The notes beneath the pieces were generated by a model. It ran no database searches. It saw nothing but the letters and a program-made list of their open reading frames with translations, and was not told the origin of the DNA. Shown piece after piece: positions 1 through 61,376 of a stretch of DNA of 61,376 nucleotides; within the stretch, counting starts at the first letter, position 1, and each line of letters begins with the position of its first letter. The DNA is from a virus. The stretch lies in the IMG/VR virus record IMGVR_UViG_3300037483_000245; one strand, 5' to 3'. A program made the position numbers and the translations under genes.

Positions 1-127
1 TACCACCCATTATGACTACGAGTCAAGTCCCTGTGTCAGATTTTTTTGTGTACCGTGGGGCGCCCATTCCCTCATTCAGCACCCCACCCCACCCCCTTCC
101 GAGAATCGAGAGATCTCCCTAACCATT
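1..127. repeat. Terminal direct repeat identical to 61250..61376 (circular-assembly overlap or terminal redundancy)
   Basis: Bases 1-127 (TACCACCCATTATGAC...CTCCCTAACCATT) recur exactly as the last 127 bases of the window. Confidence 0.9.
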
Positions 128-366
128 CGCTGCATATATATTGACAAGGCCGTTGCAGTCGATAGTGATGCGGCCGCGCTGGATGCATCGAGCGTGTCAG
201 GCTGAGCTAATGCAGTCGTACGTTAGGCTACATTCGACGTATATACTTTACCGCGAGAGATAGCAGCTGCAACGGTCATGTTGGGAGAATGGTAGCAGCT
301 ACGTTATGGCGCCAGCGTGCAGTTGGCATACTTCTTGAATGCGGAAAAAAGTTGGTCAATATGATG

Positions 367-401
367 ACTATATCCTTGACACGCGGCCGCTGAGGATATA
401 G
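367..401 (+). promoter_or_regulatory. TTGACA -35-like hexamer (376-381) bracketed by inverted copies of the GGATATAG motif (367-375 reverse, 394-401 forward)
   Basis: ACTATATCC-TTGACA-N12-GGATATAG read directly. No good -10 at ideal spacing. Lies about 45 nt upstream of the first plus-strand gene. Confidence 0.35.
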
Positions 402-442
402 CTTGTTGGCATCGATCAACAAACAAACGGAGGAAACGACAA

Positions 443-688
443 ATGGAAACCGTCACGGTCCGCATAAACACAAACACAAACAACACCGCTTTCTACAAAA
501 ACGGAGACTACGCACCCAACAAAGAAGTCGCGCGCATTCTCCGTCTGGCCGCTCAATACGTAGCGGACGGAGACTTCACGCGCTCGCTTCATATCGACGG
601 AAACACCGTCGGTGTGTTGCAGTTGAGCGATGCCCGAGGGAACACGGCCGCCGTGATTCAGTGGAGCGGATCCGAGCCCAATAAGTAA
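443..688 (+). CDS. hypothetical protein (81 aa), first gene of the plus arm
   Basis: ORF track. SD ACGGAGGA 8-9 nt upstream of ATG. TAA stop. Confidence 0.6.
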   Translation: METVTVRINTNTNNTAFYKNGDYAPNKEVARILRLAAQYVADGDFTRSLHIDGNTVGVLQLSDARGNTAAVIQWSGSEPNK

Positions 689-692
689 CCCA

Positions 693-768
693 GTGACAAA
701 AATTGTCACTCACACTGACAAAAATTGTCACCTGACAAAAAATGGCATAGTGTCAAGTTAGCTTGACA
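693..768 (+). promoter_or_regulatory. Operator array: GTGACAA-AAA-TTGTCAC (693-709), TGACAAAAATTGTCA (716-730), degenerate TGACAAAAAATGGCA (733-747), TGTCAAG-TTAG-CTTGACA (751-768). Possible promoter CTGACA-N17-AAAAAT inside
   Basis: Inverted repeats read directly in the 689-787 intergenic gap. Confidence 0.45.
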
Positions 769-787
769 TAGAAAAGGGGAGACAGCC

Positions 788-1048
788 ATGACACACGCAA
801 CAGATAACTACGAGTACCACATTGGATGCGGCGGGACCATCCTCACCGCGACAGATCACTACTACTGCGACCGCTGTGGGGCATACCAGTATCACGACGT
901 AGACGACGATTTCCCGACGGGCCGTGACCCGGTCAGTAATCGGGAAGCATGGGACAGCGGCGAGGACAGATCACCGGACGCATTTCCACAGCGGATCCGA
1001 GCTTGTTGGCATCGACCCGGCATCAACAAACAAACGGAGGATATATGA
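788..1048 (+). CDS. hypothetical Cys-containing protein (86 aa)
   Basis: ORF track. SD AAGGGGAG upstream. Stop overlaps the next start (ATGA). Confidence 0.55.
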   Translation: MTHATDNYEYHIGCGGTILTATDHYYCDRCGAYQYHDVDDDFPTGRDPVSNREAWDSGEDRSPDAFPQRIRACWHRPGINKQTEDI

Positions 1049-1401
1049 CCGAAGTCCGAGCTTATAGAGTTAGCGGCGGTTACCTGTTCGTTCATCCACA
1101 TACAAAGGGATGGAATGGGCGGATCGTCCGCGCGGATCGCGTCAACAGGGTACTCAGGGCTGTTAAGGAACGCGCACGCAGGCGTCGTGGGGCGCTCGAA
1201 GAGGAAGCCTACAGTGATGGCCAATTCAGGTCATTGGAGCGTGCTGCTCGTCTCGCCGCTGAGTCTGCCGAACTGGTCAATAGACTTGCAGGGGTGATTC
1301 AGTGCGCTCACAACTGCTACGGCACAACGCACGAGGGCCAAAACTGTGATTGCGTCGAATGCTGTCCGATCTATTGCGACCATTGCGGCCGCATGTTGTA
1401 A
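1045..1401 (+). CDS. hypothetical protein with Cys-rich C-terminus (118 aa)
   Basis: Internal ATG of ORF 949..1401, preceded by ACGGAGGA. C-terminal CAHNC..CDCVECC..CDHC cluster. Confidence 0.6.
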   Translation: MTEVRAYRVSGGYLFVHPHTKGWNGRIVRADRVNRVLRAVKERARRRRGALEEEAYSDGQFRSLERAARLAAESAELVNRLAGVIQCAHNCYGTTHEGQNCDCVECCPIYCDHCGRML

Positions 1402-1432
1402 AAACATTCAAACAGGAACCGGAGGAAAGACA

Positions 1433-1726
1433 ATGGGAAAGTCCATCGACGGAGGGCTGTGCAACAATCGTAGCATCGACGGAGAGCGTATTTGTTGGAT
1501 CCACGCCCTCGGGCCCGGCGGGTCCCTCCTGTGGGCGGCTCAGGCGCAGGTGGCTCTCGAGCAGGGCCGGTGCGCGGAGTACACGGATTACGCGGCGTTC
1601 GAGCGCGATGTCGCGGAGGTGATCGCGCGCGAACTGAATGAGTGGATCGGGCAAATGAGTGGATCGGCCGCCACGTCAATTGTCACGGCGAACTTGCCTG
1701 ACCACTATACAGCGCGGACAGCGTGA
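1433..1726 (+). CDS. hypothetical protein (97 aa)
   Basis: Internal ATG of ORF 1346..1726, preceded by the conserved leader CAGGAACCGGAGGAAAGACAA. Confidence 0.6.
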   Translation: MGKSIDGGLCNNRSIDGERICWIHALGPGGSLLWAAQAQVALEQGRCAEYTDYAAFERDVAEVIARELNEWIGQMSGSAATSIVTANLPDHYTARTA

Positions 1727-1756
1727 CCTGCTACCAGGAACCGGAGGAAAGACAAA

Positions 1757-1831
1757 ATGAACGAGCAGAGCAATCCGGACTATCAGACGTTGGGCGCTGT
1801 AGGGGTTACCACGTATAGCCTACCTGCCTGA
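1757..1831 (+). CDS. possible 24-aa micro-ORF
   Basis: ATG preceded by an exact second copy of the leader CAGGAACCGGAGGAAAGACAA. Very short. Confidence 0.3.
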   Translation: MNEQSNPDYQTLGAVGVTTYSLPA

Positions 1832-1852
1832 ACTGGTAGGGTAGGTTATAAC

Positions 1853-1895
1853 GTGGCAATCGTGCCACTTCTGTGACCTGTGGCAATCGTGCCAC
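1853..1895 (+). promoter_or_regulatory. Two identical 16-bp palindromes GTGGCA-ATCG-TGCCAC (1853-1868, 1880-1895)
   Basis: Perfect inverted repeats 27 bp apart, just upstream of the gene at 1911. Confidence 0.5.
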
Positions 1896-1910
1896 GAAAG
1901 CGAGGAAATC

Positions 1911-2336
1911 ATGCACTACACAGACTCTGACGCCGAACCTTTAACGGAATTGCGACTCGAAATCCCGGACAATGATTCCCTGCGACAGTTCACCCTGGGA
2001 TACGTTGCGGCCTTACTGTTCTCAGAATGTCCCGATATGGACGCGGGCGGGTCATTTCTGGATGAAAACTATACGTGGGATGATATCGCCCCTGAGTCGC
2101 AGGCCGCCATTCTCACCACGTGTCGAGACTTCTATCAGGCGCACGAATCCGACATTCTGGAGTACGGTGAAAGCGCGGCAGGGAATGATTTTCTGTTCAC
2201 ACGCAACGGGCATGGTTGTGGATATTGGGAGCATCACGGCACGCCGGAAGTCTGTGACCGTTTGGACGCAGCTGCCAGTTCGGAAGGCGAGACGTATGCA
2301 TTTCTGGATGATGACGGGCTAATTCACGTCTCATAA
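1911..2336 (+). CDS. highly acidic hypothetical protein (141 aa)
   Basis: ORF track. SD GCGAGGAA. Asp/Glu-rich. Motif GNDFLFTRNGHGCGYWE. Confidence 0.7.
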   Translation: MHYTDSDAEPLTELRLEIPDNDSLRQFTLGYVAALLFSECPDMDAGGSFLDENYTWDDIAPESQAAILTTCRDFYQAHESDILEYGESAAGNDFLFTRNGHGCGYWEHHGTPEVCDRLDAAASSEGETYAFLDDDGLIHVS

Positions 2337-2369
2337 CGTAACTCAAGAACGAACGAACGGAGAACGCTA

Positions 2370-2630
2370 ATGCATATTGAGCACGAATACTGGCTTTGCC
2401 CTGACTGCATGATTGTCGCAGTCAACGGCGATACCTCGGGACTGGAGACGGAAGAACGGGAACGGGACGTTCTGGACGGGCTGGATGTACTGGGCCGGTA
2501 CCTGGTTCCTAATTTCGACACGGAAACCGATGACGGTTACGAAGAGTTTTCGTGGCGAGGATGCGACAGCTGCAGCGAGAACGCGAACAAAGGCGGATCC
2601 TTCTACCGGTTCGCAACCCTGACCGGCTAA
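2370..2630 (+). CDS. hypothetical acidic CxxC protein (86 aa)
   Basis: ORF track. SD ACGGAGAA. CPDC ... CDSC pairs. Confidence 0.65.
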   Translation: MHIEHEYWLCPDCMIVAVNGDTSGLETEERERDVLDGLDVLGRYLVPNFDTETDDGYEEFSWRGCDSCSENANKGGSFYRFATLTG

Positions 2631-2657
2631 CATCTGCCAGGAACGGAGGAAATCAAA

Positions 2658-2945
2658 ATGATCAAAGTTGACGACCGTACGGAAGAACAGAAACAGACAC
2701 ATACGACACTCGTCAAGGCGCGAGATAACTTCATGTCGGGTTGGGGACAGGCGGAGAACGGATACAGTGTGTGCGCTTGGGCCTGCAAACCCGAGGATTC
2801 GCAGGCGGTGTATCGCCGGGTAAAGGCGCGCGGAGCAATGCGGTACGTTGCTATCGTGCCTGATACATACCGCCCGCCACGGTCGACTGCGCACTATCAT
2901 ATCTACGTCGTCGGCCCTGACCATCCCGCACTCGAAAACAACTAA
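2658..2945 (+). CDS. hypothetical protein (95 aa)
   Basis: ORF track. SD ACGGAGGAAA upstream. Confidence 0.65.
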   Translation: MIKVDDRTEEQKQTHTTLVKARDNFMSGWGQAENGYSVCAWACKPEDSQAVYRRVKARGAMRYVAIVPDTYRPPRSTAHYHIYVVGPDHPALENN

Positions 2946-2970
2946 CAGTAATACAAGAGGAAAATACATC

Positions 2971-3180
2971 ATGTATACATATACCAATTTCAAAACGAAA
3001 AAGGCATTAAAGGAAGCTATTGCAGCCGGGAAACAGGTCACCGTATTCCAGCCCGGGCCGTTCGGCGGTAACGAACCATCAAACGGTACCGTGTATCTCG
3101 AAGGACCACACTACCCCGCCGCGCATTCGTGGTATGCAGAAGCGACGTTGAAAGACGGTGTGATTGTCAAAGTCAAGTGA
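2971..3180 (+). CDS. hypothetical protein (69 aa)
   Basis: Internal ATG of ORF 2848..3180, preceded by AAGAGGAAAA. Confidence 0.55.
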   Translation: MYTYTNFKTKKALKEAIAAGKQVTVFQPGPFGGNEPSNGTVYLEGPHYPAAHSWYAEATLKDGVIVKVK

Positions 3181-3223
3181 TACTCATGCACATTAATCGT
3201 AATGCTAACGAAAGGGGCGAGTC

Positions 3224-3565
3224 ATGGCTGATATGAAGGTCGCAAAGTTTCTTGGAGTCTACAAAGGTAAGCGTGTCTACCGTTGGGGCGTTCGCGTAAT
3301 GATACACAAGTTGTTCGAATCCCGCGAGGTTGGACGGGTGACGATTGCCGCACCGTCGGCCGCGGACGCCTTGTATACCGTCAAGAAGGAATACTGTCAC
3401 AAGGTATTCGAACCGTTCGAAGTAGACACCTTGGGGCCAAAGGGCGGGAGATATGCCAGGTTCGCCGGTTGGGAGTCAATCATCTGGGAGATGATGAACG
3501 AACACGGAGACGGGAGACAACTGGCATTCTGCATGGCGCACAAATCATTCCACCGTCGTCAGTAG
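3224..3565 (+). CDS. hypothetical protein (113 aa), ends at TAG 3563-3565
   Basis: ORF track. SD AAAGGGG upstream. Confidence 0.65.
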   Translation: MADMKVAKFLGVYKGKRVYRWGVRVMIHKLFESREVGRVTIAAPSAADALYTVKKEYCHKVFEPFEVDTLGPKGGRYARFAGWESIIWEMMNEHGDGRQLAFCMAHKSFHRRQ

Positions 3566-3703
3566 TCAAGCTGCGAAGCATGCGGCTACGAATCAACTGA
3601 CGACGACGAGTTTGGGGGTCATATTCACTGGGCGGATAATCTGTTCTGCGTCGAGTGTCTCGGACTCGGTGTCAAATTAGACAAAGGTGGCAAGGCGGTT
3701 TAA
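3566..3703 (+). CDS. zinc-ribbon reading frame (45 codons, CEAC-N20-CVEC) with no canonical start, in frame with 3224..3565 across the TAG
   Basis: Hand translation: SSCEACGYESTDDDEFGGHIHWADNLFCVECLGLGVKLDKGGKAV then TAA at 3701-3703. No ATG/GTG/TTG in this frame. Confidence 0.3.
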   Translation, partial: SSCEACGYESTDDDEFGGHIHWADNLFCVECLGLGVKLDKGGKAV

Positions 3704-3817
3704 AGACAAGGCCTTACCCTTTCACCGCTGCCACCGCTCCGAAATCACACATGCGTGTCAAGTCCCGGCATTGCGCCGGAATTTCTAACCCTAAACCATT
3801 CTCGGAGGAATGCACAA

Positions 3818-4033
3818 ATGACACATCTTTCCCTCTCTCATCTGGCGAATGTGATCGCCGAATCTCGTATCAACGCCGACTCCCTTCGGCGGTACCAGGA
3901 CGCTGAGAACGACTACGACAAACTCACCGCCATGTTCGACGGGGGATACTGCCGCAACTGTGGCGCGAATCTCCCTGTCTCATCCGCGAAGAATCACGCG
4001 AGGGCGGGACACAAGATTGACTGGGAGTTGTAG
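3818..4033 (+). CDS. hypothetical protein (71 aa)
   Basis: Internal ATG of ORF 3755..4033, preceded by TCGGAGGAA. Confidence 0.6.
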   Translation: MTHLSLSHLANVIAESRINADSLRRYQDAENDYDKLTAMFDGGYCRNCGANLPVSSAKNHARAGHKIDWEL

Positions 4034-4107
4034 CCCATTCCACAACTGGCGAAAACCCACCACTAACGTCACCCGAGAAAGGCACCAATTATGGTAACTT
4101 TTCACTC

Positions 4108-4314
4108 ACTATATCCTACCCCCCGTTCACCCCCTGCACTATATCCCACAGTGTCGGCCGTTTCTAACCATTCGCTGCACACAATCCTTTGGGATATAGT
4201 CAGGGGCCGTAAGCTTGCGGGATATAGTGCATAGGATATAGTCCACATTCCAAACTTGGGTGTTTTTTGACGAATCCCTTCCTTTAATATATTCTCTTTC
4301 CTGTGGGATATAGT
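4108..4314. repeat. Cluster of six GGATATAGT motifs: reverse at 4108-4116 and 4138-4148, forward at 4191-4200, 4219-4228, 4233-4242 and 4305-4314
   Basis: Copies located by eye in a 270-bp non-coding gap. Confidence 0.8.
4267..4295 (+). promoter_or_regulatory. sigma70-like promoter candidate TTGACG-N17-TATTCT
   Basis: Hexamers read directly. Flanked by GGATATAGT motifs. Confidence 0.35.
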
Positions 4315-4350
4315 CGAGGCCCAAAAACACTAAAAGAAGGGATAGTCAAC

Positions 4351-5058
4351 ATGTTGACGAATGGTCCGAAAACGGGTGACAAAACTGACGCGGGAACGAA
4401 CGCTCGAAAGGGGGAGAAAGTGAACGCTCGAAAGGGGCGGCCGGTTTTCCGTGAGGGCCCCGGCCCTCTCGCCCCAAATGGCGACCGCACGACCGGCAGC
4501 AAAACAGAATGGGCGCTTCTCCGTCTCTACCACGCCCCTGAAGACGAACAGCAGAAGGTCAGGGAACGCTTTGACGCCCTCTGTAAACCCGCCCCCAACG
4601 GCTGCATCCTCTGGAATGGAACCAGCGCAGCCAAGAACCAGCCCATATTCTCACTCTACGGGGTGCTGGTGACGAGTTCTCGGGTGGCGTGGGTGCTACA
4701 CGGCAACTCACCCCCGCGCTTCACCACGAGGCTGCTACGTACCTGTATGAAGGGGCAGGAATGCGTTGCGGTGGGCCATTTCCAAACTCAGCCGACCCTA
4801 GCCGAGGCGAACCGGGTAAAGGGTAAGTGTCCGAATGGTCACCCATACGAGGGACGTAATCTGCTGATGGAGCGCACCAAGTCCGGCAGACGGCAGCGCC
4901 GGTGTGTCGAATGCATGCCGTTTTCGCTCAAAGCGCACGCGGTGTATATTGGCATGAGCATGGAGGATGTAGTCTATGACGAGGAACGCGGATACTGGGA
5001 GATTCGACCACGTCGAGAGGAAGGCGGCGAGGATAACAAAAGCGCAGGAGTTATTTGA
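4351..5058 (+). CDS. HNH-endonuclease-like protein, catalytic motif apparently degenerate
   Basis: CILWNG...SSRVAWVLHG pattern plus C-terminal CPNGHPY...RRCVEC resemble phage HNH proteins, but no H-x-CDN core is seen. Start moved to the ATG downstream of the 4305-4314 motif. Confidence 0.45.
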   Translation: MLTNGPKTGDKTDAGTNARKGEKVNARKGRPVFREGPGPLAPNGDRTTGSKTEWALLRLYHAPEDEQQKVRERFDALCKPAPNGCILWNGTSAAKNQPIFSLYGVLVTSSRVAWVLHGNSPPRFTTRLLRTCMKGQECVAVGHFQTQPTLAEANRVKGKCPNGHPYEGRNLLMERTKSGRRQRRCVECMPFSLKAHAVYIGMSMEDVVYDEERGYWEIRPRREEGGEDNKSAGVI

Positions 5059-5164
5059 CAAGGTGATCTCCGCGGACAAAGAGATCATGAGACTGCGGAG
5101 GTTAGTGCTGCAACTTGGCGGTGACCCGGATAGGGATGCGCCGCTGGAATGGAGGAGAGGGTAG
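4976..5164 (+). CDS. possible small coiled-coil protein (62 aa)
   Basis: ORF track. GGAGGA 8 nt upstream. Overlaps the previous ORF by 83 nt, so uncertain. Confidence 0.35.
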   Translation: MTRNADTGRFDHVERKAARITKAQELFDKVISADKEIMRLRRLVLQLGGDPDRDAPLEWRRG

Positions 5165-5166
5165 CC

Positions 5167-5364
5167 ATGCACGGAAACTGCCACTGTGTATTCGAACACG
5201 TCGCCGCTTGCTTCAACGCACCCGACCCGGTGCTTTTTGACTACTACGTCACGATCTCCGTGACGGTGAAGGCTTGCAACTTGGAAGAGGCCATCGAGGT
5301 TGCCGAGCAGGGGATTCATGCTGAGTTGTACCCGCTGAACGACATCCAGGCGGAGAGGGCGTAG
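5167..5364 (+). CDS. hypothetical protein (65 aa)
   Basis: Internal ATG of ORF 5149..5364, preceded by GGAGAGGG. Confidence 0.5.
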   Translation: MHGNCHCVFEHVAACFNAPDPVLFDYYVTISVTVKACNLEEAIEVAEQGIHAELYPLNDIQAERA

Positions 5365-5434
5365 ACTCTTGCCTCGCAGTCAATTCGTGTGATATCATGG
5401 ATACTCACGAGTAAATGGAAAGGAGTTCACACAC

Positions 5435-5566
5435 ATGTCAGTCAAGTTGATTTGCTCCCGCTGCGGGGCGGAGCGGGATGCACTGATCTACTGCAAGGGC
5501 TGCTGGTGCCTCGTCTGCCACGACTGCGTTGACGCCAGCAGAAAGTGCATCAAATGCCGTCGCTAG
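5435..5566 (+). CDS. 43-aa zinc-finger protein (CSRC..CKGC..C..CHDC..CIKC)
   Basis: Hand translation. SD AAAGGAG upstream. Eight Cys/His in pairs. Confidence 0.5.
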   Translation: MSVKLICSRCGAERDALIYCKGCWCLVCHDCVDASRKCIKCRR

Positions 5567-5575
5567 GGGGCCGTC

Positions 5576-5921
5576 ATGGCAGGGCGTAAGGGCCGGGGCA
5601 GGCCGTTCATCCCCCGTCGCCGCAAGGGATCAGGCACCGTTCGCAAGCGCAACAACGAGCAGATCAAGCAGGTGCTGATCTACATGCCGCGCACGATGGC
5701 CACCTGGTACACGAACAAATCCGTGGATCTGCTGCGTCGCGCTGGGCTGCCTGACCGTAATGGCATTGGCAATCGCAACTGGCTGATCATCGAAGCCCTG
5801 AGACTGTTCATGGTGAACTACAAGGCGAACCGGATCAAGCCAGAGCTGGAGACGGCAGACGTTGTTGAGGCGGAAGAGGACATGCAAGAGGATACAGATA
5901 CAACTGAGGAGGAGGCTTTTG

Positions 5922-5947
<26 letters not shown>
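5576..5947 (+). CDS. hypothetical protein with basic N-terminus and acidic C-terminus (123 aa)
   Basis: ORF track. AGGGGG upstream. Confidence 0.6.
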
Positions 5948-7058
<1,111 letters not shown>

Positions 7059-7066
7059 GAGGACAG

Positions 7067-7180
7067 ATGGAAGCAGTGATCGTGGTACTGGTTGTGTGGG
7101 CATTCGTGGAGATCTTGGAGAGACTAACAGTGAGGACACCGCCACCGGCAATGACAGCGAGGAAGAGGCGTAAATGGTAG
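7067..7180 (+). CDS. possible 37-aa membrane peptide
   Basis: Hand translation MEAVIVVLVVWAFVEIL.... Strong SD TAGGAGGACAG. Confidence 0.4.
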   Translation: MEAVIVVLVVWAFVEILERLTVRTPPPAMTARKRRKW

Positions 7181-7359
7181 TGCTGCTGCTCTCAGGTGCC
7201 GTGTTCGCTCTCATCATCCTCATTACCGTCGAAGTCTGGGTGCAGCAGCGAGATCTGCCCGCCGATTTCACCCCGCGGCGGATGTACGAACTGGACAGGG
7301 ACCACGGCAGAAAGGACGACCCGTGCCACAGCGAGAGATCTACATCTCCACAGACATAG
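7174..7359 (+). CDS. possible 61-aa membrane protein
   Basis: ORF track. Hydrophobic N-terminus. Overlaps both neighbours. Confidence 0.3.
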   Translation: MVVLLLSGAVFALIILITVEVWVQQRDLPADFTPRRMYELDRDHGRKDDPCHSERSTSPQT

Positions 7360-7832
7360 AGACTACGGGGCCTATCCCCGGCGAATACAGCATGATCTCG
7401 CTTGGCGCTGTTGCTGTAGACGTTGATGGCATCCTCGGCCGCCGGTTCAAAATGAACCTTCTTGAACTCCCAACCGCCTCCCGCCACCCTGACACAATGG
7501 AGTGGTGGAAGGGGTTTCCTCGTGAGTGGGAAGGGGCGACCGAGGACGCGCATCACCCCAAGGTCGTGATGGAAGCGTTCGTCAAGTTCGTCAAGGCCGC
7601 CTGCCAGCATGAAGACTCAGCAACGTCTGCCATCCCTGTCTTCGTCGGCAAGCCAGCCCACCGGGATTTCCAGTTCGTCTACTGGTATCTCATCAAGTTC
7701 TTAGGGGAGAGCCCATTCAGCCACAACCGCGCCATCAACATCCGTACGATGATCGCTGCTCAGCAGGCGGAAGTGTTCGTCAACGTGTTGAAGAGATTGC
7801 GCAGGGATGTCTACCTGGGAAAGGATCGCTGA
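7323..7832 (+). CDS. DnaQ-like (DEDD) 3'-5' exonuclease
   Basis: N-terminal IYISTDIETTG Exo I motif. GTG start. Confidence 0.65.
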   Translation: MPQREIYISTDIETTGPIPGEYSMISLGAVAVDVDGILGRRFKMNLLELPTASRHPDTMEWWKGFPREWEGATEDAHHPKVVMEAFVKFVKAACQHEDSATSAIPVFVGKPAHRDFQFVYWYLIKFLGESPFSHNRAINIRTMIAAQQAEVFVNVLKRLRRDVYLGKDR

Positions 7833-7950
7833 AAATGTTCGTGCGAAAACGACGAGAGACTGATTGGATGTTGATGATTATTACCGTGCTCGCTGTGGTA
7901 GCCAACCTGGTATCATTTCTGTGGTATCAGTGGTTGATTTGGAGGTACTG

Positions 7951-8517
7951 ATGAACGAGAAGGAACGGAACGGCCACGCCGCGCCGAAGCCGGTATGGCG
8001 CGTTGGTGACAGAGTGGTGCGGAAGTGGGTGATGGAGGACGGCACGTGGTTTCGCGAGGGTGATAGCTGCCTATCCAATAGCGCGCTCCGCCACGGTGTG
8101 GTAAGCGAGGTGCGATGGATGCCACAAGAACAGCATTTCGTCTATGACGTGAAATGGGATGACCGCGACCTCTTCAGCCTCGGCTATCTCGGGCACGGAT
8201 TCGCCGCCGAGCCGGAGCCGGAGCCGCCGTATCCGGTGCAGCCTACCGGCAGCGGCATCTTCGCAAAACTGGAAGATCAGTTCCCAACGCCGCTGAATGA
8301 CCCGATGTGGTTCGCGACGCAGTCTGATCGCCGCATGTTTATCGAAGCAGTCGAGGCGCTCTATGTTGTTTTCAAGAACGCTTTCAACGTTGCGGAGGGA
8401 TTCCCGAAGCTCAGCCAGCATGCCGGGCCTCGCGAGTGGCCGAAGACGAGCATGGCCGACGACGAAACCACGCTGCTGAACCTGATCCACGACGCCAAGC
8501 GAGGGGGTGCGAAGTGA
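7951..8517 (+). CDS. hypothetical protein (188 aa)
   Basis: Internal ATG of ORF 7864..8517, preceded by GGAGG. Ends ...AKRGGAK at the shared junction sequence. Confidence 0.55.
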   Translation: MNEKERNGHAAPKPVWRVGDRVVRKWVMEDGTWFREGDSCLSNSALRHGVVSEVRWMPQEQHFVYDVKWDDRDLFSLGYLGHGFAAEPEPEPPYPVQPTGSGIFAKLEDQFPTPLNDPMWFATQSDRRMFIEAVEALYVVFKNAFNVAEGFPKLSQHAGPREWPKTSMADDETTLLNLIHDAKRGGAK

Positions 8518-8792
8518 CCGAGATGTGGGAGCGTTTACTTTCTAATATAGATGACCAGCAAGTCATCTTCTCGATGGATGAGTTGAATACGATTAGGTCT
8601 GCCGTAAAACTGAAGGCGGTGCTGGAACACGCCGACGTTTACGATTATCACGAGCACGCTTCGTCTACAGGCGAACGGTGCCTGACGATCTCAATCGGCC
8701 CGAACGATGGCAGGGATCGCTGGATTTATGCCCATTCAGTGGATGAGGCCTACGAGATACTGCGGGACGCCGAGCGAGGGGGTGCGAAATGA
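8514..8792 (+). CDS. hypothetical protein (92 aa) carrying the KLKAVL...DEAY module
   Basis: GTG overlapping the upstream stop (GTGA). SD GAGGGGG embedded in the upstream gene end. Confidence 0.5.
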   Translation: MTEMWERLLSNIDDQQVIFSMDELNTIRSAVKLKAVLEHADVYDYHEHASSTGERCLTISIGPNDGRDRWIYAHSVDEAYEILRDAERGGAK

Positions 8793-9160
8793 AAGCCACT
8801 GACCTGATCGCCCTGCTAGGTAAGTTCCCGCCCGAGTCGGACATCGACGGGGACGACATGTACGTCTCATTCCCCACGCTGCCGTGCGGGTGCCAACCTA
8901 CTCCGTGGGGGAACGACTTCGACGGGTTGATCAAAAACGCGGCCGAGTGCCTGACACCGTGCGCCCCGTGTCAGTCCTGTGGCGGTGGGGGATACATCGG
9001 CGGCGGGTCCGACCCGGAAACTGGAAACTGTGATCCCGGCCAGCCGTGTGACTGCACCGACGGTGGTCAGCATGAATCGTGGGTGGGATGCGACTTCGAC
9101 GGGGCCTCATGCGACAACTGCGGCCACCGGGTTGACTGCACGGCTAGGGGGAAACGATGA
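8789..9160 (+). CDS. Cys-rich hypothetical protein (123 aa)
   Basis: ORF track. ATGA start/stop overlap. Many Cys, including CQSCGGGG. Confidence 0.6.
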   Translation: MKATDLIALLGKFPPESDIDGDDMYVSFPTLPCGCQPTPWGNDFDGLIKNAAECLTPCAPCQSCGGGGYIGGGSDPETGNCDPGQPCDCTDGGQHESWVGCDFDGASCDNCGHRVDCTARGKR

Positions 9161-9555
9161 CTGACAAACCGACTGCACACGAGGCGCTGAGCCTGCTCGA
9201 GAGCGGGGCTCTTGTGATTTACGACCGGAGATGTGATTGGACCGAAACGGGTATTCCGGTAGACGTGCCTGTCATCATCGACGCCCTGAAGCTCAAGGCG
9301 GTGGTAGAGCGGAAGGAGGACACAATGCCGCGAACGATCGTCGTTGAGGTATCAAAAAACTGGCGTGCCCACCAACTCCCTGAACACGACGATATTCTTG
9401 GATCACTGTTCGAGGTTGTCATCAACGAGAACGATTCGCGCGGGTACAGTCTCCATTCGTGGCAGTTGTCGCGAGTTGGGACAAGCGAGTACGTCAATGA
9501 AACGATTGTAGCCGTGTTCGAGTTGAGGGAATGGGGAAGCGATGACGACGCCTGA
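9157..9555 (+). CDS. hypothetical protein (132 aa) with DALKLKAV motif
   Basis: ORF track. ATGA overlap with the upstream gene. Confidence 0.6.
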   Translation: MTDKPTAHEALSLLESGALVIYDRRCDWTETGIPVDVPVIIDALKLKAVVERKEDTMPRTIVVEVSKNWRAHQLPEHDDILGSLFEVVINENDSRGYSLHSWQLSRVGTSEYVNETIVAVFELREWGSDDDA

Positions 9556-9760
9556 CAAGGAAAACGACTTCTGGTGTGATCACTGCAAGGCCGCATACGA
9601 CCTCATGGATGTCAAGGTCGTCAAGACACCAGTCGGCTGTATTGATCGCACTTTGAACGATCAGTCCGCCGACGAGTTGCACGCGATCTGCCCCACCTGC
9701 GACCGCAAACTTGACTACTTCCTGAGCGATATTGAGGAGATCTGCGATGACGATGCCTGA
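9542..9760 (+). CDS. zinc-ribbon protein (72 aa, CDHC...CPTC)
   Basis: ORF track. Confidence 0.55.
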   Translation: MTTPDKENDFWCDHCKAAYDLMDVKVVKTPVGCIDRTLNDQSADELHAICPTCDRKLDYFLSDIEEICDDDA

Positions 9761-10091
9761 CAACGAGATTTGCACCTGCGGCCACTGGAGTTGCGAGATC
9801 TCGCGACTGACCCGCGAACTCGCCGCGATGACGGCCCGGGCGGAGGTGGCAGAGGCGGAGGTAGCCCGATACGAGAACGAGAGCGGCGCCCTGCCAGAGA
9901 ATTGCTCGATTGCGGATGCAATGCAGGCGTGGCGCAACTGCGAGGCACGACTGGAGCGGGCGCTGGATGCGCTGGCGAGGGTCAACGAGATTACCAACCG
10001 CGAGTGGACTGAAGGCGTGACGGCAGCCGACACGATTCAGCTCGGGGAGATCTGCCAGCCGGTGCTGCGAGAGAACGGGAGGATCGAGTGA
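9747..10091 (+). CDS. hypothetical coiled-coil protein (114 aa)
   Basis: Internal ATG of ORF 9732..10091, with GAGGAG 7 nt upstream. Confidence 0.5.
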   Translation: MTMPDNEICTCGHWSCEISRLTRELAAMTARAEVAEAEVARYENESGALPENCSIADAMQAWRNCEARLERALDALARVNEITNREWTEGVTAADTIQLGEICQPVLRENGRIE

Positions 10092-10687
10092 TCGTTAAGG
10101 CTTGCAATAACTGTGGCGGCTACGGCAACCATCCACCCAACTTTGCGTGTCTTGGACCAACATACGAATGGACTCCGATCAACCACGACCCGGCAGACGT
10201 TGCCGAGATCGCCCGACTCCGCGCCGAACTGGAAGAGTTACGGGACCACGTAGACACTTGGATCTGCGAGCGGTGCAACATGGCGTACCCGTCGGAGGAC
10301 GTCAGGCAACCGCCCCTGCTCCCTGCTTGCCCACGGTGCGGGCTATACGTAGTCCTGAAGTACGTGCTGGAAACTCGACGACTCAAGGACGAAATTGCCA
10401 ACCTGTCACACAGGAACGAACTGCTGCAGCGGGTGGTGGAGAAGTTGACCTCAGAGATTGATTCTCTGCAACGGAACACCGTGCCCACCAAATACCATGA
10501 CCAGATTAACGAAGCCGTGATCCTCGACGCCCTGAAGCTCAAGGCGGTACTCAGTAAGCCGAAGGAACTAGACGCCGTCTTCGTTGAGGAAGACTCACTA
10601 CTGTTCCGTCTCCGTATCGCATCGGGGTACGACCAGAGGCTGACACTCGACGAAGCCTACGCCGCGCTGTACTGGGAGGAGGAGTGA
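10088..10687 (+). CDS. zinc-ribbon / coiled-coil protein (199 aa) with C-terminal DALKLKAV...DEAY module
   Basis: ORF track. GTGA overlap start. CNNCGG, CERC...CPRC. Confidence 0.6.
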   Translation: MIVKACNNCGGYGNHPPNFACLGPTYEWTPINHDPADVAEIARLRAELEELRDHVDTWICERCNMAYPSEDVRQPPLLPACPRCGLYVVLKYVLETRRLKDEIANLSHRNELLQRVVEKLTSEIDSLQRNTVPTKYHDQINEAVILDALKLKAVLSKPKELDAVFVEEDSLLFRLRIASGYDQRLTLDEAYAALYWEEE

Positions 10688-10854
10688 TGACGACAGACGA
10701 CTTGACGTTTGACGAGGTCTTCACGAGACGGGACACCTACGTCACGGCATCCGACCGGGATCTTCTGTTTCAGTCTGCTACGGGCAGCACAAGGAGAACA
10801 CATGAGACTCTCACACCTCGTCATCATCATCATTCTCGTCATCATTCTTCCTAA
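10687..10854 (+). CDS. possible 55-aa protein with His-rich tail
   Basis: Hand translation. TGATG junction. Overlaps the alternative ORF 10802..10963, so only one of the two may be real. Confidence 0.25.
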   Translation: MTTDDLTFDEVFTRRDTYVTASDRDLLFQSATGSTRRTHETLTPRHHHHSRHHSS

Positions 10855-10963
10855 TGGGGACCGCGGCAGCATCCCTTATCACGAATCCAGCGTTCCCTCG
10901 TGCAAGTCGTCCAACGCCTACCCCTGCACGATGACCTTCAACATTGGGAGACCACCGCGATGA
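10802..10963 (+). CDS. possible 53-aa protein with hydrophobic N-terminus
   Basis: ATG preceded by AAGGAGAACAC. MRLSHLVIIIILVIIL... Confidence 0.35.
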   Translation: MRLSHLVIIIILVIILPNGDRGSIPYHESSVPSCKSSNAYPCTMTFNIGRPPR

Positions 10964-11157
10964 GTGACCCTGGCTACACCGACGAAGAAGAAGCAACTTC
11001 GCTTACTCCCTTTGTGCCAGGAAGGAGGATCGACGCAGAAACTGGTGAGATCGTCCCGGACTGCGACGTCACGACACCTGTCTCTTGCACGGTTCATAAA
11101 GGGCACACAGGGCCGCATGTGTCCGCAGACATTCAACTGTGGCAGACACTGGAGTAG
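10960..11157 (+). CDS. hypothetical acidic protein (65 aa)
   Basis: Internal ATG of ORF 10900..11157, with ATGA overlap to the upstream ORF. Confidence 0.5.
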   Translation: MSDPGYTDEEEATSLTPFVPGRRIDAETGEIVPDCDVTTPVSCTVHKGHTGPHVSADIQLWQTLE

Positions 11158-11251
11158 AAGGAGACGGCTGAGAAGATTGACAGAGAGGCAAGAGGACTTG
11201 ACTGATTGTCTTCATGTCTGGTACTCTTAGCCTGCCTACGTTCTCCAGCCA

Positions 11252-11551
11252 TCAACGGCTGCCTGCCAATCCGAGGGGAGGGTGGAAACGCCCTCCCTGC
11301 CTTCCTTCGCTGTCGTCAAGGATCTCATACAAGAGGTCGATTGAGATCCCCAGGGCGTCAGCAATCTTCTTCGCATTCTTCAGGCTGGGGCTTCGGCGCT
11401 GGGAGGGATCATCACTGAATACCCGGGAGATCATGGACCAACTGATTCCTGTTTTCTCTCGGATCTGAGCAAGCGTGAGCGTGGACACTGCCCCAGGGAT
11501 GATCTCTTTTCCTGTTCCGTGGCAGCGTCGGCATGTGTTAGACTGGACCAT
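11252..11551 (-). CDS. XRE-family helix-turn-helix regulator with N-terminal CxxCxGxG
   Basis: LTLAQIREKTGISWSMISRVF...AKKIADALGISIDLL resembles the HTH_3/Cro-CI fold. Only minus-strand gene inside the plus arm. Confidence 0.6.
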   Translation of the reverse strand: MVQSNTCRRCHGTGKEIIPGAVSTLTLAQIREKTGISWSMISRVFSDDPSQRRSPSLKNAKKIADALGISIDLLYEILDDSEGRQGGRFHPPLGLAGSR

Positions 11552-11561
11552 ACGACGTATG
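11549..11561. promoter_or_regulatory. 13-bp palindrome CATACG-A-CGTATG overlapping the regulator start codon
   Basis: Read directly in the 38-bp divergent gap. Confidence 0.3.
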
Positions 11562-11589
11562 GTAGCAGCAGGAGGGGTAACCTGTCAAA

Positions 11590-12183
11590 ATGGGTCAAGT
11601 AAGGAAACCGAAACGACGCATTGCAGTAGTCGGGGATGAGTCCTCCAGTAAACGCCGAAGGTCAGTCAGTGACCCGGTCAATGCCGAGTATAAGCAGCAG
11701 GACTTCCGTATCCCGTCACAGGACGCAAGAGGGCACAAGGAGCCAATCACGTTCCAAGTACCGCCAGGGTACAAGAATCAGATGGGGGTCGTCATCGGCA
11801 GCCGCAAGTACCCCTACGAGACCGAGGGTCAGCTTCTCCGCCACGCCCTCCATCGTCATCTGGAATGGCTGGCCGAACTGGAGCCGGATCTGCCAAACGA
11901 CTTAGCCCCTCTCAAGATCATGAACGAGGTCGTATCCAGACAAGAGACTCTTCTCAAGTTCAACTCTGCACTTCATTACTTCGAACAGGTCATCGCAGAA
12001 CTCATCGAACACGACATGCGAGGAGAGGCTGTCCGCACCGTGTGGGAGATCAGCGAGGCCGCGGAGAAGATCGAGCAGCCGCAGTGGTACAACCATTTTC
12101 GCGAGCAGATCCAGAAACGCTGGGGGCATCTGCTCAAGACCAAACCAATCAAACTGGTAAGGACTGGTACAGAGGAGGGGTGA
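11590..12183 (+). CDS. hypothetical protein (197 aa)
   Basis: ORF track. Confidence 0.65.
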   Translation: MGQVRKPKRRIAVVGDESSSKRRRSVSDPVNAEYKQQDFRIPSQDARGHKEPITFQVPPGYKNQMGVVIGSRKYPYETEGQLLRHALHRHLEWLAELEPDLPNDLAPLKIMNEVVSRQETLLKFNSALHYFEQVIAELIEHDMRGEAVRTVWEISEAAEKIEQPQWYNHFREQIQKRWGHLLKTKPIKLVRTGTEEG

Positions 12184-12184
12184 T

Positions 12185-12394
12185 ATGCGCCATCTTCGGC
12201 CTGTTGGGGAGCAGATCGACCGTGAAGTGAGGCCCGGCGGTATCTGTGGGCCGGACAATCCAGGGCTGCATCGCTGGATTCGGCGCCTTACACACAAGGC
12301 AGAGCGTCAGTATGTGCGCCGCGCTCTCGCTTCAGAGGAGTGGGAGCTTGCAGAGGAAACGCTGGATGGGATTTACTCAGGCTGGATGAGCTAG
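12185..12394 (+). CDS. hypothetical protein (69 aa)
   Basis: ORF track. Tightly packed after the previous stop. Confidence 0.5.
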   Translation: MRHLRPVGEQIDREVRPGGICGPDNPGLHRWIRRLTHKAERQYVRRALASEEWELAEETLDGIYSGWMS

Positions 12395-12407
12395 AAAGGC
12401 TTACTGA

Positions 12408-14006
12408 ATGTCACTGTTGTTACCGCCCAACTCGCTTGGGCTGCCGGGACGTTTCACCTCTTGGAGACCGGAGCAGGAAGATGCGCTCTGGACCGTTGCG
12501 TCCTCGGACAAGAGGTTCGCTGCATTAGGGATGCCAACGGGTAGTGGGAAGTCTCCGTTCGCCGCAGGTCTCCATCGTCTCCTTGGCGGACGTACATTGG
12601 TGCTTACCTCTACAAAGGGGTTGCAGGAACAGTACATTCGCGACTTCAAGTCCATGAAACTCACTGACATCCGTGGCATGAACAACTACGACTGCCGCGC
12701 CTTGCTCCCCGGAGGTAACCTCTGGCAGCTGTCCGACGGCCGCTCGGTCACCTGCGATCACGGCCCTTGCCGCACTGGCATTCGCTGCGACCTCCGCGAC
12801 TCCGGCTGCGACTACTTCAATGCGGTCGCTCTTGCCTCCAATGCTGAATTCATCGTGACCAACTACAGTTACTGGGTTGCTCAGCGGATGAACGTGGCCT
12901 ACCGCAACCGCGACTCCAGCATTGGCGACTTCGACACGATCATTCTCGATGAAGCCCACGATGCGCCCGACAATCTCTGCAGCGCCCTTGCTATCGAGAT
13001 CACGGCGGAAGACCTCGCCATGCTGCTCTCCAGTGACCCCGAGTCGGAAGAGATCAAGGACTGGCAGGCGTGGGCGTCCCGTCACCAGACCCCGCTGAAC
13101 GCCAGGATTGCGGCCCTTGAAGCCGCCCTCAAGGTCTCCAAAGCCGTGAAGAACGATGTGGTCGCCATGCTGCACTACAAGCAACTCCTGGCCAAGTTGG
13201 AGCGCATTGCCGGGATCGCCGGTCGCTGGGTTGTCGAGCGCACATCCAAGGGATTTCTCCTTGAACCCGTCTGGCCCGCAGAGTACACTGAGGAACTCTT
13301 GTACGCTGGAGCTTCCAAGGTCGTGTTGATGTCTGCCACCATTCGCCCCAAGACAGCCGAGATTCTGGGCATCTCAGAATTTGACTGGGCGGACTACCCA
13401 TCGTCCTTCCCTGTCTCCCGGCGCCCTTTCTACACCGTCCCTACGGTTCGCATGCACTACAAGATGCCCGACGGCGACAAACGCTACTGGGCGCAACGAA
13501 TCAGCCAGATCGTGCGCTCACGGCCGCACGTCAAGGGGATCATTCACACGGTCAGTTACGACCGGGCCAAGTACCTCGTCGAGAACCTGGACGTGGGCGA
13601 CATTCCCGTCTTCACTCACACCGGCTACACGACTCGCGCCACAGTCGAGAAGTTCAAACGGGCAAAGAACGGAGTCATCATCTCCCCATCGCTCTCCACA
13701 GGCTACGACTTCCCCTACGACCTCTGCCGCTACCAGATCATTGGCAAGGTTCCGTGGCCCGACACCCGTGGTGCAGTCATGCAGGCAAGGAGAGGGATCG
13801 ACAAGGAGTACCCTGCCTACATTACTGCTCAGCAGATCGTGCAGATGGCGGGGCGCGGTACGAGGAGTGCTGACGACTTCTCAGAAGTCTTCTGCGTGGA
13901 CGACTTCATGCTGGGGATGCTTGCGGCCTACCGCCACCTCTTCCCCGCCAGCTTTCTCGAAACGGTGCAAAGCGCTCGTATCATCCCCAAGGAACCCAGT
14001 TATTGA
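12408..14006 (+). CDS. XPD/Rad3/DinG-family superfamily 2 helicase with Fe-S cluster cysteines
   Basis: Walker A GMPTGSGKS, DEAH box ILDEAHD, and a Cys cluster between them (C-x20-C-x4-C-x6-C-x7-C). Confidence 0.8.
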   Translation: MSLLLPPNSLGLPGRFTSWRPEQEDALWTVASSDKRFAALGMPTGSGKSPFAAGLHRLLGGRTLVLTSTKGLQEQYIRDFKSMKLTDIRGMNNYDCRALLPGGNLWQLSDGRSVTCDHGPCRTGIRCDLRDSGCDYFNAVALASNAEFIVTNYSYWVAQRMNVAYRNRDSSIGDFDTIILDEAHDAPDNLCSALAIEITAEDLAMLLSSDPESEEIKDWQAWASRHQTPLNARIAALEAALKVSKAVKNDVVAMLHYKQLLAKLERIAGIAGRWVVERTSKGFLLEPVWPAEYTEELLYAGASKVVLMSATIRPKTAEILGISEFDWADYPSSFPVSRRPFYTVPTVRMHYKMPDGDKRYWAQRISQIVRSRPHVKGIIHTVSYDRAKYLVENLDVGDIPVFTHTGYTTRATVEKFKRAKNGVIISPSLSTGYDFPYDLCRYQIIGKVPWPDTRGAVMQARRGIDKEYPAYITAQQIVQMAGRGTRSADDFSEVFCVDDFMLGMLAAYRHLFPASFLETVQSARIIPKEPSY

Positions 14007-14052
14007 CTGGCAGTCAAGACTTCGGATATAATGGAGGACTCATGGAGACAGC

Positions 14053-14142
14053 ATGAAACAGCGTTGCGGGCAGTGTCGTCGGCCAATTCCGGCCAAATCA
14101 GAACGATGCCCCTACTGCGGGGCGAGAAAACCAAGAAAGTAA
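14053..14142 (+). CDS. possible 29-aa zinc-ribbon peptide (CGQC...CPYC)
   Basis: Hand translation MKQRCGQCRRPIPAKSERCPYCGARKPRK. Confidence 0.35.
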   Translation: MKQRCGQCRRPIPAKSERCPYCGARKPRK

Positions 14143-14151
14143 GGAGAACTC

Positions 14152-14910
14152 ATGGGTAAGATTTCATACAGCGCAGCGAATCTGGGGCAGGGTGGGTTGA
14201 CCGAAGGGGATGTTACGATCGTCGGCTTCAAGTTTGTCGAGAGTGACCCCGACAAGACTGGCGGCAACGTCCTCATCAGTGCGGTGATCGAGTACCTGCC
14301 GGACGGGGAAGGAGAGCCTACGCCGCGCTTCTACCAGGTCGGAAGGAAGATATTCAAGGGAACGGCAGTTGCCGTGAGCGAGGATGGGCTGGATCTTGAA
14401 GTTCTCGACGACGACACCGAGTACAAGGTCTGGGAGAAGAGTGATCTTGGGCTGTATATCACAGCGCTGGAGAACTCGGGATTCTCGACTGCCCGTCTCG
14501 ATGACGAAGGGTGGAGTGCAGTCATCGGTGAGAAGTTCCACGTCGAGAAGGTCTCGACCTACAAATCTCCCGACGGCAGCAAAGAGAAGTTCAACCTCTT
14601 CCCGACCAAGTATCTCGGCAGCGAGGGCGGGGCGAAGAAGTCGAAGGCTTCCAAGAAGTCAAAGGCTGCACCGGCGGCAGAGGTCGATGTGGACGAGATC
14701 GCCACGACCAAGTTGCTGGAGTACCTTGCGGCCGCGGACGCTCCTCTCAAGCTCAACGAGATCCAGCGGAATGCCTTCCGTGACAAGGAGATCAAGGCGC
14801 TCGACAAGGACGCGAAGAAGGCCGTGATGGCACGGCTCATCGACACGGATTTCCTCTCGACCGAGGACGGATGGGAGTTCGACGAAGAGGAAGGAACGGT
14901 CGAAGCGTAA
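14152..14910 (+). CDS. hypothetical protein with Lys-rich linker and acidic C-terminus. The ssDNA-binding role is speculative
   Basis: ORF track. Strong SD TAAGGAGAACTC. Sits between helicase and nuclease. Acidic tail EFDEEEGTVEA, as in T7 gp2.5-type SSBs. Confidence 0.55.
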   Translation: MGKISYSAANLGQGGLTEGDVTIVGFKFVESDPDKTGGNVLISAVIEYLPDGEGEPTPRFYQVGRKIFKGTAVAVSEDGLDLEVLDDDTEYKVWEKSDLGLYITALENSGFSTARLDDEGWSAVIGEKFHVEKVSTYKSPDGSKEKFNLFPTKYLGSEGGAKKSKASKKSKAAPAAEVDVDEIATTKLLEYLAAADAPLKLNEIQRNAFRDKEIKALDKDAKKAVMARLIDTDFLSTEDGWEFDEEEGTVEA

Positions 14911-14913
14911 GAC

Positions 14914-15621
14914 ATGCAGATCTTCCGCCGACCTCTTGAATTCGACCCCAAGTTCTACTCCGAGGAGTTCGGGGTGGTGCGTTCCAACGGAGTCCACGTC
15001 AGCACGATCATCAATGCGCTGGCGGTGGAGAACGGGTTCAAGAAGGTCGGCGGGAAGTCAGAAGTCGAGCTGGAAGCATACCGGCTTGCAGGGTTCGCGT
15101 GGGAGCATGTGGTCAGCGCCCATGTCATCGGCGTCGAGTTGGAACGGCGCCAAGCCCTCATCCGCCCGGGGGAGTACTTCTGGTGTGTCGTCTGCGATGA
15201 AGCCTTCCCCAGCGGCGAGGACTCTCCTGCGTCAGACCACGTCGAGTCCACGGGGCACACAGGCATCTATCTCACTCCGGACGCTATCAACACGAAGCTC
15301 TGGGCGCTGGAGGAGTGGAAGTGGACGTGGAAGTCGCAGAACCGCTGCGTCACGCCCAACATCCGCGAGAAGCCCGACGAAGATGGCTGGGTGGAAGACG
15401 CCGCCATGATTACCGGGATCTGGGAGTGGCCGGTCCAAGCAATGGCCTACTGCCACGTTCTTGATCTCACGGATGCCATCTTCCGCGTGATGTTCGCCAA
15501 CGGCACGTATAAGGACATGCAGCCGGAGCCGTGGAGTTTCTATCTACGGTTCACACAGAAGGATCTGAACAACAATTGGAGGATGCTGGTGGGTAAAGCG
15601 AAAGATGAGGGATGGTTATGA
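14914..15621 (+). CDS. RecB/Cas4/lambda-Exo-like PD-(D/E)XK nuclease
   Basis: Motifs TPDAI (D), LEEWKW (ExK) and QAMAY (QxxxY) in canonical order. Confidence 0.65.
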   Translation: MQIFRRPLEFDPKFYSEEFGVVRSNGVHVSTIINALAVENGFKKVGGKSEVELEAYRLAGFAWEHVVSAHVIGVELERRQALIRPGEYFWCVVCDEAFPSGEDSPASDHVESTGHTGIYLTPDAINTKLWALEEWKWTWKSQNRCVTPNIREKPDEDGWVEDAAMITGIWEWPVQAMAYCHVLDLTDAIFRVMFANGTYKDMQPEPWSFYLRFTQKDLNNNWRMLVGKAKDEGWL

Positions 15622-16100
15622 AGAGCAATACAGCAGTGGTCGATACACTGACGTTCGTGATTGATGCCTTCGGCGCGTCAAAAGGTGGCAGCGAGCCGTT
15701 TGCATTCCAGCACTCGGTGCGAGTAGGCATGAAAGGGATGACTGTCGCTGAGATCGTTGTAGGCCTTCTGCACGACATCGTCGAGGATACGCAAGTGACG
15801 GTGGAAGACATCCGGCAGTATGACTTCAGCCTTGTAGATGATGTGATTGTAGGGGATGCAGTAGACCTTCTTACTCATCAGGAGCGTCACACCTATATCG
15901 AGTACATCGACAGCCTGCTCTCTGGCGCCGGGACCAATCGTGCCACGCACCGCACCGCCCTCTATGTCAAGATGCATGATCTGGAGGACAATCTGGGGCG
16001 CATCGACGACTATGATGTTCCCGAAACAACCAAGGACCGTCTTGTGGAGCGTTGGGCAGAGGCGCAAAGGCGTGTCTGTACCGCTCTTGGTATCTATTAG
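15612..16100 (+). CDS. SpoT/RelA-type HD-domain hydrolase (small alarmone hydrolase-like)
   Basis: H...LLHDIVEDT and KMHDLEDNL match the HD_4 (p)ppGpp-hydrolase signature. An alternative ATG at 15618 overlaps the upstream stop. Confidence 0.7.
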   Translation: MVMKSNTAVVDTLTFVIDAFGASKGGSEPFAFQHSVRVGMKGMTVAEIVVGLLHDIVEDTQVTVEDIRQYDFSLVDDVIVGDAVDLLTHQERHTYIEYIDSLLSGAGTNRATHRTALYVKMHDLEDNLGRIDDYDVPETTKDRLVERWAEAQRRVCTALGIY

Positions 16101-16171
16101 ATATATAGGACTGCGCGTACTTTTTTGCTTAAAGGAAACCGTGCCTGCCTTGAAAACTCTGAGGAGTCATA

Positions 16172-16588
16172 ATGCCCGGACCATCACGACCACTCATCTC
16201 TGCACGTAACCTGCTTGTGACAGGCCGTGCCATCCGTAAACGCGGCAACGCTCTCGAACTCCGTATGTGTGGGCCGAACAGCGGCACCGGAGTCTGGCTG
16301 CAATTCAACTCTTCCCGCTCAGCCAAAGCGATGGAGCGCCGCATCTTCGCGTTCCTCAATACATGCAAGGGCGATAACGAGTACAACGACCGCATCCTCA
16401 TGATTGCCCGAGCCGCAGAGATGGAAGTCGCCGAGACCCAGGCGGCGGTATCAGACAAGCATGTTGCCATTGGTGAGTCCCGCGAAGAGCAGGTGGCTCG
16501 TAAGGAGTTCGTCGAGAAGACAGTCGAAGAAGTCAAGGAAGACTGGAAGGAGAAAGGCATTGTCATTACCGAAGAAACTACTGAATAG
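16172..16588 (+). CDS. hypothetical protein (138 aa)
   Basis: ORF track. Confidence 0.6.
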   Translation: MPGPSRPLISARNLLVTGRAIRKRGNALELRMCGPNSGTGVWLQFNSSRSAKAMERRIFAFLNTCKGDNEYNDRILMIARAAEMEVAETQAAVSDKHVAIGESREEQVARKEFVEKTVEEVKEDWKEKGIVITEETTE

Positions 16589-17372
16589 CGGAGACTTCGA
16601 CGAGATCCCTGATGATTACGCGAAGCAATTGGTGCTGGGTGTCTGCGGCATGGACAAGTCTGGCAAAACCCACTTCTCCATGACTGCTCCGGACCCTCTC
16701 GTCTACTTTGACATCGACATCGGGACCGAAGGAGTCGTCCAGAAGTTCAAGCAGCAGGGGAAGGAGATCGCCCGCTGCTCGCTCGCTATCCCACAGATGA
16801 TCCACAAGAAGTCCTCTGAGAGGATCATGGCCGAGGCCAAGGTGCAGGTGGAGAAGTTCACGAGGGCATACATGGCAGCACTTGCTACCCCCGAGGTGCG
16901 GTCCATTGTCATCGACAACTCCACGTCCCTCTTTGAACTCGTCCTCCTTTCTCACTTCGGCAAGACCTTGCAGATCCCGAAGCACCTGCGCACCCTGCCG
17001 AACTTGGAGATGGCTCAGCTCGTCCGCGCACCGCTCGACGATCCCAAGTGCAACGTCAACGTCATTCACATCCTTCAGATGAGGAAGCTCTACAGGAATG
17101 ACAGCTGGGACGGCAAGACCTTTGAGTGGGCAGGCTACAACAAGATGGCCTACCTCGTACAGGCGATGCTCGAAGTGCGGAAGAACTCCAAGGCGAGGAC
17201 GTTCGAGTTGGAAGTCCTCTCGTCACGTCACAGTGCTGCGCTCGATGGAGAGGTGTGGACACTGGCAGGACTGGACGGGGATCTTGAAGACTCCGACTGC
17301 ATGGACTACCCTCCGTTCGCCTATGTCGCAGCGGAGATGGTAGATGGAACTGTTCCTGAGGATTGGGTGTAG
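16560..17372 (+). CDS. RecA-fold P-loop ATPase (AAA_24/Sak4-like)
   Basis: Walker A GVCGMDKSGKT and Walker B SIVIDN. TTG start chosen because AAGGAG lies 7 nt upstream. The listed 16404 start would overlap the previous gene. Confidence 0.6.
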   Translation: MSLPKKLLNSGDFDEIPDDYAKQLVLGVCGMDKSGKTHFSMTAPDPLVYFDIDIGTEGVVQKFKQQGKEIARCSLAIPQMIHKKSSERIMAEAKVQVEKFTRAYMAALATPEVRSIVIDNSTSLFELVLLSHFGKTLQIPKHLRTLPNLEMAQLVRAPLDDPKCNVNVIHILQMRKLYRNDSWDGKTFEWAGYNKMAYLVQAMLEVRKNSKARTFELEVLSSRHSAALDGEVWTLAGLDGDLEDSDCMDYPPFAYVAAEMVDGTVPEDWV

Positions 17373-17374
17373 TC

Positions 17375-17830
17375 ATGGCAAGACGCCGAGATGAACAGCC
17401 ACTTCCCAAAGAGAGACTGAGGCAGGACTTCGAGAGGCTGCTGGACGCAGTGGATCAACTGCGTGACAGTCCGCTGAAGCACAATGCTTCTGGTCTGCTA
17501 GCAGTCCTTGGAGTGCGAAGAATCTATACTCATGATGGCGCAGTGGTCTCTGCGATCTCTCTTTCAGACCGCCTCACTCTTACATCTGATGGTGAGTTGT
17601 ACAGGTACAACACCCCGCTCAATCTGACCGAGGAACCCGGCCCGTGGTGGTCGGTCTACAAGACTGAGATTGGGGATCTGGCAGCCAGATTCAGCACACT
17701 TACACAGAAGGAGTTGAAGAGTATCACTGCCTATCAGGAGCAGGAGAGGCTTCACAGGCAGGAAGCGCTGACGGAATTCGCAGACAGACTGATGGAGGAA
17801 GACAATGGCACTACCGGTAGAACACCTTGA
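17375..17830 (+). CDS. hypothetical protein (151 aa)
   Basis: First ATG of ORF 17363..17830. Confidence 0.55.
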   Translation: MARRRDEQPLPKERLRQDFERLLDAVDQLRDSPLKHNASGLLAVLGVRRIYTHDGAVVSAISLSDRLTLTSDGELYRYNTPLNLTEEPGPWWSVYKTEIGDLAARFSTLTQKELKSITAYQEQERLHRQEALTEFADRLMEEDNGTTGRTP

Positions 17831-18194
17831 CGAGCAGCACGAGATGCTTCAGCCGAACAAGACCGACATTCACAAGCGTCTCTATGACCGCTACATGACC
17901 GCGGACGAGCTGGAGCATCTGACGACTCCAGAGATCAAGTACATCCGTGAGCGTCGCCGGGTGTGGAGACTCCGCAAGCAGATCCGTCACCTGCAGAAGG
18001 GGATCAGGCGCCGCAACGCTGCGATCAAGACCCTGGTCGAGATGAACATGGAGCGCCCGTGTAAGGGCGTGATGGGCAAGATCTTCGGGCATGACTTCTC
18101 TGTCAAGACACAGATCCCGGCAATCGGGACGAGCAAGGTGACCTACTGGGAAGTCGTTCTCATCTGCAAGCGGTGTGGAGTAGCAGACGAATGA
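17805..18194 (+). CDS. hypothetical basic protein (129 aa)
   Basis: ORF track. GGAGGAAGACA upstream. Confidence 0.6.
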   Translation: MALPVEHLDEQHEMLQPNKTDIHKRLYDRYMTADELEHLTTPEIKYIRERRRVWRLRKQIRHLQKGIRRRNAAIKTLVEMNMERPCKGVMGKIFGHDFSVKTQIPAIGTSKVTYWEVVLICKRCGVADE

Positions 18195-18481
18195 GTGGAG
18201 GGTACAGATTAGGCTGGAAGTGGGAGGAGCAGGTCGTAGCTCCTCAAGTGGCACACATGCTTGACTCTATTGACTTCTCGGACTGGAAGTTCACGCAGCA
18301 TACCATCTACAGCCCTGATGGACGCTTCCGCTGGTGGATTGGGCACGGCTTGAAAGAGTTTAAGGACTACGTTACCAGGGTTCCATTTCTCAGCCTGCTC
18401 ACACGTGCGGAACGCAAGTACCTTTGGAAGGTTCTGACGAAGCAGCTCCGCAGGAACGCTTTTAAGGAGCTTTGTTCATGA
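18191..18481 (+). CDS. hypothetical protein (96 aa)
   Basis: ATGA overlap with the upstream stop. Confidence 0.55.
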   Translation: MSGGYRLGWKWEEQVVAPQVAHMLDSIDFSDWKFTQHTIYSPDGRFRWWIGHGLKEFKDYVTRVPFLSLLTRAERKYLWKVLTKQLRRNAFKELCS

Positions 18482-19251
18482 TCCTTGTCGATGTGACAGA
18501 ATCGGCCAGCAATCGCGCATCCGACCGTCTCATCGACCTGCGCCGGTGCATCACGCCACCCTCTCTCGTGCAGCCTGAGAAGCTGGACTTCGGAGACGTG
18601 GCGTTCTCGGGTAACGGACCTAACGGCCCTGCTCTTGTGGGGGTCGAGATCAAGTCGCCCGGTGACTGTGTTCAGTGCATCGACACTGGCCGGTTCGCCG
18701 GGCATCAACTCCCCGGCCTCGTGGACACCTATCATCACGTCTGGCTGCTCGTCGAGGGTGAATACAGGCCGGGGGAAGGTGGAGTGCTACAGACAAGGCG
18801 GTATGACAAACGAGAGAAGAAATGGGGCTGGCATGACGCTCGCTATGGCCGCAGCCAGTCACGCACTTACGCATCGTTCTCGCAGTGGCTGACGACGATG
18901 GAGATCGGCGGCGGGATTCGCATTGGCCGTGTAGCCTCCCGCCCCGAGGCCGCCGCCTGGATCGCCTCGCTCTACTGGTGGTGGAACAAGCCATGGGCGC
19001 AGCATAAAAGCCTCCGCGTCATCAGCCAGCCTGAACGAGGTAAGTATGCCCAGCTCAACACGATCGCCAAGATGGCAGCAATGATCCGTGGCGTGGGGTA
19101 TGAGAAAGCGATTGAAGCCGGGTCGCACTTCCCGACTCCTGCGGACATGGTGAACGCTGAAGTGGGTGAGTGGATGAAGTTGAAGGGCGTAGGGAAGAAG
19201 ACGGCAGAGGATATCTACAGGACGCTGCGCTCGAAAGGCGGCAGAGGATGA
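18478..19251 (+). CDS. ERCC4/XPF/Mus81-family nuclease with C-terminal helix-hairpin-helix
   Basis: GDVAF...GVEIKSPGD matches the GDx(n)ERKxxxD signature. LKGVGKKTAEDI is an HhH. ATGA-coupled start. Confidence 0.7.
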   Translation: MILVDVTESASNRASDRLIDLRRCITPPSLVQPEKLDFGDVAFSGNGPNGPALVGVEIKSPGDCVQCIDTGRFAGHQLPGLVDTYHHVWLLVEGEYRPGEGGVLQTRRYDKREKKWGWHDARYGRSQSRTYASFSQWLTTMEIGGGIRIGRVASRPEAAAWIASLYWWWNKPWAQHKSLRVISQPERGKYAQLNTIAKMAAMIRGVGYEKAIEAGSHFPTPADMVNAEVGEWMKLKGVGKKTAEDIYRTLRSKGGRG

Positions 19252-19373
19252 CTATTGCGACAACTGTTGCTGACATCATTGTAATTGCTGCTCTACTATT
19301 TCATCTTGCGGTGGTTTCCGCGATCATATATGGGTTGTTCAAGGTGATGAGAGATGATGACGAGCAAGGCTAA
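19248..19373 (+). CDS. 41-aa single-TM peptide
   Basis: ATGA overlap. MTIATTVADIIVIAALLFHLAVVSAIIYGLF. Confidence 0.45.
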   Translation: MTIATTVADIIVIAALLFHLAVVSAIIYGLFKVMRDDDEQG

Positions 19374-19548
19374 AGAGAAGACGTGGAGAGGGCAACTGCC
19401 GTGCCAGCCAGGTATGCACGTCTTCCTAGCGCAGCGTGTGGAGAAGGGCTACTTCGTGGATTATCACTGCTGCTTCTGCGGGATGTTTTCCATGATGCCT
19501 GACGAGGACGGGTTCATTGCTTACGGAGCTGAAGGAAGATGGCACTGA
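19354..19548 (+). CDS. hypothetical Cys-containing protein (64 aa)
   Basis: ORF track. Confidence 0.5.
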   Translation: MMTSKAKEKTWRGQLPCQPGMHVFLAQRVEKGYFVDYHCCFCGMFSMMPDEDGFIAYGAEGRWH

Positions 19549-19787
19549 AGGAAAAGAAGAAGACAGTCTCGATTGCTCTGTCCATGGACTACGAGGTTTT
19601 CGAAGAAGTAAAGAGAGAGCTTCTGTTAAAACTGGTGACCGGCAACCTTTACAGCACCGTTGATGATTTCACAGTAGCACTCCTACAGGCTATTGAGCGC
19701 GAGCAGGCAGACGTGCATCTTTACAGGCGGGAACCGGTAGAGAAGAAGAAGCCGAGAAGGAAGAAGCGCGTTGGCACTGAAAGCTAA
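19539..19787 (+). CDS. hypothetical protein (82 aa)
   Basis: ORF track. Confidence 0.55.
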   Translation: MALKEKKKTVSIALSMDYEVFEEVKRELLLKLVTGNLYSTVDDFTVALLQAIEREQADVHLYRREPVEKKKPRRKKRVGTES

Positions 19788-19977
19788 TGACGTCGTGCAG
19801 TGGACAGTCAGGCAACTGCACGACAGGCCGAAGAGAGTGAACGCTCAGTACGTCCGCTCGTTCGCCAGCGGCACCTACGATGTCCTTCGCGATCAACAGC
19901 CTGTGGCAGTGAGGGGGTTGTCCAAGAACGGGTTCATTGAGCTGGTGATACTGCAGTACTTTGATGAAACAGACTAA
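19771..19977 (+). CDS. hypothetical protein (68 aa)
   Basis: ORF track. Non-ATG start. Confidence 0.45.
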   Translation: MALKANDVVQWTVRQLHDRPKRVNAQYVRSFASGTYDVLRDQQPVAVRGLSKNGFIELVILQYFDETD

Positions 19978-19980
19978 GAG

Positions 19981-20118
19981 ATTCAACGACCACGGTGGGG
20001 CGCGTTGCCCCTTTACACACATCGTTCTTTGCATTGCACCTGGGTTAGCATCATGTTGTGCTGCGATAACACGGCTGATGCGGTGAGGTTTTCATCCGTG
20101 TTGACGTGGTCGTTGAAT
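19981..20118. other. 138-nt element closed by a perfect 14-bp inverted repeat (ATTCAACGACCACG / CGTGGTCGTTGAAT) with internal hairpins
   Basis: Arms at 19981-19994 and 20105-20118. Inner hairpins GGGGC/GCCCC and ACACGG/CCGTGT. Confidence 0.6.
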
Positions 20119-20135
20119 GAAGTACTGGAGGGGAT

Positions 20136-20447
20136 GTGAGAATATCAGAGCTGGCGGATACGTACACAGGGCAGTACAGAGTGCTACTTCAAGACTTGAC
20201 CACCGGTGAGATGCGCTGGTACCAGCCTTCCTACCCTTGGCATGAGGCCTCTGAGTTTTGGTGGACCGAGGGTAACGCTGGGTGCAACTGTAACCGTGCG
20301 CTGTTCTTTACTAAAGCTGCTGGAGAGCAGATCGCTGAGGATATTCAGTACGCAGCTTGCGTAGATGACGCTTTCCCTGATGGTATGCGGTACAAGCTGC
20401 TACGCATAGAGACGCTAGATGGGGGCGTGTTGCTGGAGAAGGAGTAA
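20136..20447 (+). CDS. hypothetical protein (103 aa)
   Basis: ORF track. GTG start after GGAGGGG. Confidence 0.6.
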   Translation: MRISELADTYTGQYRVLLQDLTTGEMRWYQPSYPWHEASEFWWTEGNAGCNCNRALFFTKAAGEQIAEDIQYAACVDDAFPDGMRYKLLRIETLDGGVLLEKE

Positions 20448-20450
20448 CTG

Positions 20451-20630
20451 ATGCGTACATTTGCGGCGCTGGCTTTAGCTTTAGCCATGTTTGTAGTAAC
20501 GTTTATCCTGCTGTTCTACGTTCTCGATCCTGAGTTGTTGGAGCTTCTCCTCTGTGCTGCTGCGGGCTGGGCAGTGGGCGGCTGGTGTGTACGCTCTTCG
20601 GCATGGTTGTTGAAGAGAAAAAAGGAGTAG
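20451..20630 (+). CDS. 59-aa two-TM membrane protein
   Basis: Hand translation MRTFAALALALAMFVVTFILLFYV...AAGWAVGGWCV. Confidence 0.45.
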   Translation: MRTFAALALALAMFVVTFILLFYVLDPELLELLLCAAAGWAVGGWCVRSSAWLLKRKKE

Positions 20631-20633
20631 TCA

Positions 20634-23258
20634 TTGAAAGTCAAAGGTGAAGGCCGCTGCCCTGCATCAGTCATGCTGATCGGTGAAGCGCCTGGAGTCG
20701 AAGAGGACAAGACCGGCCGCCCATTCGTAGGTGCCGCTGGAAAAGAACTCGACCGCTTCCTGCGCCTCGCTGGCCTCGACCGGCGAGAGATGTATCTCAC
20801 CAATCTTCTCAAGCACCGTCCACCTGGCAATCGTGATCCTCTCCCTGAGGAGATCGCTGCTGCGGAGGACGAACTCCTTGACGAGATCGAAGCCGTCAAC
20901 CCGCGCATCATTGGCGCCATTGGCCGCTTCTCTCTCCACTGGTTACTAGGCGACGATAAGCAGGACATCACCAGCGTTCACGGCATCGGCATTCGTGCTG
21001 TCACCACTCCCTGCGGCGAGGAGCGTATTGTTGTCCCCATCATCCACCCTGCTGCTGGTCTCCATTCCCCTGAGCAGATGCAACTCACCTGTTACGACAT
21101 CCAGCAACTAGGGAGGATCAAGCGCGGCGATCTGCAGCAGGTTGTGGGAGAGTCCACGAAAACAAAGACTGCTGGATGGCTCAACTCTACAACTTTGCCC
21201 CTCTCCATCGACACCGAGGGCTGGCCAGGGAAGATGTGGGGGATGAGTTACAGCCAGTGGGAAGGTGGTGGTCGTGTCCTCCGTGACCGCTACGATCTCG
21301 ACGTCTTCTTCGACTGGCTAAATCGTGACCATACCGGCCCCATCATCATGCACAATGCCATGCACGACATCGCGGTCCTCGACGCCGAGGGCTACCATGT
21401 CCCCGCTGAGCGTCTCGTTGACACCATGGTGCTTGCGTACAACCTCCGAGTTGAACCGCAGGGACTCAAACCTCTCGCATTCCGGCATGCTGGCATGCTC
21501 ATGTCCAGTTACTCGGAGATCGTCGCCCCTGCCGAGAGGGAGATCGCTGAGACCTATTTGGACGCCGTCCTCTCCCGCGGCGAGTGCCCCAACTGCCACG
21601 GGTGGCGAGAGATCACCGAACCCAAGCGCAACGGCGGGATCAAATGGGTCAAGTGTCCCGTCTGCAAAGGCGACGGCACCTACTGGCAGACGGGTGGTGA
21701 GCGGCTTGTCTGGCAAGGGAACGTCTCCAAGATCTACACGCCGCACGGGATTGGCCGCCGCGTCTCATCCATCCTCGACGACCTCAAAAAGGATCCCCTT
21801 CTCGACATCCGCAAACGCTGGACGAACATCGACGCCATCGACCGTGCCCACGTCGAACGGGAACTAGGACCCATGCGAGAGCCGGAACTGACAGACGTCG
21901 AGGAGTCCACCGCAGTCTACTACTCCGCTCGTGATGCTGACGCCACCCTTCGTGTCTACAACGCCCTCAATGTTCGTATCAAGGAAGCAGAACTGGAAGA
22001 CGTGGCCGCAATGGACAACGCCATTCTCCCCATCATCGCCCGGATGGAGAAGGTGGGCATCATGATCGACAAGGCCCACTTCGCCGCTCTCCATAACGAT
22101 CTCGTTGAGATGAAGGATGGCGCCCTGTGGAAGTTGAAGAGGCTGATGGGGGAAGATATCAACCCCAACTCGCAGCAGCAGGTGACAAAGCTCCTGCATT
22201 CGATGGGCGTGTCGGCCGGAAGGAAGACCAAGAGCGGCGGTGACTCGACAGACAACAAGACACTGGAGGCGTTGAAGCTGAAGTACTCGGAGCACCGGCA
22301 ACTCATTGAGGCCATCGACCTCTTGCTTGCGTATCGTCAGGCGGACAAGATTGATGGAACGTACGCCGACAAGTTGCCACAAATGGCAGATAGCCGCAAC
22401 AGAATCCACACCCGATTCAAGCTGACAAGAACAGAGACTGGACGGCTGGCAAGTTCTGATCCAAATCTTCAAAACTGCCCAACTCGTACCCCGTTAGGCA
22501 TGAAAATCCGTCACGGCTTCATCGCTTCTCCTGGTAAGATCTTCGGCTCATGGGACTACGACCAGATTGAGATGCGCCTGCTTGCTATCATGTCGGGCGA
22601 CGACAACCTCATCCGTGTCTTCAACGAGAACCTCGACATCCACGCGATGACGGCCAGCCTCGTCTTCCGCGTCCCTTTGGAAGAGGTGACCAAGTCGCAG
22701 CGCACATCGGCAAAGAACATTGGCTTCGGAGTCGTGTACGGCGTGTCGCCCAAGGGACTCCGCGAGCAGATGGACCTGCGTGGGCAGAAGTGGACAGAGG
22801 CTGAATGTGCTGAACTCATTCGCCTGTACCTGGAAGAGGCCTACCCTGGCGTCGGCGTGTACATGCGACGGATGAAGGCGATGGCACGGCGTGAGCTTCT
22901 CGTGCGTGACATGTTCGGCCGCATCCGCTACCTCCCGGCGGCGGGCAGTCAGATCAATCGCATTCGTGAGGAGGCGCTGCGGCAGGCGGGGAACATGCCC
23001 ATCCAGTCCGCCGCGGCAGGAGTGCTGAAACTGGCAATGGCAGAGATCTGGCACGACACCCTTCCCATCCTGCACCAGAGCATGGACATCGAGTGCCTCC
23101 TGAATGTGCACGATGAACTGGTGTTTGAGTTCGACGAGGGGAATGAAGAGTTGGTGGACGCAGCGATCAGTGAGACCATGAGCGGAGTGCTGGGCGAGAC
23201 GGCTGTACCGCTTGGATGCTCTGGGAACTTTGGGCATACGTGGGGAGAATTGAAATGA
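20634..23258 (+). CDS. polA: Fusion protein: UDG-superfamily (family 4/5-like) domain, 3'-5' exonuclease and family A DNA polymerase
   Basis: N-term GEAPGVEEDKTGRPFVGAAG and HPAAGLH (UDG motifs). Pol motifs DYDQIEMRLLA, RTSAKNIGFGVVYG and VHDELVFE. TTG start after AAAAGGAG. Confidence 0.85.
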   Translation: MKVKGEGRCPASVMLIGEAPGVEEDKTGRPFVGAAGKELDRFLRLAGLDRREMYLTNLLKHRPPGNRDPLPEEIAAAEDELLDEIEAVNPRIIGAIGRFSLHWLLGDDKQDITSVHGIGIRAVTTPCGEERIVVPIIHPAAGLHSPEQMQLTCYDIQQLGRIKRGDLQQVVGESTKTKTAGWLNSTTLPLSIDTEGWPGKMWGMSYSQWEGGGRVLRDRYDLDVFFDWLNRDHTGPIIMHNAMHDIAVLDAEGYHVPAERLVDTMVLAYNLRVEPQGLKPLAFRHAGMLMSSYSEIVAPAEREIAETYLDAVLSRGECPNCHGWREITEPKRNGGIKWVKCPVCKGDGTYWQTGGERLVWQGNVSKIYTPHGIGRRVSSILDDLKKDPLLDIRKRWTNIDAIDRAHVERELGPMREPELTDVEESTAVYYSARDADATLRVYNALNVRIKEAELEDVAAMDNAILPIIARMEKVGIMIDKAHFAALHNDLVEMKDGALWKLKRLMGEDINPNSQQQVTKLLHSMGVSAGRKTKSGGDSTDNKTLEALKLKYSEHRQLIEAIDLLLAYRQADKIDGTYADKLPQMADSRNRIHTRFKLTRTETGRLASSDPNLQNCPTRTPLGMKIRHGFIASPGKIFGSWDYDQIEMRLLAIMSGDDNLIRVFNENLDIHAMTASLVFRVPLEEVTKSQRTSAKNIGFGVVYGVSPKGLREQMDLRGQKWTEAECAELIRLYLEEAYPGVGVYMRRMKAMARRELLVRDMFGRIRYLPAAGSQINRIREEALRQAGNMPIQSAAAGVLKLAMAEIWHDTLPILHQSMDIECLLNVHDELVFEFDEGNEELVDAAISETMSGVLGETAVPLGCSGNFGHTWGELK

Positions 23259-23301
23259 CCACCCTTGACTCCGAGTCAACACCTGTGGTAGGATATTCTG
23301 C

Positions 23302-23712
23302 ATGATGAAGAATGGCAAACCGACCGTGGAAGACATTCTGGGAACCGCAACATCCAAGGTGCCGAGTTACGAGGAGTACAAGGAACTCAAGCGGGCCAAG
23401 TTCCGCCGTCTGGCAGATAAGGCCATCGAACTCAAAGCGACCATGGACAGCGCCAAGGCAGAGTACGACAAGACCAGAGAACTGATCGAATCCATTCTCA
23501 TGTCCGCAGATGCCAAGACGATCGCGTATAATGGGTGGCAGATCGGCATCACGGAAGGCCGCAGTGCGCCGAAGTTCGACAAGCAGGCTCTGGTCATGCG
23601 GCTGCTCGCCGAAGGGGTGAGCGACAAGGTCATCAAGGCCGCCGTGGCTGACGCAACGACACCGGGCAAAGAGTGGACCTCAGTGGCGCTCAAGAAACTC
23701 AAGGAGGACTGA
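23302..23712 (+). CDS. hypothetical protein (136 aa)
   Basis: ORF track. Confidence 0.6.
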   Translation: MMKNGKPTVEDILGTATSKVPSYEEYKELKRAKFRRLADKAIELKATMDSAKAEYDKTRELIESILMSADAKTIAYNGWQIGITEGRSAPKFDKQALVMRLLAEGVSDKVIKAAVADATTPGKEWTSVALKKLKED

Positions 23713-24227
23713 TGTTCAGACGTTTGCTGTTGTGTCTACTGCTGCTGTCTCCGCTGGCCCCCTTGTGGGGCCAGTCTCGTCCTGACAATCCAACTCCTTT
23801 CACGCTGCGGGGGTTCATTGTGCCCATCGCCTACCCGATGCCAGAGTTCCGCACGAACGTCCTCCTCACGATCAACTCGGACATCCCCGAGACGGCTGCG
23901 GTCCAGATTACCGCGGACAGCCCCGTGATCGCTGTGGACCTCTATCGTACTCATGACGGCTGGATCGTTGCCAATCGTAAAGCCTGGGTAGACGTGCGGT
24001 ACATCCACCTCTCTCAGGATCCCGTCTGGCTGCGCCGCGCATACGGCTCGACCTCTGTGAGCCTGAACAATCTGCTGCAGGTAGAGGCTGGGGATATCGT
24101 AGTCATTGAGCCTCACCCTCTCCTCATTCAGCAGATCGTCGTATCCGTCATCGACAACAAGTCGAACGACCCGTTCGGATGGTCGTTCGGGGTCAGTACA
24201 ATCCAAGTGAAAAGGAGAAATGAATGA
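23712..24227 (+). CDS. secreted protein with cleavable-type signal peptide (171 aa)
   Basis: Internal ATG after AAGGAGG. MFRRLLLCLLLLSPLAPLWGQ. Confidence 0.6.
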   Translation: MFRRLLLCLLLLSPLAPLWGQSRPDNPTPFTLRGFIVPIAYPMPEFRTNVLLTINSDIPETAAVQITADSPVIAVDLYRTHDGWIVANRKAWVDVRYIHLSQDPVWLRRAYGSTSVSLNNLLQVEAGDIVVIEPHPLLIQQIVVSVIDNKSNDPFGWSFGVSTIQVKRRNE

Positions 24228-24586
24228 AAAGATACGCAGGATGGTTGCTGGCGCTGCTGCTCCTTGCCGGATGCAGTCAGCTTCAGCAGGCGGGACAGAG
24301 GTATGTTCTGACCGAGTTTGAGATTGCCAAGCTGGAGTACACGACGCTGTCGAACGACTACGCGGTGGCCCGGGAGACCATCCGGCAGCAGCGGGTGGCT
24401 GGCGAGATCGACGACAACGGATGGGCCGCATTTGTCACTTTGCAGCAGGAAGTCCAGGACGTGGCCATCGAGTTGATCAACCTGAGAAAGGGCTGGGAAG
24501 CGTCGGGCACGAAACCCCAGCGATGGGACGGCGCCATGTCTGAGCTTCGGTCCAAGATTGAAAGTGTGGAGGCGCTAGCACGATGA
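24224..24586 (+). CDS. lipoprotein (120 aa)
   Basis: MKRYAGWLLALLLLAGC has the lipobox LLAGC. Confidence 0.6.
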   Translation: MKRYAGWLLALLLLAGCSQLQQAGQRYVLTEFEIAKLEYTTLSNDYAVARETIRQQRVAGEIDDNGWAAFVTLQQEVQDVAIELINLRKGWEASGTKPQRWDGAMSELRSKIESVEALAR

Positions 24587-25053
24587 GATGGGAAGACCTT
24601 ACACCTGCCCAGCGTGCTGCGATGATCAGTGCGCTCAAGATGATGCTGACGATGTTCAAGGACTGGTACAGGACGGGGCTGATGCAGTACATTGATGCTG
24701 ATGCCCTGACCCGAGCAGATGAGGTGTTCACGGATGTCCAGTTGGATCCTCTGCCATCCTCGCCCCCGCCACCGGTCGAACCGCCTCCTGTTGAGCCTCC
24801 TCCTGTGACACCTCCGCCAGTCGATCCTCCTGGCGAGCCACCACCGCCAGTGATCGACGATCCGCCCACGAGCAAGTACAACGTCCCCTTCACAGAAGAG
24901 CCGGACTGGTCTGAGTATGAGGACGGGGATCAGGCGTTCGGCGACTGGGCAACCCCCACTGTCTGGATCGTTGTCGAAGCTGGCAAGCGCCCGTTCCTTC
25001 CTACCACGGTCCGCTATTCTCTGGGCATTGTGCGTGCTGGGGTTTTGGTGTAG
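24583..25053 (+). CDS. hypothetical protein with proline-rich PPPV(E/T/D)P repeats (156 aa)
   Basis: ORF track. ATGA overlap. Confidence 0.55.
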   Translation: MRWEDLTPAQRAAMISALKMMLTMFKDWYRTGLMQYIDADALTRADEVFTDVQLDPLPSSPPPPVEPPPVEPPPVTPPPVDPPGEPPPPVIDDPPTSKYNVPFTEEPDWSEYEDGDQAFGDWATPTVWIVVEAGKRPFLPTTVRYSLGIVRAGVLV

Positions 25054-25111
25054 AATAGCCCCGTGTATAGGGCTGCCCGTCCTCCTCGTTCCGGGTAGCC
25101 TCCTCCAGCGG

Positions 25112-25146
25112 AAGGGGTGGCAGAGATGTCACCCCTTCTTTTTTCA
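25112..25146 (+). terminator. Rho-independent terminator
   Basis: 8-bp stem AAGGGGTG/CACCCCTT with a 10-nt loop, followed by CTTTTTTC. Confidence 0.7.
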
Positions 25147-25165
25147 CCTTGTCTAATTTTAGTGC

Positions 25166-25195
25166 TTGACTGCCCGGCAAGTTTTCGAGTACACT
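25166..25195 (+). promoter_or_regulatory. sigma70-like promoter TTGACT-N18-TACACT
   Basis: Hexamers read directly, immediately after the terminator and upstream of the ncRNA/Ro locus. Confidence 0.5.
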
Positions 25196-25226
25196 ATTTG
25201 TGCTGGTTGTTCTTTGACAAGTTGCT

Positions 25227-25349
25227 GGTAACCTTCATGGAGTGGCAGAGGCTCTTCCGTTTCCGCCTTCGCTCAAGCGGTGCATTCCTCCTTCTCGTCA
25301 TTGGAAGACCCCCTTACTACACGCCCTCTGCTGCTTCCTGAAGGTTATC
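25227..25349 (+). ncRNA. Candidate structured RNA: 123-nt rod whose ends form a 25-bp stem (Y-RNA-like architecture)
   Basis: 25227-25251 pairs with 25325-25349 (1 mismatch, 4 G-U). Inner stem TCTTCC/GGAAGA and hairpin CCGC/GCGG. Confidence 0.4.
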
Positions 25350-25351
25350 AA

Positions 25352-25483
25352 CTCGGTGGTGTAGAGATCAGTTACTTCGACTCATAATCGAGTGTCGTTG
25401 GTTCGAGTCCAACATGGGCACAATACGCCCATTAGCTCAGCTGGTTAGAGCGCTAAAATTTCTGGTTTCGCTGATTCCCCGAG
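25352..25483 (+). ncRNA. Circularly permuted tRNA-like RNA (YrlA-type Y RNA candidate)
   Basis: Anticodon-like hairpin with CUCAUAA loop, T arm GTTGG-TTCGAGT-CCAAC, closed acceptor hairpin ATGGGC/GCCCAT, D arm GCTC-AGCTGGTTA-GAGC. The whole is closed by CTCGG(T)GG/CCCCGAG. Confidence 0.5.
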
Positions 25484-25493
25484 TGTTCATTCT

Positions 25494-25564
25494 GGTGTGT
25501 GGCGCAGAGTACGGTTACTTCGCCTATTGGTAGTGTTAATTCCGTTCTCGATGATTCCCGCACC
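25494..25564 (+). ncRNA. Candidate 71-nt structured unit closed by GGTGTG/CGCACC, carrying the second copy of an 18-nt motif
   Basis: End pairing and motif GCAGAGTACGGTTACTTC read directly. No tRNA cloverleaf could be drawn. Confidence 0.25.
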
Positions 25565-25575
25565 TAACATTTACG

Positions 25576-25656
25576 AGCTGGGTAGTGTAGAAAGCGGATA
25601 CTTCTTAATTGGGTTAAGGCAACGTGCCGCTCTCGCTTGTTCTCCCAGCTTTTTTC
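25576..25656 (+). ncRNA. Candidate structured unit ending in a terminator-like stem plus U-run, carrying the third motif copy
   Basis: AGCTGGG (25576-82) pairs with CCCAGCT (25644-50), followed by TTTTTT. Inner hairpins AGCGG/CCGCT and CTTAA/TTAAG. Confidence 0.35.
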
Positions 25657-25673
25657 CTTGGAAGGAGGATCCA

Positions 25674-27071
25674 ATGGCGAAGATCAACAAGAATGCAACG
25701 TCCCCGTTCAAGTCCAAGACTGCTACGACCTACGAAGGTGCGGTCGCCGCAATCTACTCCCCTGAAAAGCAACTGAAGCGCCTCACTGCTGCCCACCTCC
25801 TGTGGGAGGACACGTTCTACGTGGACGGGCAGACGGCTGCAGAACTCGTGCAGGCGGTGGCGCATCAGGTTTCTCCGCAGGCGCTGGCTGAGACGGCCAT
25901 CGAGACGCGGGAGGTGATGAAACTCCGTCACATGCCCCTGCTTCTCGTAAGGGAGTTGTCCCGCCATCCTGCGAGAGGTCTAGCCCCTTCACTGGTGTCC
26001 AACACGCTCGCTCGTGTCATCCAGAGACCTGACGAACTCACTGAATTCCTTGCCATCTACTGGAAGGGCGGCAAGCAGCCGCTGTCGGCGCAGGTGAAGA
26101 AGGGTCTGGCCAAGGCGTTCACGAAGTTCGACGCCTACCAGTTCGCCAAGTACGACCGCGACTCGGACATCAAGCTCCGCGACGTGCTGTTCATGGTTCA
26201 CGCCAAGCCGGGAGTGAAACAGTCGGACCGGCTCTTCAACCAGATCGCCACGCGAACGTTGCCGACCCCGGATACGTGGGAGACGCGCCTGTCGTCCGGC
26301 GGGGAGAAGAAGTCGGATCTCGACAAGCGTGTCCAGTGGACAGAGATGCTGGAAGGCAACAAGCTGGGCGCTATGGCCCTTCTCCGCAACCTGCGAAACA
26401 TGCAGGAGGTGGACGTGGATCGTCACGTCATCAGGAAGGCTCTGCGCAAAGCATCCGCTGAGAAGGTGCTGCCGTACCGCTTCATCGCAGCGGCCCGTTA
26501 CGCTCCGGACTTTGAGCCTGAGCTGGAAGAGCTGATGTTCTCCAGCCTCGCCCAGTTCGACAGGCTGTCGGGCAGAACGGCGATTCTGATCGACGTGTCC
26601 GGGTCGATGGACTCACAGCTGTCAGAGAAGAGTGAGATGACCAGGAAGGATGCAGCGATTGGCCTTGCCATCATGTTGCGGGAGTTGTCGGATGATGTGG
26701 ACATCTACGTCTTTGGCGATACAGCTGCCAAGGTCGCCCCAAGGCGCGGGTTTGCGCTGAGGGATGCGATTGCCCGGTCGAATGTGGGATATTCCACGAA
26801 CGGCTGGGCAGGGCTGGGCCTTGCAAACCGTGCAGGGTATGACAGGATCCTTTGTGTGACGGATGAGCAGTGGCATTCAAGCGCCTATTGGGGAAGTTAT
26901 CGCAACGACAATGTCGCTACGGCTGCCTATCCCATCATCCGCAAGCCTGCCTACATGGTGAACGTCGCGGCGTACCAGCACGGTGTGGCGTACGGGGATC
27001 ACTGGGAAGTGATCTCGGGGTGGAGTGAGGGAGTGGTGAGGTACATTGAAGCGGTGGAGAAGGAGAGTTAG
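25674..27071 (+). CDS. rsr: Ro60 ortholog: TROVE domain plus vWA domain with MIDAS motif
   Basis: Start at the ATG after GGAAGGAGG. The N-terminal region resembles TROVE proteins (LLWEDTFYVDGQ...). vWA motif ILIDVSGSMDS. Confidence 0.75.
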   Translation: MAKINKNATSPFKSKTATTYEGAVAAIYSPEKQLKRLTAAHLLWEDTFYVDGQTAAELVQAVAHQVSPQALAETAIETREVMKLRHMPLLLVRELSRHPARGLAPSLVSNTLARVIQRPDELTEFLAIYWKGGKQPLSAQVKKGLAKAFTKFDAYQFAKYDRDSDIKLRDVLFMVHAKPGVKQSDRLFNQIATRTLPTPDTWETRLSSGGEKKSDLDKRVQWTEMLEGNKLGAMALLRNLRNMQEVDVDRHVIRKALRKASAEKVLPYRFIAAARYAPDFEPELEELMFSSLAQFDRLSGRTAILIDVSGSMDSQLSEKSEMTRKDAAIGLAIMLRELSDDVDIYVFGDTAAKVAPRRGFALRDAIARSNVGYSTNGWAGLGLANRAGYDRILCVTDEQWHSSAYWGSYRNDNVATAAYPIIRKPAYMVNVAAYQHGVAYGDHWEVISGWSEGVVRYIEAVEKES

Positions 27072-27073
27072 CA

Positions 27074-27244
27074 ATGGGATTTGGAGGACTGGGAGCGCCT
27101 GAGATTCTTCTGCTTGCATTCGTTGTCGTCTTGCTCTTCGGCGGTAAGCGGATTGCAGGAATCGGCAAGGGGATGGGGGAGGGGATTGCCAGCTTCAAAC
27201 ACGGGCTGTCGAACCCTTTGACCAAAGACAACAACAAGGAGTAG
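27074..27244 (+). CDS. tatA: TatA/E-family twin-arginine translocase subunit (56 aa)
   Basis: Hand translation MGFGGLGAPEILLLAFVVVLLFGGKRIAGIGKGMGEGIASFKHGLS matches the TatA pattern (TM helix, LLFG-x-K, amphipathic helix with FK). Confidence 0.7.
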   Translation: MGFGGLGAPEILLLAFVVVLLFGGKRIAGIGKGMGEGIASFKHGLSNPLTKDNNKE

Positions 27245-27247
27245 TGC

Positions 27248-27469
27248 ATGCTGTCAAGGCGAGGCTTCCTCAAATTCACCGGCCTTGTCGCCAGTGGCTT
27301 GGTAGTAGGGATCAATCCGTTCAAGAGTCAGCCGACAGTGTTCGACACATCAAGAAGGTTCAAGATGAGTAAGGACACTGGCCTGCTTGAGGGCTTTCCC
27401 ATCGGCATTCTTCAGACTAGCGGATTCTGGAAACACAGCATACTGCTGAGCAACACCGATCAGGTATAA
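27248..27469 (+). CDS. small protein with a twin-arginine signal peptide (73 aa)
   Basis: MLSRRGFLKFTGLVASGLVVG matches the S-R-R-x-F-L-K consensus plus an h-region. Confidence 0.55.
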   Translation: MLSRRGFLKFTGLVASGLVVGINPFKSQPTVFDTSRRFKMSKDTGLLEGFPIGILQTSGFWKHSILLSNTDQV

Positions 27470-27488
27470 TAGTCCCGGGGGTTATTTT

Positions 27489-27662
27489 ATGAAGAAGAAA
27501 TGGTACAAGTCCAAAACCGTCTGGCTCAACGTGATTACTGCGATTGGCGTGTTCACGCTCAACCAGTTCGGCTACGAGATCACTGAGTATCAGACGACGC
27601 TCCTTCTCTCGCTGATCAACCTGCTTCTGCGGTCGATCACCAAGGAAGGACTGACGTCGTAG
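27489..27662 (+). CDS. 57-aa small membrane protein (holin-like size and topology)
   Basis: Hand translation MKKKWYKSKTVWLNVITAIGVFTLNQFGYEITEYQTTLLLSLINLLLRSI. Confidence 0.45.
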   Translation: MKKKWYKSKTVWLNVITAIGVFTLNQFGYEITEYQTTLLLSLINLLLRSITKEGLTS

Positions 27663-27753
27663 AGTTTGGTGGTGATAAGAGGCTACGACCTCTTCTGACC
27701 AGCCTGATCACCTGGGGCATACGGCACTAACCCTCAGATAGCCACCAATTTAC

Positions 27754-27827
27754 AGCCCTGTGGGGTAACGGCAGCCTGTGTGGCTCTGGACCACACGATC
27801 TTGGTTCAAATCCAGGCGGGGCTTCCA
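27754..27827 (+). tRNA. tRNA-Gln (anticodon CTG), CCA encoded
   Basis: Manual cloverleaf: acceptor AGCCCTG/CGGGGCT, anticodon arm TGTGG-CTCTGGA-CCACA, T arm CTTGG-TTCAAAT-CCAGG, then T-CCA. Confidence 0.75.
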
Positions 27828-27851
27828 AATTCAGGTTCTGAGTAGTCTCGT

Positions 27852-27924
27852 GTTGGTGCTAGTTTAACCGGTAGAATAGCTGACTGTGACTCAGCAGGAC
27901 AGGGTTCGAGTCCCGGCGCCAACC
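27852..27924 (+). tRNA. tRNA-His (anticodon GTG)
   Basis: Acceptor GTTGGTG/CGCCAAC, anticodon arm GCTGA-CTGTGAC-TCAGC, T loop TTCGAGT. Exact ends are uncertain by 1 nt. Confidence 0.7.
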
Positions 27925-27942
27925 CAAACATTCGGAGGAGTG

Positions 27943-28164
27943 ATGCTTGAGATCCCAGAAGACGGCGTGATCAGTTGCCCGGCATGCAGCGGGGAGATGT
28001 TACTCGTCGAGTACCACGGCATGCATGAGGACCACTATGACGGCTGGTCTGAGGTCATGTGCCCAAAGGATTTGCACGGCTGTGGTATGCGCATCGGCCG
28101 CTGGTCTGAGAAGGTGTTGCAGTCAGGTGAGTCAGAGCCGCGGTGGGGAGTTCGTCATGCCTGA
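27943..28164 (+). CDS. zinc-ribbon-like small protein (73 aa)
   Basis: ATG after GGAGGAG. The listed 27886 start lies inside the tRNA-His gene. CPACSG...CPKDLHGC. Confidence 0.55.
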   Translation: MLEIPEDGVISCPACSGEMLLVEYHGMHEDHYDGWSEVMCPKDLHGCGMRIGRWSEKVLQSGESEPRWGVRHA

Positions 28165-28417
28165 TGTCACTTCAGAGCATCTCAGCTGGTTGCTTCTGAC
28201 CTCCATGCGCTACGCCATTGGCAGGCGGACGTATGCACCGTCCTACACGGCGGAGATCATCAGGAAGCACTGGGGAGACATTAGCGCCGAGAGTAGGGCG
28301 CTGTTGCTAAGAGATCTTGATGGTGAGATTAAGGCGCGTGGGAGCTACCTTGGAGACCCTTGCGATGTAGCAACGTGGACAGCGTTGTATCAGTGGATGC
28401 TACAGAATTTGTCGTAG
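28157..28417 (+). CDS. hypothetical protein (86 aa) with SMRYAIGRRTY motif
   Basis: ATG after GGGGAG, inside ORF 28025..28417. Confidence 0.55.
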   Translation: MPDVTSEHLSWLLLTSMRYAIGRRTYAPSYTAEIIRKHWGDISAESRALLLRDLDGEIKARGSYLGDPCDVATWTALYQWMLQNLS

Positions 28418-28422
28418 TCTAT

Positions 28423-28510
28423 CTGCCCGTAGCCCAGTGGTAGGGTGCCTGTTTTGGGAATTCTCTTTCGCTCAAAGAGCGGCTCGACTAGAATCCATCC
28501 GGGCAGACCA
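28423..28510 (+). ncRNA. 88-nt tRNA-like element: 7-bp acceptor stem, U8-A9, canonical D arm and A-CCA 3' end, but no recognisable anticodon or T arm
   Basis: CTGCCCG/CGGGCAG, TA, GCCC-AGTGGTA-GGGT, internal hairpin CTCTTT-CGCTC-AAAGAG, ends ...CGGGCAG-A-CCA. Confidence 0.35.
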
Positions 28511-28513
28511 ATC

Positions 28514-28587
28514 GCCGCTGAATGCAAAGGGTGAGCACCGAGGCCTTCAACCTCGTGTACAGGGTTCGAGTCCCTGCAGCGGCACCA
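28514..28587 (+). tRNA. tRNA, probably Glu (TTC), with a non-canonical anticodon loop CCTTCAA. CCA encoded
   Basis: Acceptor GCCGCTG/CAGCGGC, anticodon stem CGAGG/CCTCG, T arm CAGGG-TTCGAGT-CCCTG, then A-CCA. Confidence 0.65.
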
Positions 28588-28589
28588 AG

Positions 28590-28621
28590 TTATACGCACT
28601 TTCGTGTAGAACTGCGTATAA
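28590..28621. terminator. Hairpin at the convergence point of the two arms (TTATACGC / GCGTATAA, 16-nt loop)
   Basis: 8-bp perfect stem. No clear U-run on either side. Confidence 0.3.
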
Positions 28622-28638
28622 CCCGGGCACCGGATACC

Positions 28639-28692
28639 TTACCGGCCTCCGCCTTTGGGGCCAGTCTTCCGCTTGATGACTTTTCTAGGCAT
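28639..28692 (-). CDS. possible 17-aa Lys/Gly-rich peptide (MPRKVIKRKTGPKGGGR)
   Basis: Strong SD AAAGGAGGTGAATGGT before the ATG. Very short. Confidence 0.3.
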   Translation of the reverse strand: MPRKVIKRKTGPKGGGR

Positions 28693-28707
28693 ACCATTCA
28701 CCTCCTT

Positions 28708-29238
28708 TCAGATTTTCCTTGCTGCCCTGTCCAACCAGCCATAGATGAAATCCAGCTTCTGCAGATTCCCCATCGCCTGCCTGGCGTATCTCTCAGCCTG
28801 ACAAGCCGACGCCGCCCGCAGCCACCAGTACTCACTGCAGAAGTCCGGCGGCTGCGACCTGCCATCAGCGAGCATGTTGAGAGCATGCACCGTGTTGTTG
28901 CCGAACCATCCATCCACGTCCACCCAGCCGGTCTTGAGAACGTTCAGAGCCTGTTGAGCGATCCTGACGCCGTTGTTGGGACCGAAGTGGACACAGAGGT
29001 CCAGCGTCTTCGTAGCAATTGGCTGACTGACCTCGCCGAACCTGGGGTGCCAGAACTCGCCCTTGTAGATCTTGAGTGCATCGTCTCTCGTGACGTCTCT
29101 GGCACTGTCAAACCCATGGCGCTTGGCAAGAGCGTTCGTGATGCCGTAGTTGGTCTTCCCGCCGGGGTCGCTGGGGTGGTTGGAGTAGCCGCCTTCGTTC
29201 TCCAGCACCCATTCGATTGCTGCCTTGAATTCTGACAT
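28708..29238 (-). CDS. Endolysin, glycoside hydrolase family 108 with PG_binding_3-like C-terminus
   Basis: N-terminal VLENEGGYSNHPSDPGGKTNYGIT is the GH108 signature. Confidence 0.85.
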   Translation of the reverse strand: MSEFKAAIEWVLENEGGYSNHPSDPGGKTNYGITNALAKRHGFDSARDVTRDDALKIYKGEFWHPRFGEVSQPIATKTLDLCVHFGPNNGVRIAQQALNVLKTGWVDVDGWFGNNTVHALNMLADGRSQPPDFCSEYWWLRAASACQAERYARQAMGNLQKLDFIYGWLDRAARKI

Positions 29239-29246
29239 ACCCTCTC

Positions 29247-32200
29247 CTACTTGAGTCTCAGTAAAACTGCTCTGGTCTGCTGTGGATCGAGGATCTTGGA
29301 CTCCATCCCGCCCTTAGGCAGTACCTGCAACTCCAGCCCGTCCATCGTAAGCGCTGCACCGATCACCCGGTCTCCGTTGGGTAGTGTCATGCCGTTCTTG
29401 AGCGAGGCAGGGGTGCCAGGTCGCCCTTTGGCTTTCTGCTCTGTATTGTACTTCTTCACAGTGCGCTGGAACAACTCGTCGCCAGAAGTGGCGGGGGTGT
29501 CTGCGGCCTTCTCTGCAGGCGGTTTCTTTGCGGCAGGCTTCTCTGTCAACTTGGGAGGAGCTTCCGCTTCCTTCGCCTTGAGCCGCGGCGGAGGTGTCAC
29601 TTTGGCTTCCTTTGCAGAGGCCTTAGGAGGAGCTTCCACCTTCTTAGGGGTAACGGTGGCCGGTGCTTCCGCTTTGGGCGCTGGAGGGGCTTCTGGAGCC
29701 ACTGCTGCAGCCTTTGGAGGCGGTGCTGCCTTCTTCCCTTTACCCTTCTTCTTGGACACCTTGGGCACTTCTGGCGCAGGGTTCAGTTTTGGCGGAGGAG
29801 TCACTTTGGGAGCCTGCATTACGCCTCCACTTCTTCTGTCCGCGGCTCTCTTTCTAGTAGGGGTGGCGGCGCTACGAGCCTCGACGACCTCTCGTGGGAC
29901 TTCGACTGTTGGGTCGTTGATGTCTACGTAGCGAATGTCTTCGTACTTGGGCGTCTTTTGCCCCCGCTGAACGGTGACGCCACCAACTTGAGCATCTTCC
30001 ACAGGAAGGACCTCTACAACACCAAGGTCGTCATAAGTGCGTCCGAAAGATCCAATACGGCCGTCTGGGAACTCCACTGTCCCTGCACGCTTACCGCCTG
30101 CCAAAGGGGCATCTGCCAGCTTTGGAGGGGGTACACGAATACCCCCTGCTTGTGGAGGGGGGGCGGTGCCTTCGACCGGTGCAGCGGCGCTACTTGCAGT
30201 AGGTGGAGGCGTAGCACCTCCTGCTGCGGCCCTGGCAGCGGCCCCTGTTGCCCCGGCTCCGGAAGGAAGCATTGAAGGCTCTATCCATTTGAGATCGTCC
30301 GGGGCCAATTGCCGCAGAAGGTTGGCAAGCCTCAACTGAGTTGCTGAGCCTCCTGCAATCTTCTTTGCCATTCCAAGCATGGTCGTACCAGCGAGGTGCT
30401 TACCTATTTTCGTTGGGTCAGCACTTCCTGGCGTAATTGATGACTGACTGAGGAGCGTAGACTTTTTACCTTCCAGATACTGCGGTTTCAGTCCTTCCAA
30501 TGCCCCCTGAACATCGGACATTTTATGGTTGAGATTCACCAACTCTGGATCAGTGACCTGATCGTCGAATGTTTTGCGAAGAGCTGTGCGGGCAGTTTTG
30601 AGGTTCTCCTCTAATGCTGCTGTTGTCTTGTTGGGGGTCTTGTTGAATGCACTCTTGTTGATCTCTTTGATCTGCTTGTCGATCTTCCTGATCAGCTCAT
30701 TTAACTCCACAGTAGACAGGTCGGTCCCAGTCGAACTGGCCTTGTCGATGTCATCCAAAACGCTCTGCAGACTGCTCTGGACTTTGCGCCGCATCCCTTT
30801 GGTGACACCGCCCGCTTTTCCAAGTGCGGAGTCTTGTGAGATTGGGCCTTTGATAGCTTTCTCTACAGTTTGCCGCAACTCAGAGATCGCAAACCTTGTA
30901 GTATCTGCTGCGGCCCTGCTCTGGAAAATGTCGTTCAGTTCGCCCAAACGCATGTTCAGGCCGTTGATGATCCCTTCCAGGTTCTGCCCGGCAATAACAC
31001 CCCTACCAACATCCAGCACGTTTACACCCATGCGGGGTGGCCCCACTGCTTCGCCTGGGCGCACTTCCATTGTCCGGGCCAGATGCTCGTCCGGTACATT
31101 CCCAAAAGCGCCTTGGGCCAAGCTACCGGCGTACTCATGGCCAAGGAATTTTCTTACTGGCCTTGTTGCCTTGACTGCACCTTTTGCGGCAGCACCCGGA
31201 GCCATCGCCAGCCCGCCAGAGGCGAGCACTCCAGCAGTGACCTGCGAGGGATCTTCAGCCTCACTGACGCTCTGTGAGATGAACGGCGCAGAATACGCCA
31301 AGGGCTGTACGTAGCCGCTTTGGAGAGCCTTACCTACAGCACTTGAAGCTGGGCGCTCCATGGCGCGTCCTACAGCCTTTGTCGCCGCGGTGACAGGCCG
31401 AGTTACCGTTCTACCAACGTTACCGGCAGCCTCTTCTGCGGTAGCCGCCATTCGTGAAAACAGAGGTTTGGAAGCCAGCCTGGATGCGCGGGCCGCTGTG
31501 GTTGAGGCTCTTGAGGTTGTACCAACGGCCCCAGCGGCCCCACCGGTGGCAAGACTGAGAAGTGCCTCCACGGCCGGAAGTGCTACATTAGTGTAACGCA
31601 GCCCAGCAGACAGGTAGTCACCTTCTTCACGAGACTTGCCAGCCTCTTTCCACTCCTCCTTCATCGGGTCGATCAGCATACCCTTGGCGGCGCTCCTACC
31701 GGTCTGGAGGATGTCTTTCCCACCTTCCAGCAGCCCGGATAGACCCTTATGTTTCTGGAAATCAGTGGACTCGATCCCTAGCTGCGGAGCGTTTGCACGA
31801 GACACAGAAAGTTCTCGTACAGCCTCTTCGTCACCCTGCTCAGCGAGCGCCTTGACCTCGGCATATCTGCGAGTCGCAGCACTCTTAAGCGTCTCCCCTT
31901 CCTGAACTTCAAGAGGAGGAAGAGCGAGCATCTGGCGCAGGGCACTGTTACGTGCGGCGCTGGTCTCTTCGTCACTGCCCCGCATACCAAGAAGGGTGCC
32001 AATACCCTTTCCCCACTCCGAAAAGGACTGCCCAATATCTTCCGAGGAACCGAACGTGGCAGCCAGTTTTGATGGAGGAGCTGCCGGGACGATCTGTTGC
32101 GCCCCCGTCTCTGGATCGGTCGCAACGGTCTGGCTGCCAATATCTCTTTCCACTCGCTGCCGTGCAGCCTCCCTGACAGGGTTGTTTGGGTCTGGCAGTG

Positions 32201-32336
32201 GCAGAGTCCCAAACTCGCTCTCGTACTGAGCGTGCAACTGCTCAATCTGGGGCCATACATCCTTGAACTGCTCTCTGTGCTGCCCTGCCGACCGGAAGAG
32301 GACACGGAGGAATTCAGGATTCAGTTGCTTTGCCAT
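29247..32336 (-). CDS. very large virion-internal/ejection-type protein (1029 aa) with Pro/Lys/Ala-rich C-terminal region
   Basis: ORF track. Sits next to the SLT protein. Low-complexity APPK repeats. Function inferred from context only. Confidence 0.6.
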   Translation of the reverse strand: MAKQLNPEFLRVLFRSAGQHREQFKDVWPQIEQLHAQYESEFGTLPLPDPNNPVREAARQRVERDIGSQTVATDPETGAQQIVPAAPPSKLAATFGSSEDIGQSFSEWGKGIGTLLGMRGSDEETSAARNSALRQMLALPPLEVQEGETLKSAATRRYAEVKALAEQGDEEAVRELSVSRANAPQLGIESTDFQKHKGLSGLLEGGKDILQTGRSAAKGMLIDPMKEEWKEAGKSREEGDYLSAGLRYTNVALPAVEALLSLATGGAAGAVGTTSRASTTAARASRLASKPLFSRMAATAEEAAGNVGRTVTRPVTAATKAVGRAMERPASSAVGKALQSGYVQPLAYSAPFISQSVSEAEDPSQVTAGVLASGGLAMAPGAAAKGAVKATRPVRKFLGHEYAGSLAQGAFGNVPDEHLARTMEVRPGEAVGPPRMGVNVLDVGRGVIAGQNLEGIINGLNMRLGELNDIFQSRAAADTTRFAISELRQTVEKAIKGPISQDSALGKAGGVTKGMRRKVQSSLQSVLDDIDKASSTGTDLSTVELNELIRKIDKQIKEINKSAFNKTPNKTTAALEENLKTARTALRKTFDDQVTDPELVNLNHKMSDVQGALEGLKPQYLEGKKSTLLSQSSITPGSADPTKIGKHLAGTTMLGMAKKIAGGSATQLRLANLLRQLAPDDLKWIEPSMLPSGAGATGAAARAAAGGATPPPTASSAAAPVEGTAPPPQAGGIRVPPPKLADAPLAGGKRAGTVEFPDGRIGSFGRTYDDLGVVEVLPVEDAQVGGVTVQRGQKTPKYEDIRYVDINDPTVEVPREVVEARSAATPTRKRAADRRSGGVMQAPKVTPPPKLNPAPEVPKVSKKKGKGKKAAPPPKAAAVAPEAPPAPKAEAPATVTPKKVEAPPKASAKEAKVTPPPRLKAKEAEAPPKLTEKPAAKKPPAEKAADTPATSGDELFQRTVKKYNTEQKAKGRPGTPASLKNGMTLPNGDRVIGAALTMDGLELQVLPKGGMESKILDPQQTRAVLLRLK

Positions 32337-34556
32337 CTACTGGCCATCCTCAATGAAGACTGGGATACCACTGCGCTGCGCAAGCTGTTCAATGTAGTTC
32401 GTGCCAAACGTTTTGGCGATTGGGGCCAAGGAGGCCACGTAATCCTGTGTCTCCTTGAATGGAGGCACTTTGTTCCCGTACTTGCGCACATTGCCCATCC
32501 CAGAGTTGTAAGCAGCAAGTGCGAGTTCCGCGTCACCGCCAAACTGGTCCAGCAGTTGCTTCAGATACTTGGCCCCGGCTTCGATATTGATTGCTGGGTC
32601 GCGCAGTTGCTCTGGCGTATACCCAAGATCCCTTCCAGTGTCGGGCATGATCTGCATGAGGCCAATGGCTCCTGCTGGTGATACTGCATCCGGCCGGGTT
32701 GCTGACTCCTTCTGCATCACCGCAGACAAGAGTGCCGGGTGGATGTTGTATTTCTGCGCCGCCTGCTGAATGAGGCCATCATATTGCGTCGGCGGAGGGG
32801 TGGCAGCGGGAGCAGTAGTTGGAGTCTGCTGCGGCTGAGTCTGCTGCCCCACTCCGACCTGCGAGAGTGCAGAGCGCGTGTCTTCCGGGGACAAGGTGGG
32901 AAGCCAGGAGGCATTTCCTGCGGCAGGAGCTGTATCTGGCGCTGGTTCCTGTGGCACAATCAACTCATTGATAGCGCTGCTGTTTCCCATGGACCATTGC
33001 CGCATTGCGTTTCGTACCTGAGAAGCTGCTGCGTTTTTAGTGTTTGCGCCGAGGAACTCCGCAAGCACTTCCGGGTCCGCTGGACTGGCGATGATGTCTT
33101 CCACCCTGTACGGGTGAGTGACCGTGAACTCATTGAGGCCCTTAGCCCGCTCTGTGTAGTCCATGCTGACGGACTGCCAGTTGGACATGTTGACTTGGTT
33201 GAGAATGTCCATCTCTCTCATAAGAGACTTCATCTGCGTGTCAGACATGGCTTTACCGGTCTTGTTGATAAGATCGTCTTTGATGGCAAGAGTGTCACCA
33301 AACAACTGGTTCGTCTTGGTAAGTTGAACTTCACCCTCACGAACAACAGAACCTGGGTCGAGAGCCTTGATGTAACTGTAGAGAAGTGTGATCTTGGCGC
33401 TTAGATTTGGCCTTCCAGCAGCCTTATCCTCTTCGTACTGCTGATATGCTCTCTTTGCCACCGCATACGCAGTCAAAGACGTCCTGACTTCCTTAGTCTC
33501 CGCGGTGTAGTTCTTACGCAACTGAGTGACTTCTTGGCTGATCTTTCCGATATTCTCCGACTCATTGCGAGCCTTCCACCAAGTATCAAGGTACTCCTGC
33601 TGCTCCTGCGGATCTGTAGAGGTGGGGTTGAGGGGCGCTTTCCCAGCACTTGCTCTTCGAAGGTTGGCGATCTGAAGCAGGCCAGTGATGTCATTCTCTT
33701 TGGACCCAAGATCCCCACCACCAATACCGCTGGCTTCGCGAAGACTCTTGATTTCACCGTTATCGTATACAGCTACTAGTGATCCGTCCTTGAGTTCCTT
33801 GACTTCCTTGAATGCGGCTTCTTTGGGGAACATCTGCTTGATGAGTGATTCTGCCTGCTTGCTGGCGAGAAGCTGTTGCACACCCATCTCAGTAGGCGTC
33901 ATCAGCCCTTTTGTCATCCCAGCCCCTGCTGGCATTTCTGGCCTCTGTGGGATCAGTTGCTGAAGACCTTCCAACTGCTGCACGTTCCCCTGCTGCTGCT
34001 GCAGCTGATCCGTCGCCATGTTCGATGCACTACTGAGCATCTGGGAGGTGATGTAGTCCATCCCCCCAGGCGGAAGTCCGGTAGTTGGTGCTGGCGGCCC
34101 CTGCTCAGCGTTCTGTTTGAATTGCTCTGCCCCTGCAACTCCGGGCAGTCCCTGCAGGGTGGTTGCCAGCAACTCTGACCCAGGCAAGCTCTTGTTCTCC
34201 TGCTGCAATTTCTGGGAGACTGCCTGATTTGTCTGGCCCCACGTCTGGTCATACTGCTGCTGCGCCATACCGCCAAGCTGCTGCTGAACGTTAGGCCTCT
34301 GCGTCATCTGCAAGATACCGCCCAGCACATTCTGATAGTCTTTCTGCTTGATCGCCTTGCCGCCGCTGTAGACGACCTGGAAGTACTTCTCTGTTGCCGC
34401 GTTCCTCGCCTCGTCAGGAGTGGCGGGGTTGTTCGCCAGTGACAGCAGCAGGCTCTTGAAATCTTCCTGCTGCCCCTTCGACTCCTGCTCCTTCCTCTGA
34501 CGAGCCTTGTCCAGCCCACGAGCAAACCCGAGCGCAAGCCCTCCGCTGAATCCCAT
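32337..34556 (-). CDS. internal virion protein with C-terminal lytic transglycosylase (SLT) domain
   Basis: MQKESATRPDAVSPAGAIGLMQIMP...AAYNSGMGNV matches the SLT catalytic region. Confidence 0.8.
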   Translation of the reverse strand: MGFSGGLALGFARGLDKARQRKEQESKGQQEDFKSLLLSLANNPATPDEARNAATEKYFQVVYSGGKAIKQKDYQNVLGGILQMTQRPNVQQQLGGMAQQQYDQTWGQTNQAVSQKLQQENKSLPGSELLATTLQGLPGVAGAEQFKQNAEQGPPAPTTGLPPGGMDYITSQMLSSASNMATDQLQQQQGNVQQLEGLQQLIPQRPEMPAGAGMTKGLMTPTEMGVQQLLASKQAESLIKQMFPKEAAFKEVKELKDGSLVAVYDNGEIKSLREASGIGGGDLGSKENDITGLLQIANLRRASAGKAPLNPTSTDPQEQQEYLDTWWKARNESENIGKISQEVTQLRKNYTAETKEVRTSLTAYAVAKRAYQQYEEDKAAGRPNLSAKITLLYSYIKALDPGSVVREGEVQLTKTNQLFGDTLAIKDDLINKTGKAMSDTQMKSLMREMDILNQVNMSNWQSVSMDYTERAKGLNEFTVTHPYRVEDIIASPADPEVLAEFLGANTKNAAASQVRNAMRQWSMGNSSAINELIVPQEPAPDTAPAAGNASWLPTLSPEDTRSALSQVGVGQQTQPQQTPTTAPAATPPPTQYDGLIQQAAQKYNIHPALLSAVMQKESATRPDAVSPAGAIGLMQIMPDTGRDLGYTPEQLRDPAINIEAGAKYLKQLLDQFGGDAELALAAYNSGMGNVRKYGNKVPPFKETQDYVASLAPIAKTFGTNYIEQLAQRSGIPVFIEDGQ

Positions 34557-35389
34557 TAGATACCTCCCGGGCGGTAGCCGAGGCTGGCCATGAGTTGGGT
34601 GAGCCAGTCAGGGGTCTGACCGCCCTGAACACCGTGGGTAAGGGACGCAAGCCCTCCAAGATTTCCGCGCTGCTCCAGAGGCCGCACAGAGCCATAGTTC
34701 TGCATCCCACTCATGACACCCATCAGATTCTGATTGTTGACTCCAGTGATCGAGGACAGGTTGCTGCCAGTAGGGACGCTCCCCATGCCACTCTTACCAA
34801 AGATGCTTCCCCAGTCAGTCCCGCCCATCATATCCCCAAATGCTTCGCCAATCTTCGCTGCAGCGTCTGCCTGATCCTGCTGTGCCTGATTGATCCCAGT
34901 GTTCACAAAAGCCTGATTCCCAAAAGCCCCTTGGAACGTGTTCATCCCCGTCCCCTGCATCTGGCTGCCGAATGCGCCCATTTTGTTCTGGGCGCTGTCC
35001 CTTGCTGCCAGCATCGTCTCTCCTTGCCTTTGTGCCAGGTTCATTGGATTCTGCGCCGCCAGTGCCGCCGCCCCGCCACCCCGCGGGGCAAACTGCATAA
35101 TGTTCTGCCTCGACTGTGCCGCATCATCCCCCATCTGCCGCAGTCCCGGCCCCAATTGCTGCATCAGTCTTGACTGCGATCCGCTGGCAAGATCTTCCAG
35201 ATATCCAAAGTGACCCTTCATCCCCTGGCTGCCGAGATCTGACAGTTCCCTGCCCTGATTGCGCATGTAGTCTACATCAGGCTGCATGCTTTCCCATCGC
35301 CTTTGCGCACCCTTCCCAGCCTTCCTTTGCTGGTTGGCTCCATACGCGCTGGCGGCGGTCGAAAGAATGACTGGAATGGCTGCTGGCAT
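34556..35389 (-). CDS. Gln/Gly/Met-rich virion-internal-type protein (277 aa)
   Basis: ORF track. Start/stop coupled to both neighbours. Confidence 0.6.
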   Translation of the reverse strand: MPAAIPVILSTAASAYGANQQRKAGKGAQRRWESMQPDVDYMRNQGRELSDLGSQGMKGHFGYLEDLASGSQSRLMQQLGPGLRQMGDDAAQSRQNIMQFAPRGGGAAALAAQNPMNLAQRQGETMLAARDSAQNKMGAFGSQMQGTGMNTFQGAFGNQAFVNTGINQAQQDQADAAAKIGEAFGDMMGGTDWGSIFGKSGMGSVPTGSNLSSITGVNNQNLMGVMSGMQNYGSVRPLEQRGNLGGLASLTHGVQGGQTPDWLTQLMASLGYRPGGI

Positions 35390-35796
35390 CAGTTTTCCCC
35401 TCTTGTGATTCTACTATGAATAACGTACCCCGGCATAGCTTTGAACCCCGCTCTTGCCAGTGCGTCAAGTGCGCGATCGTCTTCCTTTACAAAGGCGTAG
35501 TACTCCTTACCAGGTGCAAGACACTTGTCAAACAGTGCTGCGAATCCCGTAGGGCTGACGTTCTCTCCCGGCAATGCGCCATACGGCTCCGAATGCAGAC
35601 GCAACTGCATGAAGCACGCACCAATGATCTCCTCACCCTTCTTGGCAACTGCGAGTGATGCGACATCCGGCGAAGGAATGTACTTCAGCGCCTCTTCCCC
35701 AAACAGTTTCTGGATAAGAGGAAACGCCTTAGGCCAGTCCATATGACGCAGAAGTTCATACGTCACTCCCTTATGTTCTATTTTCCATTCGAGCAT
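35389..35796 (-). CDS. hypothetical protein (135 aa), weak GNAT-like impression
   Basis: ORF track. No acetyl-CoA motif could be verified by eye. Confidence 0.5.
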   Translation of the reverse strand: MLEWKIEHKGVTYELLRHMDWPKAFPLIQKLFGEEALKYIPSPDVASLAVAKKGEEIIGACFMQLRLHSEPYGALPGENVSPTGFAALFDKCLAPGKEYYAFVKEDDRALDALARAGFKAMPGYVIHSRITRGEN

Positions 35797-36909
35797 TTAG
35801 AACTCCAAAGCAATGTTGCGAATCAGCATGGATCTTGCAGAGTTGGTAAGCGCTTCCACGCGGCACTCGTACCCCATATTGGCGCCGGGCAGGTAAACTG
35901 AGGAACGGGCAGCCATTTGACCGTTGATGAAGAACGTCACAGTGGATGGCTTCCAGTGGATCTCCAGGTCGTAGTAGACCTCCTGCGAGGATGCTGGCAC
36001 TGCGACGCCAGACCCAAGTACATTGATGTTCGCACCGTCACCAGTCACACACTTCCATTCCGTGTCTGATGCTCCTGTGGACAGGCGGAAGGCTGCAACG
36101 TGTTCGCCGGTAGGGTTGTCTACGCCAAACAGGCCCCAAGCAGGTGCTGCGCCTAAATGCGTGTACAGGCCTACCCAGTAGCGGACGTTGGACACGGTCG
36201 TGTCAGGGTCGATGGCGATCCCTGCGTGAAAGACGAGTACGTCCGCTTGGTTACTGGCTGTCCCAACACGATGAGAACCTGTTACAGAGATCCCTGCGGT
36301 ATCATTCGCGGTGGCCGCAGTTGTGTACTTGATGTAGTTGGCATGCGCTGTCTGGGAACTGAAATACTCTGTCGCAGCTGGGCCGCCTATCTGGTCAATC
36401 GACGTCGTGCCAGGGCGGCTGATGATCTGATGCTGAGAACGTCTGAAGTCACTGCGCCCCAGCCCGTGGTACCCGTAGTTCGGGTCGTACCGCAGCAGTT
36501 TGTAGTCATGATAGGCCAGAGTGCCTTTGATGACACGGGTGGTTGCCGGTGGTGTTGAGGATTCTTCAACCACGACCGTCTGCGGCTCACTCAACCTTCC
36601 CTTTAGATTCGTGACGTCCAATTCCTGCGCCCCGCCAGTCTGCAGCGCGGTCTTGATGACAGAGAGCTGAGTGTCAATGTCGCCAGTAATGACTGTCTGG
36701 CTGACAATGGGCGCGGCAGGGAGTGTTGACGACGATCCAGTGGATGCATTTGGCGCTGGAGAGGTTGCAGGAGAGGCCTTGGAGCGGATGCTGTCACGAG
36801 CAACAGTATAGAGAGAATCCACAAGCAGCCGCAGGGAGCGCTCAATCCCTTCCGGGGAGCGCAGGTCTGCCGAGGATGGATAATAGAGCGTCTTGCCAGG
36901 GCGTGGCAT
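35797..36909 (-). CDS. structural protein, possible fibre/receptor-binding component (370 aa)
   Basis: ORF track. Position within the tail block. Confidence 0.55.
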   Translation of the reverse strand: MPRPGKTLYYPSSADLRSPEGIERSLRLLVDSLYTVARDSIRSKASPATSPAPNASTGSSSTLPAAPIVSQTVITGDIDTQLSVIKTALQTGGAQELDVTNLKGRLSEPQTVVVEESSTPPATTRVIKGTLAYHDYKLLRYDPNYGYHGLGRSDFRRSQHQIISRPGTTSIDQIGGPAATEYFSSQTAHANYIKYTTAATANDTAGISVTGSHRVGTASNQADVLVFHAGIAIDPDTTVSNVRYWVGLYTHLGAAPAWGLFGVDNPTGEHVAAFRLSTGASDTEWKCVTGDGANINVLGSGVAVPASSQEVYYDLEIHWKPSTVTFFINGQMAARSSVYLPGANMGYECRVEALTNSARSMLIRNIALEF

Positions 36910-39900
36910 CAGATAGTTGCTCCAGTGCGGGCGTGCTCGGCACCAAACGGGCGCAGGATCTCATAGGCCCCGGAACTCCCCCAAGCCTTGAAATGGACCT
37001 CGCAATCTTTCAGGTAGAGGCGGAATGCGGTTGCGGAGGTCAACTCGAATCGGAAGAGGCGCCCTTTGTGCGTAGGAGCCAAAAGGAACCGCAGTTTCTG
37101 CCGCGCCCCGTACGATGAAACCGCCACCGGACTGTAAGATGTTATGCTTGAGTTGTCTACAGTCAGCTCCAGCGTATACGTCTGTGGATTGCTCGTACCA
37201 AGAACGGACAGCCAGACTTCCCGAATATGGCCATACCCGCTGGAGAGCGCGATATCCTGGGTCTCCCACTGGGTTGTTGACTCTGGTTCCGGCTCGTAGA
37301 CCCAGGTCACCCGGTCGATGCCAATGTTGCCAGAGGACTGCGGAACGAGTCTTGCCTGATGCGTGATGAAGGGCTCCCATGAGTAAGGCACGATGCGGTC
37401 ATTGAGTGTCTGGTTCACCGTGAGATCCGGCGAGACAGCCTGCACCGCCCCGTCCCTCTGAACCTGTACAGTGACATTCGACCCCTGCGTTGACGCCTCA
37501 AGCAGCATCCCTTGCACGAACTTAGCTCCCGGATCTCCCATATCGTCCCATGGGGTAGGAGTGGGAGCAAGCTGGGCATGCTTGTCGAAGATCAACTCGT
37601 GCCCGTAGTACTGCCACTCTCCGCTCCCTGTAGGATTGAGTCTTAGAAGGACGGTTTCGAATGGGGTGAATCCATACTCCTTCTTCCGCCTGCCGCTATG
37701 CGCCACAGAAAGTGTAGCCCCCGCTGTACCGTCATCTTTGATCAGCTGCACCGTCTGCGTGCCACTGGCCTCAAGTACGATGCCCCGGACCAACTTGTTC
37801 CCCGGCCATCCGTGGTCGTGGAAGTCGGTATTGCGTACCTTGATCGTGTCAGGCCGGTCGAAGTACGAGAAGGCATAGTTGTACAGAAAGAAGTCATCCA
37901 GAGCGCCGCCGGTGTCGACGTTGACTTCCATCGCAATCATTCTGTGCTGCGCCGAATCGGTACCGGACCCGGTCACAGGGATGATGAGTTCCTCGCGACT
38001 GCTGCCAATCAAGGCTCCAAGCAGGCTGCCTATAGTTGTGCCAGACTCGTTGTACAGATAGGCGTTCACAGTGAAGTTGCCGGACGGTGGTCCCTCAACA
38101 TCTAATGTTGCATCGCCCCACTCCTTCTTGCCGCGAATGTCCCCAGCATCAAAAAGTGGCGTGATAGCTTTAGCGCTGATGATTGCGCTGCTGCCCATGT
38201 AGTACAGTCGCGCATTAGTCGCAGAATACCCACCTACAAGTAACTGCCGGAAGGATGCGTCGTTATCACCCCAGTGGAAGTTAGCAACATATCCAGTTCC
38301 AATCTCGCTGGTGGGGTAGGAATCTATGAACCATCCTCGTATTTGAGGGCTGCTGTACGTCATGTCGTACACGAGCGTGTGCGGAACGGCATCGGTACCG
38401 AGATAGTCAAAGTAGAGTTGGCCTTCGTAGTAAGCAAGCCTGAAGTTGTTGGAAGACGGCGTGTCCCGATGGTTAATGTCTACTGTAGTCAGTAAGTCGT
38501 AGTTGTACTTGTTCCCTCCCGACTGCCTGCCGTCGGGCTCAAAAAGGATGTTCAGCTCCTCACTGATCTTCCTGCTCTCTCCTCCATAAGACTCGTAGAT
38601 CCCATCACTTGCCATCCACCACAGAGCGGGGCCGGTAGCAAAAGCGTAATGAGCAAACAGACCTTTACCGCTAGGTACCTCGACTGCTCGAAACAGATTG
38701 ATGTCATTGAACGTGGGGAGGAGCTGAAACATCCTCTTGTTGGTCCAGAGATATGCTCTGCCGTTCCACACACAGCCGTTCATCAACTCTTCACTGGGAT
38801 CGTCTGTGACGTCAATCCAGTTGAGTATCCGCGTCGAGTCGGGATCGTTACCTACGGTGTGATAGAGACGCCCTGGATGATAGGCGTCACCCATGGCGAA
38901 GCAGAAGCCTTCATAGGGACCGAACCATATCGGCAAGGGCTGGGACTCAATGATTGGCTCTTCAACCGTCCACGCTACAATGGTTTTATAGCCTGCTGAC
39001 TCGTAGATTTCCAGATAGTCGGCAGTAATGACCCTGTAGATCTGGAATGGGTAGCCGTCTATGTCAATGATGGTCCCTTGCGCCCAGGACGTCGAAAAGG
39101 TACCGAAGGCTACTTGAACGGTTGTGCCAGATACCGTACAAGTGCCACTGGTCTGGTTGCCAATGAGCGGCCACGGCTGAATGACATCTTCGTCTGAGAA
39201 CGGAGCGTTCAGGTTTGCAGTGTAGTCACTGATGTTGTCATAGAACGTTGTATTTCCGCCAGCGTGCGTGTTCGCTGTGGATCCGATATACCGCCACGCT
39301 AGGATCGTTCCGCCCCAGCGCTCGACATCAATCTTGTCTGCATCACTGGCTATCCAGCCACTTGCAGAGGTCTGTGGAATCGTGATAGCGATGGGAGAGC
39401 GGCGAGGGCGAACGCCGCCACGGTAGGGTGGCGAATAGGCTGACCTTACGCCGGTCTCGGTATTACGGTAGCGGTAGCGGTAGTAGTACGGCTGCGCCAG
39501 TTCGGTGATGTCCGGGTTGCCGCCGCCCTGAAAGTTGGCCGAGGACAGCAATACGGATACACCGCCCGTGTGCTGGACATCTATACGAAGCCCCCCGACA
39601 TTCCGCCAGTCCAGATTCCTGTTCTCCCCTATCCGCAGCATCTCTTTCACGCGGATGAACAATTCCGCGTAGGTATTGGACGGTGATGTACTTGGCTGCA
39701 ACGGAACTGTTGGCTGATTTCCGCCACCGAACGTAGGAGTCTGGGGTGTTGGCTTCTGGAATGTCTGCCCTGTGCTTGTGTCCTGAAGGCGCCCACCGAA
39801 ACGTGATGGCCTGGGGCTGTTCGGGTCGATGATGTTGACTGTCGGCCTGTTTGCGCCATCTCTGAGTCCGCCGTCGAGTGTGTCGTCATTAGCGATCGCT

Positions 39901-41234
39901 GCAGCAATGTCTGAGGCACGAAACACCGCTGTGTAGTTGTTATTATTGAAGTCTCCATATCCCGAGATCGTACCGAGGCCAAACAGAACACGGATCTCTT
40001 TGACGTTTTCCGGGGCGGTCAGTCGCACGGAGAGGTGCAGATAGTCGTCGTCCTGAATAGGTTTACCAGCGGCAAAGTCGGTAAGGTCATAGGAGATACC
40101 GCCAATCCAGGAGATCGCTGTCGCTGTCCCGTTGCAGGTGACCCCAAGCGCGTTAATTCCTACAGAGTTACCGTCTACAATCGTTCCGGAAGGGTGGTAG
40201 CCTCGCACGCAGGACAGTCCGGTGACTGAATGCCCTGCAGTGAGCACAGCCGCGCCTGCATCAAACCGGATAGAGGGCAAACCCTCACGGTCGTAAGTGA
40301 CGCTTAGCACACGATGCTGCCGCGTCGTTGCGCCGCCGTCCACAGTCTCGATCATGTCGTCCGGCCGAATGTCTTTGACCGGGGCAGTGAGTGTAACGCA
40401 GACGAGAGTGCTGCTAGGGTCGTATTCTACTGACTGGAATGTGGTTGCGGGGAATCCCCGGCGCACGGAATGCACACTGAAGACATCTGCTACCCCTCCG
40501 ATGTTCAGCAACGTTCCGGCACCGATGTCCGTAGGTTCGATAGCGGTCGATCCGGGGTGGGCGCTCTTGAGTGTGAGATTGCACCATCCCGGCCCGGACG
40601 CGTCGTCGTAAAGAACCTTATGAACGAACGTAGTGGTGGTGCTGACCCTTACACTTGCAGCAATGCTAGTAGCGTCAGTGGCCCATCCAGCAGCAGATGC
40701 GAATTGCGTAATTGGAACCCAGTACGGTCTCTGTGTCGAGGTTTCTGCATACTTGACGTCTACCGGAGACACCGGAGTTCGGATCCCTATGTTCTCCACC
40801 GCAGCCAATGCTGCCCCTTTGTACGTTGTCTTGCTTTGCTTGGAGCTGTCACCAATGTACACGTACGGGCGATTGGACTGGATGGGCTTGGCAGTGATCA
40901 TAGACACAGCGTTTCCGCTGTATCCGCTTGCGCCGCTGGAGTACGTCGTGAAACTCGGAGTCGTTACAGAGGCCGAGTACAGAAGTTGCTGGCCGAACAT
41001 GGCGAAGTACGCGTCGGCGTTGTCGGTCGCGTTGCTGATCCTGGCAACACCATTGATACGGGCGCCAGGAGCTCCGGTGATATCCGTCAGTCCTCGGCGC
41101 GGCATGAGCTGGCCGTAGCGGTAATTGCGAAGGTTGATGAGAACCGGCCACTTACCTTCCGGCATGTGCTCATCGGTCTGCACTGCAATACCGGTCGGTG
41201 CAAACGGCTGTGCGAAGGTCTTGTAATCAGCCAT
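36909..41234 (-). CDS. giant tail/structural protein (1441 aa)
   Basis: ORF track. Uninterrupted 4.3-kb frame. Confidence 0.7.
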   Translation of the reverse strand: MADYKTFAQPFAPTGIAVQTDEHMPEGKWPVLINLRNYRYGQLMPRRGLTDITGAPGARINGVARISNATDNADAYFAMFGQQLLYSASVTTPSFTTYSSGASGYSGNAVSMITAKPIQSNRPYVYIGDSSKQSKTTYKGAALAAVENIGIRTPVSPVDVKYAETSTQRPYWVPITQFASAAGWATDATSIAASVRVSTTTTFVHKVLYDDASGPGWCNLTLKSAHPGSTAIEPTDIGAGTLLNIGGVADVFSVHSVRRGFPATTFQSVEYDPSSTLVCVTLTAPVKDIRPDDMIETVDGGATTRQHRVLSVTYDREGLPSIRFDAGAAVLTAGHSVTGLSCVRGYHPSGTIVDGNSVGINALGVTCNGTATAISWIGGISYDLTDFAAGKPIQDDDYLHLSVRLTAPENVKEIRVLFGLGTISGYGDFNNNNYTAVFRASDIAAAIANDDTLDGGLRDGANRPTVNIIDPNSPRPSRFGGRLQDTSTGQTFQKPTPQTPTFGGGNQPTVPLQPSTSPSNTYAELFIRVKEMLRIGENRNLDWRNVGGLRIDVQHTGGVSVLLSSANFQGGGNPDITELAQPYYYRYRYRNTETGVRSAYSPPYRGGVRPRRSPIAITIPQTSASGWIASDADKIDVERWGGTILAWRYIGSTANTHAGGNTTFYDNISDYTANLNAPFSDEDVIQPWPLIGNQTSGTCTVSGTTVQVAFGTFSTSWAQGTIIDIDGYPFQIYRVITADYLEIYESAGYKTIVAWTVEEPIIESQPLPIWFGPYEGFCFAMGDAYHPGRLYHTVGNDPDSTRILNWIDVTDDPSEELMNGCVWNGRAYLWTNKRMFQLLPTFNDINLFRAVEVPSGKGLFAHYAFATGPALWWMASDGIYESYGGESRKISEELNILFEPDGRQSGGNKYNYDLLTTVDINHRDTPSSNNFRLAYYEGQLYFDYLGTDAVPHTLVYDMTYSSPQIRGWFIDSYPTSEIGTGYVANFHWGDNDASFRQLLVGGYSATNARLYYMGSSAIISAKAITPLFDAGDIRGKKEWGDATLDVEGPPSGNFTVNAYLYNESGTTIGSLLGALIGSSREELIIPVTGSGTDSAQHRMIAMEVNVDTGGALDDFFLYNYAFSYFDRPDTIKVRNTDFHDHGWPGNKLVRGIVLEASGTQTVQLIKDDGTAGATLSVAHSGRRKKEYGFTPFETVLLRLNPTGSGEWQYYGHELIFDKHAQLAPTPTPWDDMGDPGAKFVQGMLLEASTQGSNVTVQVQRDGAVQAVSPDLTVNQTLNDRIVPYSWEPFITHQARLVPQSSGNIGIDRVTWVYEPEPESTTQWETQDIALSSGYGHIREVWLSVLGTSNPQTYTLELTVDNSSITSYSPVAVSSYGARQKLRFLLAPTHKGRLFRFELTSATAFRLYLKDCEVHFKAWGSSGAYEILRPFGAEHARTGATI

Positions 41235-42615
41235 TGGAATCCCTGAGTCTCTCGATCAGAGCCTGCTCCTTTGTCGTTGAGAAGTTCTGTACCTGTTCGC
41301 CAGTCCTGCTATACGGCTTCCAGTTATCACCGGACGTCTGCAGCCCGTACATCTCTGCAAGGTACTGCGAATTGGAGATCTGCTGTGAAGTGTAACGATC
41401 TGCGATTTCGAACAGACGCCTGCCGCCAATGGAGGATGCTTTGAACTCTGCACCTGAGCACTTGAGCAATGCGATGTGTGCGGCCCACTGCAGCACAGCT
41501 CCCAACTGATCTTCCCGCACTTGGAGATTCTCTGCTGAGGAGACAGTGGGGACGGTCGCCTTGGCAACGATGTCCAACTCCACAGTTACTGTAGATGATC
41601 TTGGTGGGTAGGCGAGTGCGATCAGATTCAAGCCAGCAGAGGCAATCGCATCCGGGGTCGCTGCTGGTTTGCCCTGCCATCCTGCGCGGGAGGCATCCAA
41701 TGAGTGAAGGTTGGACATGATGAGAGGCTGACCACTGATCTCTGCGCTGAGTACGCATGGGTGCTTAGAAGCGAGTCTTACACCCAGTTGGTACATCTCC
41801 GCACACCACTCCGCTCTGTCAGGATCTCGTGCCGGGCCTTCGTGCATGAGGAGATCGGCCATGGCACCATACTTGACGGCCCACAGGTAGTCGTCCGGTA
41901 TCCCAAGAACACTGCCGAGATTGCTGGAGGTCTCCAGCACAATGACGTCCAGCGTGCCGGAGGTCGCAATGTGTGGGATGAGCTGCAGGGACAACTGCGG
42001 AGAAGCCACAACACTCCACGCATAAGGTGGGTCGCTGGGAGTGTTCCAGTTTCGCCGTGAGGCGGTCGCAACAAGTTCGTCTTCCGGCCACATCTGTGTG
42101 TACTTGCCGTTTGCATCCTTCCATGCAAGTCGATGGAAGTAGGCGTAGTCCTGGTCCAGCCCGGACACTCGGCCATCGGTGAGCGGGGTTGTAGCAGCGA
42201 TGGTCGTGTGCTTGAGGTAGCACAGGGTGTCTACTAGGAACATGTTCCGTCGTCGAATGAGGGCCTGAGCCGCTGCAGCCGAGGGGAACATGGGACCACC
42301 ATTCCACGTCGTGCCGGAAGAGGCAGGTTCCAAGAGATGGTAAGAGAGTTGCAGCATCGCCTCACTCCCCGTGACCGTGTGGGAGAGGTGCGTCGTCGGA
42401 CCGCTCGTCGTCGTCAGATCGTAGATCGCCTGGTTCGCAACGGTCGTAAAACTGGTACGAGTGCGATGGAAACCAGTGAGGCAGTTAAGGATACGGATGG
42501 CCTCTTGAATGTAGCGGTCGAGTTCGTTTCCTGTCCAGAAGACAAGACTGGTATCCCCCAGCTTTTCAGCCAGCCAAATGCGGGCAGAGGTGAGCGATGT
42601 GTGCGTGTATGCCAT
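41227..42615 (-). CDS. structural protein (462 aa)
   Basis: ORF track. Confidence 0.65.
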   Translation of the reverse strand: MAYTHTSLTSARIWLAEKLGDTSLVFWTGNELDRYIQEAIRILNCLTGFHRTRTSFTTVANQAIYDLTTTSGPTTHLSHTVTGSEAMLQLSYHLLEPASSGTTWNGGPMFPSAAAAQALIRRRNMFLVDTLCYLKHTTIAATTPLTDGRVSGLDQDYAYFHRLAWKDANGKYTQMWPEDELVATASRRNWNTPSDPPYAWSVVASPQLSLQLIPHIATSGTLDVIVLETSSNLGSVLGIPDDYLWAVKYGAMADLLMHEGPARDPDRAEWCAEMYQLGVRLASKHPCVLSAEISGQPLIMSNLHSLDASRAGWQGKPAATPDAIASAGLNLIALAYPPRSSTVTVELDIVAKATVPTVSSAENLQVREDQLGAVLQWAAHIALLKCSGAEFKASSIGGRRLFEIADRYTSQQISNSQYLAEMYGLQTSGDNWKPYSRTGEQVQNFSTTKEQALIERLRDSNG

Positions 42616-42689
42616 GATTGCTGTAGCCTCACCCTGCTAACGACATTGTTCCTTGGATCACCTCCTACCGCAGGGCGAGGCTATCGAGG

Positions 42690-42854
42690 TTAGCTCTTGG
42701 GCGGCTTCTCATAGGTGACTTCAGGAATGCCAGACCCGCTTCGCCCGGGGTAACCCGGTTCGCCATTGACGGTCTTGGGCCCGGAAGGCTTGCTCTCGGA
42801 ATGATTCGGCACCGGGAACTTGGCTGGGGACTTGATCTTGACGCTATCGGCCAT
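42690..42854 (-). CDS. 54-aa protein MADSVKIKSPAKF..., paralogous at its N-terminus to 47396..47470
   Basis: ATG after AAAGGAGAGAGAA, inside the listed ORF 42690..43100. Confidence 0.4.
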   Translation of the reverse strand: MADSVKIKSPAKFPVPNHSESKPSGPKTVNGEPGYPGRSGSGIPEVTYEKPPKS

Positions 42855-42886
42855 TTCTCTCTCCTTTTCAGACTGACAGTTTAGCA

Positions 42887-44110
42887 CTACCAGCCGTAAT
42901 CTGTACCCTGCTCGTAGCTCTGCGAATGCGTCCATGGAAGCTCCATGTAAGGCATCAGCATGGCACGGCGGATGTTCTGTTCGATGATCTCGTTGTCGCG
43001 CACTTCCAGCAGAGATGTGTACACCGCAAACTTCTGCTCGTGGCTCTCTGCTCGTGCGATCTGGGCGTATGGATTGGGCTTCTCCGTACTTCCCGACCAC
43101 CTGGCAGCTCTTGCCAGTGCTCCCTCACGGAGAACGTAGCCGGGGATGTAGCGCGGGAGAACGCCGTTGTTGGAGGCTGGGTTGGATACTTCGATGTCCA
43201 CAATGTACCAGTATGGAAGTACCGCAGAGTTCAACTGGTGCGGGTAAAGCTCGAAGCGAGGCAGCCCTGGGGTGGCAACAGGGCGGGCACGGATGACCCA
43301 GATGTCTCCAAGGACGTAGGTCTCCGTTGGGAACGCGGCCTTCACACCTTCCTGCAGTGTTGCGGCCGCAGTAGACGTCACGACTCCACTCGTCCACGAC
43401 CCCTCATTCTTCCTCCACCTGTACTCCGCGGTACCACTAGCCCCGCCGGTTGTGATCTCGATGATGAAGATCGCGTCGTCGGCGCCGGTATAGGTGCCAG
43501 AAGATGTTGGGTCTGGTCCTGTACCGACAACCTGTACGGCTGGATAGACCTCGCCAGCGTAACTGCTGCTGTAGTCTACGCCAGAAATGCATACGGGGTC
43601 CGCTGAGTACGTGCGGTCTGGGTCATAGTAGTCGATCTCCTCCTGCGTGACGTGAAGGTGGAGCTGCCTTGCCTGTTCCGGATAGGTGATGGACAGGAAG
43701 GACTGGAAGTCGCTGGGGGCGGTGAAGTACGCTTGGAGGATGGTGTAGGAGCCACCAGACACGCCGTCTCCGGCCCACGGCTGGGACAGGGTGAGACAGG
43801 TGGGCGAGGTGACGTCCGTGATGTCGTAGATGTAGCCGTCACTGTACTTGAACTGACGGCCGATCATGGACGTGGTCCACGTCGTCCCACTGCCGTTGAT
43901 GGTGTAGGAGCTGTTGGTCGCCGTGAACGTGCCGGTCGTGTACGCAGCGGGGATGTCGATCTTGTTGCGCTTCAGACGCCATGACCAGTCCCTGCGCTCG
44001 GCAAGGTCACGGTAGGCGTCCTCGACCCACATACGTGCAAGGTCGGCACCTGCCACGGGGGCAGATGCCAACACTTTGTTCCACGTTTCTTCGAAGGATT
44101 CTCGTGCCAT
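42887..44110 (-). CDS. structural protein (407 aa)
   Basis: ORF track. Confidence 0.7.
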   Translation of the reverse strand: MARESFEETWNKVLASAPVAGADLARMWVEDAYRDLAERRDWSWRLKRNKIDIPAAYTTGTFTATNSSYTINGSGTTWTTSMIGRQFKYSDGYIYDITDVTSPTCLTLSQPWAGDGVSGGSYTILQAYFTAPSDFQSFLSITYPEQARQLHLHVTQEEIDYYDPDRTYSADPVCISGVDYSSSYAGEVYPAVQVVGTGPDPTSSGTYTGADDAIFIIEITTGGASGTAEYRWRKNEGSWTSGVVTSTAAATLQEGVKAAFPTETYVLGDIWVIRARPVATPGLPRFELYPHQLNSAVLPYWYIVDIEVSNPASNNGVLPRYIPGYVLREGALARAARWSGSTEKPNPYAQIARAESHEQKFAVYTSLLEVRDNEIIEQNIRRAMLMPYMELPWTHSQSYEQGTDYGW

Positions 44111-44131
44111 AGCAGGCAGATCTCCTTCAGA

Positions 44132-44374
44132 TTAGCGACCGATGATGAGGGCCTGACAGTTCGCCTCAGCCCCACCCGTCTGCCACGTCACAACGCCGCT
44201 GGAGATCGTTGCACCGATAGCAGCGTTGGTTGCCGAGACAGCAGAGGCATACAGCACCTGTGAGAAGCCGACGTCCTGCGTGTCCGCGTCATTGGCGATG
44301 TCAATCTGTCCGACCCAGTACCGGAGGTCGCCAAAGACACCATAGTGTGAGGTGTCCTGAGTTACAGCAGCCAT
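44132..44374 (-). CDS. hypothetical virion-module protein (80 aa)
   Basis: ORF track. Confidence 0.6.
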   Translation of the reverse strand: MAAVTQDTSHYGVFGDLRYWVGQIDIANDADTQDVGFSQVLYASAVSATNAAIGATISSGVVTWQTGGAEANCQALIIGR

Positions 44375-44434
44375 GAAAGCCTCCTTTTATGCCAGGGGGT
44401 GGAGGAGGTGAGTCCCCCACCCCACTGGATTGGG

Positions 44435-44929
44435 TTAGACAGGGTTGAGCTGCAGACGGATGGTCGCGAAACCACCACCAGCAGCCACAGTGCAAACGCC
44501 CGCACGGATGAGCAGTTCGGGCGCAACATCGACGTTGTCGGTGACCTGATTGCTCCCCGTGTGGGGAACGGACATGACACCCTTGGTACCGCTGTTGGCC
44601 TTGGTGGACTGAGCGCCACGCAGCTTCACGAACGCATACGAGCTGGTAGGAAGGGCGACCGTGATGACACCTGCCATCGAGTTACCCGTAGCACTCTCCG
44701 ACTCACCGATGGTCGTGGTGATCGTGGCCGCACTTGGCGAGAGCCAGTAGACCACGTCCTTGGCGACACCGGCGGCATCTGCAGTGGAGTCGAGCTTGAC
44801 AAGCTGATACAGCCCGTCATCGCCCGGAGGGTTGAAGACCAGTCCCTTTTCACCACCGCGATACAGCGAGGTGTCAACGAAGGTCTCAGGGTCATCGACG
44901 AACATTCCGACTTTTTCGATTCCGATCAT
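44435..44929 (-). CDS. hypothetical protein immediately downstream of the capsid gene (164 aa). Decoration role is speculative
   Basis: ORF track. Position. Confidence 0.6.
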   Translation of the reverse strand: MIGIEKVGMFVDDPETFVDTSLYRGGEKGLVFNPPGDDGLYQLVKLDSTADAAGVAKDVVYWLSPSAATITTTIGESESATGNSMAGVITVALPTSSYAFVKLRGAQSTKANSGTKGVMSVPHTGSNQVTDNVDVAPELLIRAGVCTVAAGGGFATIRLQLNPV

Positions 44930-44942
44930 TTGTTCGCCTCCT

Positions 44943-46025
44943 TTAACCGGTGATCTGATTGACTTCGTGATGGAAGCGCGGACCCGGAACGGTCAGGCAC
45001 CATGCCAGCTTGAGCTGGCCCACGAGCGAGTCGTCGTCGCGGCCTGGCTTGAAGCCAGTGAACCCGAGACCATACTCATCGTCAGTCGAGATGTAGAGGT
45101 TGATGTAGTCCGGGTTCAGCCAGAACAGGGTCTCGCCAGTGACCGACGGATAGGCCGTCAGAGGCGAGGCTGAGGTTCGGGTGGACTCGGTGATAAACTG
45201 AGCCTCTGGGCCGGTGGACGCAGCCGAGATCGCGCTGCCCGGGCAGTACCGCGACGGCAGGATGACCGTGCCCTGGAAATCAAGGCCGCGGAATCCAACC
45301 GAGGGATTCGACTCGTTGAACCGCTGCTGCGACTGGAACTTGTTCTTGATGTACGAGTAGAGCTTCGGGGTCGTCGCACCGAGCTTCGGCGCTTCGGCTC
45401 CAAAGGTCGCCGTCATCAGAGTGTCTTCCAGCGTCTCGTAGGTGATCGCCCCGCCAACCACGGTGCAGTTGCCCTTGACGGCGTCACTGTACCACTGGCC
45501 GGAGCGGGAAAGCTCACCATAGTCCGCATAGGTCGCCGCGGTCCACGCATTGGCGCTGTTGTCATTGAGCGCGACCGGGAGACCGGCGATGAGATGCTCG
45601 TAGCTTCCGCCACTGACAGCGCCGGGGAGATAGGCGGATATGGCCATGTTGGCGCCCATCGTCATCGTCGCGTTCTTCATCTTCGACTTGATGATGGGGT
45701 AGATCGCCTTCGGTCCCCGGTTGAGAACCTGCACGTCGATCTTATCGACGGTGACTCCGACATACATGTACTTCATGTCGAAGCGAAGATGCTGATCCGT
45801 CTGGCGCTCATCGGTGTTGAACTTCCCACCCTTCTGATACGCACCACCGACCAGACCACGAGCCACGAGAGGCTCGGTAATCTGAGTTCCGCCGGGAAAC
45901 GGCTTGGCATTTCCCTTGAGACGCTGGGTCAGCTCATCCTGTTGAAAGACGTTGTCAACGAGTTCGACAGCGCCTTCCTTGACATAGTCGCGGGTTGCGA
46001 CATTCAGCTGGTCAAAAGCAGGCAT
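44943..46025 (-). CDS. major capsid protein (360 aa)
   Basis: Size and position directly after the scaffold-like gene. No motif verified. Confidence 0.65.
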   Translation of the reverse strand: MPAFDQLNVATRDYVKEGAVELVDNVFQQDELTQRLKGNAKPFPGGTQITEPLVARGLVGGAYQKGGKFNTDERQTDQHLRFDMKYMYVGVTVDKIDVQVLNRGPKAIYPIIKSKMKNATMTMGANMAISAYLPGAVSGGSYEHLIAGLPVALNDNSANAWTAATYADYGELSRSGQWYSDAVKGNCTVVGGAITYETLEDTLMTATFGAEAPKLGATTPKLYSYIKNKFQSQQRFNESNPSVGFRGLDFQGTVILPSRYCPGSAISAASTGPEAQFITESTRTSASPLTAYPSVTGETLFWLNPDYINLYISTDDEYGLGFTGFKPGRDDDSLVGQLKLAWCLTVPGPRFHHEVNQITG

Positions 46026-46080
46026 TTTGATGAACCTCCTGTTTGGTTTCCCGGCGGGCCAGTGTGGCTACCCCGGGTGT

Positions 46081-46908
46081 TTAGTGTTCTGCTGCTTCGT
46101 AAAAGGCCCGGGCGAAGCGGTCGGAGAGTTCGGAGTCGGACTTGCCATGAGTTGCAACCTGCTCGGCCTCGCGCTGCTTGGTGAGCGCGTCGAACAGAGG
46201 CGATCCCCCGGTTCCTGCTCCATCATTTGGCACCGCGTCTCTGCTCATGACTTCCATGCGCAGTTCCTTGATGCGCTGCTTCTCCCACTCTTCCCGGTCC
46301 TGCTTCTCCTTCTCGACCCTCTTAGGTGCAACGAAGGCTTCATAGGCGTCGTTGAGGTCGCGGAAGCTATGATTCGAAGCCATCTTCTCGGCGACAAAGC
46401 CGTCGAAGGCGTCGATGTCAAAGTCCTCTTTGAAATCCTTCTGATGCTTCATGGCCTTGGACACTGCGAACTTGGTCAGGTTGATTGACTGCCCCTGAAC
46501 CTGATTGAGTGCGGCCTGCACGTTACGAGCCTGAACTTCGTATGCCTTCTTGAGGCTTCCGAGTTCCTGCTTCAGCTGAGCCACTTCGGCGTTGCTGAAC
46601 TGTTCTCCACTGGGACTCACATACCCTCCTGCAACCTTTTCGAAGTCTTCGATGGATCCGTACTGACTCTCGAATGATGCAGCCATCGCAAGCCGCTTCT
46701 CGTTTTCGGCGTACCAAGCATCCAGACGGTTCTGATGTGCGTCCAGTTCCTTCTGCTGCTTGGTGAGCGTTTCACGATTGGCGTCCATCTTGCGGCTGTA
46801 GTCATCCTGTCTCAGAAACCCGCTCTTGAGTTCCTTTCGTGCTGCTTCCAGATCTCCTTCGGGGAGTTTGTCCTTGAGACTGTCGAGCCATTCATCTACA
46901 TCAAACAT
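46081..46908 (-). CDS. scaffolding protein (275 aa, charged, coiled-coil-like)
   Basis: Composition rich in E/K/Q/A, and position upstream of the capsid gene. Confidence 0.55.
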   Translation of the reverse strand: MFDVDEWLDSLKDKLPEGDLEAARKELKSGFLRQDDYSRKMDANRETLTKQQKELDAHQNRLDAWYAENEKRLAMAASFESQYGSIEDFEKVAGGYVSPSGEQFSNAEVAQLKQELGSLKKAYEVQARNVQAALNQVQGQSINLTKFAVSKAMKHQKDFKEDFDIDAFDGFVAEKMASNHSFRDLNDAYEAFVAPKRVEKEKQDREEWEKQRIKELRMEVMSRDAVPNDGAGTGGSPLFDALTKQREAEQVATHGKSDSELSDRFARAFYEAAEH

Positions 46909-46948
46909 GACTTACTTCTCCTTTCGCTGCCAGCGGCTTGATTGCCAC

Positions 46949-47392
46949 CTAGCTAATTCCGAGAATAGATTGCAGGCCCTGTGGCCCTGCGGGTGCTGCC
47001 TGTGGTGCCTGCGACATACCAGCCATTCCGCCCATAGGAGCGCCGCCCATCGGAGATGGGGGCGGGGCCATGGAAGGAGGCGGCATCGCGCCAGCCTGTG
47101 GTAAACCTCCACCGCTCTGCAACTGCTGCATCGCCTGCGGGACAGTTTGTTTCAAGATTTCGAGATACTGGGCGATCTGGGGCGGGACGGCGCCAGGTAG
47201 AACATTGCCCAGCTTCTGTGCTCCCATGATCATCATCGCAACTCCCTCTAAGGCCGTTGCGGTGCTTCCTCCGCTGCCGATTCCAGGACTTCCAGCAGTT
47301 TCACCCTCGCCCATGATGGCTTGGGTGACCTGTTGGGCCTTGGGGAGCTTGGCAGGGGGCGGCGCCTCCAGATTGGGTTTATCGAAAGGCAT
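46949..47392 (-). CDS. Pro/Gly/Ala/Met-rich low-complexity protein (147 aa)
   Basis: ORF track. Confidence 0.5.
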   Translation of the reverse strand: MPFDKPNLEAPPPAKLPKAQQVTQAIMGEGETAGSPGIGSGGSTATALEGVAMMIMGAQKLGNVLPGAVPPQIAQYLEILKQTVPQAMQQLQSGGGLPQAGAMPPPSMAPPPSPMGGAPMGGMAGMSQAPQAAPAGPQGLQSILGIS

Positions 47393-47395
47393 TGG

Positions 47396-47470
47396 TTACT
47401 TGCCAGCTTTCTTGCCGCCGCCAATCTTACCGAGATTCGTCGGGGTCTTGATCTTGACGTCCTTTGCCAT
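47396..47470 (-). CDS. possible 24-aa Lys/Gly-rich peptide MAKDVKIKTPTNLGKIGGGKKAGK
   Basis: ATG after TAAGGAGACAACTC. Confidence 0.35.
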   Translation of the reverse strand: MAKDVKIKTPTNLGKIGGGKKAGK

Positions 47471-47549
47471 GAGTTGTCTCCTTACAATCGGCGGGCGTGA
47501 TTGCCCGTCTTCTATTGTCAAGTATGAATAGAAGGAAGGAGATAGTCAA

Positions 47550-47897
47550 CTACTTGACTAGTTGGCAAGAACGCAGCTCTTTGTCTATGGCTGCAAAGAG
47601 CTTTTCGCCCTGTCGGCAGATCCACTCCTCATCAAATTTGGAGCGGTCGCGCAGTTCATAAGCGACGGCGTGGAAACACTCGTGGACAATGGTGGGGGCG
47701 TTGAGATTGGTGCGGGTGAGGTAGAGGTGCCCTATGCGATATTTGGATTCGGTGAAGCGCCCTGGCGTAAAGCACGCACGGCCGCCTTCTGTACCAAGAT
47801 CGTTCGCCCACATGTCCTTGACCGAGTCCCACACGCTGACAGTGACATAGTAGCGGCGGGAGAGATTGACTCGGAAGGTGCGAATGGGTGCGGACAT
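47550..47897 (-). CDS. small HExxH zinc-metallopeptidase-like protein (115 aa)
   Basis: TIVHECFHAV motif. Confidence 0.5.
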   Translation of the reverse strand: MSAPIRTFRVNLSRRYYVTVSVWDSVKDMWANDLGTEGGRACFTPGRFTESKYRIGHLYLTRTNLNAPTIVHECFHAVAYELRDRSKFDEEWICRQGEKLFAAIDKELRSCQLVK

Positions 47898-47914
47898 GAC
47901 ACTCTCAGGATACC

Positions 47915-48097
47915 CTAACCATCCCGCTTCCTCCAGTGGTGAAGTGCTGACGTAGCATCATAGACTAGCCACCCGGTGTGGAAGATGACGTCGAACCAGT
48001 TGCGCCGTCGTACGTTGTAGACGACTCCCAAGGCGTGAAGGGCGGTGAGAGCGCCGTGGACATAGGCTCCAAGAATGTCCAAGTCGTTTGTTTTCAT
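47915..48097 (-). CDS. 60-aa two-TM membrane protein
   Basis: Internal ATG of ORF 47915..48253, just after the upstream stop. Two hydrophobic segments. Confidence 0.45.
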   Translation of the reverse strand: MKTNDLDILGAYVHGALTALHALGVVYNVRRRNWFDVIFHTGWLVYDATSALHHWRKRDG

Positions 48098-48101
48098 GAT
48101 G

Positions 48102-48851
48102 TTACACCACGCTGTAGGGGCGGGTCTTTGCAGCCTCATGGCCAATCGCCCGCTTGGTGAAGGGGGCGCTGCAGGAGAGGCAGCGATAGTGCCACTTCTC
48201 GATACCGACCTTGGTGCGATAGCGTTTGTTGATCGTGGTCGCTGAGGAGTCACAGAAGGGGCAGTTGTGGGTATCTACGGAGGCGACGTTGGGGTGGTGG
48301 GTCATGTAGGGGCGAAGGCGGAGGTAGTAGTCTTCAAGAAGCTGGACGTCGTGGCGGCAGTAGCGGGCCATGTACTTGAACGCCTTCTTGTCCCCAGCCA
48401 TGCAGTCGATCCACAGTTGGAAGTCGGTGTCAACTTTCCTGGATCCTAACAGTTTCCCGCCTACGAAATCCAACTTGTGGGAAGAGAAATAGGCGACGCG
48501 GCGAGCTTCCTTGTAGGTGTCGATTGTCTGGATTTTGTTGAGGGGAGGGAGGCGATATTCGATGAGTTTCGCCGTGATGTTGCGAAGGTCGAAGTAGTCA
48601 CCGTTCTGATGAACCAGGATGTCTACGTCTTCCAGAACTTCACGGAAGGAGGCGACGATCTCCTCTTCTGTCATATTGAGCTGAGTAAGTGTATGAATCT
48701 TCGACTTACCCAGCTCTTTCCAGCAGATCATCAGGATTTCCTTGTCCTTGACGATGTTGTTGATGCTGAAGAACTTCTGACGCAGATCCCATGCATACAG
48801 AAGCATCGGCGTCGTCTCGATGTCATACGCGACGATCTTGAGATGGTCCAT
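48102..48851 (-). CDS. DEDD 3'-5' exonuclease related to PolB-type exonuclease domains, with C-terminal zinc ribbon
   Basis: Exo I VAYDIETT, Exo II HQNGDYFDLRNI, Exo III YCRHDVQLL, plus CPFC...CLSC. Confidence 0.7.
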   Translation of the reverse strand: MDHLKIVAYDIETTPMLLYAWDLRQKFFSINNIVKDKEILMICWKELGKSKIHTLTQLNMTEEEIVASFREVLEDVDILVHQNGDYFDLRNITAKLIEYRLPPLNKIQTIDTYKEARRVAYFSSHKLDFVGGKLLGSRKVDTDFQLWIDCMAGDKKAFKYMARYCRHDVQLLEDYYLRLRPYMTHHPNVASVDTHNCPFCDSSATTINKRYRTKVGIEKWHYRCLSCSAPFTKRAIGHEAAKTRPYSVV

Positions 48852-49078
48852 TACAGGCCTTTGAGGATACGCTGCTGGAGGTACATGGCCTCGTAGACAG
48901 CGCGGTCCACCTGCTCTTCCAGACCTTCGGCGAGGAAGTCGCGTTTGTCTGTAGAGAGATCGAGGAGGCCGTATTGTGCCTCCCCTACAAGCATTCGGTT
49001 GTAGATCAGAGTGAGAACGGCTCGTGCGTCGGGGGAGTGGAGCAGAGAAAGGTCGAGGCTAAGTGGCTCATCGTTCAT
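48851..49078 (-). CDS. hypothetical protein (75 aa)
   Basis: Internal ATG after CAGGAGAAAAG, with ATGA overlap to the upstream stop. Confidence 0.5.
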   Translation of the reverse strand: MNDEPLSLDLSLLHSPDARAVLTLIYNRMLVGEAQYGLLDLSTDKRDFLAEGLEEQVDRAVYEAMYLQQRILKGL

Positions 49079-49365
49079 CTTTTCTCCTGTTTTATGGGGT
49101 CCCACATCTCTGCAATTGCACACGGGCGCATGACCCTCGTGACGCGAAGCAGGTGTTTTCCGTCGCGGGGATGGTCGTCGGCCTGAAAAACGTACATTTT
49201 ACGTTCCGTGTCCTCGTCGAAGTACTCGGCGACCACGGTACCTGGCCGGAAGTAGTTTCGTGCTGGGTTGGTCAAGCATGCTCGGTACGGTACAAACTCA
49301 GACTTGGATGACGCACAACCGTCGGCAAAGAGCACAGTGAGGAGTGCGGCAAGCAGCAACTTCAT
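49075..49365 (-). CDS. small lipoprotein, o-spanin-like (96 aa)
   Basis: MKLLLAALLTVLFADGC has a lipobox. Follows the i-spanin-like gene. Confidence 0.5.
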   Translation of the reverse strand: MKLLLAALLTVLFADGCASSKSEFVPYRACLTNPARNYFRPGTVVAEYFDEDTERKMYVFQADDHPRDGKHLLRVTRVMRPCAIAEMWDPIKQEKR

Positions 49366-49676
49366 GGCCTTTTTCTATCTTCAATCTTTTCGATGAGGCG
49401 TTTCAGGTCTCGCACGTCCACTTGAGTCTCGCTGATGCGCTCCAGTATGAGCGCGATATCCTTGTCCTGTTGGGTGACGACTGTTGCCTGCGCATCGTAC
49501 TTGATCTGCAGAGCTGAAGTTCTCCCGTCCAAGGCAGTCATGTCGTTCTTCAGATCTGCGTAGATCCCACCCACCGAGAAGATGAAAAAGATGAATGTGA
49601 GAATAGACGTCAGGTTGACCTTCTTCTCGAACTCTACCCCGGCAATGACCGGGTTTCCGTTAGGGCTTCTGGTCAT
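49362..49676 (-). CDS. N-terminal TM plus coiled-coil protein, i-spanin-like (104 aa)
   Basis: TM segment LTSILTFIFFIFSVGGIY, then a heptad-like charged region. Confidence 0.5.
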   Translation of the reverse strand: MTRSPNGNPVIAGVEFEKKVNLTSILTFIFFIFSVGGIYADLKNDMTALDGRTSALQIKYDAQATVVTQQDKDIALILERISETQVDVRDLKRLIEKIEDRKRP

Positions 49677-49833
49677 CCAATCTCTCCTTGATCTTATTGT
49701 AGTCTATCCTGAGCCTGTGGATCCAGACGGTGATGATGGTGAAACCGAGACAGGTGAGTATGAGAGTGGCTGAATGCAGGACAGCTGCAATAATCTGCCA
49801 AGTGAGCCATTCGATGAGAAGGTCAGCGGGCAT
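49660..49833 (-). CDS. 57-aa membrane protein, holin candidate
   Basis: Hand translation MPADLLIEWLTWQIIAAVLHSATLILTCLGFTIITVWIHRL... Confidence 0.4.
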   Translation of the reverse strand: MPADLLIEWLTWQIIAAVLHSATLILTCLGFTIITVWIHRLRIDYNKIKERLDDQKP

Positions 49834-49921
49834 CAGTCCATCCAGTCCCTGTATATTCGCCGCTTGCGTCCAGCGTCGCGATTCCGTTTGTGAATGAGAC
49901 TTGTGACATGGTTCGCTCCCG

Positions 49922-52744
49922 TTAGCCGGATACCTTGATCGCGGTTACCCTGACAATCCAGTCATACGTTGCCGCACCACCAGAATTGACGTTCAATCGC
50001 AAATAGTTGCCGCTCACGGCCCACGCATACGCCCCCGCGAAGGACGCGCTCGCAACACTTACGTCAGTGTCCGCAGAACCCTCAATCGTGGCGGCCCCTC
50101 CGGCGTCTCGGTATGCAATTACCGTTGATACGTACCCGGCACGTTCAGCGGACCCGGAGAGCTTGCCGACGATTTCCGCCCGGGCCAGATACGCCGACTC
50201 ATCGTCCAGCTCTCTCGCCCACGCCTTGACAGTCGTTGCGCTTGTGCTCTGAACCTCAATGACTACCGGCTGCGTCGAATTGAGCATTGCCGTATCGTGA
50301 ATTGCGGCAGTGGTGCCAGAGAGCGTGGCTTCGGTGGGCCATTCCGCGACCGGGCCAGCAAAACGGACACCATAGGAAGCGGCACCCGTAACCTTCACGG
50401 AGCCACGGAACTTGAGTGTTGCTCCTGCGTTGGTCGAGTAGATGCCGTTAGTCATCTGCGTGTTGGCATCAACCACGTCGGTATCGAAGAACTCTACCTG
50501 CGCGGAAGCCGACTGAATCCCGATACCGTCAGTGCTGGCTGCGTTCGTCGTGTTCGGGTTGCGAATCTTGGGCCACACACGGACTCCATCACTACTCGTG
50601 GCAGTGACGAGCAGACCGAACAGCCCCGTGTCTTTCGCAGTCAGGTGTAGATTAATGTCGTGCAGGTCGGCGCCTTGGAGTACGCAGCCGTGGTTGCTTG
50701 TCGTCTCGACCACCGCGTCGATGTGCCAGTTGCGGATCTTCGCGTTTAGCGTCACTCCACGTTGACAATTGACAGCAGCCACCTTGGCCACCCCGGAACT
50801 GGTCCAACCAGTACCGGCAGTGGAGATTTCGAGTGCCTGTGAGCCCGTGCCACGCGCAACAAGATCGATGTGGAACCCTCGGATGTCCTGATTGGCTGCG
50901 CCACTCTGAATCTTTACGCCAGAGAGCGCCACATCGTTCACGGCGAGATCCAACCGAATGCCGCCGCCCTGATGGTAGACCCCGTGCTGGCCGGGGATGT
51001 CATGGATGATGCCGCTGACGTACCAGTTCAAGCATTCGCCAGCGTAGCCAGTCTCCATCTCGCCCATGAACCCCTGTGCGGTTCCGCTGATGTCGATGCC
51101 AGTGGCGACGAAGTTCGTCAGCGTGCCATAGGTCTGATCGTGATTCGCGTAAATCCCGGCCTGAAAGTTGTCGCCCGACGAGAGCGCGGTGCTGTACGCG
51201 TGCGTGCCTTCGATGATGGGGTTGATGATCTTGATACGGTTGCCGCCCCGGACCGCGACACCCGCAGACGCGAAATTCTTGGCCCGCAGGTCGCTCACGC
51301 TCGTGCGGGTGCAGCCCAACAGGAGGATCCCCACGTCCTCGTGTCCAGAAAACCCGGTCCACCCTGACGACCACGATCCCTCTCCGTAGAGAAGCGCCCC
51401 GTTCATTTCGATGTGGATGTTGTCCTTCAGTGTCGCCTTGAAGACAGCCTTGTTCGCGACAGTCTGATTAATCCGGACATCGGGACCGAGAATGATGTGA
51501 TGATTACTGTCGAGAGTGATTGCGTCTGACAGTTTGTAGATTCCCGGCGGAAAAATGACGACCGTGCCAGCATCCACAGTCGACTGAATCGCGGCGGTGT
51601 CGTCTGCCACGCCGAGGCCGGTAGCGCCGTAGTCCATGACGTTGGCCCACGGCAGCGCCCGCGTCACGAACTCCGTCGTCGCAATCGACGTGTCGTTGTC
51701 GCCACGCGATGGTGTGGGTGCCGCTGGAGTACCAGTGAATGTCGGTGAGGCGAGGGGGGCCTTTTCTGTGTCGAGTTCGTCCAGAGCCGCTTGGACGTTG
51801 GTCGCAGCAATCGTACCTGCCGGGGTATTGTCGATCTGGATCGCGTCGTAGTCAGATGCAGCAGGGACGATGGATCCAGTACGACCGTTGAAGTCTGTCA
51901 CGCCTCCGGTTGCAATGACGAACTTCGATCCTGGGTCGTCGAGGGAGTCATACACAACGCCGCCGACTTGTACAGTGCCGACTGAGGCATCGTTGACCGC
52001 TGACATGGAATCGACCGCGGTGTCGCCGCTGATAGTCGCAACTGAGCCGAAGATCGTGACACCGGTCGTATTGAGACCGATTGCAATGTTGTCGCCAACG
52101 TTGTTGTAATAACGGCCGCCAATGATCGATGATCGGCTGGCCCCGGAGACATTGATCCCGTCGGAGCCATTGGACGTGCATTCACAGTTGTCGAAGGTAA
52201 GATCGTCGCCGTCTGTGACAAGGATGCCATAGAGGTCATTGGACTCGCAGCGGACCTCGGTGAAGGTGAGGTCTTGCAGAGTGGTGGCGACTGATAGGCC
52301 GGTGCCGTTGGACGCCGATCCCGGCATGTTCTTGATGACAACACTGCGAAGAGACAGACCGGATACTGCGACAGGGACGTCGAAGCCATTGACAGAAAGG
52401 AGGGGGTTGCCTGCCTTGTTGCCGTCGATGACGAGGTTCTCGATGGTGGTGCCGATACCGGGAAGAGGGGCGAAGAGAGCATCCCCTGCTGTGATCGTGG
52501 AGGCGTCCTTGAGCTTGAAGATGGACGCTTCTCCAGAGCCTACGATACGGAATCCTGCTTTGAATGTGTAGGCCTGAGAGAAGAGGTACGTGCCCTTGGG
52601 GACGCGAAGATCCGTACCGTTGCAGCCGCAGTAGTCGAGCGCGGAGAAGAGAGCAGCTGAATCGTCAGTGACACCGTCGCCAGTAGCGGAGAAGTCAGTC
52701 TTGAGGTCGAGAATGGGCATCAGCCAGTCACCATCGTTTTCCAA
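49922..52744 (-). CDS. tailspike with two pectate-lyase-like (right-handed beta-helix) modules
   Basis: Two copies of the N-cap motif: FSATGDGVTDDSAALFSAL and MDYGATGLGVADDTAAIQSTV. An alternative ATG at 52720. Confidence 0.7.
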   Translation of the reverse strand: MENDGDWLMPILDLKTDFSATGDGVTDDSAALFSALDYCGCNGTDLRVPKGTYLFSQAYTFKAGFRIVGSGEASIFKLKDASTITAGDALFAPLPGIGTTIENLVIDGNKAGNPLLSVNGFDVPVAVSGLSLRSVVIKNMPGSASNGTGLSVATTLQDLTFTEVRCESNDLYGILVTDGDDLTFDNCECTSNGSDGINVSGASRSSIIGGRYYNNVGDNIAIGLNTTGVTIFGSVATISGDTAVDSMSAVNDASVGTVQVGGVVYDSLDDPGSKFVIATGGVTDFNGRTGSIVPAASDYDAIQIDNTPAGTIAATNVQAALDELDTEKAPLASPTFTGTPAAPTPSRGDNDTSIATTEFVTRALPWANVMDYGATGLGVADDTAAIQSTVDAGTVVIFPPGIYKLSDAITLDSNHHIILGPDVRINQTVANKAVFKATLKDNIHIEMNGALLYGEGSWSSGWTGFSGHEDVGILLLGCTRTSVSDLRAKNFASAGVAVRGGNRIKIINPIIEGTHAYSTALSSGDNFQAGIYANHDQTYGTLTNFVATGIDISGTAQGFMGEMETGYAGECLNWYVSGIIHDIPGQHGVYHQGGGIRLDLAVNDVALSGVKIQSGAANQDIRGFHIDLVARGTGSQALEISTAGTGWTSSGVAKVAAVNCQRGVTLNAKIRNWHIDAVVETTSNHGCVLQGADLHDINLHLTAKDTGLFGLLVTATSSDGVRVWPKIRNPNTTNAASTDGIGIQSASAQVEFFDTDVVDANTQMTNGIYSTNAGATLKFRGSVKVTGAASYGVRFAGPVAEWPTEATLSGTTAAIHDTAMLNSTQPVVIEVQSTSATTVKAWARELDDESAYLARAEIVGKLSGSAERAGYVSTVIAYRDAGGAATIEGSADTDVSVASASFAGAYAWAVSGNYLRLNVNSGGAATYDWIVRVTAIKVSG

Positions 52745-53312
52745 TACCTGCTGTAAGTCCTGCGTCTGTACGAACTTCGTTGTTGTAGGTGTAGCGGTAG
52801 AATGACGGTGCTACGAACACGGTGAGCCTCTTCCGTATCCACCGTGCCTCGATGCTCAGCGAATCAGACTTGTACTGATCGTCAGACGGTGGCACGTAGA
52901 GCGTGGCAAACAGAAACTCGGGCCACTCGGCGCCGAGCCGGAGATACGGAGACGACTCCGAGCCTCGCCACACATCTTTCACACACGGTCGCCTAACGGG
53001 CCTGTCTGAGCCGCATCGCGTGAACCGTGACTCATACCCGTAAGCGATCCATCCCGCCTCGACGAACGCCACTCGCCCGTGCCACTGCAAACCAGCCGCT
53101 CCGGAGTAGGTGTAGCCGGTGTCGGCGTCACGCTTGGGCTGGTAGCTGACCGTTGCGTCGAGTCTCGGCCGGATTGCCCCGTGGTCCGTCGTCGTCTCCA
53201 CCCTGACCCCGGCGCCGGGATCGTAGCCGGAGCCAGAATCGAACGTGCCGGTCAGGTAGGCCGAGGACGTGCAGCCGGTTAGGCAGAGCGCGAGGACGAG
53301 AAGGCGGATCAT
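52728..53312 (-). CDS. lipoprotein, possibly an outer-membrane beta-barrel (194 aa)
   Basis: Internal ATG giving MIRLLVLALCLTGC (lipobox). Alternating aromatic/polar pattern. Ends in Trp. Confidence 0.55.
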   Translation of the reverse strand: MIRLLVLALCLTGCTSSAYLTGTFDSGSGYDPGAGVRVETTTDHGAIRPRLDATVSYQPKRDADTGYTYSGAAGLQWHGRVAFVEAGWIAYGYESRFTRCGSDRPVRRPCVKDVWRGSESSPYLRLGAEWPEFLFATLYVPPSDDQYKSDSLSIEARWIRKRLTVFVAPSFYRYTYNNEVRTDAGLTAGIGKRW

Positions 53313-53605
53313 GCGTTGATCTCCAGCGCGGGCGACCACCCAAACTCGCAGGTGGCCCAGTCGTCGCCGTACAACCGGCGCGCCGTGGAGAGATACCCGA
53401 CTGCAGTCCACGTATCCGTCGCAGTACAGTTGTAGAGGATATCCGTTGCACTGTTGTAGTAGAGATCCCCGGTCGTACAGGTCGCAGGTTCTGCCCCGTA
53501 CTTGATCACCCGCCTTGCTGGGCTGTAGTAGATCTGCCCCCAGGCCGCATCCGCAACCAGCAGGAGAGCAAGAGTTACTAAGATCGTCTTGATGTACTTC
53601 TTCAT
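53309..53605 (-). CDS. secreted small protein with signal peptide (98 aa)
   Basis: MKKYIKTILVTLALLLVADAAWG. Confidence 0.6.
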   Translation of the reverse strand: MKKYIKTILVTLALLLVADAAWGQIYYSPARRVIKYGAEPATCTTGDLYYNSATDILYNCTATDTWTAVGYLSTARRLYGDDWATCEFGWSPALEINA

Positions 53606-53615
53606 TGCGTCCTCC

Positions 53616-53927
53616 TTATGCGGTGAACGCCAGCCCGGTCACACCCTCACCATCCACAGCGACTTCAATGTAGATCGCGTCCGCATTGAAGTTCTTCTTG
53701 ATGGTGTCGAAGTCCAGATTGAGAACTTCCCCGGCACTAAGAGTGATCCCCTCGCCGGACCCGGATGTGGACGCCTGGATCGTCACCGTGCTGGTGTTAG
53801 TCGTCTTGGCCTGAATCTGGAGCATGCTGACAGGAGTACGCGTCGAGAACAGGACTTCAGGTGTTGCCGCCGCGGCAACGTCCTTGTCAAACGTGCTGAA
53901 TTCCTTATAGACAGTCGATGATGCCAT
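53616..53927 (-). CDS. hypothetical protein (103 aa)
   Basis: ORF track. Confidence 0.6.
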   Translation of the reverse strand: MASSTVYKEFSTFDKDVAAAATPEVLFSTRTPVSMLQIQAKTTNTSTVTIQASTSGSGEGITLSAGEVLNLDFDTIKKNFNADAIYIEVAVDGEGVTGLAFTA

Positions 53928-53941
53928 TGTGTGTCATCTCC

Positions 53942-55903
53942 TTATCCGCTCTCGCTGATATAGCCGTCAGAGCGCATCTCGGGCATCTCCTGCCCAGAAG
54001 CCTTTCGTCCGGCAGAACTTCCGCCCGTCGGACCAACGTTCATTCCCATGAGCATCTGCCCCTGCTGCTGCAGACGCTCGACAATTGTACCCTGAGGAGT
54101 CACACCCATATTGGGGATGCCCAGTTTCTCTGCCAGCGTCCAGATGTCGAGGTATCCCATACGAGCAAGCTGGAGATACAGCATCTTCTCGGTGGACGAG
54201 GCGGATTCGAGAAGCGATCCTGGCTTGACGTAGAAGGTGAGGTGCCGCATGAGTTCTCGGGCACGATCGAAGCGTGGGCGGGGTTTGTTGAGGCGGTCTT
54301 CCTTCACAACACCGTGAGACATATCACTTGGCATGTAAGCTGGGATGAAGTTCTCCGGATCGAAGTCCCAGTCTTCCACCGTCTGTCCGTTGGGGCCGAG
54401 GATTGCAAGGCGTCGTGGGAGAGAGTAGAACTGCGCGAAGTTGTACGACAGCATCGTCGCGATCTCGCTCATGTAGGCTTCAATGGCACGTGAACGGCCG
54501 CGCAGGTCAGGAGACATGGCGGCGAGGAGAGCTTCGATGGTGTTGTCGCCCGGCATCTGATTGAGGCCGAGTAACTGCGTGAGATCCTGAACACCAGAGA
54601 GGTGGTACATACGGTCCTGCAAATACTGGCGCTGATTGATGATGCTGGGGTCGATGGAAGGTACAGCGTGGACTTTGAACCCGCCCCCCACCATCGAGTG
54701 GTGGATCTGCTGACCGGGCTGAGACGGATCGAACTTCATCAGCTCAGCGCGGGAGATCGAGTGACGATCCCCTTCGACCGGAGGGCGGGCCATGACTTGG
54801 ATCCGGTCATCAATGAACCGGTTGATCTTGTCGATGGACTTCTGCAGCGGGTCGAGATCCCACAAGGGGGACTTACCGAGATACGACCACGGCCATGAGT
54901 CCAGCGTGAGCTTGGCAACCGGGTACTGCCCGTGCCAGTAAAAGGACGGCCCGTCGTAGATCACCATGGACGAGCAAGCGATGATAAGGCGTTTGCGTGG
55001 GAAGAGGGCCTCGCCTGGCTGAGCAAGATAACTCCAACTGTTGGCAGGCTCCCCGTCCTTGTCAAACTGTCCTACTGGCTGCGGGTTGGGCTTGTTGTTG
55101 CGGGAGGTATCGTTAAGGTAGCAGTAGTAGAGATCGACGACGGGGTAGCGGCCCTTGGCCTTCTTGGCGGCATCTGTGCGGAAGTTCTTCCAGATCTCGA
55201 AGGGAGAGAGGTTGAGCTTCTGCAGGATCTTGCCAACCCTGGTGCCGCTGTCGAATGCGTCGGGGGAGGCGCCATCGCGGTCGGGCTTGATGCGGCCCTT
55301 GGGAACGTAGGGGAACATGGCCTCGACGCGGGCGACGGGGAGTTCGCGGACGATCATGACTCCCATAGCGTCCTGGAGATTGGATGAGATGGAGGCTGGG
55401 CGGACGGGGAGGACATCGCGTGGGTCTTCTGCAATGAGGTCGATGTCTTGGATGTCCCGGTTCCAGACAAGGTGACCGTAGCCACTGCCACCAGCAAGGG
55501 AGTACTTGGCGACTGCTGCATTCTTCTGATCAATTGTGCGGTCGCGGTACCACGCCTCGGCGAGACGGTTGGCGATGCGGACGTGTTCCTCGTAGTTGGG
55601 ATTGAAGGTGCGGTAGTCCCAGTAGGGCTTGATGTCGGTGACCAGAGCGGCGAGGACTGTAGCGATCTTGCCTGTCTCGTTGACCGCAGTCGTCGAGAGC
55701 TTCTCCGGGCGAAGGGGTTCGTCGCCGGAGAGGATCTGCTTCATCGTCGGCTCAATCTTGTCATACCCCTTCTGGGAGACAAGGAACCCTCGCGCCTCCT
55801 GAGCAGCGGCTTCGATCCAGTCAAGTGTCTCCGCGTCGGATGCGGCGACGCCCGGCAGGCGGGAAGGCTTCAGAGGGTCATTGACAAAGCTGAAATTCGC
55901 CAT
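53942..55903 (-). CDS. portal protein (653 aa)
   Basis: Size and position downstream of the terminase block. No motif verified. Confidence 0.65.
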   Translation of the reverse strand: MANFSFVNDPLKPSRLPGVAASDAETLDWIEAAAQEARGFLVSQKGYDKIEPTMKQILSGDEPLRPEKLSTTAVNETGKIATVLAALVTDIKPYWDYRTFNPNYEEHVRIANRLAEAWYRDRTIDQKNAAVAKYSLAGGSGYGHLVWNRDIQDIDLIAEDPRDVLPVRPASISSNLQDAMGVMIVRELPVARVEAMFPYVPKGRIKPDRDGASPDAFDSGTRVGKILQKLNLSPFEIWKNFRTDAAKKAKGRYPVVDLYYCYLNDTSRNNKPNPQPVGQFDKDGEPANSWSYLAQPGEALFPRKRLIIACSSMVIYDGPSFYWHGQYPVAKLTLDSWPWSYLGKSPLWDLDPLQKSIDKINRFIDDRIQVMARPPVEGDRHSISRAELMKFDPSQPGQQIHHSMVGGGFKVHAVPSIDPSIINQRQYLQDRMYHLSGVQDLTQLLGLNQMPGDNTIEALLAAMSPDLRGRSRAIEAYMSEIATMLSYNFAQFYSLPRRLAILGPNGQTVEDWDFDPENFIPAYMPSDMSHGVVKEDRLNKPRPRFDRARELMRHLTFYVKPGSLLESASSTEKMLYLQLARMGYLDIWTLAEKLGIPNMGVTPQGTIVERLQQQGQMLMGMNVGPTGGSSAGRKASGQEMPEMRSDGYISESG

Positions 55904-56298
55904 TATTTATCCACATCCACTCCGTCGGGCCTTCGTGACGACGACCCTGGGTCATAATTGAGCCGTTCCGAGATACGCCCGGCAGCTCTCTCTAGTCTAA
56001 CAACATCCGAGATGGACGTACACTCCCGTTTTTCATAGCCCATCGCGGCGAGCTTGGGAGGGACTGGGACATCATTGCGGCCAGGGATGCGGATCTCGCC
56101 TTTGGCATTCTGATAGTAGACCGTACGTTCGCCGGATTCGATGGCGGCATGCTGCCAGCCACGAGGGAGGAAGACGCGGTCACAGAGGATTGCGCATTCC
56201 GGGCAGGGGCGGGGAAGAGCACGGCCCAACTCGTCGGAGTATTCGGTCATTGCAGTGAAGTATCCGTGGTCAGAGCACTTGAAGTCGTGAAGGATCAC
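55903..56298 (-). CDS. zinc-ribbon protein (131 aa)
   Basis: FKCSDHG...CPEC. Confidence 0.55.
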   Translation of the reverse strand: MILHDFKCSDHGYFTAMTEYSDELGRALPRPCPECAILCDRVFLPRGWQHAAIESGERTVYYQNAKGEIRIPGRNDVPVPPKLAAMGYEKRECTSISDVVRLERAAGRISERLNYDPGSSSRRPDGVDVDK

Positions 56299-56741
56299 AG
56301 TGACCTCGTTTCCAGCTTGAGAAGGCGGATGATGGTCTCCTCGACGAACTCGTGGAGGGGCTGGGAGCCGATGCGGCGGGATTCGAGACGTTCGAGCACG
56401 TTGCCCGGGATCGTGATCTCGTGGGAGAACCGCTTGGAGCCGCGAGTAGACGTGAGATTGATTCGCGCCATCTGCTGCATACGTTCTGTGAGATGCTGGC
56501 CGTCCTTGATGTTGACATCAAGGATCTTCTCGATGGCACGCCGCTGATCGTCATTGAGAATGATGGGCTTGGTGGACGAGGCGAACGGGGCCATTGAGGT
56601 GACCATCTTGGCGATGTGGGCGTCGGACTCGTAGGAGACAGCAATCTCAGGGTCCAGATTGAGGACCGTGTAGGATGGCCGTGGGGTGGATGTAGACGAT
56701 GGCGAGACGGCCATATCTTTCAAACTCTGTAGTTTACTCAT
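56295..56741 (-). CDS. hypothetical protein (148 aa)
   Basis: Internal ATG of ORF 56295..56909, chosen to limit overlap with 56734..56982. Confidence 0.5.
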   Translation of the reverse strand: MSKLQSLKDMAVSPSSTSTPRPSYTVLNLDPEIAVSYESDAHIAKMVTSMAPFASSTKPIILNDDQRRAIEKILDVNIKDGQHLTERMQQMARINLTSTRGSKRFSHEITIPGNVLERLESRRIGSQPLHEFVEETIIRLLKLETRSL

Positions 56742-56982
56742 GGTTGCAGACATCCTTGAGTTGAGCTTCTGACGAAGTAGCGCCTGCTGACGTATACCAG
56801 AACGGTCCGCGGTATGGTTCTGTATATGGAGGTTTGTATGGATACCAAGAGCCTCCACGTCCGCAGTGTCTGCAGTAGCCGCAGTTTGGACAGGTGGAAC
56901 CATTATCACTGCGTCTTTTCTCCCACTCAGCTTTTAACTCTTCAAGCATGGCGGACACGTCAGACTTCTTTTCTTCTGTCAT
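56734..56982 (-). CDS. hypothetical CxxC protein (82 aa)
   Basis: ORF track. CPNCGYCRHCG. Confidence 0.5.
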   Translation of the reverse strand: MTEEKKSDVSAMLEELKAEWEKRRSDNGSTCPNCGYCRHCGRGGSWYPYKPPYTEPYRGPFWYTSAGATSSEAQLKDVCNHE

Positions 56983-56994
56983 ATGATTACTCCT

Positions 56995-59145
56995 TTAGTC
57001 ACTCAGCAGATGCCCGATGGTATTATCCCAGCTGTTCAACATCTCCTCATAGTCCATGTCACTGGACTGCCAGTCAATGGGTTCTGCCGGGGTTGCTTTA
57101 GTTTCGACGAGTTGGTCGGCTTTGTAGGGGTCGTAGTACGCCCAGTTGTTCGCCGCCCACCACGCTAGGAATGCGGCGATACAGCGATCATCGTGGTAGC
57201 CGTCCTCGGCTGCAGCGCGTTTGAGAACCGGGTCGGCTTGGAGAGTGGTGAGTTCGTCGGCCAGCCACTCGGAGCGAACACGAGTGTGCTCGGATGCAAC
57301 GTGCCGCTTGGAGTGTGACCAGAGGAGGCGCATCGAGTGCATGTTCGACTGCCAGCCAAAGAGCTGCGGGTCGCGCATCATGACGCCGTCCTGGATCCGG
57401 TAGCGGGGCATGAGGTTGAGGTAGTTGTAGCGGCCTACGAGTTCCTGATGGAAGGCAGCGCCCTTTGGATCGACCTCGGCGTGAATGAGAGCTTGGTTCA
57501 TGTCGGAAGAGCCCTCGTAGATGAGACCGAGAAGGTAGGCGTAGAGAGCGAGTTCGTGTTCGCCAATGGGTGCGGCGAATTCGGCCACCTGGACTTCTGG
57601 TTGACTGCCGCGGCCGATGCGCCAGACGGATAGTACACCGTTGTCGCGCTCTTCGTTGTCGTTCTCCGTACCGATGAGAAGGCGGTTCCAGCCAGGGATG
57701 CCTCCTGCCGTGTCGGCGCCGATGACGTACTTCTCGTTCTTCTGCGGTGGCTCCCACATCAGCACCTGGCCCCGCGGGTCTTCCGGGTGATGCGGGTCGG
57801 CGACCGGGGCGAGAACATGGGTGCCTACACGGTACGGGCTTGGCCCGTCCGGTGTAGCAGCCTGTTCGACGGACGGGGAGCCGTCGGACTTGATGGGCGA
57901 TGGTCCGCCTGGGGTGAGGAGTTGATAAGGGACGGGGCGACGGATGGCATGGCGAACGCTTTCGAGAACGATCGTGGGAAAGGCTGAGATGCCGCCGTAC
58001 TGAAACATCTCCGTGGGAGTGGCGGGATGCGTCTGGAAGAAGATGTTGAGGGTGCCAGCGGACTGTGCGGCGCTTCTCTCCTGCTCGTACCAGTAGAGCT
58101 GGGCGGCGGTGAGGACGACTTTGTAGCCAACGAGGTCCGGAGAGGTCTCTTCGACCATCTTGGCGTGGGCGAGGGATTCTGCCGACGGGGACCAGTCGAT
58201 AGGTGGCAGGGCGACGTTCTTCTCGTCTGCGAGATACCACGGGATGAAGACGTACCGCCAGCGGCCGAGTTTGCCCTTTCTAGCCGCTTCTGAATTCTTC
58301 TTCCACCAGATGGGGCCGCCTTTGCTGACGCCCTGAGCGGTGGATTCAAGGAAGGCTGCCGTCCAGAGGGAGCGAGGGAGTGATGGGTAGAGGTGGTTTT
58401 CGAACTGCTCGACGGGGTCGGGCCACGAGGCGCACTCGGTCAGGTGCGCGAAGTCCCACTGGTTGCCCTGACCAAGGCCGGATCTCTGGGTCGCGTCTTC
58501 CAAGTGCATGCGGGAGCCGTTGGTGAGCTTGATGCCACCAGTGATGGTGTCGTATTCAGCCGGGGTGATCATCCACCAAGGCATACCATTTCTGAGTACT
58601 TGGTAGCGGTCTACGTAGATGAGCTGGGTCTTCTGGTCATTGACCGATGCTGTGACGCCGCGGATGTTGGAGTAGAAGTTGCTACGGTGGCAGCCGATGC
58701 CCTGGAAGAGCATGGTGTAGCCGACCTGACGAGACTTGGTGGCAAAAAAGCAGAGGCCGTCCACACGCTTAGCCCCTTGGCGAATCTCGTCCCACATCTC
58801 CTCTTCAGCCTTGGCCATCTTCTCCAGAGCTTTCAACTGGGTCTTCCAGAGCTTGAAACGGCCCTTTTTCGCCTTCAGATCGTCGAGATAGATGATCCCG
58901 TAGCGTTCAACCCAGTACTTGAAGTCGATCCGGCTGCGGAGTCGCTCATTCCGGACGAATTTGCGCTCGTCAGGGGTGAGAATGCGCGACATTGTGCCGT
59001 CTTCCTCGACGAGGGAGGTCAAGGTGCTGACGGTCGCCTGCCAATAGTCCTCCGGGAAGTCGTACCACCGGAAATCAGGGTCGGACTGCTGCATCTTGTC
59101 GTGGATGCGGCGCATGGAGGCGTTGATGACGGTCTCAGAGTACAT
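56995..59145 (-). CDS. terL: terminase large subunit
   Basis: ATKSRQVGYT Walker-A-like segment typical of phage TerL. Size 716 aa. Position next to the portal block. Confidence 0.8.
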   Translation of the reverse strand: MYSETVINASMRRIHDKMQQSDPDFRWYDFPEDYWQATVSTLTSLVEEDGTMSRILTPDERKFVRNERLRSRIDFKYWVERYGIIYLDDLKAKKGRFKLWKTQLKALEKMAKAEEEMWDEIRQGAKRVDGLCFFATKSRQVGYTMLFQGIGCHRSNFYSNIRGVTASVNDQKTQLIYVDRYQVLRNGMPWWMITPAEYDTITGGIKLTNGSRMHLEDATQRSGLGQGNQWDFAHLTECASWPDPVEQFENHLYPSLPRSLWTAAFLESTAQGVSKGGPIWWKKNSEAARKGKLGRWRYVFIPWYLADEKNVALPPIDWSPSAESLAHAKMVEETSPDLVGYKVVLTAAQLYWYEQERSAAQSAGTLNIFFQTHPATPTEMFQYGGISAFPTIVLESVRHAIRRPVPYQLLTPGGPSPIKSDGSPSVEQAATPDGPSPYRVGTHVLAPVADPHHPEDPRGQVLMWEPPQKNEKYVIGADTAGGIPGWNRLLIGTENDNEERDNGVLSVWRIGRGSQPEVQVAEFAAPIGEHELALYAYLLGLIYEGSSDMNQALIHAEVDPKGAAFHQELVGRYNYLNLMPRYRIQDGVMMRDPQLFGWQSNMHSMRLLWSHSKRHVASEHTRVRSEWLADELTTLQADPVLKRAAAEDGYHDDRCIAAFLAWWAANNWAYYDPYKADQLVETKATPAEPIDWQSSDMDYEEMLNSWDNTIGHLLSD

Positions 59146-59176
59146 AGACGATGTAATGTGTCCAGATTTTGGACAC

Positions 59177-59383
59177 TTATCCCTTCATCCGCTCTTCAAA
59201 CTCGGCAACTGCTGCCGCTTCGTCGTCAAATGTCGAGAATTCGACCACATCACGCTTAGGTTCGGGGTCGGCAGGGACGCGGATACCGTGGACACGCATG
59301 ATTGACTCGATATTGTCGTTCAGGCGGCGGAGTTGGCGCGTGATGGGCAGAGAGAAGAGGCGGGAGATGGCACGAGTGTTCAT
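59177..59383 (-). CDS. hypothetical protein (68 aa)
   Basis: ORF track. Confidence 0.5.
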   Translation of the reverse strand: MNTRAISRLFSLPITRQLRRLNDNIESIMRVHGIRVPADPEPKRDVVEFSTFDDEAAAVAEFEERMKG

Positions 59384-59604
59384 TTTGGCGGTTCCTCGGT
59401 AATGTAGTCACCGCGCAAGAACTCGTTACGCAGCACTTCCTCAATTGTGACCCCCCGGCCAGCCTCCAAATCGCCCCAGCCCGGAATAAAGATCTCATAA
59501 GCACGAGCGGCGTACGTACGGTCAGCGCAGCGTCGGATTCGGATAATGAGGGTTCCAGAGTCCGCCATATCGACAGTCTGCATCATAATGTCAGGAACAG
59601 GCAT
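59380..59604 (-). CDS. hypothetical protein (74 aa)
   Basis: ORF track. ATGA coupling. Confidence 0.5.
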   Translation of the reverse strand: MPVPDIMMQTVDMADSGTLIIRIRRCADRTYAARAYEIFIPGWGDLEAGRGVTIEEVLRNEFLRGDYITEEPPK

Positions 59605-59607
59605 AAA

Positions 59608-59754
59608 TCAGTACCTCCAATACCGTTTACAGCGTTTGCAGCCCTTGTAGATCCTCGCTCCGGCGATGGTCGAGTAGTGCCACGGCCAGTGGAAGAAAGT
59701 ACAGAAGACGGCTTTGCCAATGAGGACGGTGGGAACGCCTGTATTGTGGTCCAT
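59608..59754 (-). CDS. 48-aa Cys/Trp-rich peptide
   Basis: Hand translation MDHNTGVPTVLIGKAVFCTFFHWPWHY...CKRCKRYWRY. SD AAGGAGGAAAGC. Confidence 0.4.
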   Translation of the reverse strand: MDHNTGVPTVLIGKAVFCTFFHWPWHYSTIAGARIYKGCKRCKRYWRY

Positions 59755-59774
59755 GCTTTCCTCCTTGAGAATGA

Positions 59775-60536
59775 TCATTCGTCAATTGCCTCCACGTCGA
59801 TCACGAACGAAGACATGGGTGCTACAGCGTCATTCGGGGTGATGTTGTTCTGCTGCATGTTGATGTTGATGTTCTGCCCGCCCTTCTTCATCCCCAGCGC
59901 GTCCCAGATGAGGTCGCGGGCATCCTTGTCGCCAGACTTGACGATGTAGCCGTGGCCGTAGCAGGCGTTGCAGGGGATGGACATGCCGTCTGGTGTGATG
60001 ATCTCACCTGTCTGGTCGCAGCCTGGGCAGGGGACGCGGATGGACTCGGCGTCAGCGGCAACGTCGTCGAGGATCTTGGGAGCGCGGCGAGCGATGTTTG
60101 TGAGACCTGCGGCGAGCTGGTGGTCGCGGTAGGCTGTGATGAGGTCCGCTGCCCGCATGCGTGCGTTGCGGCAGAGGGTGAAGAGGCGGATGGCATCATT
60201 CTCGTTGTCTTCCAGCTCTTCAGCGAGGGCAATGGACTCGGGATCGCCCTTGTAGCGCAGCGCTGATGCCATCTCTCTGCGCCCCACGATCTCGTCGAAG
60301 TTGGCCAGAGCCTCTCTTGCCGCTACAATACCTTCCGGATCCTTGTAGACAGCCTGTTTGCGAGGTTTGCGTGGCGGCGGCGCCATCAACTGCGTCTCTT
60401 CGTACTCCAGATTGCCGATGGCTGCATTGACGTACTGGGTCTCGGCCGCGTCGATGTTGCGCAGTTTCTCCATCTTCTGCTTGAACTTGTCCTGCGCTTT
60501 TGACACTACTTCGCTCTCCCGCTCGCGTACTTCCAC
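59775..60536 (-). CDS. hypothetical protein with DnaJ-type CxxCxGxG zinc finger (253 aa). Small-terminase role is speculative
   Basis: CPGCDQTGE...CNACYGHGY. Position upstream of terL. Confidence 0.55.
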   Translation of the reverse strand: MEVRERESEVVSKAQDKFKQKMEKLRNIDAAETQYVNAAIGNLEYEETQLMAPPPRKPRKQAVYKDPEGIVAAREALANFDEIVGRREMASALRYKGDPESIALAEELEDNENDAIRLFTLCRNARMRAADLITAYRDHQLAAGLTNIARRAPKILDDVAADAESIRVPCPGCDQTGEIITPDGMSIPCNACYGHGYIVKSGDKDARDLIWDALGMKKGGQNININMQQNNITPNDAVAPMSSFVIDVEAIDE

Positions 60537-60883
60537 AGAAGTCTTGCAAATCTGTCCGTCACCTCTTCATCACTGTCGGCAAACTGCTGCCAGGTGGTGA
60601 ACTTCTCGCCCACGATGAGGTTGTGGACGATGGTGCGCGAGGAGTCCATGAGAATGTGGCAGAGTTCGTGAACGACGATGAACTCCGGCGTCTCGTAATC
60701 GAAAATGCTGTCGTAGAACGTGACTCTGGCTTGGTGATAGCGGTAATCGACCGTGGTGATGGCGTTGGCGCCTTCTTCATTGGCCGAATCGAAGTGCACG
60801 AAGATCTCGAAATGCTCCAATCCTAGCAACTTCTGCCACTTCCCCACCCACTTTCTGAGCTTGCCCTGTTCTGCCGGGGTCAA
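60506..60883 (-). CDS. small HExxH zinc-metallopeptidase-like protein (125 aa)
   Basis: IVVHELCHILMD motif. TTG start overlapping the upstream stop. Confidence 0.5.
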   Translation of the reverse strand: MTPAEQGKLRKWVGKWQKLLGLEHFEIFVHFDSANEEGANAITTVDYRYHQARVTFYDSIFDYETPEFIVVHELCHILMDSSRTIVHNLIVGEKFTTWQQFADSDEEVTDRFARLLWKYASGRAK

Positions 60884-61002
60884 TCACCGCCACCTGTACC
60901 CATTCTGGGCTCATTTGTGCCTGATTTGGGCATGTCAGACGATTCCTGCTCAATCGCGCGGTTTTCGTCACATTTCGCCGCTCTCGTCACACTCTGCTTC
61001 AT
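60880..61002 (-). CDS. possible 40-aa peptide
   Basis: Hand translation MKQSVTRAAKCDENRAIEQESSDMPKSGTNEPRMGTGGGD. ATGA coupling on both sides. Confidence 0.3.
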   Translation of the reverse strand: MKQSVTRAAKCDENRAIEQESSDMPKSGTNEPRMGTGGGD

Positions 61003-61217
61003 CATTCACTCTCCTCCAAATTCATCGTTTCCCACCAGTCTTCCTTGTCTCTGTAGCCATCTCGCTCACTGCTGATCGCCAGGCTGCACTTCCAACACAC
61101 GATCACGCCGAATTGAGCTTCTTCCGGCGGCAGGACGTTGCGGCAAATGCGGCATCTGAAAATAGGGCATCTGACCTCATTCCCGCCGGTTTCCTTACGC
61201 CCGCTTTCATCACTCAT
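61002..61217 (-). CDS. zinc-finger protein (71 aa), first gene of the minus arm
   Basis: CPIFRCRICR...CWKC. GAGG 8 nt upstream of the ATG. Confidence 0.55.
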   Translation of the reverse strand: MSDESGRKETGGNEVRCPIFRCRICRNVLPPEEAQFGVIVCWKCSLAISSERDGYRDKEDWWETMNLEESE

Positions 61218-61249
61218 GTGCGTACCTCGTCAACATCTTGACCCCTTTG

Positions 61250-61376
61250 TACCACCCATTATGACTACGAGTCAAGTCCCTGTGTCAGATTTTTTTGTGT
61301 ACCGTGGGGCGCCCATTCCCTCATTCAGCACCCCACCCCACCCCCTTCCGAGAATCGAGAGATCTCCCTAACCATT
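61250..61376. repeat. Second copy of the 127-bp terminal repeat (identical to 1..127)
   Basis: Exact match read by eye. Confidence 0.9.

What the first reader, a model, noticed from the sequence alone, without database searches (positions are those of the whole stretch)
25352..25483. Circularly permuted tRNA-like RNA immediately upstream of a phage Ro60 gene
All parts of a tRNA are present, but in permuted order.
- Anticodon-type hairpin TTCGA-CTCATAA-TCGAG (25376-25392). Its loop equals the CAU loop of Met tRNAs.
- A 4-nt linker.
- T arm GTTGG-TTCGAGT-CCAAC (25397-25413).
- ATGGGC (25414-19) pairs across a 7-nt loop with GCCCAT (25427-32).
- Then TA and a textbook D arm GCTC-AGCTGGTTA-GAGC (25435-51).

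This corresponds to tRNA positions 27-72 followed by 1-26. The acceptor stem is closed by a loop, and the chain break sits at the 26/27 junction. An outer helix, CTCGG(T)GG at 25352-59 pairing with CCCCGAG at 25477-83, has one bulged base and closes the whole module.

No complementary 5' acceptor strand exists upstream, so this is not an ordinary tRNA gene. Bacterial YrlA-class Y RNAs are known to mimic tRNA and to be encoded next to rsr (Ro60). This element has that genomic context. It also carries a complete anticodon-like hairpin, which I do not recall as part of the YrlA description. The alternative is a genuinely permuted or split tRNA that needs processing and ligation.
Basis: partly seen in the sequence, partly recalled or inferred. 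Interest (0 to 1): 0.8.

Follow-up and report, generated by a model that had tools for sequence, protein, structure and literature searches.

The report
Phage Y RNA with anticodon arm
This is a phage-encoded Y RNA, a known kind of small RNA that binds the Ro60 protein and mimics a transfer RNA; it is the first of three such RNAs in a row and is unusual mainly in keeping a complete anticodon-like hairpin.

Summary
A custom covariance model scores the element at 124.9 bits, and every helix except the invariant D stem covaries in relatives.

It is a YrlA-class Y RNA:
- a Ro60-type outer helix with a conserved bulged U;
- a tRNA-like domain in the order anticodon arm, variable loop, T arm, closed acceptor hairpin, U8-A9, D arm.

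It is the first of three tandem Y-RNA modules (25349-25653) directly upstream of a TROVE/Ro60 gene in a phage genome.

The "anticodon hairpin" lies in the region that Chen et al. 2014 call the V stem-loop. In 46 of 148 Ro60-linked tRNA-like modules it is a perfect 5-bp stem with a 7-nt loop. That loop carries the anticodon-loop signature (U33 45/46, purine-37 46/46). It is followed by an AGGUC-type variable loop. The triplet itself varies freely.

The literature already describes phage YrlA RNAs, their likeness to permuted tRNAs and a dimeric-tRNA origin. This is therefore a new member of a known kind, with a modest refinement. A decoding permuted tRNA and a decayed tRNA remnant are both unlikely.

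The parts
25166..25195 (+). Sigma-70-like promoter candidate, TTGACT-18-TACACT, upstream of the Y-RNA array
   Evidence: Consensus scan found 2 sites against 0.3 expected. It lies just after a terminator-like hairpin at 25110-25139. Function is inferred only.
25226..25351 (+). Long structured hairpin ('module 0'); possibly a divergent fourth Y-like RNA, unresolved
   Evidence: Minimum free energy -48.7 kcal/mol, z -4.73, 0 of 200 shuffles fold as well. Model R1 gives only 9.4 bits, E 0.083. No BLAST relatives in 174 loci.
25352..25483 (+). The finding: a YrlA-class Y RNA (module 1) with a complete tRNA-like domain
   Evidence: R1 124.9 bits. Rfam YrlA E 9.5e-7. Covariation.
25352..25359 (+). 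Outer helix P1, 5' strand CTCGG(T)GG with T25357 bulged. It overlaps the conserved GGTGGTGTAG motif (25355-25364), the presumed Ro60-binding site
   Evidence: All 7 pairs change on both sides across 148 modules, 97.3% paired. The bulged T is invariant in A2. The motif resembles the published GNCGAAN0-1G (PMC4201824).
25477..25483 (+). Outer helix P1, 3' strand CCCCGAG, part of the conserved TTCCCC motif
25364..25371 (+).
   Evidence: Pairs with 25462-25469. 8 pairs, all with changes on both sides in A3, 93.9% paired. Present in the minimum-free-energy fold.
25462..25469 (+). Helix P2, 3' strand CTGGTTTC
25372..25375 (+). Conserved YUAY motif (TTAC) joining P2 to the hairpin
   Evidence: GTTAC precedes the hairpin in 34 of 46 such modules. 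The YUAY motif is described in PMC4201824.
25376..25392 (+). Anticodon-arm-like hairpin TTCGA/CTCATAA/TCGAG. It lies in the region called 'V' in the literature
   Evidence: Aligned as tRNA positions 27-43 by the Rfam tRNA model. The window's real tRNAs align to the same R1 positions 28-66. Stem covaries. Loop signature U33 45/46, R37 46/46.
25393..25396 (+). Variable loop TGTC (positions 44-48, one nucleotide shorter than the usual AGGTC)
   Evidence: AGGTC in 28 of 46 modules. The last base forms the Levitt pair: G15:C48 111, A15:U48 19, Fisher 8.6e-20.
25397..25413 (+). T arm GTTGG/TTCGAGT/CCAAC
   Evidence: 100% paired, 4 of 5 pairs with changes on both sides.
25414..25432 (+). Acceptor-like stem closed by a 7-nt loop (ATGGGC/ACAATAC/GCCCAT); no encoded CCA
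   Evidence: all 7 pairs covary. CCA check.
25433..25451 (+). U8-A9 (TA) plus D arm GCTC/AGCTGGTTA/GAGC; G25452 takes the place of position 26
   Evidence: The D stem is invariant in A2. G26 with A44 in 33 of 46 modules.
25492..25568 (+). Y-RNA module 2, short and YrlB-like with no tRNA domain. P1 is GGTGTG(T)GG 25494-25502 with CCCGCACC 25557-25564
   Evidence: R1 34.2 bits, E 5e-8. Fold.
25575..25653 (+). Y-RNA module 3, short. P1 is AGCTGGG(T)AG 25576-25585 with CTCCCAGCT 25642-25650, followed by a T-run at 25650-25655
   Evidence: R1 37.4 bits, E 8e-9. Fold.
25674..27071 (+). Ro60 (TROVE plus vWA) gene, preceded by the ribosome-binding site GGAGG at 25664-25668
   Evidence: Pfam TROVE 1.6e-11. 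PHROG 850 1.5e-49. Thermus phage phiRo60 structures 9L5Y/9KOP 8e-20.

Best explanation
The element is a phage-encoded Y RNA of the YrlA class.

It is probably transcribed with two shorter Y RNAs, and perhaps a fourth structured RNA, from a promoter near 25166-25195. The array lies just ahead of the Ro60 gene.

Its 5' and 3' ends pair into a helix with a conserved bulged U and the 5'-strand motif GGUGGUGUAG. By analogy with characterised Y RNAs, this is where the Ro60 ring binds.

A second helix (P2) leads to a five-way junction. On that junction a complete tRNA body is built from closed hairpins: anticodon arm, class-I variable loop, T arm, acceptor stem closed by a loop, U8-A9, D arm and G26. 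The chain enters and leaves at the 26/27 hinge.

The tRNA-like body most likely folds into the tRNA L-shape. It would serve as the effector-binding end of the ribonucleoprotein. It would recruit or compete for host tRNA-binding proteins (PNPase, modification enzymes, RNase P, possibly RNA-repair or tRNA-cleaving enzymes) while Ro60 holds the other end.

Shown here: sequence, covarying structure, family distribution, gene context.

Inferred by homology: Ro60 binding, L-shape folding, effector tethering.

Unknown: its role during infection.
For: - Rfam's best match is YrlA, and the T arm, acceptor hairpin and D arm align at high posterior probability.
- The gene 190 nt downstream is a TROVE/Ro60 protein.
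- Homologous elements lie upstream of TROVE genes in Xanthomonas phage MET23-P3 and Caulobacter phage CcrPW.
- Model R1 finds 472 Y-RNA modules in 171 Ro60 loci from phages and bacteria, all on the Ro60 strand.
- The six helices are 96% paired in A2, where five of them covary and the D stem never varies. In A3 they are 94.6% paired and all six covary. 0 of 500 shuffles match either, and slid controls give 37-52% paired.
- tRNA tertiary logic is kept. The Levitt pair covaries (G15:C48 111, A15:U48 19). G26 with A44 occurs in 33 of 46 modules.
- The hairpin carries an anticodon-loop signature that was not used to select it: position 32 is C in 37/46, position 33 is U in 45/46, position 37 is a purine in 46/46, position 38 is A in 38/46.
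- The window's three real tRNAs align to model positions 28-66.
- Published work: YrlA RNAs are bound by the bacterial Ro60 protein (Rsr), carry tRNA modifications and fold as an L (PMC4201824; bioRxiv 10.1101/312249). A Thermus phage Ro60 binds phage Y-like RNAs and host PNPase (PMC12135203).
Against: - The Rfam YrlA score (37.7 bits) is well below the gathering score (69).
- The pairs that form the 'anticodon stem' in the Rfam model are non-canonical here.
- The 5' motif GGUGUAG differs from the published GNCGAA at two positions.
- There are no expression, end-mapping or binding data for this phage.
- It cannot be decided from sequence whether the hairpin or helix P2 stacks under the D stem.
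- No RNA-repair gene was seen among the replication-module ORFs I scanned.
Confidence: 0.85

Rival explanations
1. It is a genuinely permuted or split tRNA gene. The transcript would be opened in the acceptor loop by RNase P plus 3' trimming and CCA addition. It would then work as a two-piece or re-ligated decoding tRNA-Met/Ile(CAU).
For: - Re-ordered in silico, the sequence is called tRNA-Met(CAT).
- M. smegmatis YrlA is cut by RNase P and receives CCA (PMC4201824).
- 11 of 46 hairpin-bearing relatives encode N-CCA directly after a 7-nt acceptor strand.
- Wang et al. 2018 raise the possibility of processing towards canonical tRNAs.
Against: - This element has only 6 acceptor pairs plus an A.C mismatch, and no encoded CCA.
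- The triplet changes between close relatives while the rest of the RNA stays put: GTT vs TGT in Xanthomonas phages, TAG vs CTG in CcrPW vs CcrColossus. That is hard to reconcile with a fixed amino-acid identity.
- The conserved, covarying outer helix with bulged U and the Ro60 linkage are Y-RNA features.
- The de-permutation test is weak: 70 of 102 modules without the hairpin are also called tRNA.
- Bacteria are not known to have the splicing endonuclease used for permuted tRNAs (my own knowledge).
Confidence: 0.04
2. It is a decayed, functionless remnant of two tandem tRNA genes: the 3' part of one and the 5' part of the next.
For: - BLAST matches the junction of the tandem tRNA genes ileZ and argN in Stx2 phage 1717.
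- The Rfam tRNA model passes its gathering score on the 5' part of five relatives.
- A dimeric-tRNA origin has been proposed in the literature (bioRxiv 10.1101/312249).
Against: - Compensatory changes maintain all the helices that vary across hundreds of loci.
- The acceptor strands of the two 'halves' stay complementary to each other.
- Linkage to Ro60 is strict, always on the same strand.
- This fits an origin from tandem tRNAs, not present-day decay.
Confidence: 0.03
3. The modules are not separate stable RNAs. They would be cis-acting Ro60-binding structures in the 5' leader of the Ro60 mRNA, for example for autoregulation.
For: - The single promoter candidate lies upstream of the array.
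- No strong terminator separates the array from the Ro60 gene, apart from the T-run after module 3.
- The modules abut one another, with gaps of 1-10 nt.
Against: - In Salmonella the rsr-yrlBA-rtcBA genes form one operon (PMC7790460), yet YrlA and YrlB were recovered as discrete Rsr-bound RNAs (PMC4201824).
- In R. etli the modules lie downstream of rsr, so a leader position is not required.
- A tRNA-like fold with conserved modification sites suggests a stable, processed RNA.
Confidence: 0.08

Closest known systems
YrlA (Rfam RF02553; Salmonella Typhimurium and M. smegmatis YrlA; Chen et al. 2014, Wang et al. 2018)
   Same: - Encoded beside Ro60 on the same strand.
- Ro60-type closing helix with a 5' purine-rich motif, and the YUAY motif.
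- T arm, closed acceptor-like stem, UA and D arm in that order.
- tRNA tertiary nucleotides, including a covarying Levitt pair.
- A stem-loop ('V') upstream of the T arm is described for many members.
   Different: - In the crystallised Salmonella RNA and in the Rfam model, the anticodon-stem equivalent is made by the 5' and 3' strands and runs on into the Ro60-binding stem. The paper states that 'YrlA lacks the anticodon loop'.
- Here the segment before the variable loop is a closed 5-bp/7-nt hairpin with U33 and R37, followed by a class-I variable loop.
- The score is below Rfam's gathering threshold (37.7 vs 69).
- The motif is GGUGUAG, not GNCGAA.
Phage Y-like RNAs: the CcrColossus and mycobacteriophage YrlAs listed by Chen et al. 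2014; Thermus phage phiLo Yrl1/Yrl2 (PMC12135203)
   Same: - Phage-encoded and upstream of a phage Ro60.
- Several Y-like RNAs per locus.
- The CcrPW and CcrColossus loci contain a direct homologue of this element with the same TTCGA/TCGAG hairpin.
   Different: - The phiLo Yrls are described as stem-bulge-stem RNAs with a CGAA motif, with no tRNA-like domain reported.
- This phage has no close relative in the phage collection searched.
Circularly permuted tRNA genes (Cyanidioschyzon merolae and some archaea) and two-piece tmRNA from permuted ssrA genes
   Same: The 3' part of the tRNA body is encoded before the 5' part, and the acceptor stem is initially closed by a loop.
   Different: - Those precursors are cut and ligated, or kept as two pieces, to give a free CCA end and a working tRNA or tmRNA.
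- No splice-type bulge-helix-bulge junction, encoded CCA or processing evidence is seen here.
- The break here is at 26/27, closed by a Ro60-binding stem.
Ordinary tandem tRNA genes (for example ileZ-argN in Stx phages)
   Same: The sequence runs anticodon arm, variable loop, T arm, acceptor 3' strand, spacer, acceptor 5' strand, D arm. There is 79% identity over 75 nt to such a junction.
   Different: - In real tandems the two acceptor strands belong to different stems and are not complementary.
- Both tRNAs are complete in real tandems.
- Here the two strands pair with each other and the flanks form the Y-RNA stem.

Membership tests
YrlA-class Y RNA | Encoded within about 4 kb of a Ro60/TROVE gene on the same strand | tested here: met
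   Ro60 CDS at 25674-27071(+), 190 nt downstream.
YrlA-class Y RNA | Conserved T arm, then a closed acceptor-like stem-loop, then UA and the D arm | tested here: met
   Covariation.
YrlA-class Y RNA | tRNA tertiary-interaction nucleotides (U8, A14, G15:C48 Levitt pair, G18G19, T-loop UUCRA, G53:C61) | tested here: met
   All are present in the sequence. The Levitt pair covaries across 148 modules.
YrlA-class Y RNA | Conserved YUAY before the V region | tested here: met
   UUAC at 25372-25375. GTTAC occurs in 34 of 46 relatives.
YrlA-class Y RNA | 5' Ro60-binding motif GNCGAAN0-1G | tested here: inconclusive
   The window has GGUGUAG. Relatives have GGYGWAG, including GGUGAAG. This is similar but not identical to the published motif.
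YrlA-class Y RNA | Reaches the Rfam RF02553 gathering score | tested here: not met
   37.7 bits against 69. No YrlA match reached the gathering score in any of the 20 related loci scanned. The Rfam model is narrower than the family as published.
YrlA-class Y RNA | Anticodon-stem equivalent formed by the 5' and 3' strands, with no anticodon loop (Salmonella structure) | tested here: not met
   The Rfam pairs there are non-canonical. A closed hairpin with an anticodon-loop signature takes that place.
YrlA-class Y RNA | Bound by Ro60; carries pseudouridine-55 and dihydrouridine | not testable with these tools
   Needs immunoprecipitation and modification mapping.
Canonical tRNA | Acceptor stem formed by the 5' and 3' termini, with a free 3' end | tested here: not met
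   ARAGORN makes no call. The Rfam tRNA model matches positions 8-63 only, at 17.9 bits against 29.
Permuted tRNA gene (processed to a working tRNA) | Processing signals (splice-type junction, encoded or added CCA) and a stable anticodon identity | tested here: not met
   No CCA in the acceptor loop. The triplet differs between close relatives: 9 of 36 triplet positions against 131 of 1735 other positions. Whether processing occurs is not testable here.

The most novel reading that the evidence does not exclude
The anticodon arm may be functional rather than a relic. Phage and bacterial Ro60 loci would then display arrays of tRNA look-alikes whose anticodon loops keep the tRNA rules (U33, R37, U36-A37 or G36-G37) while the triplet diversifies. 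These would serve as decoys or baits for anticodon-loop-directed enzymes, such as host anticodon nucleases or modification enzymes. They would tether Ro60 and its nuclease or repair partners to that conflict. In the subset with an encoded CCA, they might be processed into Ro60-tethered split tRNAs.
Probability: 0.12. Interest if true: 0.8.

Novelty: new member of a known kind. Interest (0 to 1): 0.4.

Why it matters
**Annotation.** These modules fall below Rfam's YrlA threshold. Their 5' parts can pass tRNA detectors.
- Five relatives pass the Rfam tRNA gathering score.
- ARAGORN of 46.
- GenBank records already carry a 'tRNA-Thr' and a 'tRNA-Gln' that are Y-RNA pieces.

Phage tRNA inventories near Ro60 genes are therefore inflated, and Y RNAs are missed.

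**Biology.** The data suggest that the 'V' stem-loop of YrlA RNAs is homologous to a tRNA anticodon arm. This fits the published idea that these RNAs arose from dimeric tRNA transcripts. It also gives a concrete handle for the unanswered question of what the tRNA-like end of bacterial and phage Y RNAs binds: an anticodon-like loop with a fast-changing triplet.

Tried and rejected
- The Rfam gathering-score scan of the window found only three tRNAs and nothing at the locus. An E-value scan was needed.
- A megablast search with 20 kb of the window (15000-35000), which includes the locus, found no close phage relative. The only match was an 84% stretch of about 120 nt inside the Ro60 gene.
- The Stx2 phage 1717 hit turned out to be ordinary tandem tRNAs, not a Y RNA.
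- The in-silico de-permutation test with ARAGORN is not discriminating. 40 of 46 hairpin-bearing modules are called tRNA, but so are 70 of 102 other modules.
- A Y-like 5' motif at about 27665-27750 is not supported by the model.
- Module 0 (25226-25351) has no BLAST relatives in 174 loci and only a marginal model score.
- Scans of neighbouring ORFs found a DNA polymerase and a helicase but no RNA ligase, PNPase or nuclease partner.
- Three reviews (Sim and Wolin 2018; Sim et al. 2020; Boccitto and Wolin 2019) are not held in the library. I cannot exclude that they already call the V stem-loop an anticodon arm.
- I looked at a UUA/UAA mini-helix between the YUAY motif and the strand 3' of the D arm. 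Those columns are invariant or gappy, so covariation cannot test it.

Full report
**1. The observation.**
- hairpin TTCGA/CTCATAA/TCGAG, 25376-25392;
- linker TGTC, 25393-96;
- T arm GTTGG/TTCGAGT/CCAAC, 25397-25413;
- ATGGGC/ACAATAC/GCCCAT, 25414-25432;
- TA, then D arm GCTC/AGCTGGTTA/GAGC, 25435-25451;
- outer helix CTCGG(T)GG 25352-59 with CCCCGAG 25477-83.

ARAGORN finds no tRNA here. The Rfam tRNA model aligns only positions 8-63, at 17.9 bits, below its cut-off of 29. The minimum-free-energy fold of 25352-25483 recovers the outer helix, the T arm and the acceptor hairpin.

**2. Identity.** With relaxed thresholds the best Rfam family is YrlA (RF02553): 25365-25480, E 9.5e-7. At 37.7 bits it is below the gathering score of 69. 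T arm, acceptor hairpin and D arm align well. The pairs that make the 'anticodon stem' of the Rfam model are non-canonical.

The ORF starting at 25674 is a Ro60 protein:
- Pfam TROVE, 1.6e-11;
- PHROG 850, 1.5e-49;
- solved Thermus phage Ro60 structures 9L5Y/9KOP, 8e-20.

The window is a phage genome. It has a DNA polymerase and a helicase upstream, tRNA genes downstream, and no close relative in the phage collection.

**3. Relatives.**
- BLAST finds homologues of the element upstream of TROVE genes in a group of Xanthomonas/Xylella phages and in Caulobacter phages CcrPW and CcrColossus.
- A further BLAST hit, in Stx2 phage 1717, is the junction of two ordinary tandem tRNA genes.
- Using the Ro60 protein I fetched 7 + 80 loci from viral contigs and 80 from bacterial genomes.
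- An alignment of 18 elements (A2) supports a six-helix structure: P1 with a bulged U, P2, the anticodon-type hairpin, T, the acceptor hairpin and D. It is 96% paired, and 25 of 36 pairs change on both sides. No shuffle out of 500 reaches this, and slid controls give 37-52% paired. The 18 were chosen for a perfect hairpin, so pairing in that one helix is partly selected.
- A covariance model built from A2 (R1) then finds 224 + 248 modules in 171 loci, all on the Ro60 strand.
- On the 150 best phage matches all six helices covary. The hairpin is 88.5% paired, and 4 of its 5 pairs change on both sides. That alignment is fitted to the model.

**4. The locus in the window.** R1 finds three modules in a row:
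- 25349-25488, 124.9 bits;
- 25492-25568, 34.2 bits;
- 25575-25653, 37.4 bits.

The last two are short, YrlB-like Y RNAs. They have the same bulged-U outer helix, GGYGYAG motif, YUAC and UUCCC motifs, but no tRNA domain.

Upstream of them, in order:
- a terminator-like hairpin at 25110-25139;
- a promoter-like site at 25166-25195;
- a very stable 126-nt hairpin at 25226-25351 (z -4.7), which R1 matches only marginally.

Arrays of Y modules are general. CcrPW and CcrColossus carry about eight.

**5. The anticodon-like hairpin.** Chen et al. [quoted passage not shown] They say the conserved YUAY begins the V loop. Here UUAC (25372-75) directly precedes the hairpin, so the hairpin lies in that published V region. 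Wang et al. 2018 (bioRxiv 10.1101/312249) state that Salmonella YrlA 'lacks the anticodon loop', its anticodon stem being formed by the two strands that lead to the Ro60 site.

My data show that in this Ro60 clade the V hairpin has the properties of an anticodon arm.
- Of 148 distinct modules with a T-plus-D core, 46 have a perfect 5-bp stem with a 7-nt loop placed 4-5 nt before the T stem. In a first scan of 117 such cores, 7-nt loops were found 33 times and no other loop length more than 6 times.
- These 46 were selected on pairing alone. Their loops read C32 in 37/46, U33 in 45/46, a purine at 37 in 46/46 and A38 in 38/46. The middle triplet takes 17 different values.
- The linker is AGGUC in 28 of 46, a standard class-I variable loop. 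Its last base forms the Levitt pair with D-loop position 15: G:C 111, A:U 19, Fisher 8.6e-20.
- G26 faces A44 in 33 of 46.
- U36 goes with A37 (26 of 26) and G36 mostly with G37 (10 of 13), as in real tRNAs (Fisher 4.5e-7). Shared ancestry inflates this figure.
- The Rfam tRNA model aligns the window's hairpin as positions 27-43. The window's three true tRNAs align to R1 positions 28-66.
- In R. etli, a species used in the 2014 paper, the equivalent hairpin is reduced to 3 bp with the loop CUGUUAC.

The secondary structure is the same under both names: a five-way junction. What differs is the homology assignment. The 3D stacking may also differ, but I could not test that.

**6. Triplet variability.** Between close relatives the differences fall disproportionately in the triplet:
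- GTT vs TGT in Xanthomonas phages;
- TAG vs CTG in CcrPW vs CcrColossus;
- UUU-A vs UUG-G in L055 vs L060.

In 12 independent close pairs, 9 of 36 triplet positions differ against 131 of 1735 other positions (odds ratio 4.1, p 0.0014). This shows relaxed constraint at least. It does not prove diversifying selection. It does argue against a fixed decoding identity.

**7. Relation to tRNA genes.**
- The 5' part of several relatives passes the Rfam tRNA gathering score.
- ARAGORN of 46 hairpin-bearing modules natively.
- GenBank annotates pieces of such modules as tRNA-Thr (phage 10KY502B) and tRNA-Gln (CcrColossus).
- Eleven of 46 relatives encode N-CCA right after a 7-nt acceptor strand. The window's element does not.

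These facts fit the published model of origin from dimeric tRNA transcripts. They add that the first tRNA's anticodon arm is often retained.

**8. Mechanism.** By homology with characterised Y RNAs, the outer helix with its bulge and 5' motif binds Ro60. The tRNA-like body is the effector end. The supporting literature:
- PMC4201824;
- bioRxiv 10.1101/312249;
- PMC12135203, for a phage Ro60 with phage Y-like RNAs and host PNPase;
- PMC11482910, for a Ro60-like phage protein that counters a defence system.

None of this is shown for this phage.

**9. Rivals.** None of the three is likely:
- a decoding permuted or split tRNA;
- a decayed tandem-tRNA remnant;
- a purely cis-acting leader.

The reasons are given under each rival.

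**10. Verdict.** The element is a new, unannotated member of the known YrlA class of Y RNAs. Phage YrlAs, the V stem-loop, the permuted-tRNA likeness and the dimeric-tRNA origin are all in the literature. The refinement is that the V stem-loop is an anticodon arm with a fast-changing triplet. Together with the annotation pitfall, this gives the finding moderate interest.

Noticed in passing
window 25492-25568 and 25575-25653: Two further short Y-RNA modules (YrlB-like, no tRNA domain) follow the finding in tandem. Each has the bulged-U outer helix. The last ends in a T-run just before the Ro60 ribosome-binding site.
   Followed up: yes
window 25226-25351: A very stable 126-nt hairpin (z -4.7) lies between the promoter-like site and the first Y module. 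The Y-RNA model matches it only marginally (9.4 bits, E 0.083), and it has no relatives in 174 loci. Its nature is unknown.
   Followed up: partly
window 28514-28587: A tRNA-Glu(UUC) with an encoded CCA is found by Rfam (45.9 bits). ARAGORN finds it only at a relaxed setting. ORF 28522-29235 overlaps it, and that ORF has no family match.
   Followed up: partly
L012 1501-1568 (Xanthomonas phage 10KY502B); L013 1172-1239 (CcrColossus); L001 2998-3068: Public records annotate the 5' parts of Y-RNA modules as tRNA-Thr and tRNA-Gln, and ARAGORN calls one tRNA-Asn. The Rfam tRNA model passes its gathering score on five such modules, while Rfam YrlA reaches its gathering score in none of the 20 loci scanned.
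   Followed up: yes
L002 2668-2836, L013 1166-1336, L091 1798-1968, Bradyrhizobium loci such as L150 1573-1734: A subset of hairpin-bearing modules encodes a discriminator base plus CCA directly after a 7-nt acceptor strand (11 of 46, against 2 of 102 other modules). This hints at recent derivation from tandem tRNAs or at processing to a CCA end.
   Followed up: partly
L141, L150, L153, L154, L160, L162, L138, L149 (Bradyrhizobium/Rhizomicrobium): These bacterial modules carry an extra hairpin between the D arm and the 3' strand of helix P2. The phage elements lack it.
   Followed up: no
L015 1130-1202: Rfam reports a tmRNA match (65.4 bits) in a metagenomic viral contig, about 800 nt upstream of its Ro60 gene.
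   Followed up: no
L175 2460-3130 (R. etli plasmid pRetIE4803a): In the classical rtcR-rsr locus the Y modules lie downstream of rsr. The hairpin before the T arm is reduced to 3 bp, with the loop CUGUUAC.
   Followed up: partly

Follow-up and report, generated by a model that had tools for sequence, protein, structure and literature searches.

TatA belongs to the core of a cellular protein translocase. The locus described here raises the question of what a phage does with such a subunit when it is encoded alone, next to a small protein that carries a twin-arginine (RR) signal. The window, that is the whole stretch of 61,376 nucleotides that was analysed, is genuine phage DNA. It codes for a family A DNA polymerase, a portal, a major head protein, tail fibres, a GH108 endolysin and an internal virion protein with a transglycosylase domain. 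The genome is podovirus-like, ~61 kb in length and almost complete, the longest contig bearing the two genes being 61,387 bp. The answer that we favour, with a probability of roughly 55%, is that the phage TatA joins the TatBC complex of the host and thereby ensures that the phage's RR protein, the putative cargo, is exported by the Tat route.

The gene string and its TatA-family protein

Replication and accessory genes of the phage lie on the + strand to ~28.4 kb. Structural genes, including those for the portal, the major head protein and the tail fibres or spikes, lie on the - strand from ~28.7 kb. The + strand block ends in a tight string of four genes, which encode Ro, TatA, the putative cargo and a 57-aa membrane protein and are separated by gaps of 2, 3 and 19 nt, respectively (Table 1). 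An earlier, sequence-only reading of this stretch had placed the pair directly 3' of the Ro gene and the small membrane protein next in line, and both placements were found to be correct.

Table 1. Features of the TatA locus and of a distant lysis-like cluster, with positions in the window.
Feature	Position	Strand	Remarks
Terminator-like hairpin, strong	25110-25139	+	13 pairs and T-run; consensus scan only
Sigma-70-like promoter match	25166-25195	+	Consensus scan only
Ro60/TROVE-vWA RNA-binding protein	25674-27071	+	phrog_850 E 1.5e-49; Pfam TROVE E 1.6e-11
Shine-Dalgarno site AAGGAG for TatA	27060-27065	+	8 nt 5' of ATG; within last Ro codons
TatA/TatE-family protein, 56 aa	27074-27244	+	PF02416, TIGR01411 and PDB matches; codon score 0.37
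TatA TM helix (I11-F22)	27104-27139	+	12 hydrophobic residues
TatA amphipathic helix (~K25-L45)	27146-27208	+	
Shine-Dalgarno site AAGGAG for RR protein	27236-27241	+	6 nt 5' of ATG; within TatA gene end
Twin-arginine-signal protein (putative Tat cargo), 73 aa	27248-27469	+	TIGR01409 23.5 bits (cutoff 16.7); codon score 0.16
Predicted Tat signal peptide	27248-27313	+	n-region M1-K9, h-region F10-I22
Small membrane protein, 57 aa, last of small-ORF string	27489-27662	+	Codon score 0.57
tRNA-Gln and tRNA-His	after 57-aa ORF		
Lysis-like cluster: 57-aa TM protein (candidate holin), Rz-like i-spanin, lipoprotein	49075-49833	-	i-spanin: phrog_7686 E 7.8e-6

The hairpin and the promoter-like site suggest that the string is one transcription unit, and the region that they span (25110-25195) is the probable 5' boundary of a YrlA-Ro-TatA-cargo-57-aa-tRNA unit. 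The Shine-Dalgarno site of the cargo gene lies within the terminal part of the TatA gene, a position which suggests that translation of the two genes is coupled. Codon usage was scored as log-odds per codon with a model trained on the long genes of the phage, under which confident genes have a mean of 0.33 (sd 0.13) and off-frame sequence a maximum of 0.013. For all three small ORFs the called frame has the best score, in the case of the cargo gene out of six frames. The score of the cargo gene is ~1.2 sd under the gene mean, which counts against the export proposal.

The Ro gene is context only, without a functional tie to TatA. A link between the two was considered and rejected, as some 20 other Ro-bearing viral or metagenome contigs (L013-L034) have no TatA. 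Queries with Ro and the DNA polymerase against IMG/VR and the JGI metagenomes returned only relatives of 38-46% identity, none with TatA, and the sole megablast match among GenBank phages was a patch of 120 nt within Ro. The locus itself is present in five metagenome copies that are 100% identical, and this complete lack of polymorphism is also counted against export.

The TatA ORF translates to MGFGGLGAPEILLLAFVVVLLFGGKRIAGIGKGMGEGIASFKHGLSNPLTKDNNKE, identical to the translation first proposed, and its start codon agrees with the N-termini of cellular homologues. On sequence and profile grounds the 56-aa product is a TatA/E-family protein, as that reading had claimed. The Pfam model PF02416 (TatA_B_E; mttA/Hcf106) matches residues 6-48 with profile positions 1-43 of 53 and gives 44.5 bits against a gathering threshold of 21. 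Sixteen TatA/TatE models of NCBIfam match, against none for TatB. The highest score among them, 46.1 bits for TIGR01411 (tatAE), is under the cutoff of that model, 53.9, which weighs against the proposed function. A phmmer search of the PDB found only TatA, Tha4 and TatAd chains (E 1.4e-7 to 1.7e-3), and the PHROGs family that matches is phrog_29532, annotated as 'unknown function'.

The protein has the layout of TatA, with a short periplasmic N-terminus, a TM helix, a hinge, an amphipathic helix and a short tail. The TM helix is short, which is a hallmark of TatA (PMC9527704), and the hinge is formed by F22-G23-G24. An AF2 model consists of a single helix (residues 8-45) of moderate confidence in which the hinge is not resolved. 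Alignment with E. coli TatA (pdb 2mn6) extends across residues 2-51 and places E10 of the phage protein opposite Q8, F22-G23 opposite F20-G21, G35 opposite G33 and F41-K42 opposite F39-K40. The acidic motif that follows the amphipathic helix in E. coli (D45-D46-E47) is absent; the phage protein has N47-P48-L49 here and its tail contains only two acidic residues, D52 and E56. This absence counts against a role in export. However, E. coli TatA without the charges of D45-D46-E47 shows transport that is lowered and still present (PMC9527704), and the motif is therefore no strict criterion for a TatA.

The nearest relatives of the protein anywhere are cellular TatAs with 59% identity at most. They come from Bacteroidota, Acidobacteriota, Gemmatimonadota and comparable groups, and their distance argues against a recent gene capture. 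The window codes neither for a TatC homologue nor for any protein with multiple hydrophobic segments, and a crude scan of the window for hydrophobic segments gave no second TatA/B-type ORF. Since the phage lacks a TatC, its TatA would need the TatC or TatBC of the host.

The twin-arginine-signal protein

The translation of the second ORF begins MLSRRGFLKFTGLVASGLVVGINPFKSQ. Its residues S3-R4-R5-G6-F7-L8-K9 fit all seven positions of the S/T-R-R-x-F-L-K consensus, and together with a TIGR01409 score above the cutoff (Table 1) they bear out the near-ideal Tat signal of the sequence-only reading. The h-region is moderately hydrophobic (Kyte-Doolittle mean of 2.05 over the best 13 residues), with many Gly, Ser and Thr among its 13 residues, and the basic residue of the c-region, K26, is located just past the tabulated span of the signal. 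A second profile, Pfam TAT_signal (PF10518), gives 18.3 bits and falls under its cutoff of 22.7, which is again a point against export. A strict RR pattern was defined as [ST]RRx[FL]L close to the N-terminus with a stretch free of charged residues after it. It had one match in a six-frame control of ~180 kb made up of the window and 19 non-TatA loci, and this match was the cargo ORF beside TatA, so that the signal is unlikely to be due to chance.

The signal has no AxA site for signal peptidase I, the sole plausible -3/-1 site being V19-V20-G21. Cleavage may take place after V-V-G21 or, given the lack of an AxA site, the signal may remain uncleaved as an N-terminal anchor. No TM segment is found in the ~50 residues that follow it. 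In an AF2 model of the whole protein only residues 4-21 are helical, the pLDDT is below 55 elsewhere and no fold is seen past the signal. The Tat pathway is specialised in folded proteins, so that ~50 residues without a predicted fold would make an odd Tat client; this too is held against the export proposal. A weak second segment, SRR..TGL..GI, is found within the protein, and its score was reached by 46 of 2000 shuffled sequences (p ~0.02). An internal duplication of the signal was not relied on at this strength.

The cargo is unique to this phage and has no credible homologue elsewhere, which is a further point against export. A word-indexed search of 5.8 billion proteins returned only the query itself, phmmer, run exhaustively on 1.84 billion representatives, found two repetitive junk proteins besides the query, and there were no matches in PHROG or PADLOC.

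A cargo of this kind, without a foldable mature domain and without an AxA site, is what might be expected of a decoy that occupies the translocon. It could be imagined that a TatA variant and a decoy RR peptide together occupy or poison the host TatBC and keep Tat substrates of the host, such as cell-wall amidases or redox enzymes, from being exported, which would benefit the phage without any useful export taking place. The missing acidic motif of the phage TatA and the absence of TatB and TatC from the phage are consistent with such interference. Against this, the positions known to be critical in TatA are all kept in the phage protein, unlike in dominant-negative mutants, and other viral TatAs (see below) adjoin sizeable RR proteins that resemble real cargo. 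Moreover, a decoy peptide would be sufficient alone, which leaves the TatA unexplained. Interference is considered very unlikely for these reasons.

TatA loci of viruses and cells

Further viral TatA genes were sought in IMG/VR with two scans derived from alignments and two degenerate DNA patterns made by hand, and their matches were confirmed with a TatA HMM. A small set of 13 viral lineages was obtained, the present window included; their viral status is that given by IMG/VR, hallmark genes being absent from the matches of some contigs. An RR-signal ORF overlaps TatA, abuts it or lies within 1 kb of it in 6-7 of the 13, where ORFs outside the window were recognised by pattern and only the window ORF scores above the curated profile cutoff. 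In six of the lineages there is no RR ORF next to TatA, and this is counted against the export proposal.

The closest associations are overlaps. In L008 and L009 an RR ORF of 169 aa (MVELTRRFFLGG…) overlaps the TatA stop by 8 nt, and in L047 and L144 ORFs of 198 and 161 aa, respectively, starting MNRR(K/R)FLQLA…, overlap TatA by 4 nt, the pair being conserved in both relatives. A peptide of 61-69 aa with the motif …YTRRQFFGI… and a conserved Cys-containing core abuts TatA in L042 and L046. Two ORFs of 60 and 127 aa, both starting MNRR(R/H)FL…, lie just upstream of TatA in L043, and a weaker candidate, starting MLRRGG…, lies 3' of TatA in L045. In L006 an ORF of 218 aa (MDRRKFL…; TIGR01409 15.8 bits, just under the cutoff) is found 742 nt downstream on the same strand. 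Genes for portal, scaffold, major-head or terminase proteins occur within a few kb of the pair in L008 and L042. A TatC gene lies near a viral TatA only in L039, which has a cellular-looking tatA-tatC arrangement, and in L145.

The cargos of the different viral loci share no feature other than the signal, and several are tiny (60-73 aa). The loci range from 35 to 68% in GC content and their TatAs have different hinge types (FGGK, FGAKKLP and FGPKKLP). It seems, from these differences, that the acquisitions were independent and that the arrangement has arisen repeatedly.

For comparison, the cellular loci whose TatAs are most similar were inspected, 80 in number, a sample that is biased to Bacteroidota and Acidobacteriota. 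TatC lies within 2.5 kb of tatA in 53 of them and a real RR-signal neighbour is present in 3-5, so that an RR neighbour is more frequent at the viral loci (6-7 of 13; Fisher p 1e-4 to 7e-4). Most of the relaxed RR matches at cellular tatA genes fell on TatC itself, at its N-terminus or at internal starts, and these were discounted by inspection.

Outside IMG/VR, tblastn with three TatA queries, from the present phage, from a second virus and from E. coli, found no genuine TatA in 50,697 GenBank phage records. The matches obtained there, in Salmonella records and in 'Acinetobacter phage MD-2021a', come from bacterial contigs mislabelled as phage. Nothing on a phage-encoded TatA was found in the literature searched. 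The suggestion in the sequence-only reading that a translocase subunit paired with its own putative cargo is unusual on a phage is supported by these searches, and the pairing that it pointed out recurs among the viral lineages and is rare beside cellular tatA.

These comparisons bear on whether the two genes are coupled in function at all. The phage might simply carry a host tatA, perhaps with the 5' stub of a Tat-substrate gene, as a moron that has no coupled function specific to the phage, in which case the 73-aa ORF could be a truncated remnant or untranslated. Co-capture is possible since an RR-signal gene lies directly beside tatA in a few cellular genomes (L069 and L087), and a passive origin would agree with a cargo that lacks a credible homologue and has a codon score under the average. 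Nor were close phage relatives found that show the pair retained. However, the distance of the TatA from its cellular relatives and its fully phage-like codon usage indicate an old capture, and the perfect AAGGAG sites with spacers of 2-3 nt have the appearance of maintained expression signals. Accidental co-capture is also unlikely where the pairing recurs over the whole GC range and is kept in L047/L144 and L042/L046. In addition, the viral cargos are unrelated to each other, and TatC, the usual neighbour in cells, has almost never been captured. A passenger origin is therefore judged to be quite unlikely. Both this explanation and interference with host TatBC account less well than export for the conserved residues, the expression signals and the recurrence of the pair.

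The TatA family, Tat signals and the substrate-adjacent Tat paralogues of Bacillus are already known. What is new is a virus TatA that occurs without TatC, is coupled to its own RR protein and recurs among viral lineages, a combination that is absent from the literature searched.

Proposed export with host TatBC and a possible link to lysis

The elements common to these loci are a TatA, an RR signal and the lack of a TatC, and the simplest mechanism is accordingly one in which the phage TatA works with the host TatBC. Expression of TatA and the cargo would be driven by the Ro-TatA-cargo-57-aa operon. TatA would insert itself into the host inner membrane with its N-terminus outside, by means of its short TM helix and its amphipathic helix, and the RR signal of the 73-aa protein would be bound by the host TatBC receptor, neither TatB nor TatC being supplied by the phage. 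The phage TatA would then supplement or replace the host TatA pool, which would be needed in large excess at TatBC, and its polymerisation at this site would thin the membrane. As a result the C-terminal part of the cargo, ~50 residues, would reach the periplasmic face, either released or anchored by an uncleaved signal. The gain for the phage would be assured Tat export during infection, while host TatA is perhaps limiting or shut off. Expression of the pair, its interaction with host TatBC, export and a periplasmic role of the cargo are what we infer on this basis; as to the role itself, superinfection exclusion, envelope modification or regulation of lysis would be guesses.

Several properties of known Tat systems are compatible with this scheme. 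[quoted passage not shown] E. coli TatE and B. subtilis TatAc are, like the phage protein, small TatA-type proteins encoded apart from tatC, with a TM helix, an FG hinge and an amphipathic helix, and their receptor is encoded elsewhere. Both can substitute for TatA or assist it, TatE being a stand-alone paralogue able to replace it (PMC6708511). The phage TatA differs from these in that it is virus-encoded and coupled to a Tat-signal ORF, lacks the acidic motif and scores under the TIGR01411 cutoff. The B. subtilis modules TatAd-TatCd/PhoD and TatAy-TatCy/EfeB resemble the phage pair in that a part of the translocase is encoded beside its own RR cargo, and TatAdCd is co-expressed with PhoD as its sole cargo (PMC6708511). 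However, the Bacillus modules carry their own TatC, whereas the phage and nearly all of the viral loci described here have TatA only, and the cargo of the phage is not an enzyme but a 73-aa protein without a credible homologue.

Phage proteins that use the export pathways of the host have been described (PMC8385771; PMC9239132). SAR and Sec-signal endolysins and the T4 antiholin RI have, like the cargo, an N-terminal signal that is read by the host translocase. These proteins use Sec and involve no translocase subunit from the phage, whereas here the signal is of the twin-arginine type and a phage TatA is present. If the export proposal is true, phages do not only exploit host export but can also strengthen the Tat pathway, by contributing the subunit that limits its rate and weakens the membrane. 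The cargos, which are unrelated to each other and in several cases only 60-73 aa long, would then form a new group of phage effectors that act in the periplasm or at the inner membrane. Minimal TatAs of ~45-56 aa and their mini-substrates, combined with foreign TatBC, could also serve as probes of how TatA is recruited, how specific it is and how it weakens the membrane.

TatA is the membrane-weakening component of the translocase and acts upon substrate binding, which suggests a different use of the pair. The sequence-only reading had named lysis timing as one of three options, next to a supplement to host Tat capacity and the delivery of a small periplasmic effector. Excess TatA and a substrate that is little more than a signal could polymerise at the host TatBC and cause a lesion or a PMF leak, the pair serving as a holin-like device or timer in which the 57-aa membrane protein and the GH108 endolysin encoded nearby possibly take part. 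Holins of the BhlA/TpeE type have the same size and the same TM-plus-amphipathic-helix topology as TatA, and a shared principle of membrane weakening has been proposed for them, although they have no sequence relationship to TatA (PMC9527704); the phage protein, in contrast, is by profile a true TatA homologue. The cargo fits such a trigger in being nearly signal-only, with no fold in the AF2 model and with the weak second SRR..TGL..GI segment, and tiny RR peptides occur beside TatA in L042/L046 and L043 too. The GH108 endolysin is itself without a signal. It is encoded ~1-1.2 kb away on the other strand, across the convergent junction, and has no holin adjoining it.

The gene that follows the cargo has weak matches to holin profiles, but all of these are sub-threshold: PF04531 (Phage_holin_1) gives 16.2 bits against 22 (E 0.015), and phrog_297 and phrog_34682 (holin) give E ~0.008. 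A role in lysis is further weakened by the presence elsewhere in the genome of a separate, typical lysis cluster with its own candidate holin and spanin (Table 1), and TatA with the 57-aa protein as the sole holin of the phage is made less likely by it too. The pair also lies in the early or middle + strand block with Ro and the tRNAs and not among the late genes. The RR partners of 127-218 aa at other viral loci are better explained as ordinary cargo than as triggers. A function in lysis or permeabilisation of the membrane is thus thought to be unlikely, although it would, if true, provide a direct link between the Tat and holin mechanisms. A broader version, in which phages of many hosts have independently captured tatA, and hardly ever tatC, and a signal-only mini-partner serves not to be exported but to trigger TatA polymerisation at the host TatBC to give a Tat-based holin, timer or PMF valve, is highly doubtful.

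The 57-aa protein has one homologue, P0012, with which it shares 60% identity and from which it is separated by 16 synonymous codon changes. An RRRFL-signal ORF is located directly 3' of P0012.

Proteins with probable export signals and the 57-aa family

The 57-aa membrane protein at the end of the Ro–TatA–cargo string has a single homologue, P0012 (60% identity), on L054, a Logan contig of 1127 bp (SRR20959693). In the region 131-720 of this contig, P0012 is directly followed by a 137-aa ORF with a twin-arginine (RR)-type signal (MRRRFLVAAVLCLALLGG...), after which come two small TM proteins. As the window's copy likewise neighbours an RR ORF, both known members of the 57-aa family adjoin an RR protein. 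On the viral contig L007, a 330-aa protein carries a good Tat signal together with papain-like motifs, and is separated by 4.6 kb from the TatA of the same contig. It may be a viral peptidase exported by Tat.

Two further proteins, both exported-looking, are encoded just upstream of the Ro unit (23712-24586, + strand). The larger, a 171-aa ORF, has an RR pair in front of a very hydrophobic signal (MFRRLLLCLLLLSPLAPLWG) that resembles a Sec signal; the smaller, of 120 aa, is a lipoprotein (MKRYAGWLLALLLLAGC).

The Ro gene and RNA elements

The Ro gene begins shortly downstream of a sub-threshold match to YrlA. Together, the two would constitute a phage module of Ro and Y RNA. The region is overlapped by a 39-aa ORF (25414-25533) that ORF callers predict but that is doubtful. 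Within the Ro gene, 120 nt (26090-26210, + strand) are 84% identical to genes for a 'hypothetical protein' in Xanthomonas/Xylella phages (Usme, Tenjo, Olaya and others); at the nucleotide level, GenBank phages gave no match to window 20000-35000 beyond this stretch. A third tRNA-like element lies at the convergent junction of the + and - gene blocks, immediately before the endolysin stop; it may be either a genuine tRNA or a partner of Ro that resembles one.

Candidate lysis genes, repeat array and second polymerase-related gene

The candidate lysis cluster, distant from the endolysin (28708-29238), comprises a TM protein, an Rz-like i-spanin and a lipoprotein, which implies that the phage host is Gram-negative. 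A DNA polymerase exonuclease-subunit-like gene is found within the - strand structural block; the main DNA polymerase gene, on the + strand at 20634-23258, is approximately 25 kb away. Finally, an imperfect (CTG)n array is in frame with ORF 5862-7058, whose N-terminal domain of approximately 160 aa is thereby extended by a 225-residue Ala/Asp/Tyr low-complexity tail (AADAAAAYAADA...). A poly-Leu/Met ORF (6295-7050) arises from a different frame of the array and is spurious.

Positions of the features, in the window unless another contig is named
Feature	Position	Strand	Details
(CTG)n array	6346-7020	+	675 bp, ~225 units
YrlA (Y RNA-like, RF02553) match	25365-25480	+	Rfam, full-length, 37.7 bits, E 6.7e-6; below gathering score of 69
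Third tRNA-like element	28514-28584	+	Rfam 45.9 bits; not found by ARAGORN
Exonuclease-subunit-like gene	48102-48851	-	phrog_403, E 8e-55
Candidate lysis cluster	49075-49833	-	
Lipoprotein of cluster, 96 aa	49075-49365	-	N-terminus MKLLLAALLTVLFADGC...
Rz-like i-spanin of cluster, 104 aa	49362-49676	-	phrog_7686, E 7.8e-6
TM protein of cluster, 57 aa	49660-49833	-	
330-aa protein, L007 (IMGVR_UViG_3300020192_000025)	417-1409	-	Tat signal MSISRRNLLLAGGAAFLSSAMFREALA; GDCCGQAG, NSWGENW
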